Source of the DNA: Phoronis australis
Taxonomy: Eukaryota; Animalia; Phoronida
Direction: 5' to 3'
DNA: 64,000 nt
Assembly (NCBI GenBank): GCA_002633005.1
Contig: NMRA01000171.1
Coordinates: 186,001 to 250,000 of the forward strand
Positions 1 to 64,000 of this stretch are shown here, one piece after another (within the stretch, counting starts at the first letter, position 1; the number at the start of each line of letters is the position of its first letter). The notes beneath the pieces are model-generated. The model was not told where the DNA came from, did not search any database, and saw nothing but the letters and a program-made list of their open reading frames with translations. Both the position numbers and the translations under genes were made by a program.

Positions 1-419
1 AACTAATACGCAGTTGATATTGTTTTGTGGTGCACTAATGGTTCGTGTTTTGAATAAAAAGTGAGTGATTTACCACCAACATTCAGAAATTCTACTACAT
101 AACCCCCTAAAAGCGTTTTGAATCAAGGTTTTTGCAACATCATATGTCATCTACACGCATTGTTAGAGTCAGAGAATGAAACTTTGCCTAAATAAATGAA
201 AAAAGCATAGTTATTTTAACAAATCAAATAAAAGCATTGCCAGATGACTCGCTAGATATACATTATGACACATCAATATGTACAAAAACGGACCACATTA
301 AAATGCCCGAGTTGGACAGGGCAGCAAGTAAAAACTATTCAGTCAGTCTGATATTTTCAACCTTTTGCACCTGAGATTTTACCTTCTAAATACTTCATAA
401 CATGTGAAAATACCAGCGT

Positions 420-516
420 CAAATTATGAACGTAAAATTACGATCGAAAAATATGAGCGTAAAATTCCGAACGTGAAACCCCTACGAGCGAAAAAATAGC
501 ATAAAATTATGACCGT
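420..516. repeat. Degenerate ~14-bp minisatellite (aaaattatgaNcgt)
   Basis: About 7 imperfect units. Confidence 0.5.
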
Positions 517-1418
517 ACAACTGCTTCACAGCTCACGTGACCAAGAAACCAATTTCTCATTGGATATAACAAAGTGGAAATCGTAAATGTCTGAACTTTT
601 CCAGATGAGAAGGGTTTGCCAAATATTTGATTGATCAATATTCAATGTAGGATTGCTCAGTCAAAAGTTTCATAACAAATATTTCTGAAATCTAATCTCT
701 TCAGACGGTTCTGGCCTGTTGAATCGATGTTATTTTAGTTTTATAACTTGTTTCTGGAATCGTTCTTTAAGTAAAAGGCAAATTGTTATTCAGCGACTAG
801 GTTGGTACTGAAAATCTACTGGCGTCTCTGCCGACGACGGCGCCAACTTATCAGCAGTGAAAAGCGAGCGAACGCTGCTCGGACCGTTTTCGTAATATGC
901 TCAAGGCGCCACCACTTCAACAGGTTTGAAGAGCTGCTATGTTTATTTATTCCAATTCGAAATCGACAAAAAAGATCCAAAATACATTGCATAGTATCTG
1001 AAACATGTCAAATTGAGCAAAACAAGCCTTCAGAAGTTGGGCATATTACATTTGACAACCCCCTCCCCCCTCCTCCAACAAAAAGTCCTAGTTTAGTACC
1101 TAACCAGCAAGGCTCGTCTCCTAAAAACTGAAAACTAGCAAGGGTGACAGCTGTTCGACCTGGTGAGGCCCAACATCACCAGTACTGTTCAGTAGCAGCA
1201 CCAACATTCTAAATTATGTCTACGTATTTCAGAGAACAGCACAACAAAAGTGTAATTGGTTCCGGAGGCTATCTCGTGATATTTTCACACCTCCCACAAG
1301 TGCATTTGCGAGAAATGAAGCAAAACCACATTGCAGAATGGTTATTAATGTATCGAGCATTGACGAGCAGTCGGAGTCATGTGCAGAATGCGAGGAGGCG
1401 AAATAGTTGTCAGATTGG

Positions 1419-1425
1419 TATATAA
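1419..1425 (+). promoter_or_regulatory. TATA box of peptide precursor gene copy 1
   Basis: TATATAA about 60 nt upstream of the ATG at 1481; the paralog has TATTTAA at the equivalent position (15232-15238). Confidence 0.6.
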
Positions 1426-1480
1426 GGATAGTTTCTCAAGTGAGTAGCCAAGTACATTCTTTGCTACTGAAGAAACCGTA

Positions 1481-1543
1481 ATGGAGTTCAACTGTTTCCA
1501 AATATTTGCACTGCTGTCTGTTGTAGCTGTCTATGTAACAACG
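1481..1543 (+). CDS. Secreted prepropeptide copy 1, exon 1 (signal peptide MEFNCFQIFALLSVVAVYVTT)
   Basis: ATG at 1481, 21 codons with a hydrophobic core, then a consensus donor ACG|GTAAGT in phase 0; conserved in the paralog. Confidence 0.8.
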
Positions 1544-1660
1544 GTAAGTATTGTTGATGAAGGTGTCGGTTATTATAGAGCTTGAAACGTGTTACACTAT
1601 TCATACTTATGAAATATTTCGTGTTTCCAGATAGCGGGTTTTTGATTTTGGTCAAGCCTA

Positions 1661-1803
1661 TGCATGGGCGGCGCAGCACTGAAAAAAGTGGGGCTATAGC
1701 TCACCAGCCCCTCAGTGGTGAACCACCGATAGACCACAGACGGCGCAGCACTGAAGAAAGTGGGGCTATAGTCCCCCAGCCCCCTATGATGCGTCGCCCA
1801 TGC
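1661..1803. mobile_element. Small MITE in the intron of peptide gene copy 1
   Basis: Inverted ends gcatgggcggcgca / tgcgtcgcccatgc; absent from the paralogous site in copy 2; a shorter relative lies at about 11185-11253. Confidence 0.7.
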
Positions 1804-3919
1804 TAGTCCACTGATATGTCACAATGTCCTTCAGCGTGAGAGGTATGTGGCAGTCTGAAAGATAACACTGCCTCAGTTTTCACCAATATTATAATAACAC
1901 GTGATTGGTTTCATTAATAGAAATAAATCACTGAAACAGGAATATTTCATAAAATACAGCCCCGCATGCATTTTATTTATTTATTTATTTTTTATTGCCA
2001 GACTCGGTGCCTTTTAATTTAGTCGTGGGTTTTGTTGGTAAGCCTGCTAAACCACCAAAATTCAAAGAAAAAATAGTATGTCAAACTGAAGAAGCGTCAT
2101 TTCGGAGCGCGATTCGACTAGATTAGTCAGCTGCGACAAAGTTTGTCTTAGAATGCTCAATAAAAATAAAATGGAAAGGCGCCACAAAAATTGTTCGCAG
2201 AAAGGATATGCAATTTGATTGCATTTCAAAGTTGCATAGAACGTGAAAAACTGACTAAATTGCATTAATCAAAATGGTTCTCTGCCACCGAAACAGAATT
2301 CAATTTGTTCAGCAGGTACTCCTACGATTTGTTCCTAAGATCAAAAAAATTGAGCTTTGCGGCGCATCGTTTTCCGTTTTAACCTAGCGTGCACTAATCG
2401 TAGTTTTCTCATTCATTTTGCTGTACATATGTAAACAGTACCGATTCTCCTGCGTTCTCCACTAGAATAAAAATATACAATTTCATTATTCAGAGTATGA
2501 GTTATAATACGTAGTAAATGAATCTGTTCCCCAGATTAACATTGCCTCATGAGTTCTGCTTTAACGAAAAACTTGAAGCATTTTAAAACTAATGCATACA
2601 CTCATGATGCGACTCAAGTAACTAGTGTAGTGTAGAGCAACGGAATTTGTGAAACAGAATCGAACACATGAGTTAATCGTGTTGTCAGTGTTTGTACATC
2701 GCCTAGCACACTTTCGGAAGCCAAAAGTTGGATATTTAAACTTAGGTAAAAATATAGTGTAAATTATACTTTACTCTTATTTATATTGTTGTTGTGTTTT
2801 ATCTTGTTTCCATTCCAACGTCAGTTTGAAACGATTAACGTGACAAGAACTTATACACCTATAAGCTCCAGATCAGTCATAATTATGGATCATCGAATGA
2901 AACTAAAAAGGTCTAGTCACCCATTCGTGACGTGCAGGTGGCGCAGTGGTTGAATGGTGGCTCGCGGCCGGACTGGAAATCCCGGAATTGAATCGCTCCA
3001 CAGCCGTTACCCTGGAAGCGGTCGTTATGAAGGTATGAGCGGACAATATGAAAAACAACACGTGGACAGATTATGTACATATATCTTCAATGAAGCATAG
3101 CTACTAGAATTCAGGTGACTTTGGCGAAGAATTCCAACTTCACTTTTTGGTTATTGTTAACTTATTCACCGTGTGCGCGATAACAAAAAGTATTTCAACT
3201 GAGTCAAGTGAGTATGAGACAAAGGCTAACGCGAGACTGAGCGAAGCGCGTGACCTGGTGCGTGACACTTGCAAAATAGCATGGGAAGATATCAATTGAA
3301 ATTTGTAAGATTTGTGTCCCTTGGACTTTTTGTTCGTCAACAGGCGTGATTTCACGTAACTTCCTTAAAATGGCCCCCGGTTAGAGAAACTCGAGCGAAA
3401 CGCGAGGTTTTCATGGAGATGTTTAAGTTATTTGTTGACTAAATTGTATCCAGAGTCATGGTATATGTTAATTAAGAATTATGTGATTTACATTGATTAC
3501 ATTGATCAGGTACAAATGTCTCGTTTGAATACGTGTATTTATTTAACCCAGATACAATGCCTCTTGGCGCTTTCTAGGCAATGTATATTCATTGTACTGA
3601 AGATTTCGTAATAAACATTAAAAAATACATGTTAGGCATTGCTGTGCATTTATGCAGCTGTTGATCGCCGGATGTTTGTCTAAATTAAAATTGACGAAGA
3701 CCTGCGATATTGATTGATCGCGGTTAATGTTCTTTGAACCAATTCAACGTTCGTTGTTTATGGTTTGTATTTATATAATGTTCAGGAAACATTCAGAGCA
3801 ACGAATTTCTCCATTTTACATGGATATATTTTTATCAAATAATGGGTTTTGCATAAGCAAACAACAAATTTTTGTTGGAAAAATTGGAACAATAAAAATC
3901 ATATATTGCAGAATATTCA

Positions 3920-4320
3920 AGTTTTCAAAAGTTGAAAACGTAAATTTTGATCACATAGAAACCTTATAGTTTTTAGAAAACTTAAGTTTTGCGAAGAACT
4001 TAAGAAGCTAGCAAAACTTGAGTTTTTATAATTCAAAAAAAAACTTAAGTTTGAATAAGTTAAGTTTTTATAAAAACTTAAACTATTGCTTGAAACCTAA
4101 GGTTTATTTGTGAAAACGTAAATTTTATACTTGAAGAAACTTAAGTTTTCTGAAAAAAATTAAGATCTCTGAAAAACTTAAGATGGTGCTGAAAAATTTA
4201 GTTTTTCACGAAAAACTCGAATTAGAGTTTTTCCTTAAAACTTAAGTTATTTTGCAAAAAAATTAAGTTTCTTCGCCAAAACAATTAAGTTTTCATCGAA
4301 AAACGTATTAAGTTCATTTT
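3920..4320. repeat. Minisatellite of palindromic AAAACTTAAGTTTT units
   Basis: Many degenerate units; paralogous array at about 17880-18295. Confidence 0.8.
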
Positions 4321-4963
4321 TGTCAGGGTACCGTTGTTATATACATGTGCAAGGAATGTCAAAAATACTCACGCTTTAGTACAGCATCAGCAGTATAAAT
4401 TGAGTGACCGTAGATCTCGGACCACCAACCGGCCGAGCGTAGATGGAACTCTTCTCCTGGGCCTACCGTATGGTTACATTCATAGACATCATGAAACCTA
4501 TGGTTACATCAAATGTGAAAGTAGGCGAGTGAGCCGTTGCGTGTCCCTTTACGTACAAGAATAGCAAACGACTCAGTTTTGGAGGATGAAATTTTAGTGT
4601 GTTACTGATACGGGAAACTCAAAAACGTCAAGTGTAGACAGCAAGTATTCTAACCAAGTTAAAAGACAATTCATCGTTTTTGTTTAATTTTTTTTTTAAA
4701 TCATGAAAATTAAAATATGGTTTTAGTCACCCCTTTGTAAACTTAAATCAGTATTGTTGTTCATAAGTCAATAAGCAATGCAGTCGTGATTTGAAGTGTG
4801 GGTATGCTTTTAGGACATCCTGTGTATTGCTGTGAACTCACTTCAGACGTAACGTATCATGAAAGCCTACGATGTGGAGTAAGAAATTTGTTGCAGCAGA
4901 TTTTGCGCGAGAAAGAATGGTAGGCCTAAGTAAGAAATGTAAATCACACTTTTGTTTTTGAAG

Positions 4964-5188
4964 GCAAGTGGAGCAAGCATCAATCGGGAAACAAGGAATG
5001 GTGATGAAGTCAAAGTGGACGCAAAGCTTTTAAAGGCAGTAATGTCTCTGAATGGTAACTCTGGTGCAGATGACATTCCCGAAAGTCCAATGGAAAAGGC
5101 TGCAGATCCTCTTGCTGAGGCCACAAAAAGAGGACCCCAAGACGCCATACCAATTGCATGTTATTTTCACCGTTTGGATTGCAAGTAA
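4964..5188 (+). CDS. Secreted prepropeptide copy 1, exon 2 (pro-region, KR, mature GPQDAIPIACYFHRLDCK); allatostatin-C/somatostatin-like; 95 aa precursor
   Basis: Pyrimidine tract and AG (cacttttgtttttgaag|GCA), phase 0 matching exon 1; acidic pro-region, dibasic KR, two Cys six residues apart, stop; AATAAA at 5398-5403. Confidence 0.8.
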   Translation, partial: ASGASINRETRNGDEVKVDAKLLKAVMSLNGNSGADDIPESPMEKAADPLAEATKRGPQDAIPIACYFHRLDCK

Positions 5189-7849
5189 CAACGATGCATA
5201 TTTCCACTGCACGTGTGATTGGTTTCTTTATCCGTTTGACCCGCTCATAACATGAAGTCGAGTAACTTAGCTACGAAGACTGGTTTCCTCTCCACATTAA
5301 TTGTTTTTTACTACTAATTTCACCTTTATATCGGTCTTGTAACGGCAACACTTTTATAAGCTCACTCTCAGCGTATAGTGTACTGGTGTTACTTCATAAT
5401 AAATGCGCAGTACTTATGCAAATCATATCCTACATAGTATGTACTTGTCTTCGTATTACTCTGCTTTTCACATACTTTGAAGAATTCATTACGTCCAGAA
5501 TAGATACAAGCAAACGGTATGATGCTCACGCGTGTGGTTTAAACTACTGCGCTGCACAGGCTTGACCGACGTCATACTGAATATTTTCATTTTTGTTTTG
5601 TGAGTTTTGCTGAATTTATTGCACAAAGGGGGGAGTGGTAAATAGACACGAACCATCACCCGGAGGGTCTAGAAACGCGAAAGAACAGCCTCGTCATGTA
5701 ATGATGTACAATTATCGATTTTCACACTCAAGTTAACATGTTGGTTTTCAGGCCGAAAAATGAGGTAAAGACTGAGACGTGACCGGTAAGACCGTTAAAT
5801 ACTTACAACTGCCTCGGTCATTATCACTTTGGGGTCTCAAAACCAACACATTGACCGGAGAAAGAAAGATGATAATTGTTATGATTACATCCGCTAAGTA
5901 AGTCATGGAACGAGGTTAATTTATTTAAAAATAAATTCGTGGAATAAAAAATTTCTGAAAATGAAAAACAGGATGCCGGAATTCGATCATAACTTTCCTT
6001 GGGTGAGATGTTTATTTTTGTTATTGGGGAGTTATTAAAGTGTATCGAAGAACAGCGTAAAAACTTGATGAGATGTCTCTTTTAAACATTAATTTTCATT
6101 TCATAAGAAACGCCGACTTTAGAACAGATTCAAGAAAAGCGGGAACGGGCATTTTTTGAGGCCTAGTTTATAAGTAGCGTTGTTATGAAGTCGAACCTTC
6201 CTTGTTATTGAGTTAATGATTTATCTTCGTTGTCTGAATGAATAAACCGTGTCTGCCTTAAACGAAACAGTGAAACACTTTATTCAATGGATGGAATTCA
6301 GATTTTCCACTATTCACAAATAACTGACTAGAACACAAAGCAAAGCAAACAAATGAAAGGTTACCGTTTGTTTCATCACTCACTGAACTGCAATATCCTG
6401 AACAACTAGAATGACCGACCTGACAAATAACAAAAGCACCGTGGAGCGTTGATATTCGTTACAAAAATAATAAATATGACACTAAGTGGCGTAACGAAGG
6501 CAACTCCGTCTGAAATGAGGTAGGAGATGTCTCCCGAGCAGTTAACTTATCTGCCACCTACTGAAGAACTTGGTAGATATTAAAGAGGCCAGGAACGCGA
6601 GAAACAGACTAAATTGCATTATTTAGAATGGTTCTCTGCTACTGAAATAGAATTCAACCTGATCACCAGGTATTTTTACGGTTGTTTGTTAAAAATTTTG
6701 AATTTCTGGTGATGTCAAAGCATTTGTTTTAGTTTCAAATTTCAAAAAAGATCTGTCAACTGCTCGTCACTTCTTCGACTCTCCTTATTTGGTATAGCAA
6801 GACATAAACGTAACACATTTCCCTTGTATGGAAAGTGTGACATTTGACCTTTGATGTAAACAAAACAATGGCGACTTCTAGCAGCAATTGATGTAAGTTC
6901 TAATTGATTGAATTAGTTATAAAAGTATCATAGTATTCAAATACATTCTAAAATGCACTTGGAATTTAATATCTATCTTGTGAGTTGGCTATTTTTCGAA
7001 TGAATGTAATCGCATAGGCGCATTTATCTAGGTGGTAGGGAAATTGGAAACTCGGTGGTGACTAGAATTTTTCATTCGGCTGTATTTCAAAAATCGTGAA
7101 ATGTGGGTTTTTTCTGGATATTCCGCAAGGAAAGTGAATAAATCATGTCTTTATTAGACGTTGCGAGATGGTACTTTCGCCAGAAATTGTTTAAAAGATA
7201 TTTTTGGTGAACTTTCGCGTTCCATGCCTCATTAAGTAAACGCAAAATAAAACTGCTATTATAGAGGATCCCACAGTAGTCAGATATGTTTCAAAACCCA
7301 CGTCATATTACTCTCCTCACAAGAAGCTCTACCAAATCTCAAGAAGATCCATCAAAGAACTTGGCAGATATTGAGCCACACGCAAAAAAATGCCACTAGG
7401 GGCCACAGTTAGTGGTCGAAGCCGTATGAAAACCATAGTCAACCGTACGTGTTGTTCTCACTAGAAGCAAATGCCGATGTTTTGACCAAATCTTCGATCT
7501 GTTTGGCGTGTAAAACACCGTAGGAAACAGAATCAAAGTGTGCAAAAATGTTGGGAAATAATTATTGACTATAGGGTCTACTTCAATCATTGTAGCAGCA
7601 AAAAACATGTGTTCCGTTGAAGAAACTAACTTGTGAATTAGCCCACTAACACATACCACACGTGTCAACTTGTCTCTTATTCAGCCGTTCGTTTTTGCTC
7701 GAGACCCGTGGCAATTCAAGCTGTAGAGCTTTGACGCAAGAAGTACGGTAAATAAGCTAAATTGGTGTTTGTGACAGAAGGCGGGCTCATAACCACACTC
7801 GTTCGATACAATATTCGTCATTTTCCGTGCAAACGTTATTAAGTATGTA

Positions 7850-7912
7850 CTGTTATTAATATTAATATTACTATTGCTATTATCATTATTACTATTATTA
7901 TTACTATTATAC
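7850..7912. repeat. (TAT)n-like microsatellite
   Basis: Imperfect attatt/actatt run. Confidence 0.8.
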
Positions 7913-9736
7913 ATTGTAGTGACCTACACGAAAACGTCACCCGGAAATTGACGAACATCGTGTCGAACGATTTTGTTTATGATCGACACAAGTCCCCAAT
8001 AAACATAAACGATACATGCGTCGCAAGCTGTAACATGTTCGTTGAAGCTCGCTTCCCAATAACCGTGATTTTGTTTCCTGAAATGAAAATAAATTCGTTT
8101 ATGAAACTAAAATTATGCTTGATGTACATATAGTGCCCATGGCAATTTAATGGAAATATGCTATGCTGTTGTTCAGTTTTAATACATAAGTAACTCAGTA
8201 ATGGCGCAAAATGTGATTAATTCATTGCACCACACTTATTTTGTAACCTTTTTCACGTTTTATAAGTAAAAATTTCATTACTGTTCGACACACCACGATG
8301 CGTTCCCTATCGCATAAACAAACACAAATTTGCGTTCCCGATCGCTTATCGTTGCGTTCGATCGCATCTTTCAACAGAAAAGCGTCGAAAAATCAGAAAT
8401 CCTGACAAAACTACAAAAAGCAAGCGTTGTGTTATATTTTCATACATCATTTCTTCATAACTCCATGGTTAAACCTCTACCTGCCCTTCCTCAATGTGTT
8501 ACGCCTTGAACTCATGTCTCTGTTTTCACATTGGAAGTAAATCAAGGAAAGTTCATCAAATTTACTCACCTTGCCTGGCTTCGCTTCTCTCGCCGAATTT
8601 CGTTCTCGATCGCCTTCCGGGCGTTCTCGATCACGGGTTAGCCGGGGTGGAATGGTAAATAATTGACACAGTGAGCAGCATTTATTGATGCTCATCAATC
8701 TGGTTACTTATAATAACATGGTCATGACAAGTGTAATTTATAAACCTCTAAACTCAACATCATTTAAACTTATGGTTTATCTACGTAAACAGAGGAATTG
8801 GTCACATTGGAGTTCAGTTTGTTTGCTTGAAGCGAACACATTGAACAGTATGGCTGTTACACAAAAGTTTTGAATTTGGGCCATTGCCTGAGGTCGAGAC
8901 TGAATCTCCTGCCCTCTTTTTATACAGTAGATTTCTTCTAAATTGATAGTGAGAACTTTAGAAAAATTAACCTCCAAATAACTCTGACTTTGATGAAATA
9001 TCTCAGTCTCACTGGATCCAACTTAGCGAGTTTTACTGTAATTCAATGAGATATCAACTAACACGACACAGCAACCACTGAATCTCAACCCAAAAGCTCC
9101 AGTAGTGCAATAGCTTTAGATGTCTATGACATAGTATAAAAACGCAAAAAGTATGCACATGAGTAGGAATAGGGAAATCTGGAGGGAGTGCTTGTATCAC
9201 TCACTCAAAAATTCCCAAGAAATTTCGAATTCTGTGCAAGTGATTATTCTGTGTACAATTTGGATGATATTGTCGCACGAAAAGACTGACGACCCAAATA
9301 GGTACCTTTTCACCCCCACTTAAGAAAGTCTTACAATACCGATCCACTGTATGGGACAGCAACAGCTTAGTGCAAATCAAATATACCTAAAAAGCTATGC
9401 CAGGGCACAGTATTAGCCAGGATTTTGCCCGTCAGACATTCACACCTTGAGCTGTCAAATGGAATATAACAGACGTAAACATGAAAACAATATCTTTTAA
9501 GTTTTGTTATTTTCTCAGTTATTTTGTTGATGAAATGTGATCTAGTAACAAAATGAATGAAATGTGAAGGTCTGTGACCTTTAAAATCAAATTAGATCTT
9601 TCAGATCTGTACTTTTGAACATTAGCTTTTCCTTTGTCTTTTTGTAACAAGGCTGATAAAAACAACGGAAATCTGTTACCTCTGAACACAACATCTGTAC
9701 GAAACAAAAACATATTAGGCAAGAAGCATAGAACTA

Positions 9737-9922
<186 letters not shown>

Positions 9923-12175
9923 TCACATACTATGTCAACTAGATTTTTCTAATTATCGGTAAGTAAATACACAAGACGGTCACCAATCCATCTGCATTGG
10001 ACACTTTAGCTAGCAAGCTCGATGTGTATGGTGACAGCACATGAACAATGCGGGTAAAAAGTTGGCCAAATTAAGCCAAGATGCTCACTTTTGCAGATTG
10101 CCACACTTCTATTTTGTGGTTGTCTCGCAACAAAACTCAAAACATAGCACACCCAACCAAGCGTAAGTTTTTGTAACCAATATTGACTGACACTACCTTT
10201 TTCAGAATAGCCATTAAAAAGAAACTGATGAATGTCAATCTGAACAATGCCACTCTCCCAGATTTTGTAACAATGAAAAGTCAGACGACCGGGTTTCAAA
10301 ATAGTATGCACGTGACACGCACAGGTGCTACTTGCTTGATTTTTGGTTTTGATGAAGTGGCATTTTGAGAGACAGTGACACACTGTTTCAAAACAAAATT
10401 TTCTCACTGAGAAGTGGTAATAAAATATTAAAAACAAAGTGCAACCACCACTGGCAATTTGTTGTCAACTACTAGCAAACGTGAGAAAAATGTGGATTCG
10501 GAAAATCAGCAAAAACAGAAATTGGCCAACCGAAGGCACTCCTTTTATGCCACCAAAAGTAGACGCGTATAATCACTCTTGGTGGCGGCACATCCTAAGG
10601 TATCATGCACGCCAAAAGATTTTCTGTAAGTAACCCTAGCTAAAACACTCATGAGGAACCCAGTTCAGGTAAAAAAGATAATATCCAATTTGAGTGTTCT
10701 ACGGGTAGCCTTGCTAAAGACTCAACATTGGTATCCTCACCTTTCCAGAGTCACGAATTCACAAAAAAATTGAAAATCCATCGTTGAATGGAAAAGGAGG
10801 CTTGAGATTCAACCTATCACACATCTGGGACAGGATTCTGACTAAAGTTTCCCCTTGTTTTTGCGAAAATTCTCCAATAGCAGAATCAGAGACCGTCGTT
10901 GGCAGAACAAAGTTGGCCAATTGTATGGAAAGTAAGAAATGGTTTTAAAAAGGCGCCACAAGTGTTATGAATGAAGACAGTCTTCTTGTTACGTCTGGTG
11001 AATTTTTGTGATTTTTTAACCTAGTTGTCTAGGTATCTTAATTTAGTATCATTTGTTCGATGCTTTTTGTCAGATTTTTAGATTAGTTAACGGGGCCTTC
11101 GCTAATCTGCTCCAATGGAAAATGAGGCTAAGACGGGAAAAACAACTGTAAGGCCAGTTGCTATTATAAAATCGGTTTCCTCTTCATGAGCGGCGTAGCA
11201 CTGAAATAAGTGGGGGCTATAGCCCCCCCAGCCCCCTATGGTGCGCCGCCCATGCTCTTGTTCTTTATTTGCAATAGAACTGATAAAACTTCGTGGTTAG
11301 TGTCCTCTCCTTGTTGGGGACACATCTGTCAAATTTCAATATCCAGCCAGTGACTTGGTAAATAAATGGAAACATAGAAATAATTTATGATCGACATATG
11401 TCCCGAGTAACTTACTTGCGTCACAAGCTCGCTGTCAGAGATGAAAAGGAGACCAAGGTTGTCGAAATAATAGACTTTAAAGAATAGTATGATATGTAAA
11501 AATAATAGTCTCTGGTAAGATGGGCAATAAAAAATCTTAAAGTGCCATGAAATGTTGAAGACAGCTCATGTTAAAAATATGTTTTAATTTTAAAAACAAA
11601 AAGTGAAAAGTCCAAAAACAACAAAGAGCGTGATAACAAAACCCTTCATGTACTAATTCTCTTATTAATTAACTAATTAGTCATATCAATTACTTTAGGG
11701 TGTAATAGTAACATCTAAAGGGAACCAGACAGGTAAACATTATATCTATGGCTAATTAGCCCAACTCGGGAATAGTTTCAATGATTCAAGGAAAGATAAT
11801 TTTAATTGTTCTAAAGATTGGTAGACAGAGAAAGATTTCAGAACATGGATTCCTCCCAATTGCTGTGAAGAATTGGACCTTTGGACTCTTAACTTTCGGG
11901 TGCCACAAAACATGCAACGTCCAGTTTTTTGTTTTTCTTTTTAGAAGAACGAGAAATTAGTGCTGTGCCGCGTTCGAAATCATAATATAGTACACGAAAA
12001 CGTCAATTTTACCGCGTCAAACTGCGGAATATTTTAATGGTGTAGCGGGGTGGCGGCGGGAAAATCTTCAAAAAAGTGAGACAGTCCATCGCTAGGGCGG
12101 CACAGTTGTCAACTAGTCTTCGCTATCGGTAACACGAAGTGTTGGATTGGACTCTTTTACAAGGTAAACTTTTCA

Positions 12176-12640
12176 TTTTTATGCGCCCACGTCGGCGAGT
12201 GCAGTATGCCGTCATTCGTGTCCGTCCGTCCTACGTCCGCTGCTCTATTCCGGTCTGTCAAAAACCCTTTGATGTATGTTCATGTTCCCGGCCTTTCATG
12301 GATGGGACGGCCTGAGCGAACTTTCGGACGGATTCAACTACCGGTGTGCGACCTAGTATCAATTTTAGATGTCTACGTTTACCTAGCTATCTTCAAAGGT
12401 CCTCAGCAGATTTTCATAAAATTTGGTAAGTAGTCATCTAGTAGCAAGGTGACGCTTCTCTCCCGTTTTCGAATGGACTGGAGGTATGGTATTTTGCACC
12501 TCCTAGTGGCCATTTTCACTGTTTAGGAATCTGTTTTTTGACGTCCGCCCCTCTATCATCCAAACCACTCCAAGGATGATTGTGAAAATTGGCATAAGGC
12601 TAACTCAGCCACGGATTTCTTCATCTTCTCCACGCAGAAG
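12176..12640 (+). mobile_element. Helentron-associated (HINE/DINE-like) element, 5' part
   Basis: TTTTT-ATGCGCCCAC terminus followed by a GTCC microsatellite; same terminus as 20192-21565 in the opposite orientation. Confidence 0.55.
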
Positions 12641-12659
12641 TAGTTGGGACTTGGCGTGC

Positions 12660-12905
12660 CACGGGGCTTGGAATTTTCCTGTTTTAAAATGATTTCTTTT
12701 TTGGTTTCTATTTCATCTTATTTGATTTCCAGTTTCCTCTTTTTTCCTCTTTTTGTTACTATTTTGACTTTATTCATGCAAACATGTTTATTTCAGTTAA
12801 ATTTTACTACAAAAATGTTTTTATCACACAAGCCTATTTATTTGTGGAACGATACGCCACCTGGAAATTTTTCCTCTTTTTTGTCGTTGGACATTCCAAG
12901 CCCTG
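12660..12905. mobile_element. ~245-bp MITE with CAGGGCTTGGAAT-type TIRs (hAT-like)
   Basis: ggggcttggaat ... attccaagccctg flanked by gtgccac direct repeats; relatives at 58733-58984 (full) and about 28003 and 28714 (partial). Confidence 0.7.
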
Positions 12906-13979
12906 GTGCCACCTCCATCATCGATGGGCGACAATTCAAATCTATCGAATCAAGAATACCATTAGGGTGTTTGGTTTGTTTCGTCCAGCACCAGAGGTCG
13001 ATTTGATTGGCCGAGCGAAGTATTCTATGTGCGTTCACCCTACGATAGTCCTTGATACGGTTGCCATAAAGAAAACGGTAATCCATCTGAGTGCAAAAAG
13101 TGGCACAAATTACGTCACCATCATTCCTATTAAGTTCATTATAACTAGTCCTAAGCTTATTTTCAAATGGGACACAGTTAATAACAAGAAACATTATAAT
13201 TGCTTTAGCAGTGAATTGCGACATGTGATGTCTGACAATACTTTCAAGCACTTAGCCTGACAAAGATTTAGGTAAGAATCCTTTGTTTCGATTTTTGGCT
13301 GCCGTTTGTCATAGATTGCCTTAAAATTGTTTGTCGAATACCAATCAAAATCGAAGTCTTCTACAGTATCGCTTGTATACGTGCTGTATCTGTAAAAAGC
13401 AAATCGATGATTTGTTCCTGCTCTGTTAGTCATTTTCTTAATAAGTTATGCATTAAAGTATCCAATGAGGTGTTCGACCTGATGACGCTCAAGGGACTTC
13501 TGATCAACCATTTCTAGCGTTGCTGGGGCATCCTTTACGCGCAACATTGAAACTTGTGCACATCATACGAGAAACTATTGCCACATTGCCATTTTCACAT
13601 GTCATCGTAGATCATAGAGTAATGTTGCACATACCAGATAAATTGGTTACTGAAGAAACTGCGAAATGTGAATAGGTTTGTGGATCGTGAGACGAAGTGC
13701 GACTTTTCATTACAGACCTATGGAGTCGTGTGAATAAAAATTGACACACGTACTAATGTACACCTGGCACACGAAAACAATAAAACACGAAATAAATTTA
13801 CAGGTGTATGTTGAGAGAATCATGACTCTTCTTCGTCCCTTTCTAAAATTATGAGGGTTTTTGTCCAAATATTTGTGTTCTTCCGTTTCTATGGGAATGC
13901 GCGTTTAGCGGAGACGTTTGGATGTTCGGTTTAGTGCAGGATTGCTCAGCCAAAAGTGTCATTACATAATTATTTCTGT

Positions 13980-14970
13980 GATCTAATCTCTTCAGACGGC
14001 TCCGGCCTGCTGAATCGATGTTATTTTGGTTTCATAACTTGTTTCTGGCATCATTACTCAAGTAATAGGCATTTTTTAGTTAGCGACTAGGTTGCGTACG
14101 TCTATGCCAACGACGACGCAAACTTATCAGCAGTGAAAAGCGTTTTCGTAATATACTCAGTGAACCACCACTTCCACCGGTTTGAGGAGCTGCTATGTTT
14201 ATTAATTCCATTTCGAAAACATCCCTGATACATTATATTGTATCTGAAACATGCAAAATTGAGCAAAATAAGCCTTCAGAAAAAGATAACATTCCAAAAA
14301 TCACTCGTCCGCTTCCCCTTCGTAGTCCAACTTGGTTCAAAGGATTTCACGAAGTCATTGGGAAAATAATTGACCCCCCCAATAAAAAGTCCTAGTTTCG
14401 TACCTAAGTGACAAGGTTTGTCTCCTGAAAACTGAACACTAGCACTGAAAATTAGCCGGGTGACAGTTGTTCGGNGATCTAATCTCTTCAGACGGCTCCG
14501 GCCTGCTGAATCGATGTTATTTTGGTTTCGTAACTTGTTTCTGGCATCATTACTCAAGTAATAGGCATTTTTTAGTTAGCGACTAGGTTGCGTACGTCTA
14601 TGCCAACGACGACGCAAACTTATCAGCAGTGAAAAGCGTTTTCGTAATATACTCAGTGAACCACCACTTCCACCGGTTTGGGGAGCTGCTATGTTTATTA
14701 ATTCCATTTCGAAAACATCCCTGATACATTATATTGTATCTGAAACATGCAAAATTGAGCAAAATAAGCCTTCAGAAAAAGATAACATTCCAAAAAATCA
14801 CTCGTCCGCTTCCCCTTCGTAGTCCAACTTGGTTCAAAGGATTTCACGAAGTCATTGGGAAAATAATTGACCCCCCCAATAAAAAGTCCTAGTTTCGTAC
14901 CTAAGTGACAAGGTTTGTCTCCTGAAAACTGAACACTAGCACTGAAAATTAGCCGGGTGACAGTTGTTCG
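13980..14970. repeat. ~495-bp near-identical tandem duplication joined at an ambiguous base
   Basis: gatctaatctcttcagacgg...gacagttgttcgg occurs twice; the ORF track shows X at the junction (~14474). Confidence 0.85.
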
Positions 14971-15231
14971 GCCTGGTGACGCCCAACACCACCAGTACTG
15001 TTAAGTAGCACCACCAACATTCTAAATGGTGTCTATGTATAGCAGAAAGCAACACAACAAAAGAGTAATTGGTTACGGTGGCTGTGTTGCGATGTTTTCA
15101 CACCTCCCACAAGCGCATCTTAGAGAAATGAAGCAAAACCAAATTGCGTCAAGGTTATTAATGTATCCGGCATTGACGGTTAGCCAGAGTCATGTGCAGA
15201 TTGCGTGGAGGCGAAATAGTCGTCAGATAAG

Positions 15232-15258
15232 TATTTAAGGATGGTTTCTCAAGTCAGT
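15232..15258 (+). promoter_or_regulatory. TATA-like box and Initiator-like TCAGT of peptide precursor gene copy 2
   Basis: TATTTAA at 15232-15238 and TCAGT at 15254-15258, upstream of the ATG at 15294. Confidence 0.5.
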
Positions 15259-15293
15259 CGCCAAGTTCACTCTTTGCTACTGAAGAAACCGTA

Positions 15294-15356
15294 ATGGCAT
15301 TCAACTGTTTCCAAATATTTGCACTGCTGACTGTTGTAGCTGTCTACGTAATAACG
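15294..15356 (+). CDS. Secreted prepropeptide copy 2, exon 1 (signal peptide MAFNCFQIFALLTVVAVYVIT)
   Basis: ATG at 15294, 21 codons, donor ACG|GTAAGT; 58 of 63 nt identical to copy 1. Confidence 0.8.
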
Positions 15357-17065
15357 GTAAGTATTGTTGATGAAGGTGTCGGTTATTATAGAGCTTGAAA
15401 CGTGTTACACTATTCATACTTTGATTTTGGTCAAGCCTATGTAACACTATTGATATGTCACAATGTCATTCACAGCGAGAAGTATGTGGCAGTCTCAAAG
15501 ATAACGCTGCCTCAATTTTCACCAATTTTATAACATGTGAACGTTTTCATCAATGGAAATAAATCACCGAAACAGGAACATTTCGTAAACTACAGCAGTG
15601 CATTGCCAGATTCTTCAATAAAATAGAGAGTTTGGTGCCATTTAATTTAGTCGTGGGTTTCGTTGGTAGGCCTGCTAAACCACCACAAATTCAAAAAGTT
15701 GTTGCAAAAAAATCGGATGTCAAAATGAAGAAGCGTAATTTCGGAGCGCGATTCGACTGTAATATATTAGTTAGCTGTGACAAAGTTTTGTCTTAGAATG
15801 TTCAATAAAAATAATGTGAAAAGGCGTCTCGAAAAAACATTTGTTGGCAGAAAGGACATGCAATTTGAGTGCATTTTGTTGCATAGAACGTGGAAAACAG
15901 ACAAAATGGTATTAATCAAAATTGTTCTCTGCCACCGAAACAAAATTCAACCTGTTCACCAGGTATTCCCATGATTTGTTCCTTAGATCAAAAGATCATG
16001 CTTGCGGCGCACTATTTTCCGTTTTAACCTAGCGTGCACTAATCGTACATAAGTAAACAGTACCGATTCCCGTGCGTCTTCCGTTAGAACAAAAAATTCG
16101 ACACATGAGCATTATTCAGAGTATGAGTTATGATACGTTGGAAATGAATCTGTGTCCCAAATTAACATTGTCTCATGAGTTCTGCTTCAACGACAAGTAT
16201 GAAGCATTTCAAAACTAACATATACTCACACGATGAGACTCGGGTAACGAGTGTAGTGTTGAGCAACGGATTTTGCGAAACATAGCCGACTGAACGCATG
16301 AGTTATCCGCATTCTCAGTATTTGTTCGTCGCCTCGCATGCACTATTCATAGACTCAGTTTCGGAAGCCAAAAGTTGGATATTTAAACTTAGGTAAAAAG
16401 ATGAAATAAGTGTAAATTTTAGTTTATTCTTATTTATACTGTTGTTGTATTTTATTTTGTTTCCATGCTAAGGTCAGTTTGAAACGATTAACGCGACAAG
16501 AACTTATACACCTATAAGCTCCAGGTCAGTCATAATTATGGATCATCGAATGAAATTAAAAAATGTCTAGTCGCCTATTCGAATTCGGTGACGTGCTGGT
16601 GGCGCAGGGGTTAAGTGATGGCTGGCGGCTGGACAGGAAGATCCAGGGATCATGAAAAAATTTACAAAGCCCCGTTAACCTAGAAGCGGTCATTATGATT
16701 GAAGGTATGAGCAGACGATATGGAATATAACACGTGGACAGACTATGTATTTATAAATGCATCAGCCGACAGTATTTCTGAGTCAATAATTCTCCCTATC
16801 GACCGTTCATACTTTCATATTGACTGCTGCTATGGTAGCACCATTAAATCCCATTAAAAACTTTTGGCATATCATCATGATGGGTTCTTCCTGATCACAA
16901 TCCACTACTTCGCCACAGCTCCACCGGCACGTCACAGAAGAGGGAAGTCTCTTTTATGTTTTTTATGTCATCAGGATTCTGATAATATATATATTTTTTC
17001 CAATAACCGTAAGTAAAACAAATAGATGTTGCAATGCCGTGCAGTTACCGAAGAATAAAAATATA

Positions 17066-17250
17066 AAATAGCAAAACTAGTAAAACTAAAATGACGAGCG
17101 TCAGCACTAAAATATATTAAAATATTCCCACGTATCGAGCGATGCGCTCTTTCTCAAGGGTGTGCTACGGACATCGCTCGATACGTGGGGATATTTTAAT
17201 ATATTTTAGTACCGACGCTCGTCATTTTTGTTTTACTAATTTTACTATTT
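17066..17250. repeat. Long inverted repeat / foldback (about 79-bp arms, 27-nt spacer)
   Basis: Arm 17066-17144 is the near-perfect reverse complement of 17172-17250. Confidence 0.85.
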
Positions 17251-17479
17251 CGTAAATAAACCACTCGGTGAATACAAATTTCCATCGAGGCATCAGTTCT
17301 CTCCACGCTAAAAAGGCCTGGATCGCGAAAAACAGATTGAATTGAACAATTCAAAGTGGTTCTCTGCCACTGAAACAGAATTCAACCTATTCACCCGACG
17401 TATTCTTATGATTTTGAATTTCTGTTGATGTCAAAGCATTTTTATTTTACTTTCAAATTTCAAAATACTATCATTAGAG

Positions 17480-17695
17480 AAAGCAAAAAAACACTCTCCC
17501 CATGAGATCAGGCCAAAAATTTCTGAGTCTTGTCAGATTGGGGATGAGACACCTCTTTCAAATTTTAACGGGTCACAGTAACCTAGCGCGACACAGACAC
17601 ATTACTGGGCATATGGAGGGCCCAGTGTGTCCTGAGCGTGGCACTTACGTTCAAACCCTGAACACCTGGAACAGTCTTGCCCAGCTTTTTTTCGT
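17480..17695 (+). mobile_element. Non-LTR retrotransposon 3' fragment (C-terminal Zn-knuckle region, I/R1/Loa-like)
   Basis: LFQILTGHSNLARHRHITGH...VCP, then frameshifted PEHLEQSCPAF, matching the LTGH...C..C...EH....CP motif. Confidence 0.6.
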
Positions 17696-17879
17696 TGTTT
17701 TGTGATTTGTATTTATATAAATGTTAAGGAAACATTCAAAACAACGAATTTGTCCATTTTACATGGGTATATTTTTTCATTAAATGATAAGTTTTGCATA
17801 AGCAAACAAGAAATTTTTGTTTGAAAAATTGAGAAAACTTTGAACACTGAAAATACAATATCACATAACATTCAAATTT

Positions 17880-18295
17880 TCAAAACTTGAAAACTTGAAT
17901 TTTGATCATGTAGAAACCTTATAGTTTTCAAAAAACTTAAGTTTTACATAAATGAAAAACTTTTAAGTTTTGTGAAAAACTTAAGAAATCAAGAAAACTT
18001 TATTTCTAAAATTCGAAGAACCCTATTTTCGATAAGTTTTCATAAAAACTTAAGTTATTGCTTGAAACTTAAGGTTTATTATACTTGAAAAAACTTAAGT
18101 TTACTGAAAAACTTAAGTTCTCTGAAAATCTTAGGTTTTTGACAAAAAAATGTAAGTTTAAAAACTTAAATTTCTTTTAAAAACAAAAGTTTTTCGTAAT
18201 AGTTTAAGTTTTTCCTAAAAAACTAAGTTATTTTCCAAAACCTTAAGTTTCTCTGACAAAAACTTAGGTTTTCATCGAAAAACTTGAGTTCATTT
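17880..18295. repeat. Minisatellite of palindromic AAAACTTAAGTTTT units (copy 2)
   Basis: Same motif and intronic position as 3920-4320. Confidence 0.8.
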
Positions 18296-18907
18296 TTATG
18301 GGTATTGTTGTTATATACATGAACAAGGAATGCCAAAAAAGTACTTACATTTTCGTACAGCATCAGGAGTATAAATTCACTTCCCTTAGACCTAGGACCA
18401 CAAATCGGCCAAGCCTGGGCCTACCGTATGGTTATAAAAGAATCTATGGTTACATCAAATCTGAAAGTAGGCGCGTCAGCCGTATCGTGTTCTTTATGCA
18501 CAAGAATAGCAAACGACTGAGTTTTGGAGGATGAAATTTTATTGTGTTACTGTTACTGGAAACTCAAAAACGTAGAGAGTAGGCAGCAAATATTCTAACC
18601 AAGTTAAAAGACAATGCATTGTTTCCGTTTAAACTTTTTAAATATTTTAAAGGCTTTAAATTAAAATTTCGTTTTTGGTCACCCCTTTGTACGTTTAAAC
18701 CAGTTGTTCATAAGTCAATAAGCAATGCAGCCATTGAGATTTGAAGTGCACGTTTTTCTGACGTCCTGTGTACTGCTGTGAATTTGCTTAAGGTAATGTT
18801 GCCTATACCCTGAGACGTGACGTAAGAAATTCGTTGCGGCAGTTTTTTGTGATAATAAGAATGGTAGGCCTAAGTAATAAATGTAAATCACACTTTTGTT
18901 TTTGAAG

Positions 18908-19150
18908 GCAAGTGGAGCGAGCATCAATCGGGAAACAAGGAATGGTGATGAAGTCAAAGAGGACTCAAAGGTTAAAGAATTCGCAGAGCTTTTAAAGGCA
19001 ATAATGTCTCTTTATGGTAACTCTGGCGCAGATGACATTCCCGAAAGTCCAATGGAAACTGTTGCAGATCCTCTTGCTGAGGCCACAAAAAGAGGACGCC
19101 AAGACCTCAGAGCAATTGGATGTTATCTTCATCCGTTAGATTGCATGTAA
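18908..19150 (+). CDS. Secreted prepropeptide copy 2, exon 2 (pro-region, KR, mature GRQDLRAIGCYLHPLDCM); allatostatin-C/somatostatin-like; 101 aa precursor
   Basis: Same acceptor as copy 1; frame intact despite an in-frame 18-nt indel; CYLHPLDCM resembles the AST-C core CYFNPISCF. Confidence 0.8.
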   Translation, partial: ASGASINRETRNGDEVKEDSKVKEFAELLKAIMSLYGNSGADDIPESPMETVADPLAEATKRGRQDLRAIGCYLHPLDCM

Positions 19151-20191
19151 CAACGATGCATATTTCCTCCAATACACGCATGGTGGGTTTCTCCATCCGT
19201 TTGACCCGCTCATAGAATGACGTCTGACTAACTTAGCAACGAAAGTTGGCCCTCCCAACAAGAGTACAGACTGGTTCCCTCTCCACGTTAATTGTTCTTT
19301 ACTACTAATTTCTCTTTAATATCGGTCTTGTAATGGCAACACTTTATAAGCTCACTCTCAGTGTATACTGTACTGGTGTTACTTCATAGTAAATGCGCAG
19401 CACTTATGCAAACCTTATTCTACATAGTGTATTCTTGTCTTCGTATTATACTGCTTATCACATACTTTCAATAATTCATTATGTTCAGGATAGTTACAAA
19501 CAAACGCTATTTTATCCTCCAATCATAAAACCTTAATGGTAAATAACTAATGGGGTAAGACGATCACGCGCGTGGTTCGAACCACTGCGCTGCACAGGCT
19601 TGATACTGAATATCATTTTTTGTTGTGTGAGTTTTGCAGAATTTTCTGCACAACAGGGGGAGGGGGTAAACTGATTATTCCATGCCCTCGGTACTTATTT
19701 CCCGCTTCTAGACCACAAGAGGGATTTGGAGGAATCATCGGGAACTAACTGCCTTATAACGTAATGATGACCAATTCTACTGATTTTCATGCTCAAGTCA
19801 ACATCTTACAGTCCTAAAAATGAGATATTAACTGAGGCATGACCGGGGTCCTTTTCATCTCCGGTAACGAGCTTGTGACGCACGTATTTTACTCGAGGCA
19901 TATGCTGAACACACGTATTTTACTCGAGGCATATGCTGAACATAAATATATTTTCTAAAAGTGAAAAGCCTGTAGAATTTGTTTTTATTATTTTTTTACC
20001 AGTCTACCAATAATCAAAGGACGATGTCTTTTTAGTAAAATTTAGTAAAAACAACGTTATCAAGATTTGTTGAAAATGAAATCTCAACAACACTGGAGCT
20101 TTCTAAATTTTTGTTTCCTCGTTTTATGCAACTTTTGAGCTCTTTCATTAAAATCATCAGAGTGTAATTGTTCTTTGATAGTCCCTCTTAC

Positions 20192-21565
20192 AACAAGAGC
20201 AACGCGGAGCGTTAAAATGCGCCCACGAATGCACCGCAAACGATGTGCTTCTAGAGTTGTTCATTTCTGTCATAAAATGACCACTAGATAGCGCAACATG
20301 TCCAATCCATCTGAAAACGGAACATGCCATCGCTCCTTTAATAGAAAGCTATTTACCAAATTCCATAAAAATCTGTCAAGGAACTTCAGAGAAACAAAGG
20401 AAAACGGAAAAAATGAAATTGCCATTAGGGGGCACAGCATACGCCTCAAAGTCGCCATCTTTTGTCAGCTTCATACAAATACACTTACTAAATTTAATAA
20501 AGATCCTACAGTGGGTTTAGGAGATACAGCTATGGCCACAAAACAAAACAAAACAAAACAAAACCACCACTAGGAGGTGCCACAGTAACCGAAGTTGTCA
20601 GCGCAATCGTCCTCTTCACACTGAGAACATAACTATACGCCAATTCTCAAAATCATCCTCAGAATGGTTTGGTTGATAGAGGGGTGGACGCCAGAAAACA
20701 GACTCGAAAACAGTAAAAATGGCAACTAGCTGGCGCAAAATACCTCGAATCCATCCGAAAATGGGACGATAGCGTCACCCCAATAATACAAGCATATATT
20801 CCAAATTGTACGAAATTCCATTGAGGACCTTTGAATATACAGAGGTAAACATAAAAAAGCTAAAATTGCCACCAGGGGGACACTGGTGGTCAGATCCGTG
20901 CGAAAGTCATCGTCGTTCCTTGTAAATGTCATATAAATACACTTGCTAACTTTAGTAAAGATCCTGCAAACAATTAGGAGATACAGCCAAGGGCGCAAAA
21001 AAACTGCCACTAGGAGTCGCCACATTAGTCGAAGTCGTCGGAAAATCATCGTCAGCCATCCTTTTCAGAGTCATTAAAGATTCTGACATGTATGCTTTTT
21101 CATAGTAAGAACAAAGGCCCTACATCCCAATTTTCATAATCATCCTTAGAGAAGTTTGATTAATAGAGGAATGGATGCCAAAAAACAGACTCGAAAACAC
21201 TGAGTAAAATGGCCACCAGGCACTGGTGGCGCAAACTACGTCGAATCCATCCGAAAACGAAAGAGTAGTTGTTCATCTCACTAACAGATGCCTATATTCC
21301 AAATTTCATGAATACACGTTGAGAACTTTCGAAGATACAGCGGTATAAAGCGTAAAAAACTAAAATTGCCACTAGGGGGCACACCAATAGTCGGAGAGGC
21401 CTGAAATTTGGCATCCCTCGTCAGCATGAGCTTCTTCGGAACCTGCCAAATCTCAGTAAAGATCATTAGGAGAAATAGCTCCGGACGCCGGACGACATAA
21501 GACGCCCGCACAGACAGAGATGACGGCAATATGCGACCACATATAAATATGTGGGCGCATAAAAA
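20192..21565 (-). mobile_element. Full-length Helentron-associated (HINE/DINE-like) non-autonomous element
   Basis: Subterminal inverted repeat ATGCGCCCAC (20217-20226) / GTGGGCGCAT (21551-21560), hairpin AACGC-GGA-GCGTT (20201-20213), GGAC/AGAC microsatellite near 21482-21520, internal degenerate repeats. Confidence 0.65.
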
Positions 21566-23666
21566 TGGAACAGTTTAAAACAATTTCTAATTTAGAGAAC
21601 AGTGGATCTGAAAGTTTCAAAAGAACTTTTTTTTTCATCACGCACAACTTGAGTGACTCAAGTTGAGTCACACAAAATTAACACTGCATTGTTGCGTTCG
21701 GTCGATTTTTATTTTACTCTTGAATTTGCCCACCCTTTAACACCAGTGTTGGGTTTGTTGTGACGTATCGTCCCCCTTGACAATATATCCAGAGTGTACG
21801 TGACATCATTTCCGTAAACATCGACACATATGGTTGCCTGGGCACGCGTCGGTGTTCACGGCTTACATTGTCGCACCCGTCACATATTATCGCCCCCTGT
21901 GTGGAAGGGAAGGAAATGTTGTCGCACCATCTGGCTGTGGGTACTTTTCCATAAGTTTGATTTTGACGGCATGAAATGGCTTGTGCACAAAAAGGTCATT
22001 TAACTTTCAAAATGAAAGTCAAATGAAAAATATGGGATCTAAAAATCACGTGGCTTTTTGCTCTGGTGCAAAAACATACCGTGGTCACTTTTTCGCTCCC
22101 TCATTTCCAAAAAAAACTCCCATTGAAGCTTTTTGGTGACGGATAATTCATCTTTAAGGACGACTCAGGAGGCTCCCGGCTACGGTTCGATGAGCTGTCT
22201 CACGGTTAGGAAAACCTAGCCACAATCAGGTGTTCTCCGCAATATCCAGGGGCTGATCCAGGTTTTGCGTTGTGGGGGGGCAGGGCAGAGCAGAGTATTA
22301 GCCAGGATTTTGCCCGTCAGACATTCGCACCCCTGAACTGCCAAATGGAATCTGGGAGAATTTTAGGGGGGGCCATGGCCCCCTTGCCCACCCCCTTAAA
22401 TCTGCCACTGATATCACATGGAATCTCACGAAGTTTTGCTTTTTAGCTACGTCCCTGGTCAATTACCACTGCGTTCTCGTTTCTTAAAGACACACCTTTC
22501 CATACAAAGGGACTATCTTTTCCGCCTATCAAGCAAATACAAAAATTTGGGTAGATCCTTGGCAGTTTAACTGGATAATAGGCATCTTTCTTCCCTTCAG
22601 AATTAACCATAGCAAGTGACAACAGACGTCACTGGTGAACATGAAAACGATATTTGTAAGCTTTACTATTTTCTCAGTTACTTTGTTGATAAAATGTGAT
22701 TTAATGTGCCAGAGATATTATGTTTGCACTGGGGGAAAGTATATTATGTGGGTGTAGAAAACACCATTGCAGTACGTTGACATATTTATTTTTCTCAGGC
22801 ACCAATTGCACAAATTCACACAAGAAGGAATGTTTTGGTACTAAAAATACAATCCGTAAGTACCCAGCAGTGTCTCAGACCAATCAACTTCCACCGAACA
22901 TTTAATATACAGCACTGGCCTATCTGAGAAGTGCCTGACCAACCATAATGCCCAAAAAGGAAAATATTCACCTGGCGGAAGATTTTTGGAGGAAAAATGT
23001 CTGTACAAACCCTTTTTGGTTATGGCGGAAGCAGCGGCATGGTGAGGCAGAATGCTCTCCTATATCTGCCTACTTCATAGAGCACACAAAAATTTGATGT
23101 TTCAATTCCAAACTTGAATTTCTTTGGTCCTTACTAACTCATGTAAGGCCAGTCACATTTTTCAACTGTACACTGAATTCCAAGCCTGGAAGACCCTGTT
23201 CTCATTTTGCTTTACAAGGTGCAATTACTGGTCAGTAACATAATTCAAGCTGCCTTTAGTGAATTTCATCATAAACCATAACTTGTTTTCTTAACGACTA
23301 ACAGTCCAAATACACAGGTCCCATGACCAGTTCAAACATGGCAACATAACTCATTTTACAGAGCACTAAAGTGAGAGAGGTTCAAAAAGCTTGGAAAATT
23401 ATTGCCAAGCTTAAATAATATCGGCCATGTTTGAAGGTAGAAGTGCATTTCTGAGCTTAATTAATCTTACCAATCCGGAGTCTTCAAGCTAGCTGAAGAT
23501 TAGTTTGCGTTTTTTTTTCCTTTTTAGAGGTTGTGACTGGAAGAGAGAGTCCATTTATATACATTTGTGGAGTCTGTAGTAATTATACGCGATTGTCTTC
23601 TGTAATTAACATTACTGGTGAAACCATGTTGGCGAGCAGATGGTATTGGCGCCATGCCAGTGAATA

Positions 23667-23819
23667 TCACTTGAGGAAGCCGTTCTTCTTGAAGTCAGCC
23701 ATGACAATCTCCACCTGTTGGGGCATCAGTGGCTGAAGTGGCATTCTCAGTGGGCCACCATAGAACCCAAACCATTCCATGGCTTGCTTTAATGCAGGCA
23801 CACCAAACCGCCGTGTTAC
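23667..23819 (-). CDS. HOGA1: HOGA1 exon 7 (VTRRFGVPALKQAMEWFGFYGGPLRMPLQPL...NGFLK, stop)
   Basis: tttcag| ... TGA; 153 nt; total CDS 1017 nt, 338 aa with a single exon 4. Confidence 0.95.
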   Translation of the reverse strand, partial: VTRRFGVPALKQAMEWFGFYGGPLRMPLQPLMPQQVEIVMADFKKNGFLK

Positions 23820-24928
23820 CTGAAATCAGAATGTTGGCAGATTTGTTTATGATTCACAATGCTTTAAAGCTATGAGTTTAATCCCATCAATTAAAACAAA
23901 TTTTGATTTATGCCACTTGTCTTTGCAAAACTGGACTCGACTCATTTCATTTTCAGATAGCAAAACATTTTAAGAGTTGTTATCTGAAATTGAAGTTTTG
24001 CTATTGCTTGAAACTTGGTTCAAAAGTTGGCTTGACATGCCAATTTAATTTAAAATGCCCACAGCAATAGGTCTGGCCAAATAGGCTGGTTCTTTGGCCA
24101 AACAATAGATCGAGTACTACTAGCTTAACTCGTTATCGCATATGTCGTCAGCCTGCACAAGTCGTTATTTTTTCTTGGTTCCGATTACACGGCCATTCAT
24201 TTATATGTAAAAGCCTTGTGGTTAAGCTGTCGTTTCTAAGTCATCATCTTCGCCTGACTCGTTGCTCCAAAACATCACATCGACAAAAAAAATAACCAAA
24301 GTTATTTTAATAAAGAGACAATATCTCCTTAAATTCATAAATGAGTGAATTATCCCAAACTTAAGTCGAGAATTCAACATAACCAGATTAAAAATTATGC
24401 AAATGACTATACTGACAAATCCCGTAATTTGTCAAGTTTCAAACTGTGGTTTACCAATTGTATTCTAAACCTTTCTACCTCAATAGCCATAAAAAAATTG
24501 AGAATTAACAACCAGGCATCCATGCTTACCAACACCAACTGAATTATTCTCACGAGCTTGGATTTTCCCTTCTCCTACCAAACAGTTTTCTTGCTTCACA
24601 AGTAAAGCTCGTGATCTCACTAACCTACATTCGCAACTTCAGCGATCCATCAGTTACTTCGCTTAAAAGTAACTAAAATTGCCAGTTTTGTTTTTCAGAG
24701 AAAATCGATCATGCAACAAAAATCCAATTTTCATCTGTTGTTTTCAACAGCTGTAAAATACAAACTGTGTTGAGAATGATGTATAATTTCCATTTTTATT
24801 TTGTTGCACAGTTTGCCGAAATAAATCCCACTAGTCTGCCTTACAACGTGATAAATAGCTGGAAAATTAGAGTTGGTATGGTTGAATGTGACCGCCAGGT
24901 TTGAAAAAGTTCTGAAAGGTCGACTCAC

Positions 24929-25062
24929 CGCACCATTAGGAGAGACAAGCCTCTGCTGCAACAGCCTGGCCTCCTCTGACTGTCCCTTTAGGAACAACTG
25001 CTGGAGCTGACACACCTCCTGACCCAGAACATTAGCTAGGGCACACACACCTCCAACACAGC
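24929..25062 (-). CDS. HOGA1: HOGA1 exon 6 ([14 protein letters not shown]...[11 protein letters not shown])
   Basis: atgcag| ... |gtgagt; 134 nt. Confidence 0.93.
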
Positions 25063-25393
25063 CTGCATGGATAGAGCTGGAGTCAGTGAAAGGTTGAACA
25101 GTGAAATCTCAACTATTGCAAAGAAAAATGTTACCCTTTTTCATATGTCAGAAGCTTCTAATGTACCATTAATGTGCAACATAGAAAAACATCAACAAGT
25201 CACCAGAGAATATTAATGCCAATACATGACTCAGTCAAGCAGTCATCAATGAGCAACTGTAGTATAAAACGTCAATGTACAAACCCAGTCACAAACCATT
25301 CACAACAATGATCTACTTTACAACTAACAAGTCACCATAGTCTAGTCATAGCAAGTATAATCAACAAGTCAATACTGGTCATGGCTAACTTAC

Positions 25394-25490
25394 CTACTGT
25401 CAACGCAGGATAAAGAAAACTTGCAGAGCCAGCCAAGATTTGGAAGCCAGAATCTTGAGTGTGGTACACCAAATTGGCAAGTTTAGCTAC
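25394..25490 (-). CDS. HOGA1: HOGA1 exon 5 (VAKLANLVYHTQDSGFQILAGSASFLYPALTV)
   Basis: ctgtag| ... |gtaagt; 97 nt. Confidence 0.93.
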
Positions 25491-26571
25491 CTACAGCAAC
25501 ACCAGTCAAATAAATAGAGTCTATATTCAGACGAATTTCATAAGACATAGGTGGAGTTCTTAAAATAAATTGAACATGACCGGCAGTGGCCGTAATCATT
25601 CTCACAATGATGTTAAGGTGAACTTGAAGACACATCATGAGTTCTCGCCTTGAATCACATAATATCATGTCATAATATGGCCCAAGGTGGCAACTGCAAA
25701 TTCACTTAACCACCATTCTGAGGATGACCGCAACCACTGAAGGCTGAAAACATCCAATTTATTGTAAGTACTCCATTATGTCTCATGAAGTTTACCTGAT
25801 ATATGACTCACCAATCGGATGAAAATATTTAGTGAGAGTCAATATTGTATAGACAATGTACTATTCTATCCAGCATCATCAGTATACTTTAGAAGACAAA
25901 ACAAAATCACAAAACTAATGCTTTGAATACAAAGCATTTCATATTATAATCTAAACTGTGGATCTTATCGTATACATGGGCATCATAAAATGCTTATCAT
26001 TAACATGGTAGAGTTCAAGTTTGAGCATGTTTGTGACAAGGGTGAAGACTGACGCAAAGTCCAAAGTACACATGGGTCCCTCGGGCCAACAAACGTATTG
26101 AAGATCTTTCTGATGCGCACCAGTTAAAGCAAACTTTTATCCCAAGCTACATTGGATGGATAAAATACAGTACAAGCCAGAATTATTCAGACAAAATGAC
26201 GCCAGGGCAGAAGCCAGATTCATCGTCACTGTATGTGACTGATAATGAATGGAAATTTAGAGGAAAATTAGAAACTAAGGTGAATATGAAATTGTAGAAT
26301 TTTGTTGTCAATATAGTTGTAACGGTATGAGAAATTGTTGCTACTAACAAAATTGACTGTAACGGTGAAAAATATTACTTTATTGGATTACTTTTGTCTT
26401 GCACTATACATACTTGAGATGTTACTGTAGTCATATTTTTGAAATGATGCATTGCTTTGTTTTCACCTGAAACTGGTTTCCACAATTAAGTCAGGGTTCA
26501 CATACTTTCCAGTCCTATGGAGGCACATGATTTTGCCCAATAACTTTGAACACTGGCATGGTATTCACATT

Positions 26572-26642
26572 GCCAGCCTGATAGGATTTGAACCCCCATA
26601 CCAAGATAACAAAGGGAAGACCTCAACCACTACACTACCACC
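26572..26642 (-). mobile_element. tRNA-derived SINE head (degenerate)
   Basis: Minus strand reads TGGTAGTGTAGTGG (A-box-like) ... GGTTCAAATCC (B box); no complete cloverleaf. Confidence 0.5.
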
Positions 26643-27246
26643 TCATCCTTAGAAATCCCGGAATAACACATATTTTAGTTTTCATTATCATATCCAGACA
26701 ATAGTGTTGGTGCTGCCACCTTTTGTGTTTCCATGACATTACATCGCAGGCACATGCAGATGTACTAGCTGTCATAGCCAACACAGACCCTTATAAGGCA
26801 AAATTCGGCTGAAACAAGTGAAAATACAGAATAACACAATTGGCACTCTTTATCACTATGTTCCGGCTAAATACCTAGTGACAACATGATTTACTACAAC
26901 ACAGTCGAAAACAAATCAGACAAAACATCGTTTTCTCTCCAATACAGCCAATTCAGTTATACAGCAGAAATGATTGCCAATAATTGTAATGAGAGCACAT
27001 AAACACTGTAGGTGTCTCAGATTTTTTGTAAGCTCCCAGTATGTCTCATGTACTGGCAGGTGCAGATTGTAATTTAATCGTGGTACATTTCAAGTACTCT
27101 CGAAGTGGCTATAACCACGACTACCATCACAAAAACCAACTTTCAATTCAGACCACTTTCTGTTACGAAATTGGTCTAAAACTGTTCCTCAGTCAAATTA
27201 GATGTAGTTCCTGGGCTTGGACAGAACTAATAGGTGATTATTGCTC

Positions 27247-27390
27247 GAGATCAGACTATACAAGTTGGCTTGTCATGGCGTCTCATGTTATTGGTTGAGA
27301 CCAGACTCTACAAGTTGGCTTGTCACGGCGTCTCATGTTATTGGTTGAGATCAGACTCTACAAGTTGGCTTGTCACGGCGTGTCATGTTA
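27247..27390. repeat. 50-bp tandem repeat, about 3 units
   Basis: gagatcagactctacaagttggcttgtcacggcgtctcatgttattggtt-like units start at 27247, 27297 and 27347. Confidence 0.9.
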
Positions 27391-27748
27391 TGCACTGAGC
27401 ATGGTCTCAAGGAATAACAAACTATAAGATCTAGGCAAGCCAAGACGTCATTTGTCATCTAAGTAAAGAACAATTTAAGACTAATTTCACAGCTGTAAGT
27501 GGTCTAAATCAAAAGTTTCCTTCTTGGACAAACGTTGGTTTATAACGGCTTTATATTGACATCGTGTCAAAATACACTGTATTACTGTTAACTCAGCCTT
27601 CACCCTTACATTCTTACTTACTTACTAATTGGATATCCTAAAACAAATATAATGCGCTCATATCTGAATTTGGACTCCTGCTTCTCGTACAAGCACATGC
27701 GTCTTATAATACACACGTGCATCACAGATAAGGTACAAGTGTGCTTAC

Positions 27749-27883
27749 GTCTCCCCCGCTGTCTTTCAATCCGACAATATTGGGGTGTTTTGACAGCCTG
27801 ACAATAGACTCAGGCAACAGGTCAATGCCCGTGTTCCCAGGGACGCTGTATAGAATTACTGGCACAGGAGTCTCATCAGCAAC
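27749..27883 (-). CDS. HOGA1: HOGA1 exon 4, copy B (duplicate, probably the other allele or an assembly artefact)
   Basis: Identical peptide with two synonymous differences (GTG/GTC, TTA/TTG); lies in a 711-bp tandem duplication joined by N at 28240. Confidence 0.7.
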
Positions 27884-28459
27884 CTGAAAACAAACACAAA
27901 ATTGTATGTCATTACCTCGGCATAACAGTGTTCGCTGCGTTAATGTACAAGTATTCACATGTGATATTTACAGAGGAATTAATGACAGTATATGATAAAT
28001 TAGGGCTTGGAATGACCAATGACAAAAAAGAGGAAATTTTTCCAGGTGATGCATTGTTCCACAAATGTATAGGGGTGTGCAATTTGGTCTTATGCCCCAT
28101 ACAAATACTTCAGAAAATATACAATAAATCTCATTTGAGCAAAATTGCAGTCTCTGAGAATACACAAATAAAGCCACTAGAGATAATTTCTATTTCAAGA
28201 CTGTGACTATCTCATAATTTACATGGTTAAACCTTGTTTNACAAACGTTGGTTTATAACGGCTTTATATCGACATCGTGTCAAAATACACTGTATTACTG
28301 TTAACTCAGCCTTCACCCTTGTGTTATCGAACTTACTAATTGGATATCCTAAAACAAAAATAATGCGCTCATATCTGAATTTGGACTCCTGCTTCTCGTA
28401 CAAGCACATGCGTCTTATAATACACACGTGCATCACAGATAAGGTACAAGTGTGCTTAC

Positions 28460-28594
28460 GTCTCCCCCGCTGTCTTTTAATCCCACAATATTGGGGTGTT
28501 TTGACAGCCTGACAATAGACTCAGGCAACAGGTCAATGCCCGTGTTCCCAGGGACGCTGTATAGAATTACTGGCACAGGAGTCTCATCAGCAAC
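28460..28594 (-). CDS. HOGA1: HOGA1 exon 4, copy A ([15 protein letters not shown]...[13 protein letters not shown]; catalytic Tyr and Schiff-base Lys)
   Basis: tttcag| ... |gtaagc; 135 nt; phase 0-0. Confidence 0.9.
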
Positions 28595-29938
28595 CTGAAA
28601 ACAAACACAAAATTGTATGTCATTACCTCGGCATAACAGTGTTCGCTGCGTTAATGTACAAGTATTCACATGTGATATTTACAGAGGAATTAATGATAGT
28701 ATATGATAAATTAGGGCTTGGAATGACCAATGACAAAAAAGAGGAAATTTTTCCAGGTGATGCATTGTTCCACAAATGTATAGGGGTGTGCAATTTGGTC
28801 TTATGCCCCATACAAATACTTCAGAAAATATACAATAAATCTCATTTGAGCAAAATTGCAGTCTCTGAGAATACACAAATAAAGCCACTAGAGATAATTT
28901 CTATTTCAAGACTGTGACTATCTCATAATTTACATGGTTAAACCTTGTTTGGCAATTGTGAAGTAAGAACGTAAGACCATATTTGTCTCAAGTCTTAAAA
29001 ACAGGGTCCCCATCACATTGTCGGACAAAAAACAGCAGCAATGAAGATTAAACAATGACCAATTTTTTGTGTCAAGAAACATGATTAAACAAAGCATGCA
29101 GAGCCACTGAAGAAGCAATGAACCTCACAAGAGAAATGGCGTTTAAGTTGCACAGTTCATAAAGTTGCAGTAAAATATCACAAATTTCTGATAAATATGA
29201 TAAATACTGTCTTTCATTATTCAAAGTTTGTTAACATTGTTGTGAATGCCCAAAACTCTTCAAAATATTCTCCAATAGTGACTGTTGTATGGAACATGAA
29301 AATGGCAAAGCATTAACACAGAGAGATACATATTTTCATGAAGAAAGGAGAGAGCATAATTTCACTTGGTCACCATAAAATTGGTGAGATTTCACTCAAT
29401 GTGCAAAACATCCCCAAAGAACATGTGCAACTAGCAAGTAAAAAGTGGGGAAAAACATCAAAAGAAAAAAAATTACCCGGAGGATAACTTTGAATCAGGT
29501 TCATAAAACAGCAGAGGGGCACTATTAAGAACTTTAATTTTGCATGCCAAATGTGTGCACGAATTGAATAGCACCATTGTCAGGAGGAGGGGGGGGGGGT
29601 CCCCATAAAAGTGGTCAGTATAAATGTGACACTAACTCAGGAGAGTATTTCTCCATCTCAGATATAGTCCTGGGTGAGAGTTTCATCTTCTCGGTTTTGT
29701 CTTAGGTCGGTAAATCAAGGTAGTGGTGACCAAAGAGGGGCCATTTCACCATTCGGTATTGTCTTGTGAGGCCACATTGCATTGGTCTGGATTTTGAATT
29801 TACAGCCTCACCACCTATCCATTATGAGAGGGAGAACCCCAGCTGGTGCCAGTGTGGCTAAAACGCAATCAATTTTGAACTCAAGAGTAGATTAGAAGCC
29901 ATCTCTAGTGTTGTAAAAGGTAGATGTCACCATCAAAC

Positions 29939-30066
29939 CTTCAGGTAGTGTTTTTCCAAAGCATCAGCTGTCATCTGGGTCTTGTAGTAAGATGGTGTCA
30001 CAACCAGCACTGCATTGGCACCTGCACTAGCCATCTTTTGTGAGAGAGAAATAGTGTCACGGGTCG
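29939..30066 (-). CDS. HOGA1: HOGA1 exon 3 (TRDTISLSQKMASAGANAVLVVTPSYYK...HYLK)
   Basis: ttttag| ... |gtttga; 128 nt; frame continuous with exon 2. Confidence 0.95.
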
Positions 30067-31087
30067 CTAAAATGAACACATTATGAAAACCGTTAAGTCC
30101 CAGTGTCAAACAAAGCATGGAATTTTCAACGTGGATCCCTGATGTGAACACATTGTGTAAAAAAGTTGTGAAGGCTTTTAACTATTCAAATCACTGTATA
30201 CCTCCAATATTACACCTTACAAGTATTTATCCACTCTAAAAGTTTACAAACGGCGTAAGATTAATTATGACAATCTATCTAAAACTGTCCCACTTTCCAA
30301 TACAATGTTTATATTTAACATTACTAGCTTGCAAAGTCAGCGATACAAAATTGACATCACTTTGGCACAATTTGTCATCTGAAAATCTTATTACTGTATC
30401 AAAAATGATCTAAACCACCAGTGTGCCATAAGAACAACACAAGGCATTGATGTTCCCACGGAGCATCGCAAACAAGAGGTGCTATCAGCTGTTTGTAAGG
30501 TATTGTAAGACAGCTTAACAAATTTGACCACAAGGGGTACCTGTGTATCAAGTCTCGCAAAACTCCTTCAACCGGTTCCCTAGAATCATCCGGAAATGAT
30601 CTTGCTCCCAAAAATACTGAAAATGCCCTACTCCTTGGACCTGAGGGATGGTGCAGAGTAAGAAGTGGCATGCAATGACCTAGTGTTTCCTTGCACCCTT
30701 GTGGCAAATTTCCTTAAAATCTAATAAGGGAATTGTGAGATATGTATCAGACAACTGAATGCCAGGACAACACTACCCCAAGACACACACACATATGTAG
30801 GCATATAAAAAGGTAAAAAGAAATGTTTTAAAATAATTAGGTGCCTCCACTTAAGAGTGGTCACCATCAGGGTTTGAATTTCTCTTACACTAAGGGGAAA
30901 ATAACTCTGATTTTGCAAGACTTCGAAACAAGAAGCACAGAAATGCTTATAACTATTTATTTTTAAGTTTTTCTTATTGTCTTCAAAAGCATTTAACATT
31001 TTGGTTTTGGTTCAGGTTTCAAAAAGAATCCTGACAATAGACAAAAGTGAACTTTAAGGAAGTATATTTAATTAAAAAAGTACTTAC

Positions 31088-31216
31088 ATTCACAGCCAGA
31101 GCCTGCTACGATTAGCTTTTTCCCAGAAACATTTTGCTTCACAAACTTCACCATGTCTACCCTTTCGTCAGCAGTCATGAAAGGGTACTCTCCATTGGAT
31201 CCTTGGACAACATATC
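31088..31216 (-). CDS. HOGA1: HOGA1 exon 2 ([14 protein letters not shown]...IVAGSGCE)
   Basis: tttcag| ... |gtaagt; 129 nt; GSNGE substrate-binding motif. Confidence 0.95.
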
Positions 31217-32860
31217 CTGAAATAAAGGCCAGAAATGAAGATCCCATTGCTATTAATTAACGTAAACTTACATAATTTGGCTACAGCATTAAAAGAATCA
31301 TTTTGCAATAAAATATGATCAATGTATTAACAATATTTGAAGTTTAATTGAACGTTTGGTTTCAAGATAGCAGCATGGCCAATGAAAAATTCAAAACACC
31401 TGCAGTGGCCTATGGGCATCACAAAGCAATTTGCTGCAGAGTTTCTCCGAGTCCAAACACAGAGTCATAATTCTAGCATATTCAAGTAAGTGCACACACC
31501 ACTAATCTTCAAACCAGTATAAATCATGTTAGCACCAATGAATCACTCAAATGAAACAATCAATGAGCTCCACTTGGTCCTGGTGTCACCATCATAATTA
31601 GGAGTGTCAACTTGCAATATTGGAGAACCAAAACAATTGACCTTATAGCATAAATCAATGCACAGCATCCAATCCAAAATAAGAGTCACGTAGGTGATCA
31701 TCAGTTCGGTACTGGCAGTAGATATTCAACAGATACTACCTTATATCTATAGTAGTACTGAACTTCTTACTGCTTGAATAGTCTACACCAACTGGATGTT
31801 TTGGTTTGGATGTGTTACACACAATCCTTTGTGTATATGACGTTTTACGCTATACATGAAAAGGGGCTATAGTTTTCATAGAATGGCACTGTGTGCAGGG
31901 GTTTTAGAAGATTTTAACCAGAAGAAGAGGTCCATTCTCAATTAAACTCTTCTCTTTCCTGGAGGTAGAAAAATACTAGGCATGACTGACCTACACTTTA
32001 AAATATTAGGCTCTCCTGAATTGATCAGTTATAAGCAGCTAGTTACAAATCCACAGTCTGTAAAAGAAGCGAACTTTTGATTTTGAGCACATACCATAAT
32101 TAATTGGTCTCAGCTTGTTACTTACTCAAATAAAAATGATTTCTAGGTGCATGTGCAACGATGACGGTTCATTATTGCTAGAGATCATAAGCTTGGTGCA
32201 TGCTAGGCGCCATGAATAAACTGACTTGAATATCCTGGCCTTAATTTCAAGCAACAAGACCGCGTTATTTAGAAGCCTTCAAATCAACTAAAATTCGACT
32301 AAGCAAAAATTTGAGACCAATTTCATAGCTGTAAGTAGTTTGAATCAAAAGTTGTTTTTTGCGATGGAAGCTGCAAGGTGGACCATATATAATTCATATT
32401 ATATGCACTTAACAATTAAGGGTAACAAGCAGCCTTCAAGCTCTGCTTGCCAATTCTGTAGTGTCAAATAGCATTGCAACTTAAAATAAAATAAAGCAAG
32501 TTTGCCTGTGCATTGATGAAGTTCCTAATTAGTACAAAACTCGTGAAAAAACAGAACAAGTGCATATGATACTTGTGTTGCATTGTGGGTAAATAGTCAG
32601 GTGTGGTGTGCTGTTTTAGAATGGGCCAGACTTGACGCAAAACAGACCCTTGCACGAGGCACACTTATATATATGCGCCTTTGTACAATGGATATACTAC
32701 GCTTGAAAGGGACCAAAAAGATCCTAAATATTTACCACAGAACAGTGCCACTGCATGCAGGCACCTGCAAATTAACATTGAAGGGTCTAGTGCCTTTCTC
32801 GGATTATAGAACACTATAGCCATTGACATTCACAATTGTTTTATAAAAACAAGAAATCAC

Positions 32861-33101
32861 CTCGAAATGGTATCTTTTCCCATTTCTCAAGATTTAACTT
32901 CAGCTTTTCCCAAGCAATATCCTCGTTTGCAAGGAAAGGAGTGGTAATTGGTGGGTAAATTCCAGATATATCAATACTAGATTTCATGTGGGCAGACATC
33001 TGACGAACAGTAAAGATACTGGTTTGGTATTTAGTTATGAACAACTTAGATCGCAAAATCCATGAATGTGAGAAGAACGTGGCACGTGAGAATATAGTCA
33101 T
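32861..33101 (-). CDS. HOGA1: 4-hydroxy-2-oxoglutarate aldolase, mitochondrial; exon 1 (transit peptide and GIYPPITTPF...PFRG)
   Basis: ATG at 33101; Arg/Ser-rich acid-free N-terminus; DHDPS/NAL-family motif; phase-1 GT donor; 241 nt. Confidence 0.92.
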
Positions 33102-33610
33102 AATAGACGGAGAGCACCGAGTTCACCAGTCACGTCCACACAATATAAATATCGCGGTTGGTGAGAAAGGTTTCCCTCTGTGCTGCCTCCTCTCGGCGTG
33201 GCTAGCTTCTGCTGGTTCCGCTCAACACTCGTGCAGGTACTGACGTGCACCGCGTTTGTGAGAGGGCGATTGTATTTTGCAGACTTGAGACCCCGCCTTG
33301 CAAACTCTGATCAGTGCTGACACTGTTATGATCTTTTCAATTCTCCGGTAGTACTGGCAGATATGTCCACCTGTTATGATAAATTTCCTCGCAATCGGAC
33401 AGGCTTGCGTTCCGTACAGGCGAGAGTCTCGCGAAAACGCAAGACCACACAAAACTTCGCGAGACATCGGCATATTTCACAACAGTAGCACGTGATCACA
33501 AAAGCTTTCGTAGCGAGATATCATGCGTCTACGAAACTACCGAGAATATAGGCCTACGTCTTCGAGCGGGATTGTTGAATGCATTGTCGATCGTGTAAAA
33601 GGTGAATGCT
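33102..33610. promoter_or_regulatory. CpG-rich, probably bidirectional promoter between HOGA1 and the zinc-finger gene
   Basis: Local CpG enrichment; TCTCGCGAAA (33427-33436) and CTTCGCGAGA (33455-33464) resemble the TCTCGCGAGA housekeeping motif; E-box CACGTG at 33489-33494. Confidence 0.55.
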
Positions 33611-33739
33611 TTGTACAAGTCTTGTATACTGTTAATTTCTTTGTTTTTTTAGATATTTGTGGAATATTTACACGCCGGTGTTACGAGAAATAAGTTTCCC
33701 TGGGCTTGAAAAATAACATCCTTACTACAGGCTCGTTAG

Positions 33740-34330
33740 GGGACTGATGGAAACTGTATTGCATTGATTGAAGAATCCGAAAGTTTCAAGTTGGCTAAAG
33801 ATAATGGCAATCCAGGACATTGCCTTGCAGTTTTGAAATTGTTGAGTTTACCTATGATGAAACATTATGTAGCATTTGGAAATAAGGAACGCCATGCATA
33901 CTTCGCCTTAAATATGGAATGAAGTTATCGACATCATTAGAAAAGCCGTTATACAAGCTGATATGGTAAAGTAAATAAAAACATGCACTTAATTTTTAAT
34001 CCCATTAATTCTGACGAGGTTTACGTCCAACATGAGGTGCTCAGGCCCTTGCCTATGTGATTAGTAGAGGCCGACAACAACATTCAAAAGGAGTTGCTGG
34101 TTTGTGTAGTCATGGGTGGAGAACATCCAAATAACAGCTGGATGCATTATGGGTACCCTGGATAGGCTCAATATTGACATTGACAACTGCAGAGGGAAAG
34201 GATATGATGAGGTGGTAAATTATATGAGTGGCTACAACGTTAGTGCCCAAATCACACGCACGCACACTCGCACGTTGTGGACATTGCCTAAAGCTGGTGA
34301 TACCCTGTTTGCATTCTATGTAGGAAATGG
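33740..34330 (+). mobile_element. Decayed hAT transposase (ZMYM1/PRKRIR-like)
   Basis: LNIDIDNCRGKGYDEVVNYMSG matches the hAT CRGQGYDGASNMSG motif; upstream frames are broken. Confidence 0.65.
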
Positions 34331-35433
34331 GAAACACAATAACAATAAAGTAGCAGTCCAATGTGAGAACTTCTCCTGAATGTAGTACATTAATTACAAA
34401 GATCCTGAATCTGTGGGTAAGTCTTCAGTGATGTGTGCTGTAGTTGTTGGGCGTGGCAAGGCATGTTGCTTAGACGTTCATGCGAGTATGAGTGGAGGCG
34501 CTTCCAAAAATGTACAGATTAGACTTCAGTTTTTGCAAAATATCAAAAGGTCCACTGTTTTGAAATTTGAACTACCCCTTGCGCAATCTGGGCTGCGGGC
34601 CAGCATATCCCCTGGCCGTTAGAAAATGTGACTGTATGAATGATTTGTAACATGTGGCAAGTAAATTGCACCAGCTGGTTATAGGATTGAATGTATCTTA
34701 ATTGCGAGAGTAAGGGTCAAAGTACATCAAAAAGGGCAAAGTTAATTGCCGGGTAAATCTGATCTTGTTGGACTTTCTGGTTTTCACTGTGTTTTCACTC
34801 AAAAGTTATTGCCAGGATCAGTTGGTAAGTTATCCATGATGATTACTGATGGTGCCCCAAGGGGGCAGCATTGCTGGAGCAACTAGCAAAGTTCAGAGGT
34901 CAATTTCCACACACATTGCACCCGCTTTTAGTGAAAAGGATTCTTTTTTAACAAAGAAAAGTCCGCTGTCAACTTGAAAATAATAGGTTCGCGAGTCTGA
35001 CAATTGCACTTGCCATTTGCGACTTGATTGTTTTTCGACATCCATCGGGAAATGATAGTAGCCTCTGAGGAAGTGATGTGTTTGAAAACTTCACTTCTCA
35101 TTGGAATTGTTCCAGTAGTTTTTAAAAGGGGGGATCAAATCAAAGATTTTTTAAAAGGGGTACAAGTCAACAATTAAAAAATTCTAGACTTGATATGACT
35201 AAAATCACGGGAAAAGGGTGGTCCGGACCTCTTGACCCCCTGGATCCGCCTATGTCTCAGATATTGTTATTGTGAGTCTTTTTGATATCGTACTGACAAT
35301 ATGTTACAGTTAAAGCATGTTTTCTTATTACAATTTTTATTGTTTCAGAAGCGGTTTCACTACTTTCTGCTCAATAATGGATAATTGAAGACTGGTTGAA
35401 AAAAAACGGTGGTGTGGTCACCATTGCTTTACC

Positions 35434-35862
35434 ATGTCGCATGGTCATTCAGAAACATTGGAGAATGAGGTGAACTGTGTTGCCCTGATTGATTATGCCA
35501 GCAATGTCGGTACAGCCCAGCACTGTTCAAAGTCCACGAGTGAAACATGCACCCTGGACAGTGGTCAAGCAGCCAGCCTGCGGCTGCCAAAGCAGTCAAA
35601 GGTGATTAACCCAGACATTCAAGCAGTTGTTATGACGAACGATAGCGAGATGAAACAGCCACAAAAAGTTGCAAGTATGCATGCATCTCATATATCCATA
35701 TCCATTCTAACCAAAAGTGGTGCGTTGCCTGGCGACCAATCCAGGGAGGAGAAGCAGTTGTTAGAAAAAGAGAAGCCATTCAAATGTTCGATGTGCAGCG
35801 AACGGTTCTTGTCTAAAGGGAACTTAACACGCCATGGACTTGTGCATACAGTCCGTGTCAAG
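35434..35862 (+). CDS. C2H2 zinc-finger protein, first coding exon (finger 1)
   Basis: Acceptor tttcag| before 35349; accATG at 35434; EKPFKCSMCSERFLSKGNLTRHGLVHT; phase-0 donor AAG|GTTGGT. The start codon is inferred. Confidence 0.8.
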
Positions 35863-36119
35863 GTTGGTAAGGCTGATGCACCTTTTGTGCAAAGTGGCTA
35901 GTTGAGTCTCATGTTATTGAAGACCATGACAAATGTCTGTTAAGAACGCTTAATTGGGCCGCAGTCTAGAGTCCTGTAAGTTATTAGAAAATAACTCGCT
36001 AGTATTTCTTCACTGTTGATTGAGGACAGCAAACTACGAATGATCGTAACCTGAAAAAACAGAGACGAGGTAAATACTAGGTCTCTGATAAGTGAGGTGT
36101 GATTATAATGGGTTATGTA

Positions 36120-36260
36120 TAGGTAAATAAAACAACAAGAATGGATCAACTGAAATTTTCGGATATTATAACGTCCTTCGTCAGCAGAAACAGAAACAGA
36201 AATAAAGTAAAATCAAACGCTATATGACAATTGACATTTAAGATGCGGCGTAATGAATAT
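36120..36260 (-). mobile_element. Penelope-like terminal fragment carrying a minimal hammerhead ribozyme core
   Basis: Minus strand CTG-CTGACGA-A-GGA(cgttataata)TCC-GAAA-ATTT-CAG at about 36150-36187; a second, more degenerate copy at about 45410-45590. Confidence 0.5.
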
Positions 36261-37459
36261 GATACATTGTTGCAGAAATAATTCAGTGATATAATTTAAG
36301 AAGTTTTTATGTTTAATCCATGAGGTTCTAGTGTATTGAGCTTGTCTATCCAAAATTGTTCTCTTTTGAATCTATGAGGGGTACTGGGGTGTTGGAGTTT
36401 TTCTATTATTTGTACAGAAAGATCTTAAAGGTTATGGTTTTTGGAATTGAAATGATTACCTATAGTATCAGAAATGTTTTTATGTATTATGTTAAATCTA
36501 TGATTACGAAACTGAGTTCTAACTAATACCCTCTATTTCACAAATTGAACATTATTGTGCTTGGTGGGAGGTCTTTTCCCACAGTTCCCATGTAACTCAC
36601 TATAAGCATAGCTCAGGCTAGGCAACATGTACCCCCTCGGTTGGCCATTTGCCTGCTGCATCCAGTGCGATGTAATTGCCTAAGGTCAAGCTTGCCCATT
36701 TTGTGGACTTTGAAGGAGTTTTCAAATTTTCTTCCGTACTTTTGATTGTTTGTTGAGGGTTACAGTACATTATTTTGTTTGAGAGAATTGGACATGAAAG
36801 TAGTTTTTAGTATCTGCTAATAGGCCAAAAGCTGGTTTGATATCCTTAGCATTTTATGAACAAAGCATGCAGTATTTATTCAATTACAGGGATTGCCTCT
36901 TAGCATAACATCAACTCACCAAATACAACCTGGTCGCTGAACAGGAAATGAGCTTGCCAAAACAAGGAAACCTCGCATGCAGGATGCGAAAGTCATGGCC
37001 CTACAAACAACACATAGTTGGCAACAGTCTAAAATTCAAAAACGGAATACGAGTATCTGATTTGAAGAATAAATAAATTTAGCGAGTGTCTGCCAGAACA
37101 CCCAAAATCACCCAGGCAGTTTTTATTTGAACGGAGAATTTGTAGTATACCGCGTGTGCTCAGTAACAACATTTTCTCCCTTGGAGCCAATGTTCTGCGC
37201 AAGTTCATTTCCTACCTATAGGAACGTGCAGGGAATCAAGGCACATTGTCTGCATGAGTAATGAGTGGGTGCATGAGTGGGCGTGTGAGTGGGTGTGTGA
37301 GTGGCGACTTGGGATTTTTACCAGGTCACCAAACAAAATCTGTGTTTTCCAACTTGACTCTTGAGTTAATTCTCACAGATAAAATGACATTCAAAGCTAA
37401 GTTATAACTCGGGCTTTTGTGAGCATTGCTAATCCATTTAACTTGTATTTTGTCACCAG

Positions 37460-37682
37460 GAAAGTGATGATGGGTTCACGTGTGACGAATGTGGTCGCCA
37501 CTTCTTGCAGCAGTGTGACCTCAACCGACACAGACTGATTCACACCCGTAGTCAACCGCACAAGTGCCACCTATGTGAAAATGCCTATATTAGAAGGAGT
37601 GACCTTGTAACCCACCTGCGCTTTCACAACAAGCAAAAGGTGTTCCAGTGTGAGCATTGCACTAAGAGCTTCTGCCAATCAG
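37460..37682 (+). CDS. C2H2 zinc-finger protein, second coding exon (fingers 2, 3 and half of 4)
   Basis: caccag|GAA AGT...FTCDECGRHFLQQCDLNRHRLIH...KCHLCENAY...H...FQCEHCTKSFCQS G|gtacag. Confidence 0.9.
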
Positions 37683-37730
37683 GTACAGTAGGTGACATTG
37701 CTGTTTGTGCCAAGCAGGTTTTTATATTAA

Positions 37731-39396
37731 AGGAGAATGCCACCCGATTTAATTAGTCTTTTTTACCGTCTTAATCGGTCTATATCCACATCGCCTCTTG
37801 TACAGTCGACCTCACCTTGCCGAGAGGTGTCGCGTTAACCTGTGAGGAAGGTGAGAAATGACGCAGCGACGTCAGTGGTTCGTCTGCTGAGTGAATGCCG
37901 CTATATTGCGGTACATCGTTCCCGCTTGTCAGAACTATGAAGCTGCAAAGAAAGTGGATATATAGTTTTTTCAACTTCCTCGAGAGCCCGAAATGCTTAG
38001 GAAGTGGTTCGCGGTAGTGAAGAATGAAAGGTACGCTGTTAATAGCAAATATGAGGTCGTGAAATGTCTCCGTGTCTGTGGTGGACATTTCGTTGACAGT
38101 GATTTCTCTGACGAATTCCGACTTACCAAAGAACTATTCATACGTTCCGTTGCCTATGCATGTTCACGGCGCCTCTCTAGTATTTCTTGATCAGTGTATT
38201 CCAGTTCGAACTGATAGCTTGTGAAACCTAACGATTCGACCCGTGGAGTCTTCGTCAGATGAGGTCTTGACTAAGTCGGGATTGGCGGCGAGCGTTGTGT
38301 TTCAAAATGAATTATTCTCATCCTAACCAATGCTTGTATGAAACTGAAACAAAGTCTGTCTCATTAGATACAATTTGTAATGCCTTGGAGTGCTCGTGAG
38401 TGCAAATGTTTTGAGAAGCCAGCAATGAATAAACCACTGCGTTACCGGCTTTTGATGCTTGCAACAAAGGTAATTGACTGGGCACCGAGGCCATGTGAGC
38501 GCATGCTAATTCAGTGTTTGCTGACAGGAAGCTGTTGTGAAACAATTACTCGATTTTACGTATATGCTATGGTCACATGTGAAGGGAATCTTTAATTAGA
38601 AATACAAATACATTATTCAAATCATTGTTACTGTACAACCTTTTCCCTGATGGTCTATGGAAAGGGAATCCGGCTTCGCTGCCCCCAACAAGTAAGTAGA
38701 TTTTCGGTTTCGTGGCTAATTCACATAAATAGTTACGTGCACATTATTTCTTTGGCTCCCTATTACTAGTCTTTTCGTGACTGGAGGTTTAGTTTCCAAC
38801 TCAAGCTGGTTTATGTTCGTGCCAGTCCCAGCGGCCGCGACAGGCCTGATCGGGTTCCGAGCCACTGGCCGAGATAATGAGTCAATCCGGCCGCGACGCT
38901 GGGCCTAGTGATCGGGTTCCGAGCCACTGGCCGGAATAATAAGTGTTTTGTGTGTTTAAAATCACAAGTACAAACAACACAGATCTAGGTTTTCCTGTCT
39001 GTATTTCACGGAAGAATACTTTGAATTTATCTCCGAACAGACCCCAAACTCCTGCTACGGACCTTGGTAAATTAGCCTGCCGAACTTTGTAGGCTACGGT
39101 GTATTTAAATACCAGTAAATCCATAACTGCAAAATAAAACAACATGTTTTTATAAGAATTTGGTGTATTTTTAAGGGTTTTACATCGAAGTTTGATGATT
39201 TATTGGTGTTAAACGTTGAATTCCAGCAATAAGCTGACACCACTAACCCGTGTTGTTAACTGCTGAACAGACTGCTTGTGAAACCAATTACGTCAATGGA
39301 TAATTTCAATACCTCCGTCTGCCGTCAGGTGTCAGGTAACGCAACCGAACATGAAAATTGATACAAAATAGGTTGTTTTTTGGGTGGCATTCTCCT
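37731..39396 (+). mobile_element. Non-autonomous Kolobok-type DNA transposon with a THAP remnant, in an intron of the zinc-finger gene
   Basis: Perfect 15-bp TIRs AGGAGAATGCCACCC / GGGTGGCATTCTCCT, each flanked by TTAA (37727-37730, 39397-39400); internal IVPACQN...*FFQLPREPEMLRKW...RVCGGHF THAP signature with a stop. Confidence 0.85.
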
Positions 39397-39570
39397 TTAA
39401 AGCAGACAATCTTCCCTCATAGACTGCAACAGTATTCTCATTGACTGCATGCTTTTCTCATCAATACTTCTTTCTGACAAGGAGCCATTCTTTTTTCATG
39501 TAATCACCCTTTGTGATAACCTGAAGGAGTATTGTACATACTGGAGTTATATCATTGCATTCCATTACAG

Positions 39571-39722
39571 GAGATCTCCGTCGTCACATCCGCTATGTTC
39601 ACTTGAAACAGAAGAAACTTCTTTGTGGCCTCTGTCCTCGCAAGTATGTGTCGGAGAAAACTCTATTACGCCACATGCAGATAGCCCACGGTGAAGACAT
39701 CATCAAGTCATTAAACAGTTAG
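39571..39722 (+). CDS. C2H2 zinc-finger protein, last coding exon (end of finger 4, finger 5)
   Basis: ttacag|GA GAT...DLRRHIRYVH...CGLCPRKYVSEKTLLRHMQIAH...TAG; completes the split finger in phase 1; 267 aa in total. Confidence 0.85.
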
Positions 39723-42700
39723 TCTAGGTAAATCAGTTTTAGCATCTCCTTAAAGCCTAATTTGAATGGTAACAGGCATGAATTTGGTTGCTCAAATAGG
39801 TTTTAAGTATCAGTATGAGGAAAATAATGCCATAAATAATGAAATGTTATGTCCTGCAGTTAGGCTTATTGGCTTACATTAGCCTAGGTCACTATGAGAA
39901 TCCTTTTGGTGTTCTGTTTCAGACATCAGTTCGTGGCTACAACTTTCAACCCTTCGTTCCTTGTTCTTGGATGACACGATTTGTCACGAAAAGGTTACTT
40001 CACCGATCATCTTGTGTGTCTGCCGTTTCATTGGTTAGAATTGCATTAATGTACTTTATGTTGTTAAAGTATCATTGTGACTGTTTGGACAGCCCAACAT
40101 GCCTAACTTTATAGAAATGCGTCCAAGGAAGGCTTTAGGGGTGAAATTTGTATTGGCACAAAATGTTAGTTCTTTGTATTCATTTATATAATCAGTTGTT
40201 TGAACTATGTTGATGTGTTAAAACCTGTCACATGTTCATCTTTAAACTAAACTCTTGAGTGATTGTCCGATGTTTTAGTGTACATAGTCATAGCTCATTA
40301 AGAAAGGGAACACGTGTATTTCTTCACAAACTGTAGAATATTTTGCGTTATTTTTGAGGGATTTTATAAATTAGACACATCATCTCTACTGCTGCATGTC
40401 ATTTTCAATCTCTGATAAAACAGAAACTGGAAGCTCATCATGCAAAAACAGTTTAATAAGCTACTGATCTTTTGAAGTGTGCCAGTTCCTGTTTAGCTGG
40501 TCCTCCGAGAAAGATTGACCTTAAAACCTTAGGGTGTTCAAGTCTGGTACTGTTTTACTTGATAATTTACGTGTCCAGGTGCTAATATGATAGAAAATTT
40601 AACAAAACCAATGATGATAATATTAACATTCAAAACCCAAATGCTACTCAGCAGCTAGACCTACGCACCTAATACAAATCAGCTGAGGTGCTCTCTGCCA
40701 ACAGGCACCTACTCCCTTGTGAAGCTCCCCTGTCCTTGTGGTCGTGAGGCATCATCATACCTGGCTTTCAACATAAGGTCACGACCTAATTTATGAGTCA
40801 AAGCATTAAACCTAACAACAACTGCCGCATGATTATCAATCAACAAGTCTGAAGGAACCGGAAGGCCCCCTAGGAAGATCAAACACATAACGCTCTCTAG
40901 TAAACTGACTGCTCAAACTCTCTGAGAATTTTGTCTTTTTCTGGCATATTCTCTTTGGGATTCACACCCATAGTGTCTAGATCCCAAGCTATTTCAGACT
41001 ATTCTCAGCAATATCGTGTAATAATAGAAGTTGGCAGGCACTGTCTATCTACAGGGTTTCCATGACCTACAGACCTAGACAGGACCCTCCCAAATACTGT
41101 TTCGTGAGCTATAGGTCCCTTAGGTAATCGCACGAAACCAACTTTAAACAACTTCCAGCAGTTATCCTATCGCAACCAGCAAGTCAACCTGTTGGTCACC
41201 ATCTTTATACTTATCAGCCATGCACTGACCAGCAAACCCTTGTAACACTGAAAAGGGGATTTGCAGTCTATACAGCTGTAAAAGAAACAGTGTCATCAAT
41301 ATGCACAACTTTGACACCAATTTTATACAAGTTTTTAGTACTTGATGACTTGCCACCACCAAAGGCAGAATATGTTATGTTCTGTGAACAAAATGGCAAA
41401 AACAAACACTAATTCCTCCACTGCAAGTAACGTGATCACAAAACACAGTCCACTTTTGAGAAAAACACAAGTCCACTAGCCATTCAATGTTCTTTCAAGC
41501 ACAAAGTTATATGTGGGGTGGGCTTTTCGTGGGCTTCGGCACCACAATGATCAGGCTGGCACAAGATATTCTTCACAAAGACTGATAAAACTCACGTTTT
41601 GATGATCACACAACTTTTTTAGTTTTGTTTTGACAGATCACGACACTAATACGTCACAACTACATCATACCAACAGCTAGTGCCACCTGGCGGACAATAA
41701 TCCAAACCAATATTGTTAACAAATATACACAAACATATAAAGTCTTCCTCGACTGTTTGCTGATTGTCGTAATAGAGAATTTCTATCATGATTTTCTAAA
41801 ATACAAGGTTAACCCTGGAACCTTAATGAGTGAAAATTGCACCAGAATTTACATTTTACATGCCTTTATTCTGAAAATGTCAAGAGATTCCCAGTCCCTC
41901 CACATAGCTGCCATGCAGTCTAAGAAAAAGACTCAATCTTAAGTCCCCTAAATGCACTTCATACAATGACTGAACATTAAGTCCTAAAGTATAAGTATTA
42001 ATTCTGAAAATCACTTTGTGACTCAACTAGTGTTGAGAATTCAATGCTTTGAACTGTTGGGCTTTTCGTCAAACTGAGTCAAGGTCAACATATATCATTT
42101 GAGGTTGGAAATTAAAATATGTACACTTAAAATGGTACTGACCGGATACAGCACACAACTTGCTGCTGTACAAGCACTTGGTGTAGTGTTTACCACTGTT
42201 TGTGAGAGTCTCCATTAAATAATCTAAAAATCTCGAAGGTCAGGGGACCTTCCATACTATTTTTTTTCAATTTCAGAAAGGTTTGGACTGTTGACATCTT
42301 ATTGAAAATCACCAAAAACAACTTCTTTGTTGCACCTAAACTGATACCAACTTCCATAAAACGAATTGGCTTCATGGGTAATTCATCTTTTGTCTTAGCA
42401 TTGTCCCCCTTCCATAAAAAAGGCATATGTTTGCAAGAATAGTATCCATTTTTCAAATGGAAAAAATATTTAGATGGATTTTCACCTTATTCGATCTATT
42501 TGGCCTTAGTCCTAATCATGAGACTTAGTAATTTTTCACTTCTCAAATCATAAAGTGCATGACCTCAATACATGAATGACATACCAGATCTGTCATAAAA
42601 CAAATGTGAAAAGAAAGCGTCATGTATAAACACAAAAAATCAAAGAGCCAGAAAGCTTCAACCTCACTTCCACTTAAAAAGTATATAAAAACAATATCCC

Positions 42701-43789
42701 AGGAAAAAAATACATACCTAATCAATGGAGTTCAGCTCACTAAGTACTTATTTTAAAAAAGAAAAAGCTATTCATCTCATCTAACATGAGCTTAACAACA
42801 ATTCTAACAAAAAAGAGAGGAACATATATCGTACACCTTGCATTTTGTTCATAGAGCAATATCAATCAGCATAAATATAGTGAAAATAAGAATGTGCCTC
42901 TCAGTTATTTACACTCCGACTCTGTCAGTGAGAATGTTCTAGCTGTCTTGTCCACGCAGAAAGGGTGCGATATCACTCATTGTTGACACAAAACATTTTC
43001 CCGTCAGTGTACAAACTGTCTGTGTACTCAAAAAGGCTGCCTTAAGAACTGCAACAAGTGGTTTTCACCCTTGTAGCATGACCCACGGGTAGTCCTCAGT
43101 CACAAAATAATTGGTCACTTTGAATCGATTACACTCCGACCATTCTTCTCTCATTCATAGAACGTAAATTTGGTGATAGTTGTTGTGACGACACCACAGG
43201 CCGGGCAATCCGGATTAAAGAAAACACTTTGGTTCTGTGTCACATATATACGTTTACTGAAAAAACAACAAACTACAATCAGCGAGATATCAAAATCTAC
43301 CAAACGGACTCTGCATACAGGATAACATTCCTCTCTAGCTAAACAGCAAAACTTATAAACAGTAACTAAACTAGCAGTTAAGTCAGACTAAACAAGAGTA
43401 AGCAACTCACTGACCAAATTCTAGTTACTGGCTTTACACAGTATAAGAGAAAACAAAATAACAAAATTTCAACTTACAGAATGTGAAGCCCTGTGGCCGC
43501 CAAACCTAACATCTGTCTCACAAGACTGTCAGAAAACTAATGCAGCGGCTGTGCACCACACCCATGGTCAATCTGAATACATCTCCATAACAATGGTTCA
43601 AAGACAATAGCTCAATGAAAATGCAAGAGCACATGTGTCACTCTACAGGAAGTAGAGAAGACACCTGGTGGCCACACTACAAACTACATAAACAAAACAA
43701 ACCCTGGCTAAGTGAACTAACAATAGTGGCCCTGGGTTTACTATCTCATTCACTTCCACGTTCTATATTCTCTCTCGAATGACAGTATC

Positions 43790-44070
43790 TATCTAAATAA
43801 CACTTTTGAGAATGTCAGTAAATTTGTCTTTACAACAATCACCCTCACTCTCAGGTATACCTCCCAACCTCATGTTTGCCCTACGTGATTGCAACTCGAG
43901 ATTTCACAGTTGTTTCCTCATAATCTCATTTTCCTCTGTCAAGATTCTAATCTTTTCCTCGTTGGACTTGGAACGTGTTTTGCTTTCTTTGCCTAAAGCA
44001 TGGATGATCTCTATTGCCTTGATTTCACGGAGTGTCTCTTTTATAACTGGAATCGATCTGTTTCTTTAAA
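43790..44070 (-). mobile_element. LINE ORF1 remnant (L1/CR1-type coiled coil and RRM start)
   Basis: ENEIMRKQL*NLELQSRRANMRLGGIPESEG matches the SRRxNLRIxGIPE ORF1 motif. Confidence 0.6.
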
Positions 44071-44299
44071 TCACTGAGCCATTGCGGTTGTTGTTCAGAC
44101 CCACTGGTTTGAGTCTTTTAGGTTGAAGCAGACTGTGATCACTTTACAACTGACTGACAAATTCTTTTAGCTTAAGGTCCAAAACTTTTTAACATAACAA
44201 ATCATAACTTTTTGCCAGTGTTATATCAATGAATCAATACTTCTAAGATGTTGGTCATGTAATATACGCTAGATCATTTTACAACTATGCTTGATAGAT

Positions 44300-44700
44300 T
44301 ATACAGCGTGAACATTTTGTCAATTTCCACAAACAGCTGTTCACTGGTGAGTCGTATCATTATGAAAGAAATTCGGTGGTTTACGACAATCCTGTTCTCG
44401 GAAAAAAGACTTACAAGTTCAGCCACAACTTTTCACTGTTTGAGTTTGTGGATTCGTCAAGGTTTAGAGAGAACGGTGTCTCCCTTAACTCTGTGAGAAG
44501 CTCTTCGTGCAGAGTTTCTGCCACACCATATTTAAGCTTATATGAGGCAGTGGAGTCATCAAGTCGCATTTGCTCAACTACAGGCTTGCCATTGGCGATT
44601 GTCTTAACTAGATCCAGTAACTTTGCTGCAGCTGACACTGGCAGGGAATTCTCAGCAATAAAGGCAATTAGCTGCAACAAAAGATATTTTTGTGAAATTA
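44300..44700 (-). mobile_element. hAT-like DDE transposase fragment
   Basis: AFIAENSLP...ASYKLKYGVA...PFSLNLDESTN contains the first catalytic Asp motif; frameshifted afterwards. Confidence 0.7.
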
Positions 44701-45659
44701 AAACAAAAATAATAACGCAACATTTGCAGTGTGATTGACAGAAGCTTAGTTCTTGATTTGCTGTAGTACTTTAAAAGGGGACTAGTCAAAATAATGTTGC
44801 AGTTAATCGGTTCCAACAAACAAATAAAACTCACATTTGCCCGACTTGCAGTCAAAACAAAAGCGGATTTGTATTAATGGTCAAATCACTGAATCCCGAA
44901 AGCGATTGCTGATTGGCTGATGTGTCAGTGACGTGAATGGCGGGGTATCGGCTGCTTTTCACATTCATTGCTTATGCCATATTGTGAAGAGTTTACATCA
45001 TAATTTATCATTGCATCAGTAATCCTTATTTTTTATTGTCTGCCATAGTGTTGCAAAAGGTTCGCCATACCTTTTTGTATGGCACCTGGCTGTTCAAACT
45101 CTTTGACAAAGGTGTCTTATAAGGTAAGGGACATCGCATACCATCGGTTACCTCTAGATAAACACGGGTTATTTCTTATATCATCAGTCTTTATTGCACA
45201 GCCAGACAATATGACAAAGACTGATGGCGATCTACAAAACAAATAAAACATCCGTGACTTATGAGTAGATCTACGCTAGCTACAGCCTGTAATAAACTAA
45301 TGACAAACTGAACTGTGTGCTTAAACTAACGTAGAAAATATATCTGAAACTAAATAAGGCGATCCAGATCCTCCCAAGGATACTATTGTTTCATGAAATG
45401 AAGAATATAAATCGGTAAATAAAACAACAAGAATGGATCAACTGAAATTTGAAATTTTCAGATGTAATAACTTCCTTTGTCAACAAAAACAGAAATAAAG
45501 TAAAATCAAACACAAAATGACAATTGACATATAAGATATGGTGTAATGAATTCAATGACAATTGACATATAAGATATGGTGTAATGAATTCATAATTCCA
45601 TAGAGGCCTAGGTATATGGAAAGTCTTGCATCCAGGAAGGCTTCCGGGTGGTGCGAGTG

Positions 45660-46685
45660 GAACGACGAGGTCCGTCCATACAAATGGTGTGTGGGGCTTC
45701 AACAAGTCACGAAATACTTTCATGCGGTCGGCCATGCTAAAGGCATACGATACCTGGTTGAGGAGTCCGAACCAGGAGCGCATGTCAGTAAGTGACTGTG
45801 GGGTGGGGAAGTCCAGGATTGTGCTAAGGAACGCCCTGCAGGGACAAGCAGAGTCTCGAGTGATCTCAAATCTGGCAAACTCGACCGAGTCCCGGCCAAA
45901 GGTAAACTTGTCCGGGTTGAGTATGATACCATTATTTCCACAGAGCTCCAGCCATTCGCAGGCCTGGTAAAAGCTTTCCTCCAGGGTGTCTGCCCAGAGC
46001 AAAGTGTTGCCTATACACTTCGTCTTCTTCTGTATATGCGCGACCAGCTCATCAAAGCGGCAGGTGTATGCATCGCCAGATGCTATGTACCCTTGATGGG
46101 CCACACGGTATCGGTATCGATCCCATGGGATGATAAAAGTGATGAAATGATGGTCTTCCTGACAAATAGGTTCACTGTGATGTCCTTTCCAAGCGTCGAA
46201 GACTGTTTTTTTGTCTTCAGCGGGACCGATCTGACCTGATGTAATGGGGATGGGGTGTTGTGTGTCTCTCGCAAGGCATGCTTGTTGAGTGGCTGGAGGT
46301 TGACGGTTCGGCGGGGCATTCCGTTTTTCTTTGCACAGACCACCATACGATGGCATCACGTCACAGGTTCCCTCACCGGAACTGGTTCGATGACTCCCAA
46401 ACGGACGTCTTGGTCAAGGCACGCTTTCATGGCAGACTGCCAGTGGATAGGTACTGGGACTGAGGTATGGCAAGCCACGGGAGTCTCGTCGGGGTCGATC
46501 ATTAGATGCATGGGCGGCCCTGGCATGAGCGGGAGGGGCTGGTGTTCACAAGTGTTGAATGTGCTCGATCGATAACGGTCCTGCAGGTAAGTCTCAAGCT
46601 TCGACCTATTTTCCTTTGTGGCAGGGAAAGGCAAGCCATTGGGCATCGGTGGTGGGAGCGTGCGTTTCGGGCAGGAGCAAAGCGC
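45660..46685 (-). mobile_element. Ty3/Gypsy pol fragment (reverse transcriptase), degenerate
   Basis: LGVIEPV...MVVCAKKNG.PRRTVNLQPLNK, FDAWKG, TFIIPW.RYRY, LNPDKF, MRSWFGLLNQ; stop and frameshifts; catalytic DD mutated. Confidence 0.9.
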
Positions 46686-46973
46686 TAGACTGTAATAAAC
46701 TAATGACAAACTGAACTGTGTGCTTAAACTAACAGACTATATACATGAATCTAAAGCTAATGTACCTGTAGAATTGTTCACAGGGACTGTGGGTTGGGGC
46801 TGCCATATTGAGAACAGCCAGCGCCACCTATAGGGGAACATAGTGAGCCCTCTAGTGGCAGGACCAATATTGTCTAACCTCTGCGTAACGCACCGTTGTT
46901 GAAGTTGTGGGTGGCAGCTATGAAGCTGAAGAATCCGTCCGTGAACAAACATAACCGTTACAAAAAGGAAAGG

Positions 46974-47237
46974 TCACCTCCTGCAGACATGATCAACTAA
47001 TCTGTTCGTGATTGTTCCTCTGAGTACTTCTCTAATCGATTCCCTCAAAGAAATTAACATGACCTCCAAGACTACTGGCTCAAGGCACACTTTCTTGAAG
47101 TCTTCTGTTTCAGAAAGACAATTTTCAATTGAAGATTTCTTCATGTTGAACTCACTTTTTTCGAGGCAGCAAACACACTCAACTTCTGAGGGTATGAGTC
47201 CGCACTGCCCAGTCACACCAGTGTAAATTATAGCCAC
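46974..47237 (-). pseudogene. Cys-rich P2X7-ballast/nanor/KolX-like domain remnant
   Basis: NLHWC (frameshift) GQCGLIPSEVECVCCLE...CLSETEDFKKVCLEPVVL...TNR matches WCxCGxCxxMxTxxECxCCxE...CIT...F..VCL...VL. Confidence 0.65.
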
Positions 47238-47414
47238 GAGATAGATGGTTGCACAAACATATTTTCGTCCAACAATGATGACGACTGGGTGTTACTTTGT
47301 GTGACTTTAGTCTCAAACAGGTTTCCCTGGCGACCTGACATTTCACAATATAATATCTTATTCTGACTACGAAGAACACCACGCTAAAATATGGCGCTGA
47401 CTAACTTTGACCCT

Positions 47415-50146
47415 GCAAGATACGTATTGAGAAGGTGTGCTCCAAGTGGGTGATTACAGAACTCTTTCAACCAAGTTTTTTTAGTTAAATTTAAAAATAT
47501 ACGTTTACGTTTTGCTGCTGAATCATTTGTGAAATTAATCAACAACTCAGAAAACTATCCAAAATTTATTCATATTAAGTTGAATTCCCTTTTAAAGTTA
47601 TCAGCTACCTTTGTCACAAAGGACTCGTGATTTTAACACATACAACTACATATTTTTAATATTTGATGATCATAGTGTATTCTTCCCACCCAGAGACCTA
47701 AAATACAGTGTTGTGTTTACTATTTCATTAAACAATGCACTCTCCTTACTGGCACACCTCTTATGGCTTGATTCAGTATGCATTGCCCCTTAAATTAAAA
47801 AAAAATTGTGGAAAAATACAAAAGTATATTCACATGTCAACCAGTGGGAAACAATGCCCTCATCATCTTGGCATTTCTTTATCAATTCTTCCACGAGCTC
47901 GGGCGACTCGTATCTATCTTCTAACATTTGCCACATGGCGTCCAATCCATGTGGGTCTCTCCTTCCAGGCACCGTGTGATCAAGTTGTCAACTAGTTCGA
48001 AGATTTCGTTGATGGTGGTTGTCTTGGTATCGATTTCCGGGATTATCGCTGGTTTTGGAGCATTGTAAAATCATGATGGTGTGATGGTTGCTCTCTAAGG
48101 ATGCACTTCCATACAGCTTGCAACTTGTTGACATGGCTCTGTCTCAGGTAGCGGTATTATTAGGATCCCTTCTCTGTCCTCTTATGAGTATGTCTTGCCT
48201 TGTGGCTCCATGGTGATTGGTTGACCTTCTTACTATTCTGTCCCAGGCAGCGGTTTACCGAAGAAAAACACCAGTTTTCGTTTAACAGGGTATACTTCAG
48301 ATGGGAAGAACTACAATACTATATTGCACAAAAATCCATGCTGGACACTTGAACAGGAGATTACGAAACTACATGAGCTTTGAGCGGAAGTTGCATTACG
48401 AAATCAAAATGTTAAGAAAATGAAAGAAAATTACTTAAAAAACAAATCTAGAAAAAATTAGCAGGTGCACAGAATATAGAGGTCATCAGAAGGAAAGTTT
48501 ATACGAATCATTTGCTAAAGAAATCAAACTTACAATGTAATTTGTACAAGTTTAGGAGCACAAATCTACACGGGTTCACGGTGAATAAAGCAAGGCGCAT
48601 GCGCAGAAAAGGGAGAAACATACCGACAACTCAAAAATGCGTGCCAGTACAATTATCATGTAACAGGAGTGCCCTGGACATGATTATGTAAGTAAGATAT
48701 ATGCGCCCTCTAGTGGTCAAGCTGTGTATTACGTATGGAATTTTCCTATGATGTTGAGTCCTTTGGACATGGCCAAATATGGTCAGAAGCTAGGAGCTAT
48801 GGGCCTTGCCCTTCAGATCGTGTCTGATTGGTTGAAATTGTGTACTTAAGCTTTGTCTCTGTCAGACACGAGGAGTCCAGTCGCAGAGTTCAAGAAGCAA
48901 ACANGCAAGATACGTATTGAGAAGGTGTGCTCCAAGTGGGTGATTACAGAACTCTTTCAACTAAGTTTTTTTAGTTAAATTTAAAAATATACGTTTACGT
49001 TTTGCTGCTGAATCATTTGTGAAATTAATCAACAACTCAGAAAACTATCCAAAATTTATTCATATTAAGTTGAGTTCCCTTTTAAAGTTATCAGCTACCT
49101 TTGTCACAAAGGACTCGTGATTTTAACACATACAACTACATATTTTTAATTGATGATCATAGTGTATTCTTCCCACCCAGAGACCTAAAATCCAGTGTTG
49201 TGTTTACTATTTCATTAAACAACGCACTCTCCTTACTGGCACACCTCTTACGGCTTGATTCAGTATGCATTGCCCCTTAAATTAAAAAAAATTGTGGAAA
49301 AATACAAAAGTATATTCACATGTCAACCAGTGGGAAACAATGCCCTCATCATCTTGGCATTTCTTTATCAATTCTTCCAGGAGCTCGGGCGACTCGTATC
49401 TATCTTCTAACCTTTGCCACATGGCGTCCAATCCATGTGGGTCTCTCCTTCCAGGCGCTGTGTGATCAAGTTGTCGACTAGTTCGAAGATTTCGTTGATG
49501 GTTGTTGTCTTAGTATCGATTTCCGGGATTATCGCTGGTTTTGGAGCATAGTAAAATCATGATGGTGTGATGGTTGCTCTCTAAGGATGCACTTCCATAC
49601 AGCTTGCAACTTGTTGACATGGCTTTGTCTCAGGTAGCGGTATCATTAGGATCCCTTCTCTGTCCTCTTATGAGTATGTCTTGCCTTGTGGCTCCATGGT
49701 GATTGGTTGACCTTCTTACTATTCTGGCCCAGGCAGCAGTTTACCGAAGAAAAACACCAGTTTTTCGTTTAACAGGGTGTACTTCAGATGGGAAGAACTA
49801 CAATACTATATTGCACAAAAATCCATGCTGGACACTTGAACAGGAGATTACGAAACTACATGAGCTTAGAGCGGAAGTTGCATTACGAAATCAAAATGTT
49901 AAGAAAATGTAAGAAAATTACTTATAAAACAAATCTAGAAAAAATTAGCAGGTGCACAGAATATAGAGGTCATCAGAAGGAAAGTTTATACGAATCATTT
50001 GCTAAAGAAATCAAACTTACAATGTAATTTGTACAAGTTTAGGAGCACAAATCTACACGGGTTCACTGTGAATAAAGCAAGGCGCATGCGCAGAAAAGGG
50101 AGAAAAATAGCGACAACTCAAAAATGCGTGCCAGTACAATTATCAT
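47415..50146. repeat. ~1.24-kb near-identical duplication (47415-48659 and 48905-50146) with N at 48904
   Basis: gcaagatacgtattgagaagg...ccagtacaattatcat occurs twice with scattered SNPs. Confidence 0.9.
48659..48903 (+). mobile_element. Probable LTR 5' end, truncated at the contig break
   Basis: Begins TGTAACA exactly where the first copy of the duplication departs from the second. Confidence 0.45.
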
Positions 50147-50577
50147 AAACATCTTCTGCACTGCTGTTGTACACCATGTCTACTTCAACACTAAGTGGAT
50201 GGTCTTCACCACCGAAATTATAGTCAGCAGTTGTGTCTTCCTCCTGATGTAGAAGTTCTTCATCACTTGTACCATCATCAGGTGTGTTGTCCTCTGATTC
50301 AGAGTTACCAAAAGTATCTGCAGTCTTCACCTATGAGTACCCCTTTCACTCATGGCATTTGTCACAGAAGTTCTGGTTCTTGCTGCTCGTACCGCACTTC
50401 CAACCATGCTCCTTGTGCAGTATCACCAGCTTCACCACCTCTGGTTCTCATACCTCTTCTCCTGTTTCTTGCCCCTCTTCCTATGTCACATCTTGTTCTC
50501 ACGCCTGTCCTCATTCTCAAGCCTACACCACCTCTGTTGGTCGTGCCTCTATGCACAGCTCTGGCTGTAAAGTTTGT

Positions 50578-51440
50578 TGTGTGTGAATATTTGAATACGG
50601 ACGACTTTAACGAGTTGAGTATAAAACAAAGATACCAAACAACATCGTGACTATAACCAGAAGTGTATTGATTATGGCAATAGAAAGAGTCACTTATGAC
50701 ATACATACGTTACATGTCCTTCCTTTAAACGAAAGCATACGTTAACTAAGTAAATGTTTGACTAAAATTATCAAGAATCCTTTACTAGTACGCGTCAGAG
50801 TCTCTGGTCCAACTACTTAAAATAAATGAACACTAAACTAGAGTTAAAATAATGTCACACAGGTAGTCATCTTAAAGGTCCAGTCTGTCTGGTGCTTTCA
50901 TGTGTCTGCCTGACCGAGTCGTTGAACCAGGTGTGTTCTCGTGTCTGCTCTTGGATTCCTTGGACCCTGGAGGTTCACAATGAACAGTATGGTCAGGTAC
51001 GTGATGCTGTACCTTGGTCTCTCAGAGTTGTTCGTCTTGATTTGCTTCATTTCCTTTAGTGTTCGCAGTTTGTGCACCAGGAGGGACTGACCTCAGATGT
51101 CTCCTGTTTCGGCCGTACAGCTGATCACCAGAACTGACAACATATGATCTCTGCTTGTCATAATGCTTAACCACGGTTCCAGAGGTCCAGGTGTCTTTTC
51201 TGGTGTTGGGGTTGGTACTTATTTGAACAATGTCACCAACCTTGAGGGGAGGGAGTTCCTTCACACCTGGCCGATAATCGTAATACCACTTCTGCTTCTA
51301 CTTTTGTTGGTCGAAGTGATTTTTAATTTTAAAATTGTCGCACAGCCTGGCTTAAGCCTCTCCTGGGTTGCTGGCAATAAGTTCCGTGGTCGCCGCCCCA
51401 TTAGCAGCTGGGCAGGAGATAGGTTTATACCATCGAGTAC
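50578..51440 (-). mobile_element. Gypsy 3' end: integrase C-terminus, PPT and 3' LTR
   Basis: LSPAQLLMGRRPRNLLP, LPPLKVGD..., RSYVV...RNRRHLR, TRSGR...PDRL; purine tract AAAGGAAGGA then TGTAACG at 50714, ending ...CACA near 50578. Confidence 0.8.
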
Positions 51441-51854
51441 AAAATAGGCAACACATTCACCAATACAACAAGAAAATCTGACCAACCTTGTCACTCTATT
51501 AATTCACTAGTATACAACATAATAAATAAAGCTGAAAACTAATTTACTCACAGAGGTGTTTGTCATCGAGAAGCAAAATGATACTGATAGCTTGGGTTTA
51601 ACAAAATTTCAGCCCACCATTCAGACTCTGAAAGATCCGTCAATTTCACTTAGGCTCTCTCCAAATCACAGGCTAACACCATTCATATAATGTTTCAATC
51701 TGATCAACCTTAGTAAAATACAAAAATCAGATTTTGACTAATTGTCCTTTCTACAGGTGATGTTCCAGTACTTGCTTTTTGAGACGATAATCAGAAATGC
51801 AAAAAAGCCTATTCCAGAGCTGTAATATAATTTCCGGAGAACTTTTTGACATCT

Positions 51855-51985
51855 TCATTTTTGGTGGATTCGGGACATCAAATATTGATCGGGGCACTGC
51901 ATTCAATACCAGCTTTTTCTTCATTCATGAACATGGACTCCTCAAAATGATGAGAGCATAACTTGCAGTTCTTGGACTAGTAGGG
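51855..51985 (-). mobile_element. THAP domain remnant of a DNA transposon
   Basis: KNCKLCSHHFEESMF ... LNAVP / IFDVPNPP with frameshifts. Confidence 0.6.
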
Positions 51986-52019
51986 TGCATCTCTATTCAT
52001 AAGGCCGGCTCCTAGCACT

Positions 52020-53370
52020 TGCACATCCGCGGCGCAATACAAATCATCAGCCAGTTTTGCGACTTTGCCCTCTTGAAGAAGGTCTCCAAGGACGCGACAC
52101 ATGAGTTCTTCGAGTGCAGTTTCTGTGAGGACAACAGGATGATGAGTGTAAAACACTTAGAAAGTAGGAGACTTGTTCACACGGACATGATGGGATGACA
52201 CGCGAAAGTTAGAGCAGTCGTCGTCATCGTCCACATTGGCATCATCTACACTAAAGCCTTCTGAAAGTTGTCGCGCCTTACTCATGAAAGGACGATCTTG
52301 TGGTGGAAGAAATGGGCATTTGCTGAGAAAATGCTGTGTCTCCGCACGACGAGCTTGCACACACAGGGGGCACGATGGTCTGCTGGTTGAGGTCCATTTG
52401 GGTGTGTGGAAGTTAGAGCGTTTGGAGTCAAATTTGCTATTACTGTTGCGTAGTATCTTAGCATCTGCAGTGTGTTTTATTTCGTCAAACGAGTCCATAG
52501 CTTGAGAGATCTCTGGTTTTAGCGTGGCTAGGGTATGAGATCGGAGTTCAGTGCCGTAACGTTGCTTTACTAGGTTAGGGAGATCAGGATGAAGGAGTTT
52601 TAACCATGTGAGAACAACCATGTTCTCTAGTGTGGGGGTCAGGTCTTCATCTACGGTGACTACTTCATCGTGATGTCGAATGGTACTGTGGGCCTGTAGT
52701 AGACTGTCTTCGACAAATGAGACGAGTCTTTGATACAGGTCTTCTGGTTGCTCATCAGCTTCGAGGACGATGTTGCTGAAGTCTAAAAAGTGAGCCCGCT
52801 AGACTGTAGGCCGTAATGCAAACGAATGGCTTGCCATATGTTGGCCAGTGATGTGGAGTTCTTCACTATGGTATTGCGAGAAATTACTGGACAGTAGTTT
52901 GCCACTTGGCCAAGCAGGAGCTCCTTTGTTGACACTTCTGAGCAGCTGTCCTCCTGTTGTCTTCAGGAACGCCGTCGGCGTGAGGTAGGACTTTTCTTCC
53001 TCCATGACATGCCGTCAACTAGGAAGTCAGTAAAATTCTTGTTAAGGGATAGTATGTACAGTAGGTTCTGACGCCAAGCCTCAAAAGTTGTTATTGTCTT
53101 GTTCTTGATTAATGACCATTGTTTAGGCGCTCTCTGCGACATGTTGCGGGTGCGAATAAAGTGCAAAACAATGTCAGTTGTCACGGTAAGAGTGTGGACC
53201 AGTTGTAGTGTGAACTGGCTCGTCCCCCTTTGAAATGGGATAGCGTACGTGCGCTGCGGTAATTGATGGAGATCGGGCGTAAAGTGCGTTTATATAATGC
53301 TACCACCTGCCAGAAGGCAATTGTTTATGCAGAACGAACAACTGTGGACGAAACACTAAGGTTTATTGAG
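52020..53370 (-). mobile_element. Internally deleted Gypsy element (gag fused to an RT core fragment)
   Basis: MSQRAPKQWSL...FEAWRQNLLYILSL; LVKQRYGTELRS.TLA.LKPEISQA; CPLC...H...C knuckle; then [15 protein letters not shown]...KLADDLYC; stops and frameshifts. Confidence 0.85.
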
Positions 53371-53374
53371 AGCT

Positions 53375-54050
53375 AAATAGAACGAACAATACCAACACAA
53401 AATGGCAGACGGCAGAGAGAGAGGGCGGTGACTACAGCAAAACGACATCTGGCGGACCCGGCGCTGGGCTGAATCTGATCAACCTGATGAGACTGGGGGC
53501 TGCTGTTCTTTATTAAACCCATGTGCGAGGATGCCGCTTCCATGCTGACACAGGTGTCATATGCTTTTGCAAACATTAGGTTTTGGATCGAAAACAGCCA
53601 TTTTTGCATATCCACATTTTGGACACCGCAGACCAGACTGTTTCATATCATGTCGCTGAGTGCATTTCCAAAGTCGCGTGTCACTGCTAACTCCTGCAGC
53701 CGTCTAACAAAACTTGCAATTGATTCGGGTTTTTCACGAACCGCGGAGTTTAACTTGAAACGACTCATAATCGGATTCGGTGTAGGTGCAAAGTGATCAG
53801 TTAGCTGTGAAAATGTTCTATCAACTGGCTTATCCAGCTGTATTAGGTTCCAGAGCAATTGGTATCTCTGGACTGCACATGGTCAAGAATATTGCGCACT
53901 TCTTCACCTTATCGATATCGTTTGCCACAAAGTAGAAGTCCAGTCATTCCTCATAACTCTACCACATTTCAACCTGTTCATTAAACGCACTAACTGTACT
54001 GTAAATGGGACACGTCATTCCTTGTGGTTTATCCTTGTCGCCAAGTGTGA
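53375..54050 (-). mobile_element. Gypsy 5' fragment: primer-binding site and decayed gag
   Basis: TGGCGACAAGGAT primer-binding site near 54030-54043; HFAPTPNPIMSRFKLN...ESIASFVRRLQELA...FG; in-frame stops. Confidence 0.8.
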
Positions 54051-54085
54051 TGACTGAAGGTAATAAATAAAAACGATCGCATTTA

Positions 54086-54131
<46 letters not shown>

Positions 54132-54270
54132 NNNNNNNNNNNNNNNNNNNNNNNNNNNNNNNNNNNNNNNNNNNNNNNNNNNNNNNNNNNNNNNNNNNNN
54201 NNNNNNNNNNNNNNNNNNNNNNNNNNNGTGTGTGTTGTGTGTGTGTGTTGTGTGTGTGTGTGTGTGTGTA
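54086..54270. repeat. (GT)n microsatellite spanning an N gap
   Basis: GT runs flank Ns at 54132-54227. Confidence 0.95.
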
Positions 54271-54274
54271 TGTG

Positions 54275-54907
54275 TTTCATCGAAAAGTAAGCTGTTCTTG
54301 GCCTTTGATAGTTTGTTCAACAAACTTTCGTATTGTCTACATAAATGTCTTTCTTCAGATGGCAATTAAAATAGATCGCCGAGTGTAAGTGGCATCATGA
54401 ACACAAATATATGAGTAAATATAAAACAAAACACTGTACAAAACATTTCATAGTAAAACAGTTGCTGTACTTCGACTAGACTTCAGTCATCCAAGACAAA
54501 TAAACTTAAAAATCATAAATGCTATCGTGTATGATACATGAAACAAGAACAATGACTTTAAATAGGAATATAAGAAATACAAGATAGCATATGCAAGAGC
54601 GCAATTACAGAAGAAATTGTCATGGAACTTAATGTTCTATAAAACGTAAAATTTAATAAAATACATGTGTTACTAAATGTAGACGTTTTTTATATAACGG
54701 CAAGGTACGATGGAACCCAGTGTCTTTGGAATTTATGTCAGGAGTTTCAGTTTTTATTAAGCTTCGAGAATTTTCAAATGAAAGGAATCCCGTTCAAAAT
54801 ACCTGACAATGGTATTGTCAACAATATCTGAACATGAAATTTTCTTTTTGTGGACTGTTTGAAAGTGATCTTTAATGGATCCATTTTGTAAATGCATAGA
54901 TAACCAG

Positions 54908-54909
<2 letters not shown>
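54275..54909 (-). mobile_element. Penelope-like retroelement fragment (GIY-YIG C-terminus followed by the start of the next ORF copy)
   Basis: [18 protein letters not shown]...IVDNT...LKILEA, then EERHLCRQYESLLNKLSKAKNSLLFDET downstream; family assigned from remembered motif similarity. Confidence 0.6.
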
Positions 54910-54996
<87 letters not shown>

Positions 54997-55001
54997 TATA
55001 T
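54910..55001. repeat. (TA)n microsatellite
   Basis: About 45 TA units. Confidence 0.97.
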
Positions 55002-55379
55002 TAGAGCAACTAAGAAATACTCGTGAGTCCTGGCCACCAGCCAAGCCTGAACTGAAACACAAGGTCTCTAACAACACGTGACTAGACTGAAAACAATAAT
55101 TTATCTAGACAGTTACCACAACATGGTAACTCAGTAGTAATGATTGTACAGCGATATACCTTAATAAGGGGGATATGAATAGATAGACGGTTGTATAATA
55201 ATTTAACACTATGATGAGAAACAAAGTTCTGAATAAGACAGAGTCCGATATTCCATTGTGCGTGTAAAACTGTTTAAAACTTGGATCGAATGCAAGTTTT
55301 TCTCCCAGTTCTTGTAATCACTTTCTTTGGTTTATATTCTTGCTTCCTGCTGGGAGTCACATCTGTTTCACAATGTTTC

Positions 55380-55955
55380 CAACTACTGAGTTCATGCACT
55401 TGCTTGGCTTTGGTCTTTGTTTGTGTGAACTGCTTTATAACTTAGAAGATTCTTGTACTCATCTACATCTTTCAAAGCCATCTCCATGCTAGACGCTGTG
55501 TCCAGTGCCTGCTGAAGGTGAGGTCCTCACTGCTAGCAAATTCCTTTTGACAGGCTCATGTCGACATCCTACCACTCATCCTGCCACTATCTCGCAAGGC
55601 CTGATCCAGGTTGTCGAAATTACAGCTGTCACTCGGCTGCAGTAACTCTGCCACAAATTAAGACTCTTGAGTCAAAAAAAAATTTGTTTCTCAGGACAAT
55701 TTCATTTGGTCTCTGCATAAAATGCTCTTTCAATGCATTAATGCATTTCTGGAAAGTCATGTTCGTGGGCTTTCTTGGCTGATGTACTCAACTCGTAACC
55801 AAAACTCACCATTTCTTTACATCATCCGAGATTTCATTCGACTCCAAAATGCTGTCAATATTTCAGTTCATTCCTCAAATGTAGACACGTTTTCATAAAA
55901 AATCGGTACGCTACCAATTACTGCTGACATTGATTGTCCTGGTCACCAAAATGTA
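55380..55955 (-). mobile_element. Second decayed Gypsy 5' fragment (PBS and gag)
   Basis: TGGTGACCAGGAC primer-binding site near 55935-55948, followed by a broken gag-like sequence resembling 53375-54050. Confidence 0.55.
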
Positions 55956-57009
55956 ATGTATCAACACGAGATGGTCCCGATAATAAAGGATACATTGTAG
56001 AAAGTACAAAACTAAAACTCCACCCACACAATGGTTGATAAGAGGATCCGTATTCACGCTATATTTAGTTCTACTAAAACATACCTATAAATATCCATAC
56101 ATAATAAATCTCTGCTATAAGGGATTACTGAAACGTTAAGGCCAACTTCCCCCATCGATTAACTCCCCCCATTTTACAGTACAAAGTCTGCTAAATAGGC
56201 CAGCGTGATGCTTTTAGCGCATTACACAGCAACTGTGGATAAAAACACCTACCATAAGGACCATAATCAATTTGTGAGATGGGGAGTATGAGTTTTTTGT
56301 TGATTCCTGCCTTTAACTTTGAAGATTGACACCAATGATTCATTAGCAGGGGACAGAATGAAGATTGGTTGAAATTGTCAAAACAGGGTTTAGTATCATT
56401 TTAAGTTTGTCTTAATGACTTGTTCATATATCACAGTAACTGCTGTTTGGTGAAAATATGGCATTGTCCATGCATTGACTTTTCACCATGTTCAATCCCT
56501 TATTGCTAGGTGTTTTACATTCTCATAAACAAATAGGTAATAGGCGGTGTTGTGGGTTGTTAGTCATGGTTAATTAAGTGACTTCAATCAAGAATAACAT
56601 AAACTGTCTGCTGTATTACGGAAGTTCAAGGTTGCTTAGTCGGACAAGAGTAGATTTGATGAAAAAGCTGCTTAGTGACTTCTCAAACTATGCACATCAA
56701 TGTAACTTTATAGTTTGCACAAGTGTGGACCTCAAGGGTTTTGTCTTCTAGAGTATGGAAGCAAAAACAAATTTGTGCAGAAGGTGAAATTCTGAGCCCA
56801 TCATTTCATTAACTGTGCTTGATGTGATGTAACTTTAAAAATAATAAGTTTAGTTTCAATTCACTAGTTAAATATCTTTGAAGCATTTTTGTTGCTGTAC
56901 ATGTGACAGGTTTACATACATGTCAACCATTTTTGCTCTAACCATTGCACTTTTTGTAAAAAAAACATACCAAACCATAGCGCTGAGGAAAACGAGTAAA
57001 TAATATGGT

Positions 57010-57485
57010 CATGCCTGTTGCATGTACAGATGTGTCAATGGCTTGGCTCCAGCATATCTCAGCCACAAAGTGGGAAACAGTCAAGCTATATGCTCTACAC
57101 GTTCTTCTGTTGCTGGTAATGTTTCTTTTAAAAAAAAAAACGAGACCATCAAGAGATCTTTAACCATTCTTACACCTTACCTGTCTTAATTATGTCATTT
57201 TTCATTGTATTGTAAATACTCATGCTAGTTAGTATCTTCTACTTATTTCATCTCTCTTAATCAAATTTTCATCTTCCTTCGTCACTTATTTATTATCTGA
57301 ATTCTCAACCTGTTTTAATTGTATCTTTGTTACATGTATTTAATTATTACATTACTACTTTACTGTATTATTGTGTTATTTTACTGTTTCATATTTTGTT
57401 ATTGAAGGCCCTCTTGGATAGCAGTGCTATCACTGAAGAGGACACTCTCATTTTAAATATTACAATATTAGATAAATAAATAAAT
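57010..57485 (+). mobile_element. CR1/L2-type LINE 3' end
   Basis: MYRCVNGLAPAYLS ORF2 C-terminal motif, T-rich 3' UTR, terminal stem-loop and (TAAA)n tail. Confidence 0.6.
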
Positions 57486-58732
57486 GGTCAAGTACCAAAG
57501 TGCATTGCAAAAAGATGCTTTTACATCCAGTATCTGTGAGTGTTGCCAGTTATACTCCTTGGTAACTCCTTTGGTCCTGTCGAGCATGGCTCGTGATATC
57601 AGGTTATTTCGATGAAAGAACTTGCTAGTAAAAGCCAAAGCAATGGTTTGAAAACCTCATAATGAACATTGGCAAAAAATGCTTATTAATTACCGAAAAT
57701 ATGTAGCATTTTGGCGCTACACCGTAGCACTATAGAAACGACAAAAATACATAGCAGATACGTAATTCCAATATTGGTTGACATGTTCGTGTTTAAGTTT
57801 TGAACCTAATCTGTGCTTTATCTGCTTCATTTGTCTTTCATGTTACTGTTAGTTCCTATTTATGCAAACAATAGCTAAAACAATCAGCTATAATTATTAA
57901 ATATGTCATTATTGTCTAGCTGCACCATCTTGTTACACAAGTATATAGATGTCCGAAACTTGAGAGCATTTTTGTTTTTAAATAAGGCTATGACATCCAG
58001 AGTATGCTCAGTCTAAAAATTTGTTGTAACAATGTACAACATATAGGATACTAAGCTGTGGGGTGGGGGTACTACTTTTAATCCAATTCTCTAAAACAAC
58101 TTAATGTTCTGCAACCCTGGTCAACCCTGACAAGTTTGAAGGAAATTTGGAAAACCTACCAAAGGGGCAAATATGACGCACACTTTAGGTGAGTCACACA
58201 ACTGTGGGGATAGATTACCCACCAAGAACCATAGCATCCAATGTGACACAGTATGTTTTACTTGTTGAACCGTGCTTTTATCATTCAGATGCCAATGCTT
58301 CATTAGCAGGGCCTGGAGGATTGGTTGTAGTTCATAAAACGTGGTTTAGTATCATTTTATAGTTCACTTGGTGGCGCTAGTCTAGCAGTGGTCCTACATG
58401 TAGATTTGAATGCATTTGGGTTACAGCTGTGACCAGATGTAAAAAGAGGGTCTGTTCTTTATTTAGCACCGTCTACCTAGTGAATATCGAGTCACCCATT
58501 AAAAGTATTTGCTGATGTTGCTCGGTCCTGAGCATTATGGTTGTCAATGTTACTGGTTAAACTTGAAAATAAACAGCAATTTGTTGTTACATGTGGTTTG
58601 TTTGATCGTTTGCAATGATACTGCATCTCATATTTATTATGTGGAATATTGTGGTCGCTCGACTCGGACATATATACATGCACTTTTGACACCGACATGA
58701 TTAAGGACGTTCCCGTGATGATTTTTATGTAC

Positions 58733-58984
58733 CAAGGCTAGAATGAACAATGACAAAAAGAGGAAAATTTTCCAGGTGATGTATCTTCCACAAATAAATA
58801 GGCTTGTGTGATAGAATTTTTTGTGTTGTAATAAAATTTAACTGAAATAAAAGTTTTTGCATCATTCAATAAAGTCAAAAATAATGATGAAAAAGTCAAA
58901 AAAGAGGAAACTGGAAATCAAGTAAGAGGAAATCGAAACCAAAAAAGAGGAAGTCCTCTTGAAAGAGGATAATTCCAAGCCTTG
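58733..58984. mobile_element. MITE of the same family as 12660-12905
   Basis: caaggctagaat ... attccaagccttg; internal sequence is the reverse complement of the 12.7-kb copy. Confidence 0.7.
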
Positions 58985-59239
58985 ATGTACACATCATGTT
59001 TCGATGAAGGTCTTTCCAATATGTTGCTGCTTAGATTGTATTAGCTGACACTGAACAGCTTACATCATGTCAGTTTGTGTCATTATGTCAAAATTATTGT
59101 ATAAACACAAGAACAGACCAAGCAATCATATTTCGCTACAAAGGTATTTCACGCTGCTGGGCATTTGTGAGGTTCACTAAGTTTATAGTCAAGATCCAGC
59201 AATGACCCCCTCCTAGCCTCTCCTGCAACAACGAATATC

Positions 59240-60482
59240 AACTAGAAAGATTATTGTCACGGCGTGACAATAACGGACTCTGCGCGTACGTATTACTGGA
59301 ATTATGGGAAGTTACTGACAGCAACCCGTTTACCAATATGAAAAGGAATTCTTTAAAATTGTAGGAGAAATTACATATTAATTTTTTGATGACCTTCCGA
59401 ATAATTGACCTCTTCCGGTGCATTATGAGCCCCAATGAGGGAGTAATTGTTAACTCCTTGACCATTAAAAATTTGGTTAATGCTAATAATCACAGATGTT
59501 TTGCTTTAAGCACTTCAGAATACAAGATGAATGAAGTGGTCAAACGTTCAGAAGAAAAATGCACCTAATGACCCCATGGGTGCACCAAATGACCTGAAAA
59601 TTTGGAATTCAAACTCAATTGCACTTAGTAAACCGATACGTAATTCTGAGGTCTCTAGCTCAAAATTTTAGTTTGCACTCAATGACCTTTGACCTATTTT
59701 TTCTGATTGGTTAGGCCTTAAGCGAAGTAAAGTAGGGTATTCAATTGACATGTTGACTTACACCAGTGTGCTGAAATTGAAAAGAATTCCTTGAAAAACA
59801 TAAGAGATGTAACATTTTGAACGTTACATGACCTTTGCACTAATTGACCTTATCCGGTGTTTTTTAAGCATCTTTAGAATTATTACAAAGCCCATGGAAA
59901 ATGTGTTTAACGCTGAAAATCACAGTTGTCCAACGGGTGACACCTCAGAATATTTGCTGATTGAAAAGGTCAAATTTTCTGAAGAAAAATGCACCTAATG
60001 ACCCCATGTTTGCACTAAATGACCTGAAACTTTGGATTCCGATTTGATTTACCTGTGGCAATCAGACCTGTCAATTTGAAGCGTCTAGCTCAAAATTTTA
60101 GTTTGCACCTAATGACCTTTGACCTATTTCATCTGATTGGATGACCAGATTACTTACAAAAGTAATTTTTTAAATCGTCATGCTGGATTATACCTGTACA
60201 TCAAATTTGAAAAAGATAGCTTTAAAACTGAAAGAGTAGCATTTTGAAAATATATGACCTTTGCACCAAACGACCTCTTCCGGTGCAATATGGAATATGA
60301 TTACATAACCAATCGAAATTTGTATACTGTCGAAAGTCATATGCTGAATTTAAAGACCGTACCTGCACCCAATTTGGAGTTATTAAGCCTCAAAGTTGGT
60401 CAGAAGAAGAATAAGAATAAGAATAAAATTGAAGAAAACCCAGGAACAACAGTACTCTGCGCTTACACGCACAGAGCAATAA
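59240..60482 (-). mobile_element. Helitron/Helentron-like non-autonomous element with internal 430-bp tandem repeats
   Basis: ACTAG end with hairpin TTATTGTCAC-GGC-GTGACAATAA (59251-59273); subterminal ctctgcgcgt / acgcacagag; gaagaaaaatgcacctaatgacccc at 59551 and 59981; (AAGAAT)n. Confidence 0.65.
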
Positions 60483-61600
60483 CGACCGTCACATCAGTGA
60501 TGCGATATGGTATTGTCCATTGAATAAGAATTTGTGGAAAATCACACGGTTTCTCTAGTGAATGTTAACGCAGTCAACTTTAAAAATACCTCTCCAATTG
60601 TTTTACACAGTCTATGATTGTTTTCACTTCAAAACTTCATGAAAGGAAATAAAATAATTGCCAGTAAAACAAACATGTGCATGGCGAATGTATGAAATAT
60701 TTCCATTTTAGTGACGTCTCTCAATTGATGAAATTAATGAAAATAAAGGAGTGTATTTTGAAAGAATTTATTACAGATTCCTCTACCATAGGCAAACCAT
60801 GTAATTAACAATGTCCACTGACAAGTCCAATGCATTAACATTCTCAACCACCACACAAATTTAAATTATCCTAAGATGGAAACTTTTATCCCAGAAGTAT
60901 GTAAATCCTATTACAAAACCAAAGTATTGAAATCATGCCACCATTCAATAGATAAACCACAATAGGCTGACTTGCATTTAGGTTGTAAAAATAGTCCCAA
61001 TTTTGAGATAAGCTCAAATTGATGCTTTTCTGTTCAAGACTGTCTGATACTTCTCCATGAAAACTATGCCCTAAAAACAAACAATGTTATCATAAACGTG
61101 CGTCTCTCAATAGTTGCATTTGCTTGGAGTTTTGACGAATGAAAAAATGCTCGGCAATGGCAACGTGATGTCCGACGGTGTGGCAGTAATCTAACTTTTT
61201 ATTGCAGTTAATTTGTAACCAGTAATGTAATACAATATTTAACTTGGGTTAACTAGTCACATGGCTCATTCTAACCATTGGACGACCCTGACCTAGATTT
61301 GACTAGGGAGTCTCTTCATTGCAGACTGCATTCCGTTCTTAGTGTTACGGGGCCCCTCATCCATATAAGCCCCAACAGGTGCTTCTTTCACATGGTGAAG
61401 GGGCAGCCCTTATACCTGGCACAGTTCCTTAACATTTCAACATTTAAGGACTGGCAATTAATGTTTCATGATTAGTAAGAGCAATTAAATTCGCTATTAT
61501 TATGAAAAAACAAAGAAAAATAAATGGCATGTCAAATAGGCTAACTTTGAGCAAATAGGAGCAAGAACATTTGTGCGCTTGAAGGAGAGCTTGGTTGAAC

Positions 61601-61625
61601 TCATTTCTTAGTTTCCAGCATGAAC
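61601..61625 (-). CDS. MMS19: MMS19 last coding exon ((W)FMLETKK, stop)
   Basis: ttacag|G TTC ATG CTG GAA ACT AAG AAA TGA completes the split Trp codon; corresponds to vertebrate WFLL; candidate AATAAA on the minus strand at 61198-61203. Confidence 0.75.
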
Positions 61626-63191
61626 CTGTAAATATACACAAAATGGGACATAATAAATAATTAGTGAATAGTCGAGGCAAAGTTTTGGGGGTGTGACACC
61701 GCTGATGATAAAACAAGATTGTCCCCTGGATAGAGCATACGCAATAAGGGGAATCGTAATTAACATTTTAAAGCTGCATTTCGCCCCGTGTAACTGGCTA
61801 AAAATGAAAATCGAATTGGGCGTTTTACTCTCATGCAATTGGTCCCATATTATTCCTTATAGAGATAGGAATATATTTCCATAACCAACAAAAACATCGA
61901 AACCATCAGCGAACCTCAAGAAAACACTTCATTGGGGTTGGCTAAAACTAAAACTGGGAATTCAAAAATGGCACATGTTTGCCTTAGACTTGAGTTGGTA
62001 ACAAAAACGGAATCCTATCATGGTGAGGAATAGTATGAGACCGATTGTATGATAATAAAAGACCTATTTAGATTGCATTTTTGACAGCTAAACGGGAAAA
62101 TGCAGCTTAAATAAGACCATGCAAATAAGAACTCTGTATTCTTGCAGTCTCAGCCACTACAATAAGATGTGTGTGTGGTACAGTTAAAACATGCTGCAAG
62201 TTACTTTTCATATCCAGCTAACTGAACACACAAAAACCACCTTGTGGTGAGGAAGCAATGTCATTTCTTGGGTCTAGCACCACACAAGTAGAATGGCATG
62301 TGCACATCATATTGGTCTTCAAGAAATGAATCATTCAGTCTTTCACACATTCACAAGCTAACCACGAATGAATGTGGCTGAAATATCCCCGAGATCGCTT
62401 GAAATATTTTGACAACCTTTTTAAATATTGAGAAATATTGATATCTAGCCCACATTCTCCACAAATTCCAGAGAGGCAAAATGATTCTAAAAGAGCTCCT
62501 ATGAGGGCCTTTTTAACCTTTTTGTTTCCAAAAGAGCCCTCACGATGCTTTGGAGATTTTTCTAGGGTCCTACAAAACATTAAAGATGTATTTGCATGCT
62601 CCTGACTATGCTAATGTACAGCAGGAACTAAACAGCAATGCTATTTTAACACAATCAATGCTAAACAAAGTGAAGTTGTATTCAATGACAACTTGTAAAT
62701 GTGAAAACAAAAAATTCTGCAAATAGGTGACCTTTGCATAAATGATGTACCTCACGGGCTCAAACAGCCCACATCATGCAGTGTTATTCTCCAGTACTAC
62801 GTCACAATACTTACTGGACACGGTTCAGTGATATGTGGCGGATCATTTTCACCACAAAACTCATTCTTAAAACATTTGCCAACTTTAAATCTACTTCATA
62901 TTCACATTGTCGCTAAAGGTTGCGTTTCTAATTTGGTCAAGCAAACACAGGAATCAGTAATTAGCCTGCAAGTTCCACTTTAAGCAATAACGGATGTCAG
63001 TTCTTGTCATGTCCAGAGATCACTTCCCTTATGATGAAGGAAGAAGACTGTACCACTTTCATAGTGGTGAGAAGTCTGAATCAAGTTTTTGTAAAATGTG
63101 GGTTTGTAGTACCTTTGGCAGTTGTGAGAATGCAACTTTTAAACCCTATCCTATAACACAAGACCCTGCACCAGCTACCCATCTGACTCAC

Positions 63192-63352
63192 CACTGATTG
63201 CGAGCTTTGGTTGCTTCTTTCCTCACAAGGCGTTTCTTGTCATCCAGTGCCACTGCCAACTGGCGTAACACTGTTGGTGTGTGTGGAACAATATGATGGG
63301 AAGGCAGTGTAGATATCGCCCCAATGCATTGGACACTGGCTATCCTTACATG
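63192..63352 (-). CDS. MMS19: MMS19 cytosolic Fe-S assembly component, penultimate coding exon
   Basis: ttgcag|HVRIASVQCIGAISTLPSHHIVPHTPTVLRQLAVALDDKKRLVRKEATKARNQW|gtgagt; LDDKKRLVRKEA is the MMS19 C-terminal signature. The gene continues beyond the window. Confidence 0.92.
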
Positions 63353-64000
63353 CTGCAAAAATACTCAGACTTATGAGCATACAGGTTGGGACACAAAAAA
63401 GGTAATCCTTTTTAGTCATTTTTTTTTTAAAGTTAGTGACACAGTGATACAGCATTCTTGAAACATACTTTTAATTGAAAAGTTACTGGAAAAACAATCA
63501 GCTCAAAAAGATGTAAGCATGGAGCAAAACCAACAAACAACATTAATAGGCTTATGACATACAGTATAAGGCAGAAGTAATCAGACAAAGTAAGCTGCAA
63601 TTCCCTGTCATGACAGCCGAGTGGAAACTGAACTCATGGTCAGAGTAGTCTCCCCTGATGACGACTAACAATGAAGGGGAATTAACTGAAAAGTTAGTAA
63701 GGTGTCTAAGCCATTCTGTAATTAGATTTTTTTTCAGCTCTAATACTTATGAACAGTCATGTTTACTGTTAACAAAATTAGCCATCATAAAGAAAACGGT
63801 ATTTTGTTTGATTACTTTCGTCACCTTGTGCAGCACAATGGCTAACAACAAAATTTATCTATTAGAGAAACACGTTTTATACCATTTGTGTGAAGGTCAC
63901 CACAGTTAATCAGTAATAGAGTTCAATATTCAATACAAATTAACTTAACCAGCCCAAGACTGGTGCATTCCCCTGTTTATATCAAGGTTAAACATTAACA

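Follow-up and report, generated by a model that had tools for sequence, protein, structure and literature searches.

Two tandem two-exon genes for small, predicted secreted precursors were found in the 64-kb window, that is, the whole stretch of DNA analysed. Both gene models are real; the first gene (copy 1) is transcribed and spliced from the forward strand, and the second (copy 2), which arose by tandem duplication, was nearly silent in the runs tested. With a probability of roughly 45%, we read copy 1 as encoding a secreted 18-residue peptide derived from the allatostatin C (AstC) family, of the AstC2/AstCC type, that serves as the animal's own signal at a GPCR of the AstC/somatostatin type, with copy 2 as its near-silent duplicate. 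This reading is favored by the RNA joint, the stranded read coverage of the exons and the succession of leader, RxxR, KR and one terminal C-x6-C, while against it stand Asp and Lys/Met at two key positions, loops devoid of FxP and Asn, zero matches at the precursor level and a mature part that is the least conserved. The peptides are probably derived from AstC, and we do not assign them to the AstC family.

The original prediction had described two paralogous genes, each with a TATA-like box, a 21-codon hydrophobic exon 1 ending at GTAAGT, a phase-0 intron of about 3.5 kb, an acidic pro-region, KR and a terminal C-x6-C 18-mer, and all of these features and all exon and intron coordinates held on recheck of the sequence. 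RNA evidence came from three stranded read runs of the same species (X1–X3) and a contig set (X4), tissue unspecified. All features below lie on the + strand. In copy 1, a TATA box (TATATAAG, 1419..1426) precedes an RNA depth onset in the 1354–1507 bin, about as expected for a start near 1450, the binning making this start approximate. Coding exon 1 (1481..1543) encodes a 21-codon hydrophobic leader with a best 11-residue hydropathy of 2.64 and is joined by spliced reads across a GT..AG phase-0 intron of 3420 nt containing dispersed repeats (1544..4963) to coding exon 2 (4964..5188; RNA depth 94–121 in X1 and X2). Exon 2 runs open from the end of the leader through an RETR site, an acidic pro-region with a predicted helix, a predicted convertase site KR (5126..5131) and the predicted mature 18-mer (5132..5185; Cys encoded at 5159 and 5180; monoisotopic mass calculated as 2043.97 for the oxidised form) to the stop, giving a 95-aa precursor. 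A poly(A) signal AATAAA follows at 5398..5403, and RNA depth drops in the 5358–5511 bin.

Copy 1 lies in a duplicated unit (646..5642) that matches 13935–19670 in self-BLAST blocks of 75–86% identity. In the second unit, the TATA box is weakened (TATTTAAG, 15232..15239) and is followed by coding exon 1 with its hydrophobic leader (15294..15356), a GT..AG phase-0 intron of 3551 nt placed by sequence and paralogy to copy 1 (15357..18907), and coding exon 2 with six extra pro-region codons (18908..19150), which completes a 101-aa precursor. Like copy 1, this precursor has an RxxR site, an acidic pro-region and KR ahead of its peptide. The predicted mature 18-mer spans 19094..19147 (Cys encoded at 19121 and 19142; mass calculated as 2057.96 for the oxidised form), and the poly(A) signal has degenerated to AGTAAA (19388..19393). 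By simple rules, both leaders look secretory, with hydropathies of 2.64 and 2.77 and small-residue −3/−1 sites at 22–26.

Junction 1543/4964 of copy 1 was crossed by 131 reads in X1, 129 in X2, 0 in X3 and one contig in X4, all on the sense strand. Copy 1 abundance, summed roughly from depths, was about 52 (X1) and 59 (X2) RPKM versus 0.7 in X3; its expression is sample-restricted. For junction 15356/18908 of copy 2, 68 and 76 reads aligned at 85% likeness, and we rejected this count as copy 2 splicing because the reads carry copy 1 letters at the diagnostic sites: 63/63 and 70/70 reads at 15298–15299, and at 15347 and 15352 all of 71 and all of 77. At these exon 1 sites, zero reads had copy 2's own letters. 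Exon 2 reads with copy 2 letters numbered 3 of 77 at 18919, 3 of 33 at 18960 and 3 of 68 at 19060 in X2, and zero at these sites in X1. The view that both genes are active was not supported, copy 2 being near silent in the four RNA sets examined.

Going by established precursor biology, the 95-residue product of copy 1 would lose its signal peptide near residue 24, be cut by a furin-type enzyme at RETR and by a convertase at KR, and yield an 18-residue peptide with a Cys–Cys ring and a free, non-amidated C-terminus. Its resemblance to AstC suggests AstC ancestry and an AstC/somatostatin-type GPCR as receptor, and an inhibitory action of the Gi/o type may be supposed by analogy with known AstC systems.

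A six-residue loop in a single C-terminal copy defines protostome AstC in the consulted parts of PMC9048919 and PMC8786951; both copies have six residues between their two Cys, in a single peptide of 18 residues between KR and the stop. Taken by itself, a loose pattern of KR..C-x6-C..stop is weak evidence, since resampling produced it 0.93 times per 64-kb window. A tight AstC-like pattern, defined after seeing the peptides, is present twice in the real window and turned up in none of 200 resampled ones. Random loops reached the BLOSUM62 scores of the two loops with P = 0.0018 and 0.0009 against three reference loops that had been picked after seeing the peptides, and the copy 2 loop scored best against the insect loop. 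Matches to broad position sets were limited to 4/7 (P = 0.076) and 5/7 (P = 0.012). The intron, whose phase 0 is fixed by reads in copy 1, falls after codon 21 in the leader; this agrees with the wording of PMC7536072, where SS/AstC genes have in common an N-terminally placed intron of phase 0, while the relevant portion of PMC9048919 places the shared SS/AstC intron in the pro-region.

Within the loop, position 3 is His in both copies rather than Asn, for which H, Q and W are known exceptions. His there has precedent, as all nine nemertean AstC2 precursors taken from the supplement of PMC8557429 carry it, and Gln occupies this position in cephalopod AstC according to bioRxiv 10.64898/2026.02.18.706622. 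In the predicted replacement of N-P-I-S by H-P/R-L-D, His is therefore not a private change. The FxP motif taken from part of PMC8851493 (FxA/V/L/I in other members) is replaced by F-H-R in copy 1 and L-H-P in copy 2. In addition, loop position 6 was S, T or A and the last Cys was followed by F or Y in 85 of 85 complete published AstC loops. This is our own tally by eye rather than a published rule, and it draws on 90 entries, 6 of them repeats and most of the 90 insect near-duplicates, from parts of the supplements of PMC8557429 and PMC9048919; both copies break this pattern with Asp at loop position 6 and then Lys or Met.

Of published peptides, nemertean AstC2 and cephalopod AstC come closest. 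Nemertean AstC2, one of the precursors with MS-confirmed peptides in PMC8557429, is similar in its precursor of about 95–98 aa, early basic site, leucine-rich middle stretch, KR and single terminal C-x6-C starting aromatic-F-H (CFFHAVSCY, with F-H common to copy 1). Visual comparison with the AstC2 precursor of Lineus lacteus (98 aa) shows an early basic site in both, at 29–30 there and as RETR at 29–32 in copy 1, and the two Cys at residues 87 and 94 in both; the middle of the Lineus precursor is leucine-rich. The AstC2 loop differs in ending A-V/I-S-C-Y followed by G-R-K, where the present peptides have R/P-L-D-C-K/M and a stop, and the AstC2 loop is near invariant over its nine entries in that source whereas 8 of 18 residues differ between our paralogues. 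Cephalopod AstC (AVITACYFQAVSCY), deorphanised in octopus as described in the accessible part of the same bioRxiv report, has ACYF identical to copy 1, a residue other than Asn at loop position 3 and a free C-terminus one residue past the Cys, but reads Q-A-V-S-C-Y against H-R-L-D-C-K; activation of a receptor was demonstrated for it, whereas it is predicted for the present peptides. The arthropod AST-C, AST-CC and AST-CCC peptides covered by the portions of PMC9048919 used here share the C-Y-F start with copy 1 and Pro at loop position 4 with copy 2, and AstCC also has the leucine-rich pro-region stretch; unlike theirs, our loops have neither Asn nor an I/V-S/T-C-F end, and the extra phase-2 intron of ecdysozoan AstC genes has no counterpart, the present genes having one coding intron each. 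AlphaFold modelling led by copy 2 gave a mean pLDDT of 58.7 and a pTM of 0.24, too weak for a fold search; its sole part with pLDDT >70 is a pro-region helix, which lies where AstC2 and AstCC precursors have the leucine-rich stretch. Within the divergent AST-C-like reading of the original prediction, the prepropeptide layout, the loop of six residues, the N-terminal intron in phase 0 and a loop nearer AstC than chance were supported, but plain membership in the family was not, since two otherwise fixed positions differ and precursor-level matches are zero; the nearest kin shift from insect PISCF alone to lophotrochozoan AstC2, cephalopod AstC and arthropod AstCC, and the proposed lineage-specific expansion rests on the two copies in the window.

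We considered it unlikely that the genes form an unrelated lineage-specific secreted family whose C-terminal six-residue disulfide loop arose convergently and serves a different receptor or target. Sequence searches with the exon 2 part of the precursor kept 0 of 2 candidates and gave 0 matches in 1.84 billion representative sequences; the same query found two designed helical-repeat chance matches in the PDB (E = 0.09 and 0.13) and zero usable matches in the Atlas, and Pfam gave none at E 0.1, with one sub-threshold DUF4484 at E = 0.11. These nulls, the two differing fixed positions and a loop resemblance of 3–5 residues favor such a family, but the size and score of the loop, the length of the precursor, the spacing of its sites, the helix in the pro-region and the phase of the intron fit AstC2/AstCC at once, and BLAST often fails to connect neuropeptide precursors between phyla, as PMC9048919 notes. 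It is rather unlikely that the peptides derive from AstC but were repurposed for outward secretion to act on another animal's receptors, in defence, prey handling or as a pheromone or gamete signal, while a canonical AstC gene would sit at another locus of the genome. In the mature peptide 8 of 18 residues differ between the copies versus 9 of 77 in the rest of the precursor (Fisher p = 0.003), and signal and pro-region diverge less than the non-coding DNA (P at most 0.0008); a conserved signal and pro-region with a fast mature part is seen in consomatins and doppelganger toxins in the consulted portions of PMC9048919 and PMC10501145, and the former describes this pattern for toxins, not hormones. 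Tandem duplication, the on/off expression of copy 1 across samples and the loss of otherwise fixed AstC residues also fit repurposing. However, the mature-part pN of 0.21 did not significantly exceed the 0.12–0.19 of non-coding DNA (P = 0.11–0.50), and the leader's low divergence continues into the intron (0 of 65 nt differing), so gene conversion could mimic the contrast. Furthermore, two copies only were seen, and about 50–60 RPKM is modest beside the 10–100,000 TPM of gland toxins given in part of PMC10501145.

For copy 2 only, and compatibly with the other readings, decay of the duplicate with relaxed selection on the mature part is possible though somewhat unlikely. Copy 2 has about 3 reads of its own, in a single run, against 130 junction reads for copy 1, and its TATA box and poly(A) signal are weaker; yet despite a divergence of roughly 15% in non-coding DNA it keeps its reading frame, its splice sites, KR and both Cys, the single indel is in frame, and the silence concerns four RNA sets of unspecified tissue. 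An artefactual pair, whether from a transposon's reading frame or from the assembler leaving both haplotypes of a single gene next to each other, is very improbable, and for copy 1 largely refuted. A single-N scaffold join lies between the copies at 14475, and the assembly has other overlap duplications, but the contigs at the join overlap by 500 nt at 99% identity, the left one already has the start of the second unit (13935–14281 matches 646–1035), the flanks outside the unit differ, and the copies differ by 12–19% in non-coding DNA. Spliced stranded reads cover the exons and Pfam revealed no transposon family, so the transposon frame named beforehand as a refutation of the prediction was not borne out.

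Returning to an AstC-derived signal of the animal's own, a more specific version places the host in a lineage that has receptors of the AstC type and no known AstC precursor (phoronids, or hemichordates or xenacoelomorphs) and holds that these genes are the missing ligands, tandemly duplicated and with the otherwise fixed S-C-aromatic end replaced by D-C-K/M; we regard this as distinctly unlikely. Four phoronid transcriptomes yielded AstC receptors and no AstC precursor in PMC8557429, PMC9048919 depicts AstC as lost in phoronids, and hemichordates and xenacoelomorphs have the same gap in the available text of PMC8851493. If the host is a phoronid or hemichordate, the peptides are candidates for the AstC ligand reported missing, and a divergent peptide of this kind is what precursor searches would miss. 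An unannotated, expressed peptide gene is thereby provided, with two concrete, cheaply made candidate ligands. Should they activate AstC-type receptors, S/T/A and the terminal aromatic would be dispensable, which would redraw the motif used for calling AstC present or lost; if exported instead, they would be a candidate AstC-derived mimic.

Excitatory peptide/CCHamide precursors carry C-x6-C with an amidated C-terminal tail, and we rejected them because one residue and a stop follow the last Cys here, with no Gly donor. Rfam gave 0 matches in the window. The somatostatin-like part of the predicted label was not supported, as the peptides lack Trp, and so the WK motif, and have a loop of 6; somatostatin/SSRP has WK inside a loop of 4 or 10–15 in the consulted sections of PMC9048919. 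Somatostatin, SSRP and consomatins share with the present genes the single C-terminal disulfide peptide and phase-0 intron, and consomatins also the conserved pro-region with a variable mature part, but differ in loop size and WK (same source). Tail DREP, according to PMC10501145, is a C-terminal peptide of 53 residues whose disulfide lies at its N-terminal end ahead of a helix; it was excluded since the present peptide is an 18-mer with a terminal loop. No literature on these peptides was apparent by loop motifs from titles or abstract starts, no title among the listed hemichordate papers from 2022 on names such a precursor, six precursor motifs were absent from the supplied portion of the PMC8557429 supplement apart from one match within a receptor, and the accessible parts of PMC11087482 and PMC3510462 hold no residue-level AstC structure-activity data.

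Exons of HOGA1 and MMS19 were used to place the host. The top named matches of a HOGA1 exon were bivalves, a nemertean and annelids (best 120 of 221). In a quick 49-row tree it grouped with Lingula (SH-aLRT 80), and a careful tree of 23 rows, with 26 mostly distant or redundant rows dropped, put it outside the supported vertebrate, anthozoan and clam clades with the Lingula grouping unsupported, both trees being free of named echinoderm, hemichordate, amphioxus or phoronid rows. A toxin precursor of the sea-anemone type was set aside because HOGA1 falls outside the anthozoan clade. An MMS19 exon had its best match in Ptychodera flava at 64% (4 matches among 23 candidates).

Both two-exon genes stand in the sequence exactly as originally predicted: copy 1 at 1481-1543 and 4964-5188 (+), and its tandem paralogue, copy 2, at 15294-15356 and 18908-19150 (+). 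In each, exon 1 consists of 21 codons ending at GTAAGT, the intron is phase-0 (3420 nt in copy 1 and 3551 nt in copy 2) with an AAG acceptor, and exon 2 is open as far as the stop codon, giving precursors of 95 and 101 residues, respectively. Self-BLAST of the window revealed a single duplicated unit (~646-5642 and 13935-19670, 75-86% identity) with flanks unrelated to each other. At the single-N join between the copies (14475), 500 nt overlap with 99% identity, and the contig to the left of the join already contains the start of the second unit; copy 2 is therefore more likely a tandem duplicate than a second haplotype. The single-N scaffold joins at 14475, 28240 and 48904 all lie at near-identical overlaps (502, 726 and 1246 nt, respectively), which imitate tandem repeats.

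Both precursors open with a hydrophobic leader and carry small-residue sites for its cleavage at 22-26. RETR follows at 29-32, then an acidic pro-region (D+E 10 and 13 versus K+R 6) and KR, and the C-terminus is an 18-mer that has a net charge of 0 and whose two Cys are spaced by six residues. Since one residue separates the last Cys from the stop, the 18-mers carry no amide donor. By analogy with established prohormone processing, the precursors would be cleaved and secreted and the peptides disulfide-bonded. An AlphaFold model of the two second exons, weak overall (pLDDT 58.7), placed a pro-region helix at residues 20-37 (best block 75).

Expression was evaluated in four RNA runs bearing the same species label (X1-X4). 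The predicted copy 1 junction (1543/4964, a GT..AG joint) was confirmed by 131 spliced reads in X1, 129 in X2 and one contig in X4, with 0 in X3. Exon cover was sense and on a single strand only, and dropped past AATAAA at 5398. Roughly summed, copy 1 reached ~52, ~59 and 0.7 RPKM in X1, X2 and X3, so its expression is sample-restricted. At position 5115, where the window has C, reads had T in 127/128 (X1) and 136/138 (X2), likely an allele, which changes Ala to Val just ahead of the copy 1 KR region. Dispersed repeats in the copy 1 intron (1663-1802 and 3050-3660) drew two-stranded reads originating elsewhere in the genome.

The predicted copy 2 junction (15356/18908) was not borne out: placement at 85% likeness gave 68 and 76 junction reads, yet these bore copy 1 letters at the listed exon-1 diagnostic sites (63/63, 70/70; 71/71, 77/77). 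Only ~3 reads, in exon 2 from X2, had copy 2 letters. In addition, the TATA box of copy 2 is the weaker of the two, and its poly(A) signal reads AGTAAA where copy 1 has AATAAA. The spliced 176-nt X4 contig, covering 1483-1542 and 4963-5078, mixes letters of both copies, with 7/176 differing from copy 1 and a copy 2 letter at 15330, and represents either an allele that has diverged or another paralogue, the third.

Amino-acid differences between the copies numbered 3/21 in the leader, 6/56 in the pro-region and 8/18 in the mature peptide (mature versus rest, Fisher p 0.003). The pN of leader and pro-region (0.05-0.06) was below the non-coding divergence of 0.12-0.19 in five blocks (P at most 0.0008), while the mature pN of 0.21 was not significantly above it (P 0.11-0.50). 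Gene conversion may contribute, since the initial 65 intron bases are identical. The mature divergence would reflect either diversifying selection or relaxation in a near-silent copy 2, which two sequences do not separate. Within the loop, the two copies retain the Cys pair as well as Tyr, His, Leu and Asp.

Sequence searches found no database relative, so the peptides were compared with published sequences; the literature searches conducted found no occurrence of their loop motifs. In PMC8557429, nemertean allatostatin C2 is CFFHAVSCY in 9/9 entries, with His at loop position 3 as in both copies, and its precursor resembles ours in length and spacing. Octopus allatostatin-C (AstC), AVITACYFQAVSCY, whose receptor activation is demonstrated in bioRxiv 10.64898/2026.02.18.706622, has ACYF in common with copy 1, and the insect AstC loop was the top-scoring reference for copy 2. 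Random loops attained these scores with P of 0.0018 and 0.0009, but the three references had been selected post hoc, and scoring by broad position sets gave matches at only 4/7 (P 0.076) and 5/7 (P 0.012). By contrast, all 85 complete loops among 90 published entries read by eye (six repeats, many insect near-duplicates) had S/T/A at position 6 and F/Y following the last Cys, whereas both copies have Asp at the first of these positions and Lys/Met at the second. We therefore did not class the pair as AstC members. The somatostatin-like label was dropped: both peptides lack the WK motif, which excludes the somatostatin/SSRP branch as defined in PMC9048919.

Of the predicted divergent AstC-like identity, the loop likeness held up as better than random, but tested defining positions deviate. 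We consider the most likely reading, at a probability of roughly 0.45, to be that the peptides are divergent AstC-derived endogenous signals, which would act on an AstC/somatostatin-type GPCR and may work like AstC. An unrelated peptide convergent on an AstC-like form is less likely, and an AstC-derived peptide that has been exported and repurposed somewhat less likely again. That the gene pair is an artefact is very improbable. The host's taxonomic position is of consequence here because phoronids have AstC-type receptors yet no identified AstC precursor (PMC8557429), and PMC8851493 describes the same for hemichordates and xenacoelomorphs; a figure legend in PMC9048919 gives phoronid AstC as 'lost'. 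Against a survey (PMC8514136) that gives one AstC-like precursor for each mollusc, with one tandem exception whose peptides are identical, a divergent tandem pair is unusual.

The neighbours of the pair are ordinary animal genes. Between the copies, an RRM exon (9737-9922, (-); Pfam RRM_1, E 0.002), which we take to resemble SRSF10, terminates at a ATATCCTT minor-intron-type donor at 9777, immediately preceded by a one-base frame slip that is either an assembly homopolymer error or the mark of a pseudo-exon; a simple word search of 5650-13900 found no further exons. A C2H2 zinc-finger gene has exons within 35389-39719 (+), and a THAP-domain stretch is situated among these at 37966-38187. Two longer frames (45391-46413 and 52157-52798, (-)) matched no Pfam family and by eye resemble decayed retrotransposon pol and gag pieces. 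A HOGA1-like gene (23673-33038, (-)) has seven exons with open cores; the overlapping assembly around the single N at 28240 makes one of them appear twice (regions 27743 and 28454). By similarity HOGA1 tends toward lophotrochozoans; a quick tree paired it with Lingula with weak support, and in a careful tree it stayed unplaced and fell outside the vertebrate, anthozoan and clam groups. A C-terminal exon of MMS19 lies at 63191-63352 (-), with a hemichordate as the best of four matches. HOGA1 and MMS19 also lie close together in the human genome, and their proximity here is possibly an old microsynteny.

Follow-up and report, generated by a model that had tools for sequence, protein, structure and literature searches.

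Two tandem genes at this locus raise the question of why the short peptides predicted at the ends of their products have drifted so far apart while the rest of the two precursors has stayed alike. The first-pass annotation took this contrast as the mark of a somatostatin-related hormone gene recruited as an externally acting toxin, deterrent or pheromone under diversifying selection. We analyzed the whole 64-kb stretch of DNA in which the genes lie (hereafter, the window), which is of eukaryotic type, with ~38% G+C, long introns and retroelement debris. It contains two intact two-exon genes in tandem, both on the + strand, that belong to a direct duplication of a ~5-kb unit (646–5642 versus 13935–19670, 75–86% identity by self-BLAST). 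The features of the two copies, with their positions in the window, are as follows.

646–5642, + strand: duplicated unit A, comprising gene copy A and its flanks (self-BLAST blocks 646–1035, 1072–1608, 1812–3083 and 3750–5642)
1419–1425, + strand: TATATAA, putative TATA box of copy A, 56 nt 5′ of the ATG
1481–1543, + strand: coding part of copy A exon 1, a predicted 21-codon signal peptide, MEFNCFQIFALLSVVAVYVTT; a GTAAGT donor comes next, in phase 0
1544–4963, + strand: copy A intron, GT..AG, phase 0, 3420 nt; its initial 66 nt are identical to those of copy B
4964–5131, + strand: copy A exon 2 pro-region, 56 codons, with a dibasic KR at its end (5126–5131); 10/168 nt mismatches to copy B
5132–5185, + strand: predicted mature peptide of copy A, GPQDAIPIACYFHRLDCK, with a C-x6-C ring; 12/54 nt and 8/18 aa differ from copy B
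5186–5188, + strand: copy A stop codon, TAA
5398–5403, + strand: AATAAA, likely polyadenylation signal of copy A, ~210 nt 3′ of the stop
13935–19670, + strand: duplicated unit B, comprising gene copy B and its flanks, the self-BLAST match to unit A
15232–15238, + strand: TATTTAA, a TATA-box variant at the place homologous to that of copy A
15294–15356, + strand: coding part of copy B exon 1, MAFNCFQIFALLTVVAVYVIT, followed by a GTAAGT donor
15357–18907, + strand: copy B intron, phase 0
18908–19093, + strand: copy B exon 2 pro-region, 62 codons, with an extra VKEFAE and the KR at 19088–19093
19094–19147, + strand: predicted mature peptide of copy B, GRQDLRAIGCYLHPLDCM
19148–19150, + strand: copy B stop codon, TAA
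19388–19393, + strand: AGTAAA, a variant hexamer where copy A has AATAAA

The exon model of both copies was inferred from sequence and conservation. In each copy the predicted donor follows codon 21 (...ACG|GTAAGT) and the predicted acceptor opens exon 2 (...GAAG|GCA); in copy A, exon 2 begins at 4964, directly after ...TTTTTGAAG. The acceptor context is the same in the two genes, the reading frame is open only from 21 nt 5′ of the acceptor, and the introns, ~3.4–3.6 kb long, run GT..AG in phase 0. The exons and their edges are the most conserved portions of the 5-kb duplicated unit. The core of the signal exon is hydrophobic (mean Kyte-Doolittle 2.33 in copy A and 2.34 in copy B over residues 5–19). 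Exon 2, of 74 codons in copy A and 80 in copy B, encodes an acidic pro-region of 56 or 62 residues, and a KR pair stands immediately before the last 18 codons in both; neither pro-region contains a second KR, RR, KK or RK pair. The upstream 181 nt differ at 27 positions, leaving the promoters ~85% alike with the TATA position the same. Searches of the window by tblastn (E≤50) and regular expression yielded no third copy or older relative, and no Rfam family matched within it. An intron block conserved between the copies (2690–2910) was considered as a hidden coding exon and rejected, because every one of its six frames has stops.

Both genes are predicted to encode allatostatin-C (ASTC)-type neuropeptide precursors. 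The call rests on architecture and a short motif, since sequence searches link the genes to no known family; the literature statements here and below draw on parts of the cited sources. The AstC hallmark is a pair of Cys six residues apart, with a single peptide per precursor (PMC8786951). Both copies have a Cys spacing of exactly six (CYFHRLDC in copy A, CYLHPLDC in copy B), each encodes a single C-terminal peptide after a basic site, and the 21-residue hydrophobic exon supplies the N-terminal signal peptide. SS/ASTC genes conserve an intron of phase 0 in their N-terminal portion, and in a scallop ASTC gene it is the only intron (PMC7536072); the phase-0 intron after the signal exon matches the ASTC-family position in both copies. 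Within the ring, the family motif is F-x-P, with A, V, L or I in place of P in some lineages (PMC8851493), and known rings read CYFNPISC in insects, CFLSPVQC followed by M in nematodes, and CFFHAVSC in nemerteans (PMC9048919 supplement). In common with these, the rings of the pair contain Y, H, P, an aliphatic residue, and F or L. Copy A reads F-H-R at this motif, with the F kept, and copy B reads L-H-P, with the P kept. Because each copy retains one of the two residues, F in A and P in B, a common ancestral ring CYFHPLDC is a plausible inference; if so, F would have changed to L in copy B and P to R in copy A, with one hallmark lost in each. The R at ring position 5 of copy A and the D at position 7 of both copies are absent from the ASTC sequences compared, and the residue after the second Cys is K or M, versus the usual F or Y of ASTC. 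By eye, the pro-region stretch LLKA(V/I)MSL resembles LL..LM.AL of AstCC-type precursors; it may form a conserved helix, which would account for some of the constraint on the pro-region.

Database searches returned no relative of either gene. Pfam searched with the exon-2 products gave nothing credible, only DUF4484 at E=0.11, below the cut-off. A protein word-index search over 5.8 billion proteins produced no candidate, and the same search with the two-copy alignment produced 204 candidates, none at E≤10. Nothing usable came from the ESM Atlas, where the top score of 0.78 fell short of the lead threshold, and none of 376 pattern matches in metagenome contigs was confirmed. Literature searches with strings from the peptides, precursor fragments and ancestral ring motifs gave no match; preprint supplements, which lie outside that scope, may hold matching precursors. 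The supplements of PMC9048919 and PMC8557429 contained no matching precursor, and motifs of the window hit the latter only by chance, in unrelated receptors and glycoprotein hormones. This absence of sequence matches is weak evidence against ASTC membership, because ASTC precursors are short and fast-evolving.

The proposal of a somatostatin-related hormone gene came close, in that the architecture is of the related allatostatin-C type, and it fails for somatostatin or consomatin proper. That type was rejected because the WK motif is missing and the loop size is wrong: both peptides lack W, neither ring contains K, and the loop holds six residues. CCHamide, CCAP, vasopressin-type and calcitonin-type peptides are presumably set aside by peptide position or ring size. 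Somatostatin-related peptides, in the source sections consulted, carry W-K inside the disulfide loop, which spans 4 residues in UII, in URP and in the SSRP-like peptides of protostomes and 10–15 in SS/CST and echinoderm SS2.

Comparison of the copies region by region reproduced every difference count in the first-pass annotation. The signal exon differs at 3 of 21 residues (E/A, S/T, T/I), the pro-region at 6 of 56 aligned residues, with an additional 18-nt indel that keeps the frame and spans 6 aa, and the mature peptide at 8 of 18 residues and 12 of 54 nucleotides. Two mature codons show a synonymous change only (CAC/CAT and TTG/TTA), and both Cys codons, TGT and TGC, are identical in copies A and B, again as first reported. 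Five of the eight replacements fall in the 9-residue tail N-terminal of the ring and two inside the ring, where six of eight residues (C, Y, H, L, D, C) are common to both copies.

The asymmetry noticed in the first pass, with a conserved prepro-region and a variable mature peptide, is real and exceeds chance. Amino acid differences number 8/18 in the mature peptide versus 9/77 in the prepro-region (Fisher p=0.0032), and nonsynonymous differences 9/43 versus 10/178 (p=0.0037). With kappa set from the intron, a pairwise codon model favors separate omega values for the two regions (LRT 10.36, p=0.0013), at 2.47 for mature and 0.47 for prepro when t is shared. In all, the peptide region has evolved at roughly five times the pace of the remaining protein. 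Counted per 27 nt, mismatches number 1, 1, 2, 3, 2 and 1 along the pro-region and 5 and 6 along the peptide; the increase in divergence therefore starts right after the KR site. A patch of the 3′UTR (5207–5260, 11/54 mismatches) is as diverged as the peptide, which qualifies the asymmetry.

To place these figures on a neutral scale, we used the alignable intron as yardstick, with 362 mismatches at 2177 sites (16.6%). The prepro-region, with 15/231 mismatches, lies far under this level (p=4e-6), and the 3′UTR (5189–5400, 23/211 mismatches) also lies below it (p=0.013). The mature region matches or slightly exceeds the intron in nucleotide divergence (12/54, 22%; p=0.18), and its nonsynonymous divergence (9/43) gives p=0.28 against the same level. 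A conserved prepro-region and a variable peptide between two paralogs are, on their own, no evidence of positive selection, because neutral peptide divergence combined with flank constraint, or gene conversion, would look alike.

The further claim of diversifying selection in the mature region found no support in testing: omega was 0.74 by NG86 and 1.18–2.47 by maximum likelihood (ML), and omega=1 was never rejected. The NG86 estimate for the mature region combines a dN of 0.247 with a dS of 0.333, and the corresponding prepro omega is 0.50. By ML, the mature omega is 1.18 when the region has its own t (p=0.82 against omega=1), 1.55 when t is fixed to the intron distance (95% CI 0.72–2.99; p=0.25), and 2.47 when t is shared with the prepro-region (p=0.085). 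Mature omega above 1 is thus never significant, and diversifying selection is unsupported by the tests possible on two copies. The mature values fall well short of the mean pairwise dN/dS of 3.04 reported for consomatins (PMC9048919). For the prepro-region, omega on the intron clock is 0.30 (95% CI 0.14–0.53); on its own synonymous rate it is 0.59, with no significant drop below 1 (p=0.37). Synonymous divergence of the prepro-region, at 5.5/53 sites, is below the intron level, non-significantly (p=0.20).

Within the peptide, the tail and the ring give different values. The tail has an omega of 2.33 on the intron clock (0.88–5.46; p=0.088) and shows six nonsynonymous and no synonymous changes, for which the free-t LRT gives p=0.026 and a Fisher test p=0.15; its dN compared with the intron rate gives p=0.10. 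In the ring, omega on the intron clock is 0.66 (0.11–2.26). Its changes, two nonsynonymous at 20 sites and three synonymous at 4 sites, correspond to an omega of 0.14 (LRT for omega <1, p=0.059). Five of the 12 mature changes are C<->G transversions, all of them amino-acid changing, whereas the intron has 27 such transversions among 362 changes (p=0.0012, for a class of change picked post hoc); plain neutral drift would not predict this. The conservation pattern is thus unusual but, with two sequences, under-powered.

Both genes look alive. Over 2177 aligned sites the intron blocks contain 42 indels, of which 33 are frameshifting, and over 285 coding sites there is a single indel, in frame. 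With both copies drifting neutrally, the coding sequence would escape any frameshift with a probability of 0.013; with one drifting, the figure is 0.115. In a simulation at 8.3% drift, one neutral copy keeps its reading frame, start, stop and splice dinucleotides with a probability of 0.26, and 0.12 when the KR and both Cys must also be kept. Given the low joint probability of intactness, a copy dead since duplication is unlikely, at about 0.01–0.03. The silent pseudogene that the first-pass annotation had allowed for is improbable in that form, and a recent relaxation of one copy is compatible with the data. The variant signals of copy B, TATTTAA and AGTAAA, are forms that may still work.

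We read the pattern as ordinary paralog divergence, a relaxation or sub-functionalisation of a signaling peptide. Our preferred reading, to which we give a probability of roughly 0.45, is that these are two allatostatin-C-type genes whose peptide ends diverged at about the neutral rate, mostly in the tail, through relaxed constraint after duplication, while the rest stayed alike. We prefer relaxed constraint because toxin-style positive selection lacked support in the tests. Relaxed constraint by itself leaves unexplained the excess of C<->G transversions (p=0.0012, post hoc) and the run of six nonsynonymous and no synonymous changes in the tail (p=0.026). The degrees of confidence given to this reading and to those that follow concern alternatives that are not fully exclusive.

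Much of the contrast would also arise if partial gene conversion had homogenised exon 1 and its surroundings, the 5′ portion of exon 2 and some of the 3′UTR, with the peptide keeping its older divergence; the asymmetry would then record the ages of segments, not selection, unless tracts running into the peptide were selected against. The first 66 intron nucleotides, which have no mismatch (p=6e-6, or ~0.014 allowing for ~2200 starting sites), and the last 54, which have three (p=0.015), fit such tracts, as do a mature-region divergence equal to that of the intron and a prepro synonymous divergence below it (p=0.20). Low divergence of the flanks may indeed reflect conversion and not purifying selection, because the prepro omega (0.59) does not differ significantly from 1. 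The scheme nevertheless needs at least three separate tracts, each sparing the same 54 nt and one with a boundary exactly at the KR, and the 5/63 mismatches of exon 1 beside 66 identical intron bases are odd for a single recent tract. Because several tracts would all have to spare the same 54 nt, we rank conversion second and think it unlikely as the full account; part of the prepro/peptide contrast may still be a difference in age between converted flanks and an unconverted peptide. Rather doubtful is the original proposal, that a duplicated ASTC-type hormone gene, at a two-copy stage, is becoming an externally acting toxin, deterrent, pheromone or arms-race ligand by diversifying selection on the peptide, with the prepro scaffold kept. 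The heterogeneity of omega between mature and prepro regions, the all-nonsynonymous tail by the free-t LRT, the excess of rare, amino-acid-changing C<->G transversions and the sharp divergence boundary at the cleavage site all point that way, and the pattern is that described for consomatins and other hormone-derived toxins in the parts consulted of PMC9048919 and PMC12962067. Set against these are a mature omega that at no setting of t is significantly above 1, the weaker results for the tail (Fisher p=0.15; dN against the intron rate p=0.10), the choice of the transversion-spectrum test after the data had been seen, promoters that remain ~85% alike with the TATA at the same position and give no sign of a tissue change, and the presence of just two copies in 64 kb, compared with the hyperdiverse consomatins.

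Loss of function in one copy, more likely copy B, would leave that copy drifting neutrally and make the regional contrast partly noise. Neutrality of one copy predicts a mismatch of ~8.3%, a level that fits the prepro-region (15/231, p=0.40) and the 3′UTR (23/211, p=0.17); copy B has TATTTAA for TATATAA and AGTAAA for AATAAA, and the prepro omega is not significantly below 1. The mature region, at 12/54, far exceeds 8.3% (p=0.0013), and against decay stand two intact reading frames with splice sites, KR, both Cys and stop preserved, the sole coding indel being in frame; the joint probability of such intactness is 0.115 × 0.26 = 0.03, or 0.014 with the Cys and KR required. We consider a decaying copy a poor prospect, and one that may have been relaxed recently rather than dead since duplication. 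More remote by far is the idea that the genes have no ASTC kinship, being either unrelated, lineage-specific genes for a small secreted cyclic peptide or no genes at all, with C-x6-C arising by chance. The homology searches without a match (Pfam, protein index, ESM Atlas and metagenome contigs) are consistent with this idea, and a loose pattern (dibasic site, at most 16 residues, C-x6-C, at most 4 residues, stop) has three further chance occurrences in the six frames of the window. Against it stand features present in both copies: conservation centred on the exons, intact canonical splice sites in a common phase, a hydrophobic signal exon and a TATA box. The ring residues Y, F/L, P and L also recur in ASTC rings, and the phase-0 intron sits at the family position.

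Under the preferred reading of relaxed constraint in an ASTC-type pair, general precursor biology suggests how the products would form. The preprohormone would be translated and enter the secretory pathway, where its signal peptide would be removed; a prohormone convertase would cut after the KR, a carboxypeptidase would likely trim the C-terminal Lys of the copy A peptide, and the two Cys would be oxidised to close a disulfide ring of six residues. The cyclic peptides would then act on a G-protein-coupled receptor of the allatostatin-C/somatostatin type. The duplication, old enough for a 16.6% intron mismatch, would have freed the tail and one hallmark ring residue per copy.

Downstream of the peptide genes, the window contains a gene with homologues among animal sequences.

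23673–33065, minus strand: exons of a 4-hydroxy-2-oxoglutarate aldolase gene (HOGA1, DHDPS family)

Its exons are 52–66% identical to the 25 animal and unnamed homologues compared, at ~60% to bivalve and nemertean proteins. In a 26-row tree the window sequence joins neither the echinoderm, vertebrate, anthozoan or chelicerate clades nor a weakly supported mollusc group, and it does not group with the one nemertean included. Past HOGA1 lie a C2H2 zinc-finger and a THAP ORF.

What the pair means depends on which reading holds. If the ordinary one is true, the locus adds a tandem allatostatin-C-type gene pair, the D before the second Cys and the R for P widen the range of the family, and copies A and B form a useful natural pair for receptor structure-activity work. 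If instead the peptide acts externally, it would be the first case, as far as the literature searched shows, of an ASTC derivative paralleling the consomatins derived from somatostatin, and it would catch the first steps in the conversion of an inhibitory hormone to external use before family expansion, which are rarely observed; an ASTC-derived toxin was not found in that literature.

Consomatins and their parent SSRP-like genes (PMC9048919) share with the pair a conserved signal and pro-region, a divergent disulfide-looped peptide and an origin by duplication. They differ in having a WK motif and a 4-residue ring, where the window pair has no WK and a ring of 6, and in forming a hyperdiverse family with a dN/dS of 3.04, where the window has two copies and omega intervals that include 1. 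More generally, hormone-derived toxins are recognized by a conserved signal and spacer beside a divergent active peptide (PMC9048919; PMC12962067), so the likeness drawn in the first-pass annotation agrees with these sources as far as consulted. Copies A and B have this 'doppelganger' conservation pattern (p=0.0032; LRT p=0.0013). Endogenous peptides are usually the best-conserved part of their precursors (PMC12962067), whereas here the peptide is the least conserved part between the copies.

Echinoderm precursors of the SS1/ASTC type and the SS2/SS type resemble the pair in that a dibasic site precedes a cyclic peptide at the C-terminus and a phase-0 intron lies in the N-terminal part. In the sources consulted, the SS1 rings are larger, with 10 residues between the Cys, the echinoderm genes have a second, phase-1 intron (PMC7536072), and SS2 carries an FWK/IWK motif (PMC8851493). 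Nemerteans likewise have a second ASTC paralog in their lineage, and their allatostatin C2, a peptide confirmed by mass spectrometry in Lineus longissimus (PMC8557429), shares C-x6-C and an aromatic-F-H start of the ring with the window pair (CFFHAVSC versus CYFHRLDC). The second half of the nemertean ring reads A/V/S, versus R(P)/L/D in the window, and the nemertean peptide ends in Y, then GRK or GK.

The closest known systems are the ASTC genes of protostomes, whose precursors likewise combine a signal peptide, one C-terminal peptide after a basic site and C-x6-C, and whose rings have Y, F (or L), P and an aliphatic residue at the family positions. Nematodes, with multiple ASTC-like nlp genes, are grouped with these systems. 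The pair departs from known ASTC sequences in lacking detectable sequence similarity and in its D before the second Cys, R for P, and K or M after the ring. In gene structure it resembles the scallop ASTC gene, as partly described, whose coding part is interrupted once, by a phase-0 intron close to the signal/pro border, and in its arrangement it resembles arthropod AstC, AstCC and AstCCC, paralogs that lie side by side (PMC8786951). Set among these systems, the pair is ordinary-looking, new members of a known neuropeptide family.

Two tandem genes, copies A and B, encode predicted allatostatin-C-type precursors, and the first 66 bases of their introns are identical (0/66 mismatches; 1544–1609 in copy A, 15357–15422 in copy B), where intron divergence leads one to expect 16.6% (p = 6e-6). 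Even the adjoining signal exon diverges more than this intron start, with 5/63 mismatches. The identical bases, directly after which copy B carries a 34-nt deletion, may represent a conversion tract, or else an intronic regulatory or splicing element. Both introns also contain degenerate tandem repeats, with a unit of 18–23 nt based on AAAACTTAAGTTT:

3956–4314, degenerate tandem repeats, copy A intron
18089–18229, degenerate tandem repeats, copy B intron

Between the stretches that encode the predicted mature peptides (5132–5185 and 19094–19147), C↔G transversions account for 5 of the 12 substitutions, compared with 7.5% in the intron, a class of change that was chosen post hoc. All five fall at codon position 1 or 2 (P/R, A/L, P/A, A/G, and R/P).

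The copies differ, too, in their expression signals. Copy B has TATTTAA (15232–15238) where copy A has TATATAA, and AGTAAA (19388–19393) where copy A has AATAAA; judged by sequence, both copy B variants look weaker than the copy A forms. The next canonical AATAAA available to copy B lies at 20496. Conserved in both copies, roughly 120 nt upstream of the ATG, is a TGACG half-site (1361–1365, 15174–15178), which resembles a cAMP response element and is a candidate for one.

The two copies have as neighbors a HOGA1/DHDPS-family gene (HOGA1, 4-hydroxy-2-oxoglutarate aldolase) and two ORFs, one of the C2H2 zinc-finger type and one with a THAP domain; long ORFs resembling retroelement remains had no Pfam match at E≤0.001. 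The neighboring genes and retroelement-like ORFs lie at:

23673–33065, minus strand
37442–37753, plus strand
37966–38187, plus strand
45394–46736, minus strand
52160–52798, minus strand

Self-comparison of the window revealed three head-to-tail repeats of 0.5–1.25 kb and 97.5–99% identity, each with one N at its junction; there is also a gap of 96 N at 54132–54227.

13974–14971, head-to-tail repeat, single N at 14475
27519–28955, head-to-tail repeat, single N at 28240
47415–50146, head-to-tail repeat, single N at 48904

These look like assembly joins with duplicated contig ends rather than real tandem duplications. Because it lies inside the second repeat, one HOGA1 exon is present twice on the minus strand (27737–27913 and 28448–28624). 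If that repeat were real, HOGA1 would have a duplicated exon; the doubled exon is more likely an assembly artefact.

The pro-regions of both copies share a stretch, LLKA(V/I)MSL:

5024–5050, pro-region stretch, copy A, plus strand
18986–19012, pro-region stretch, copy B, plus strand

By eye alone, this stretch is similar to the LL..LM.AL stretch of AstCC-type precursors (PMC9048919 supplement).
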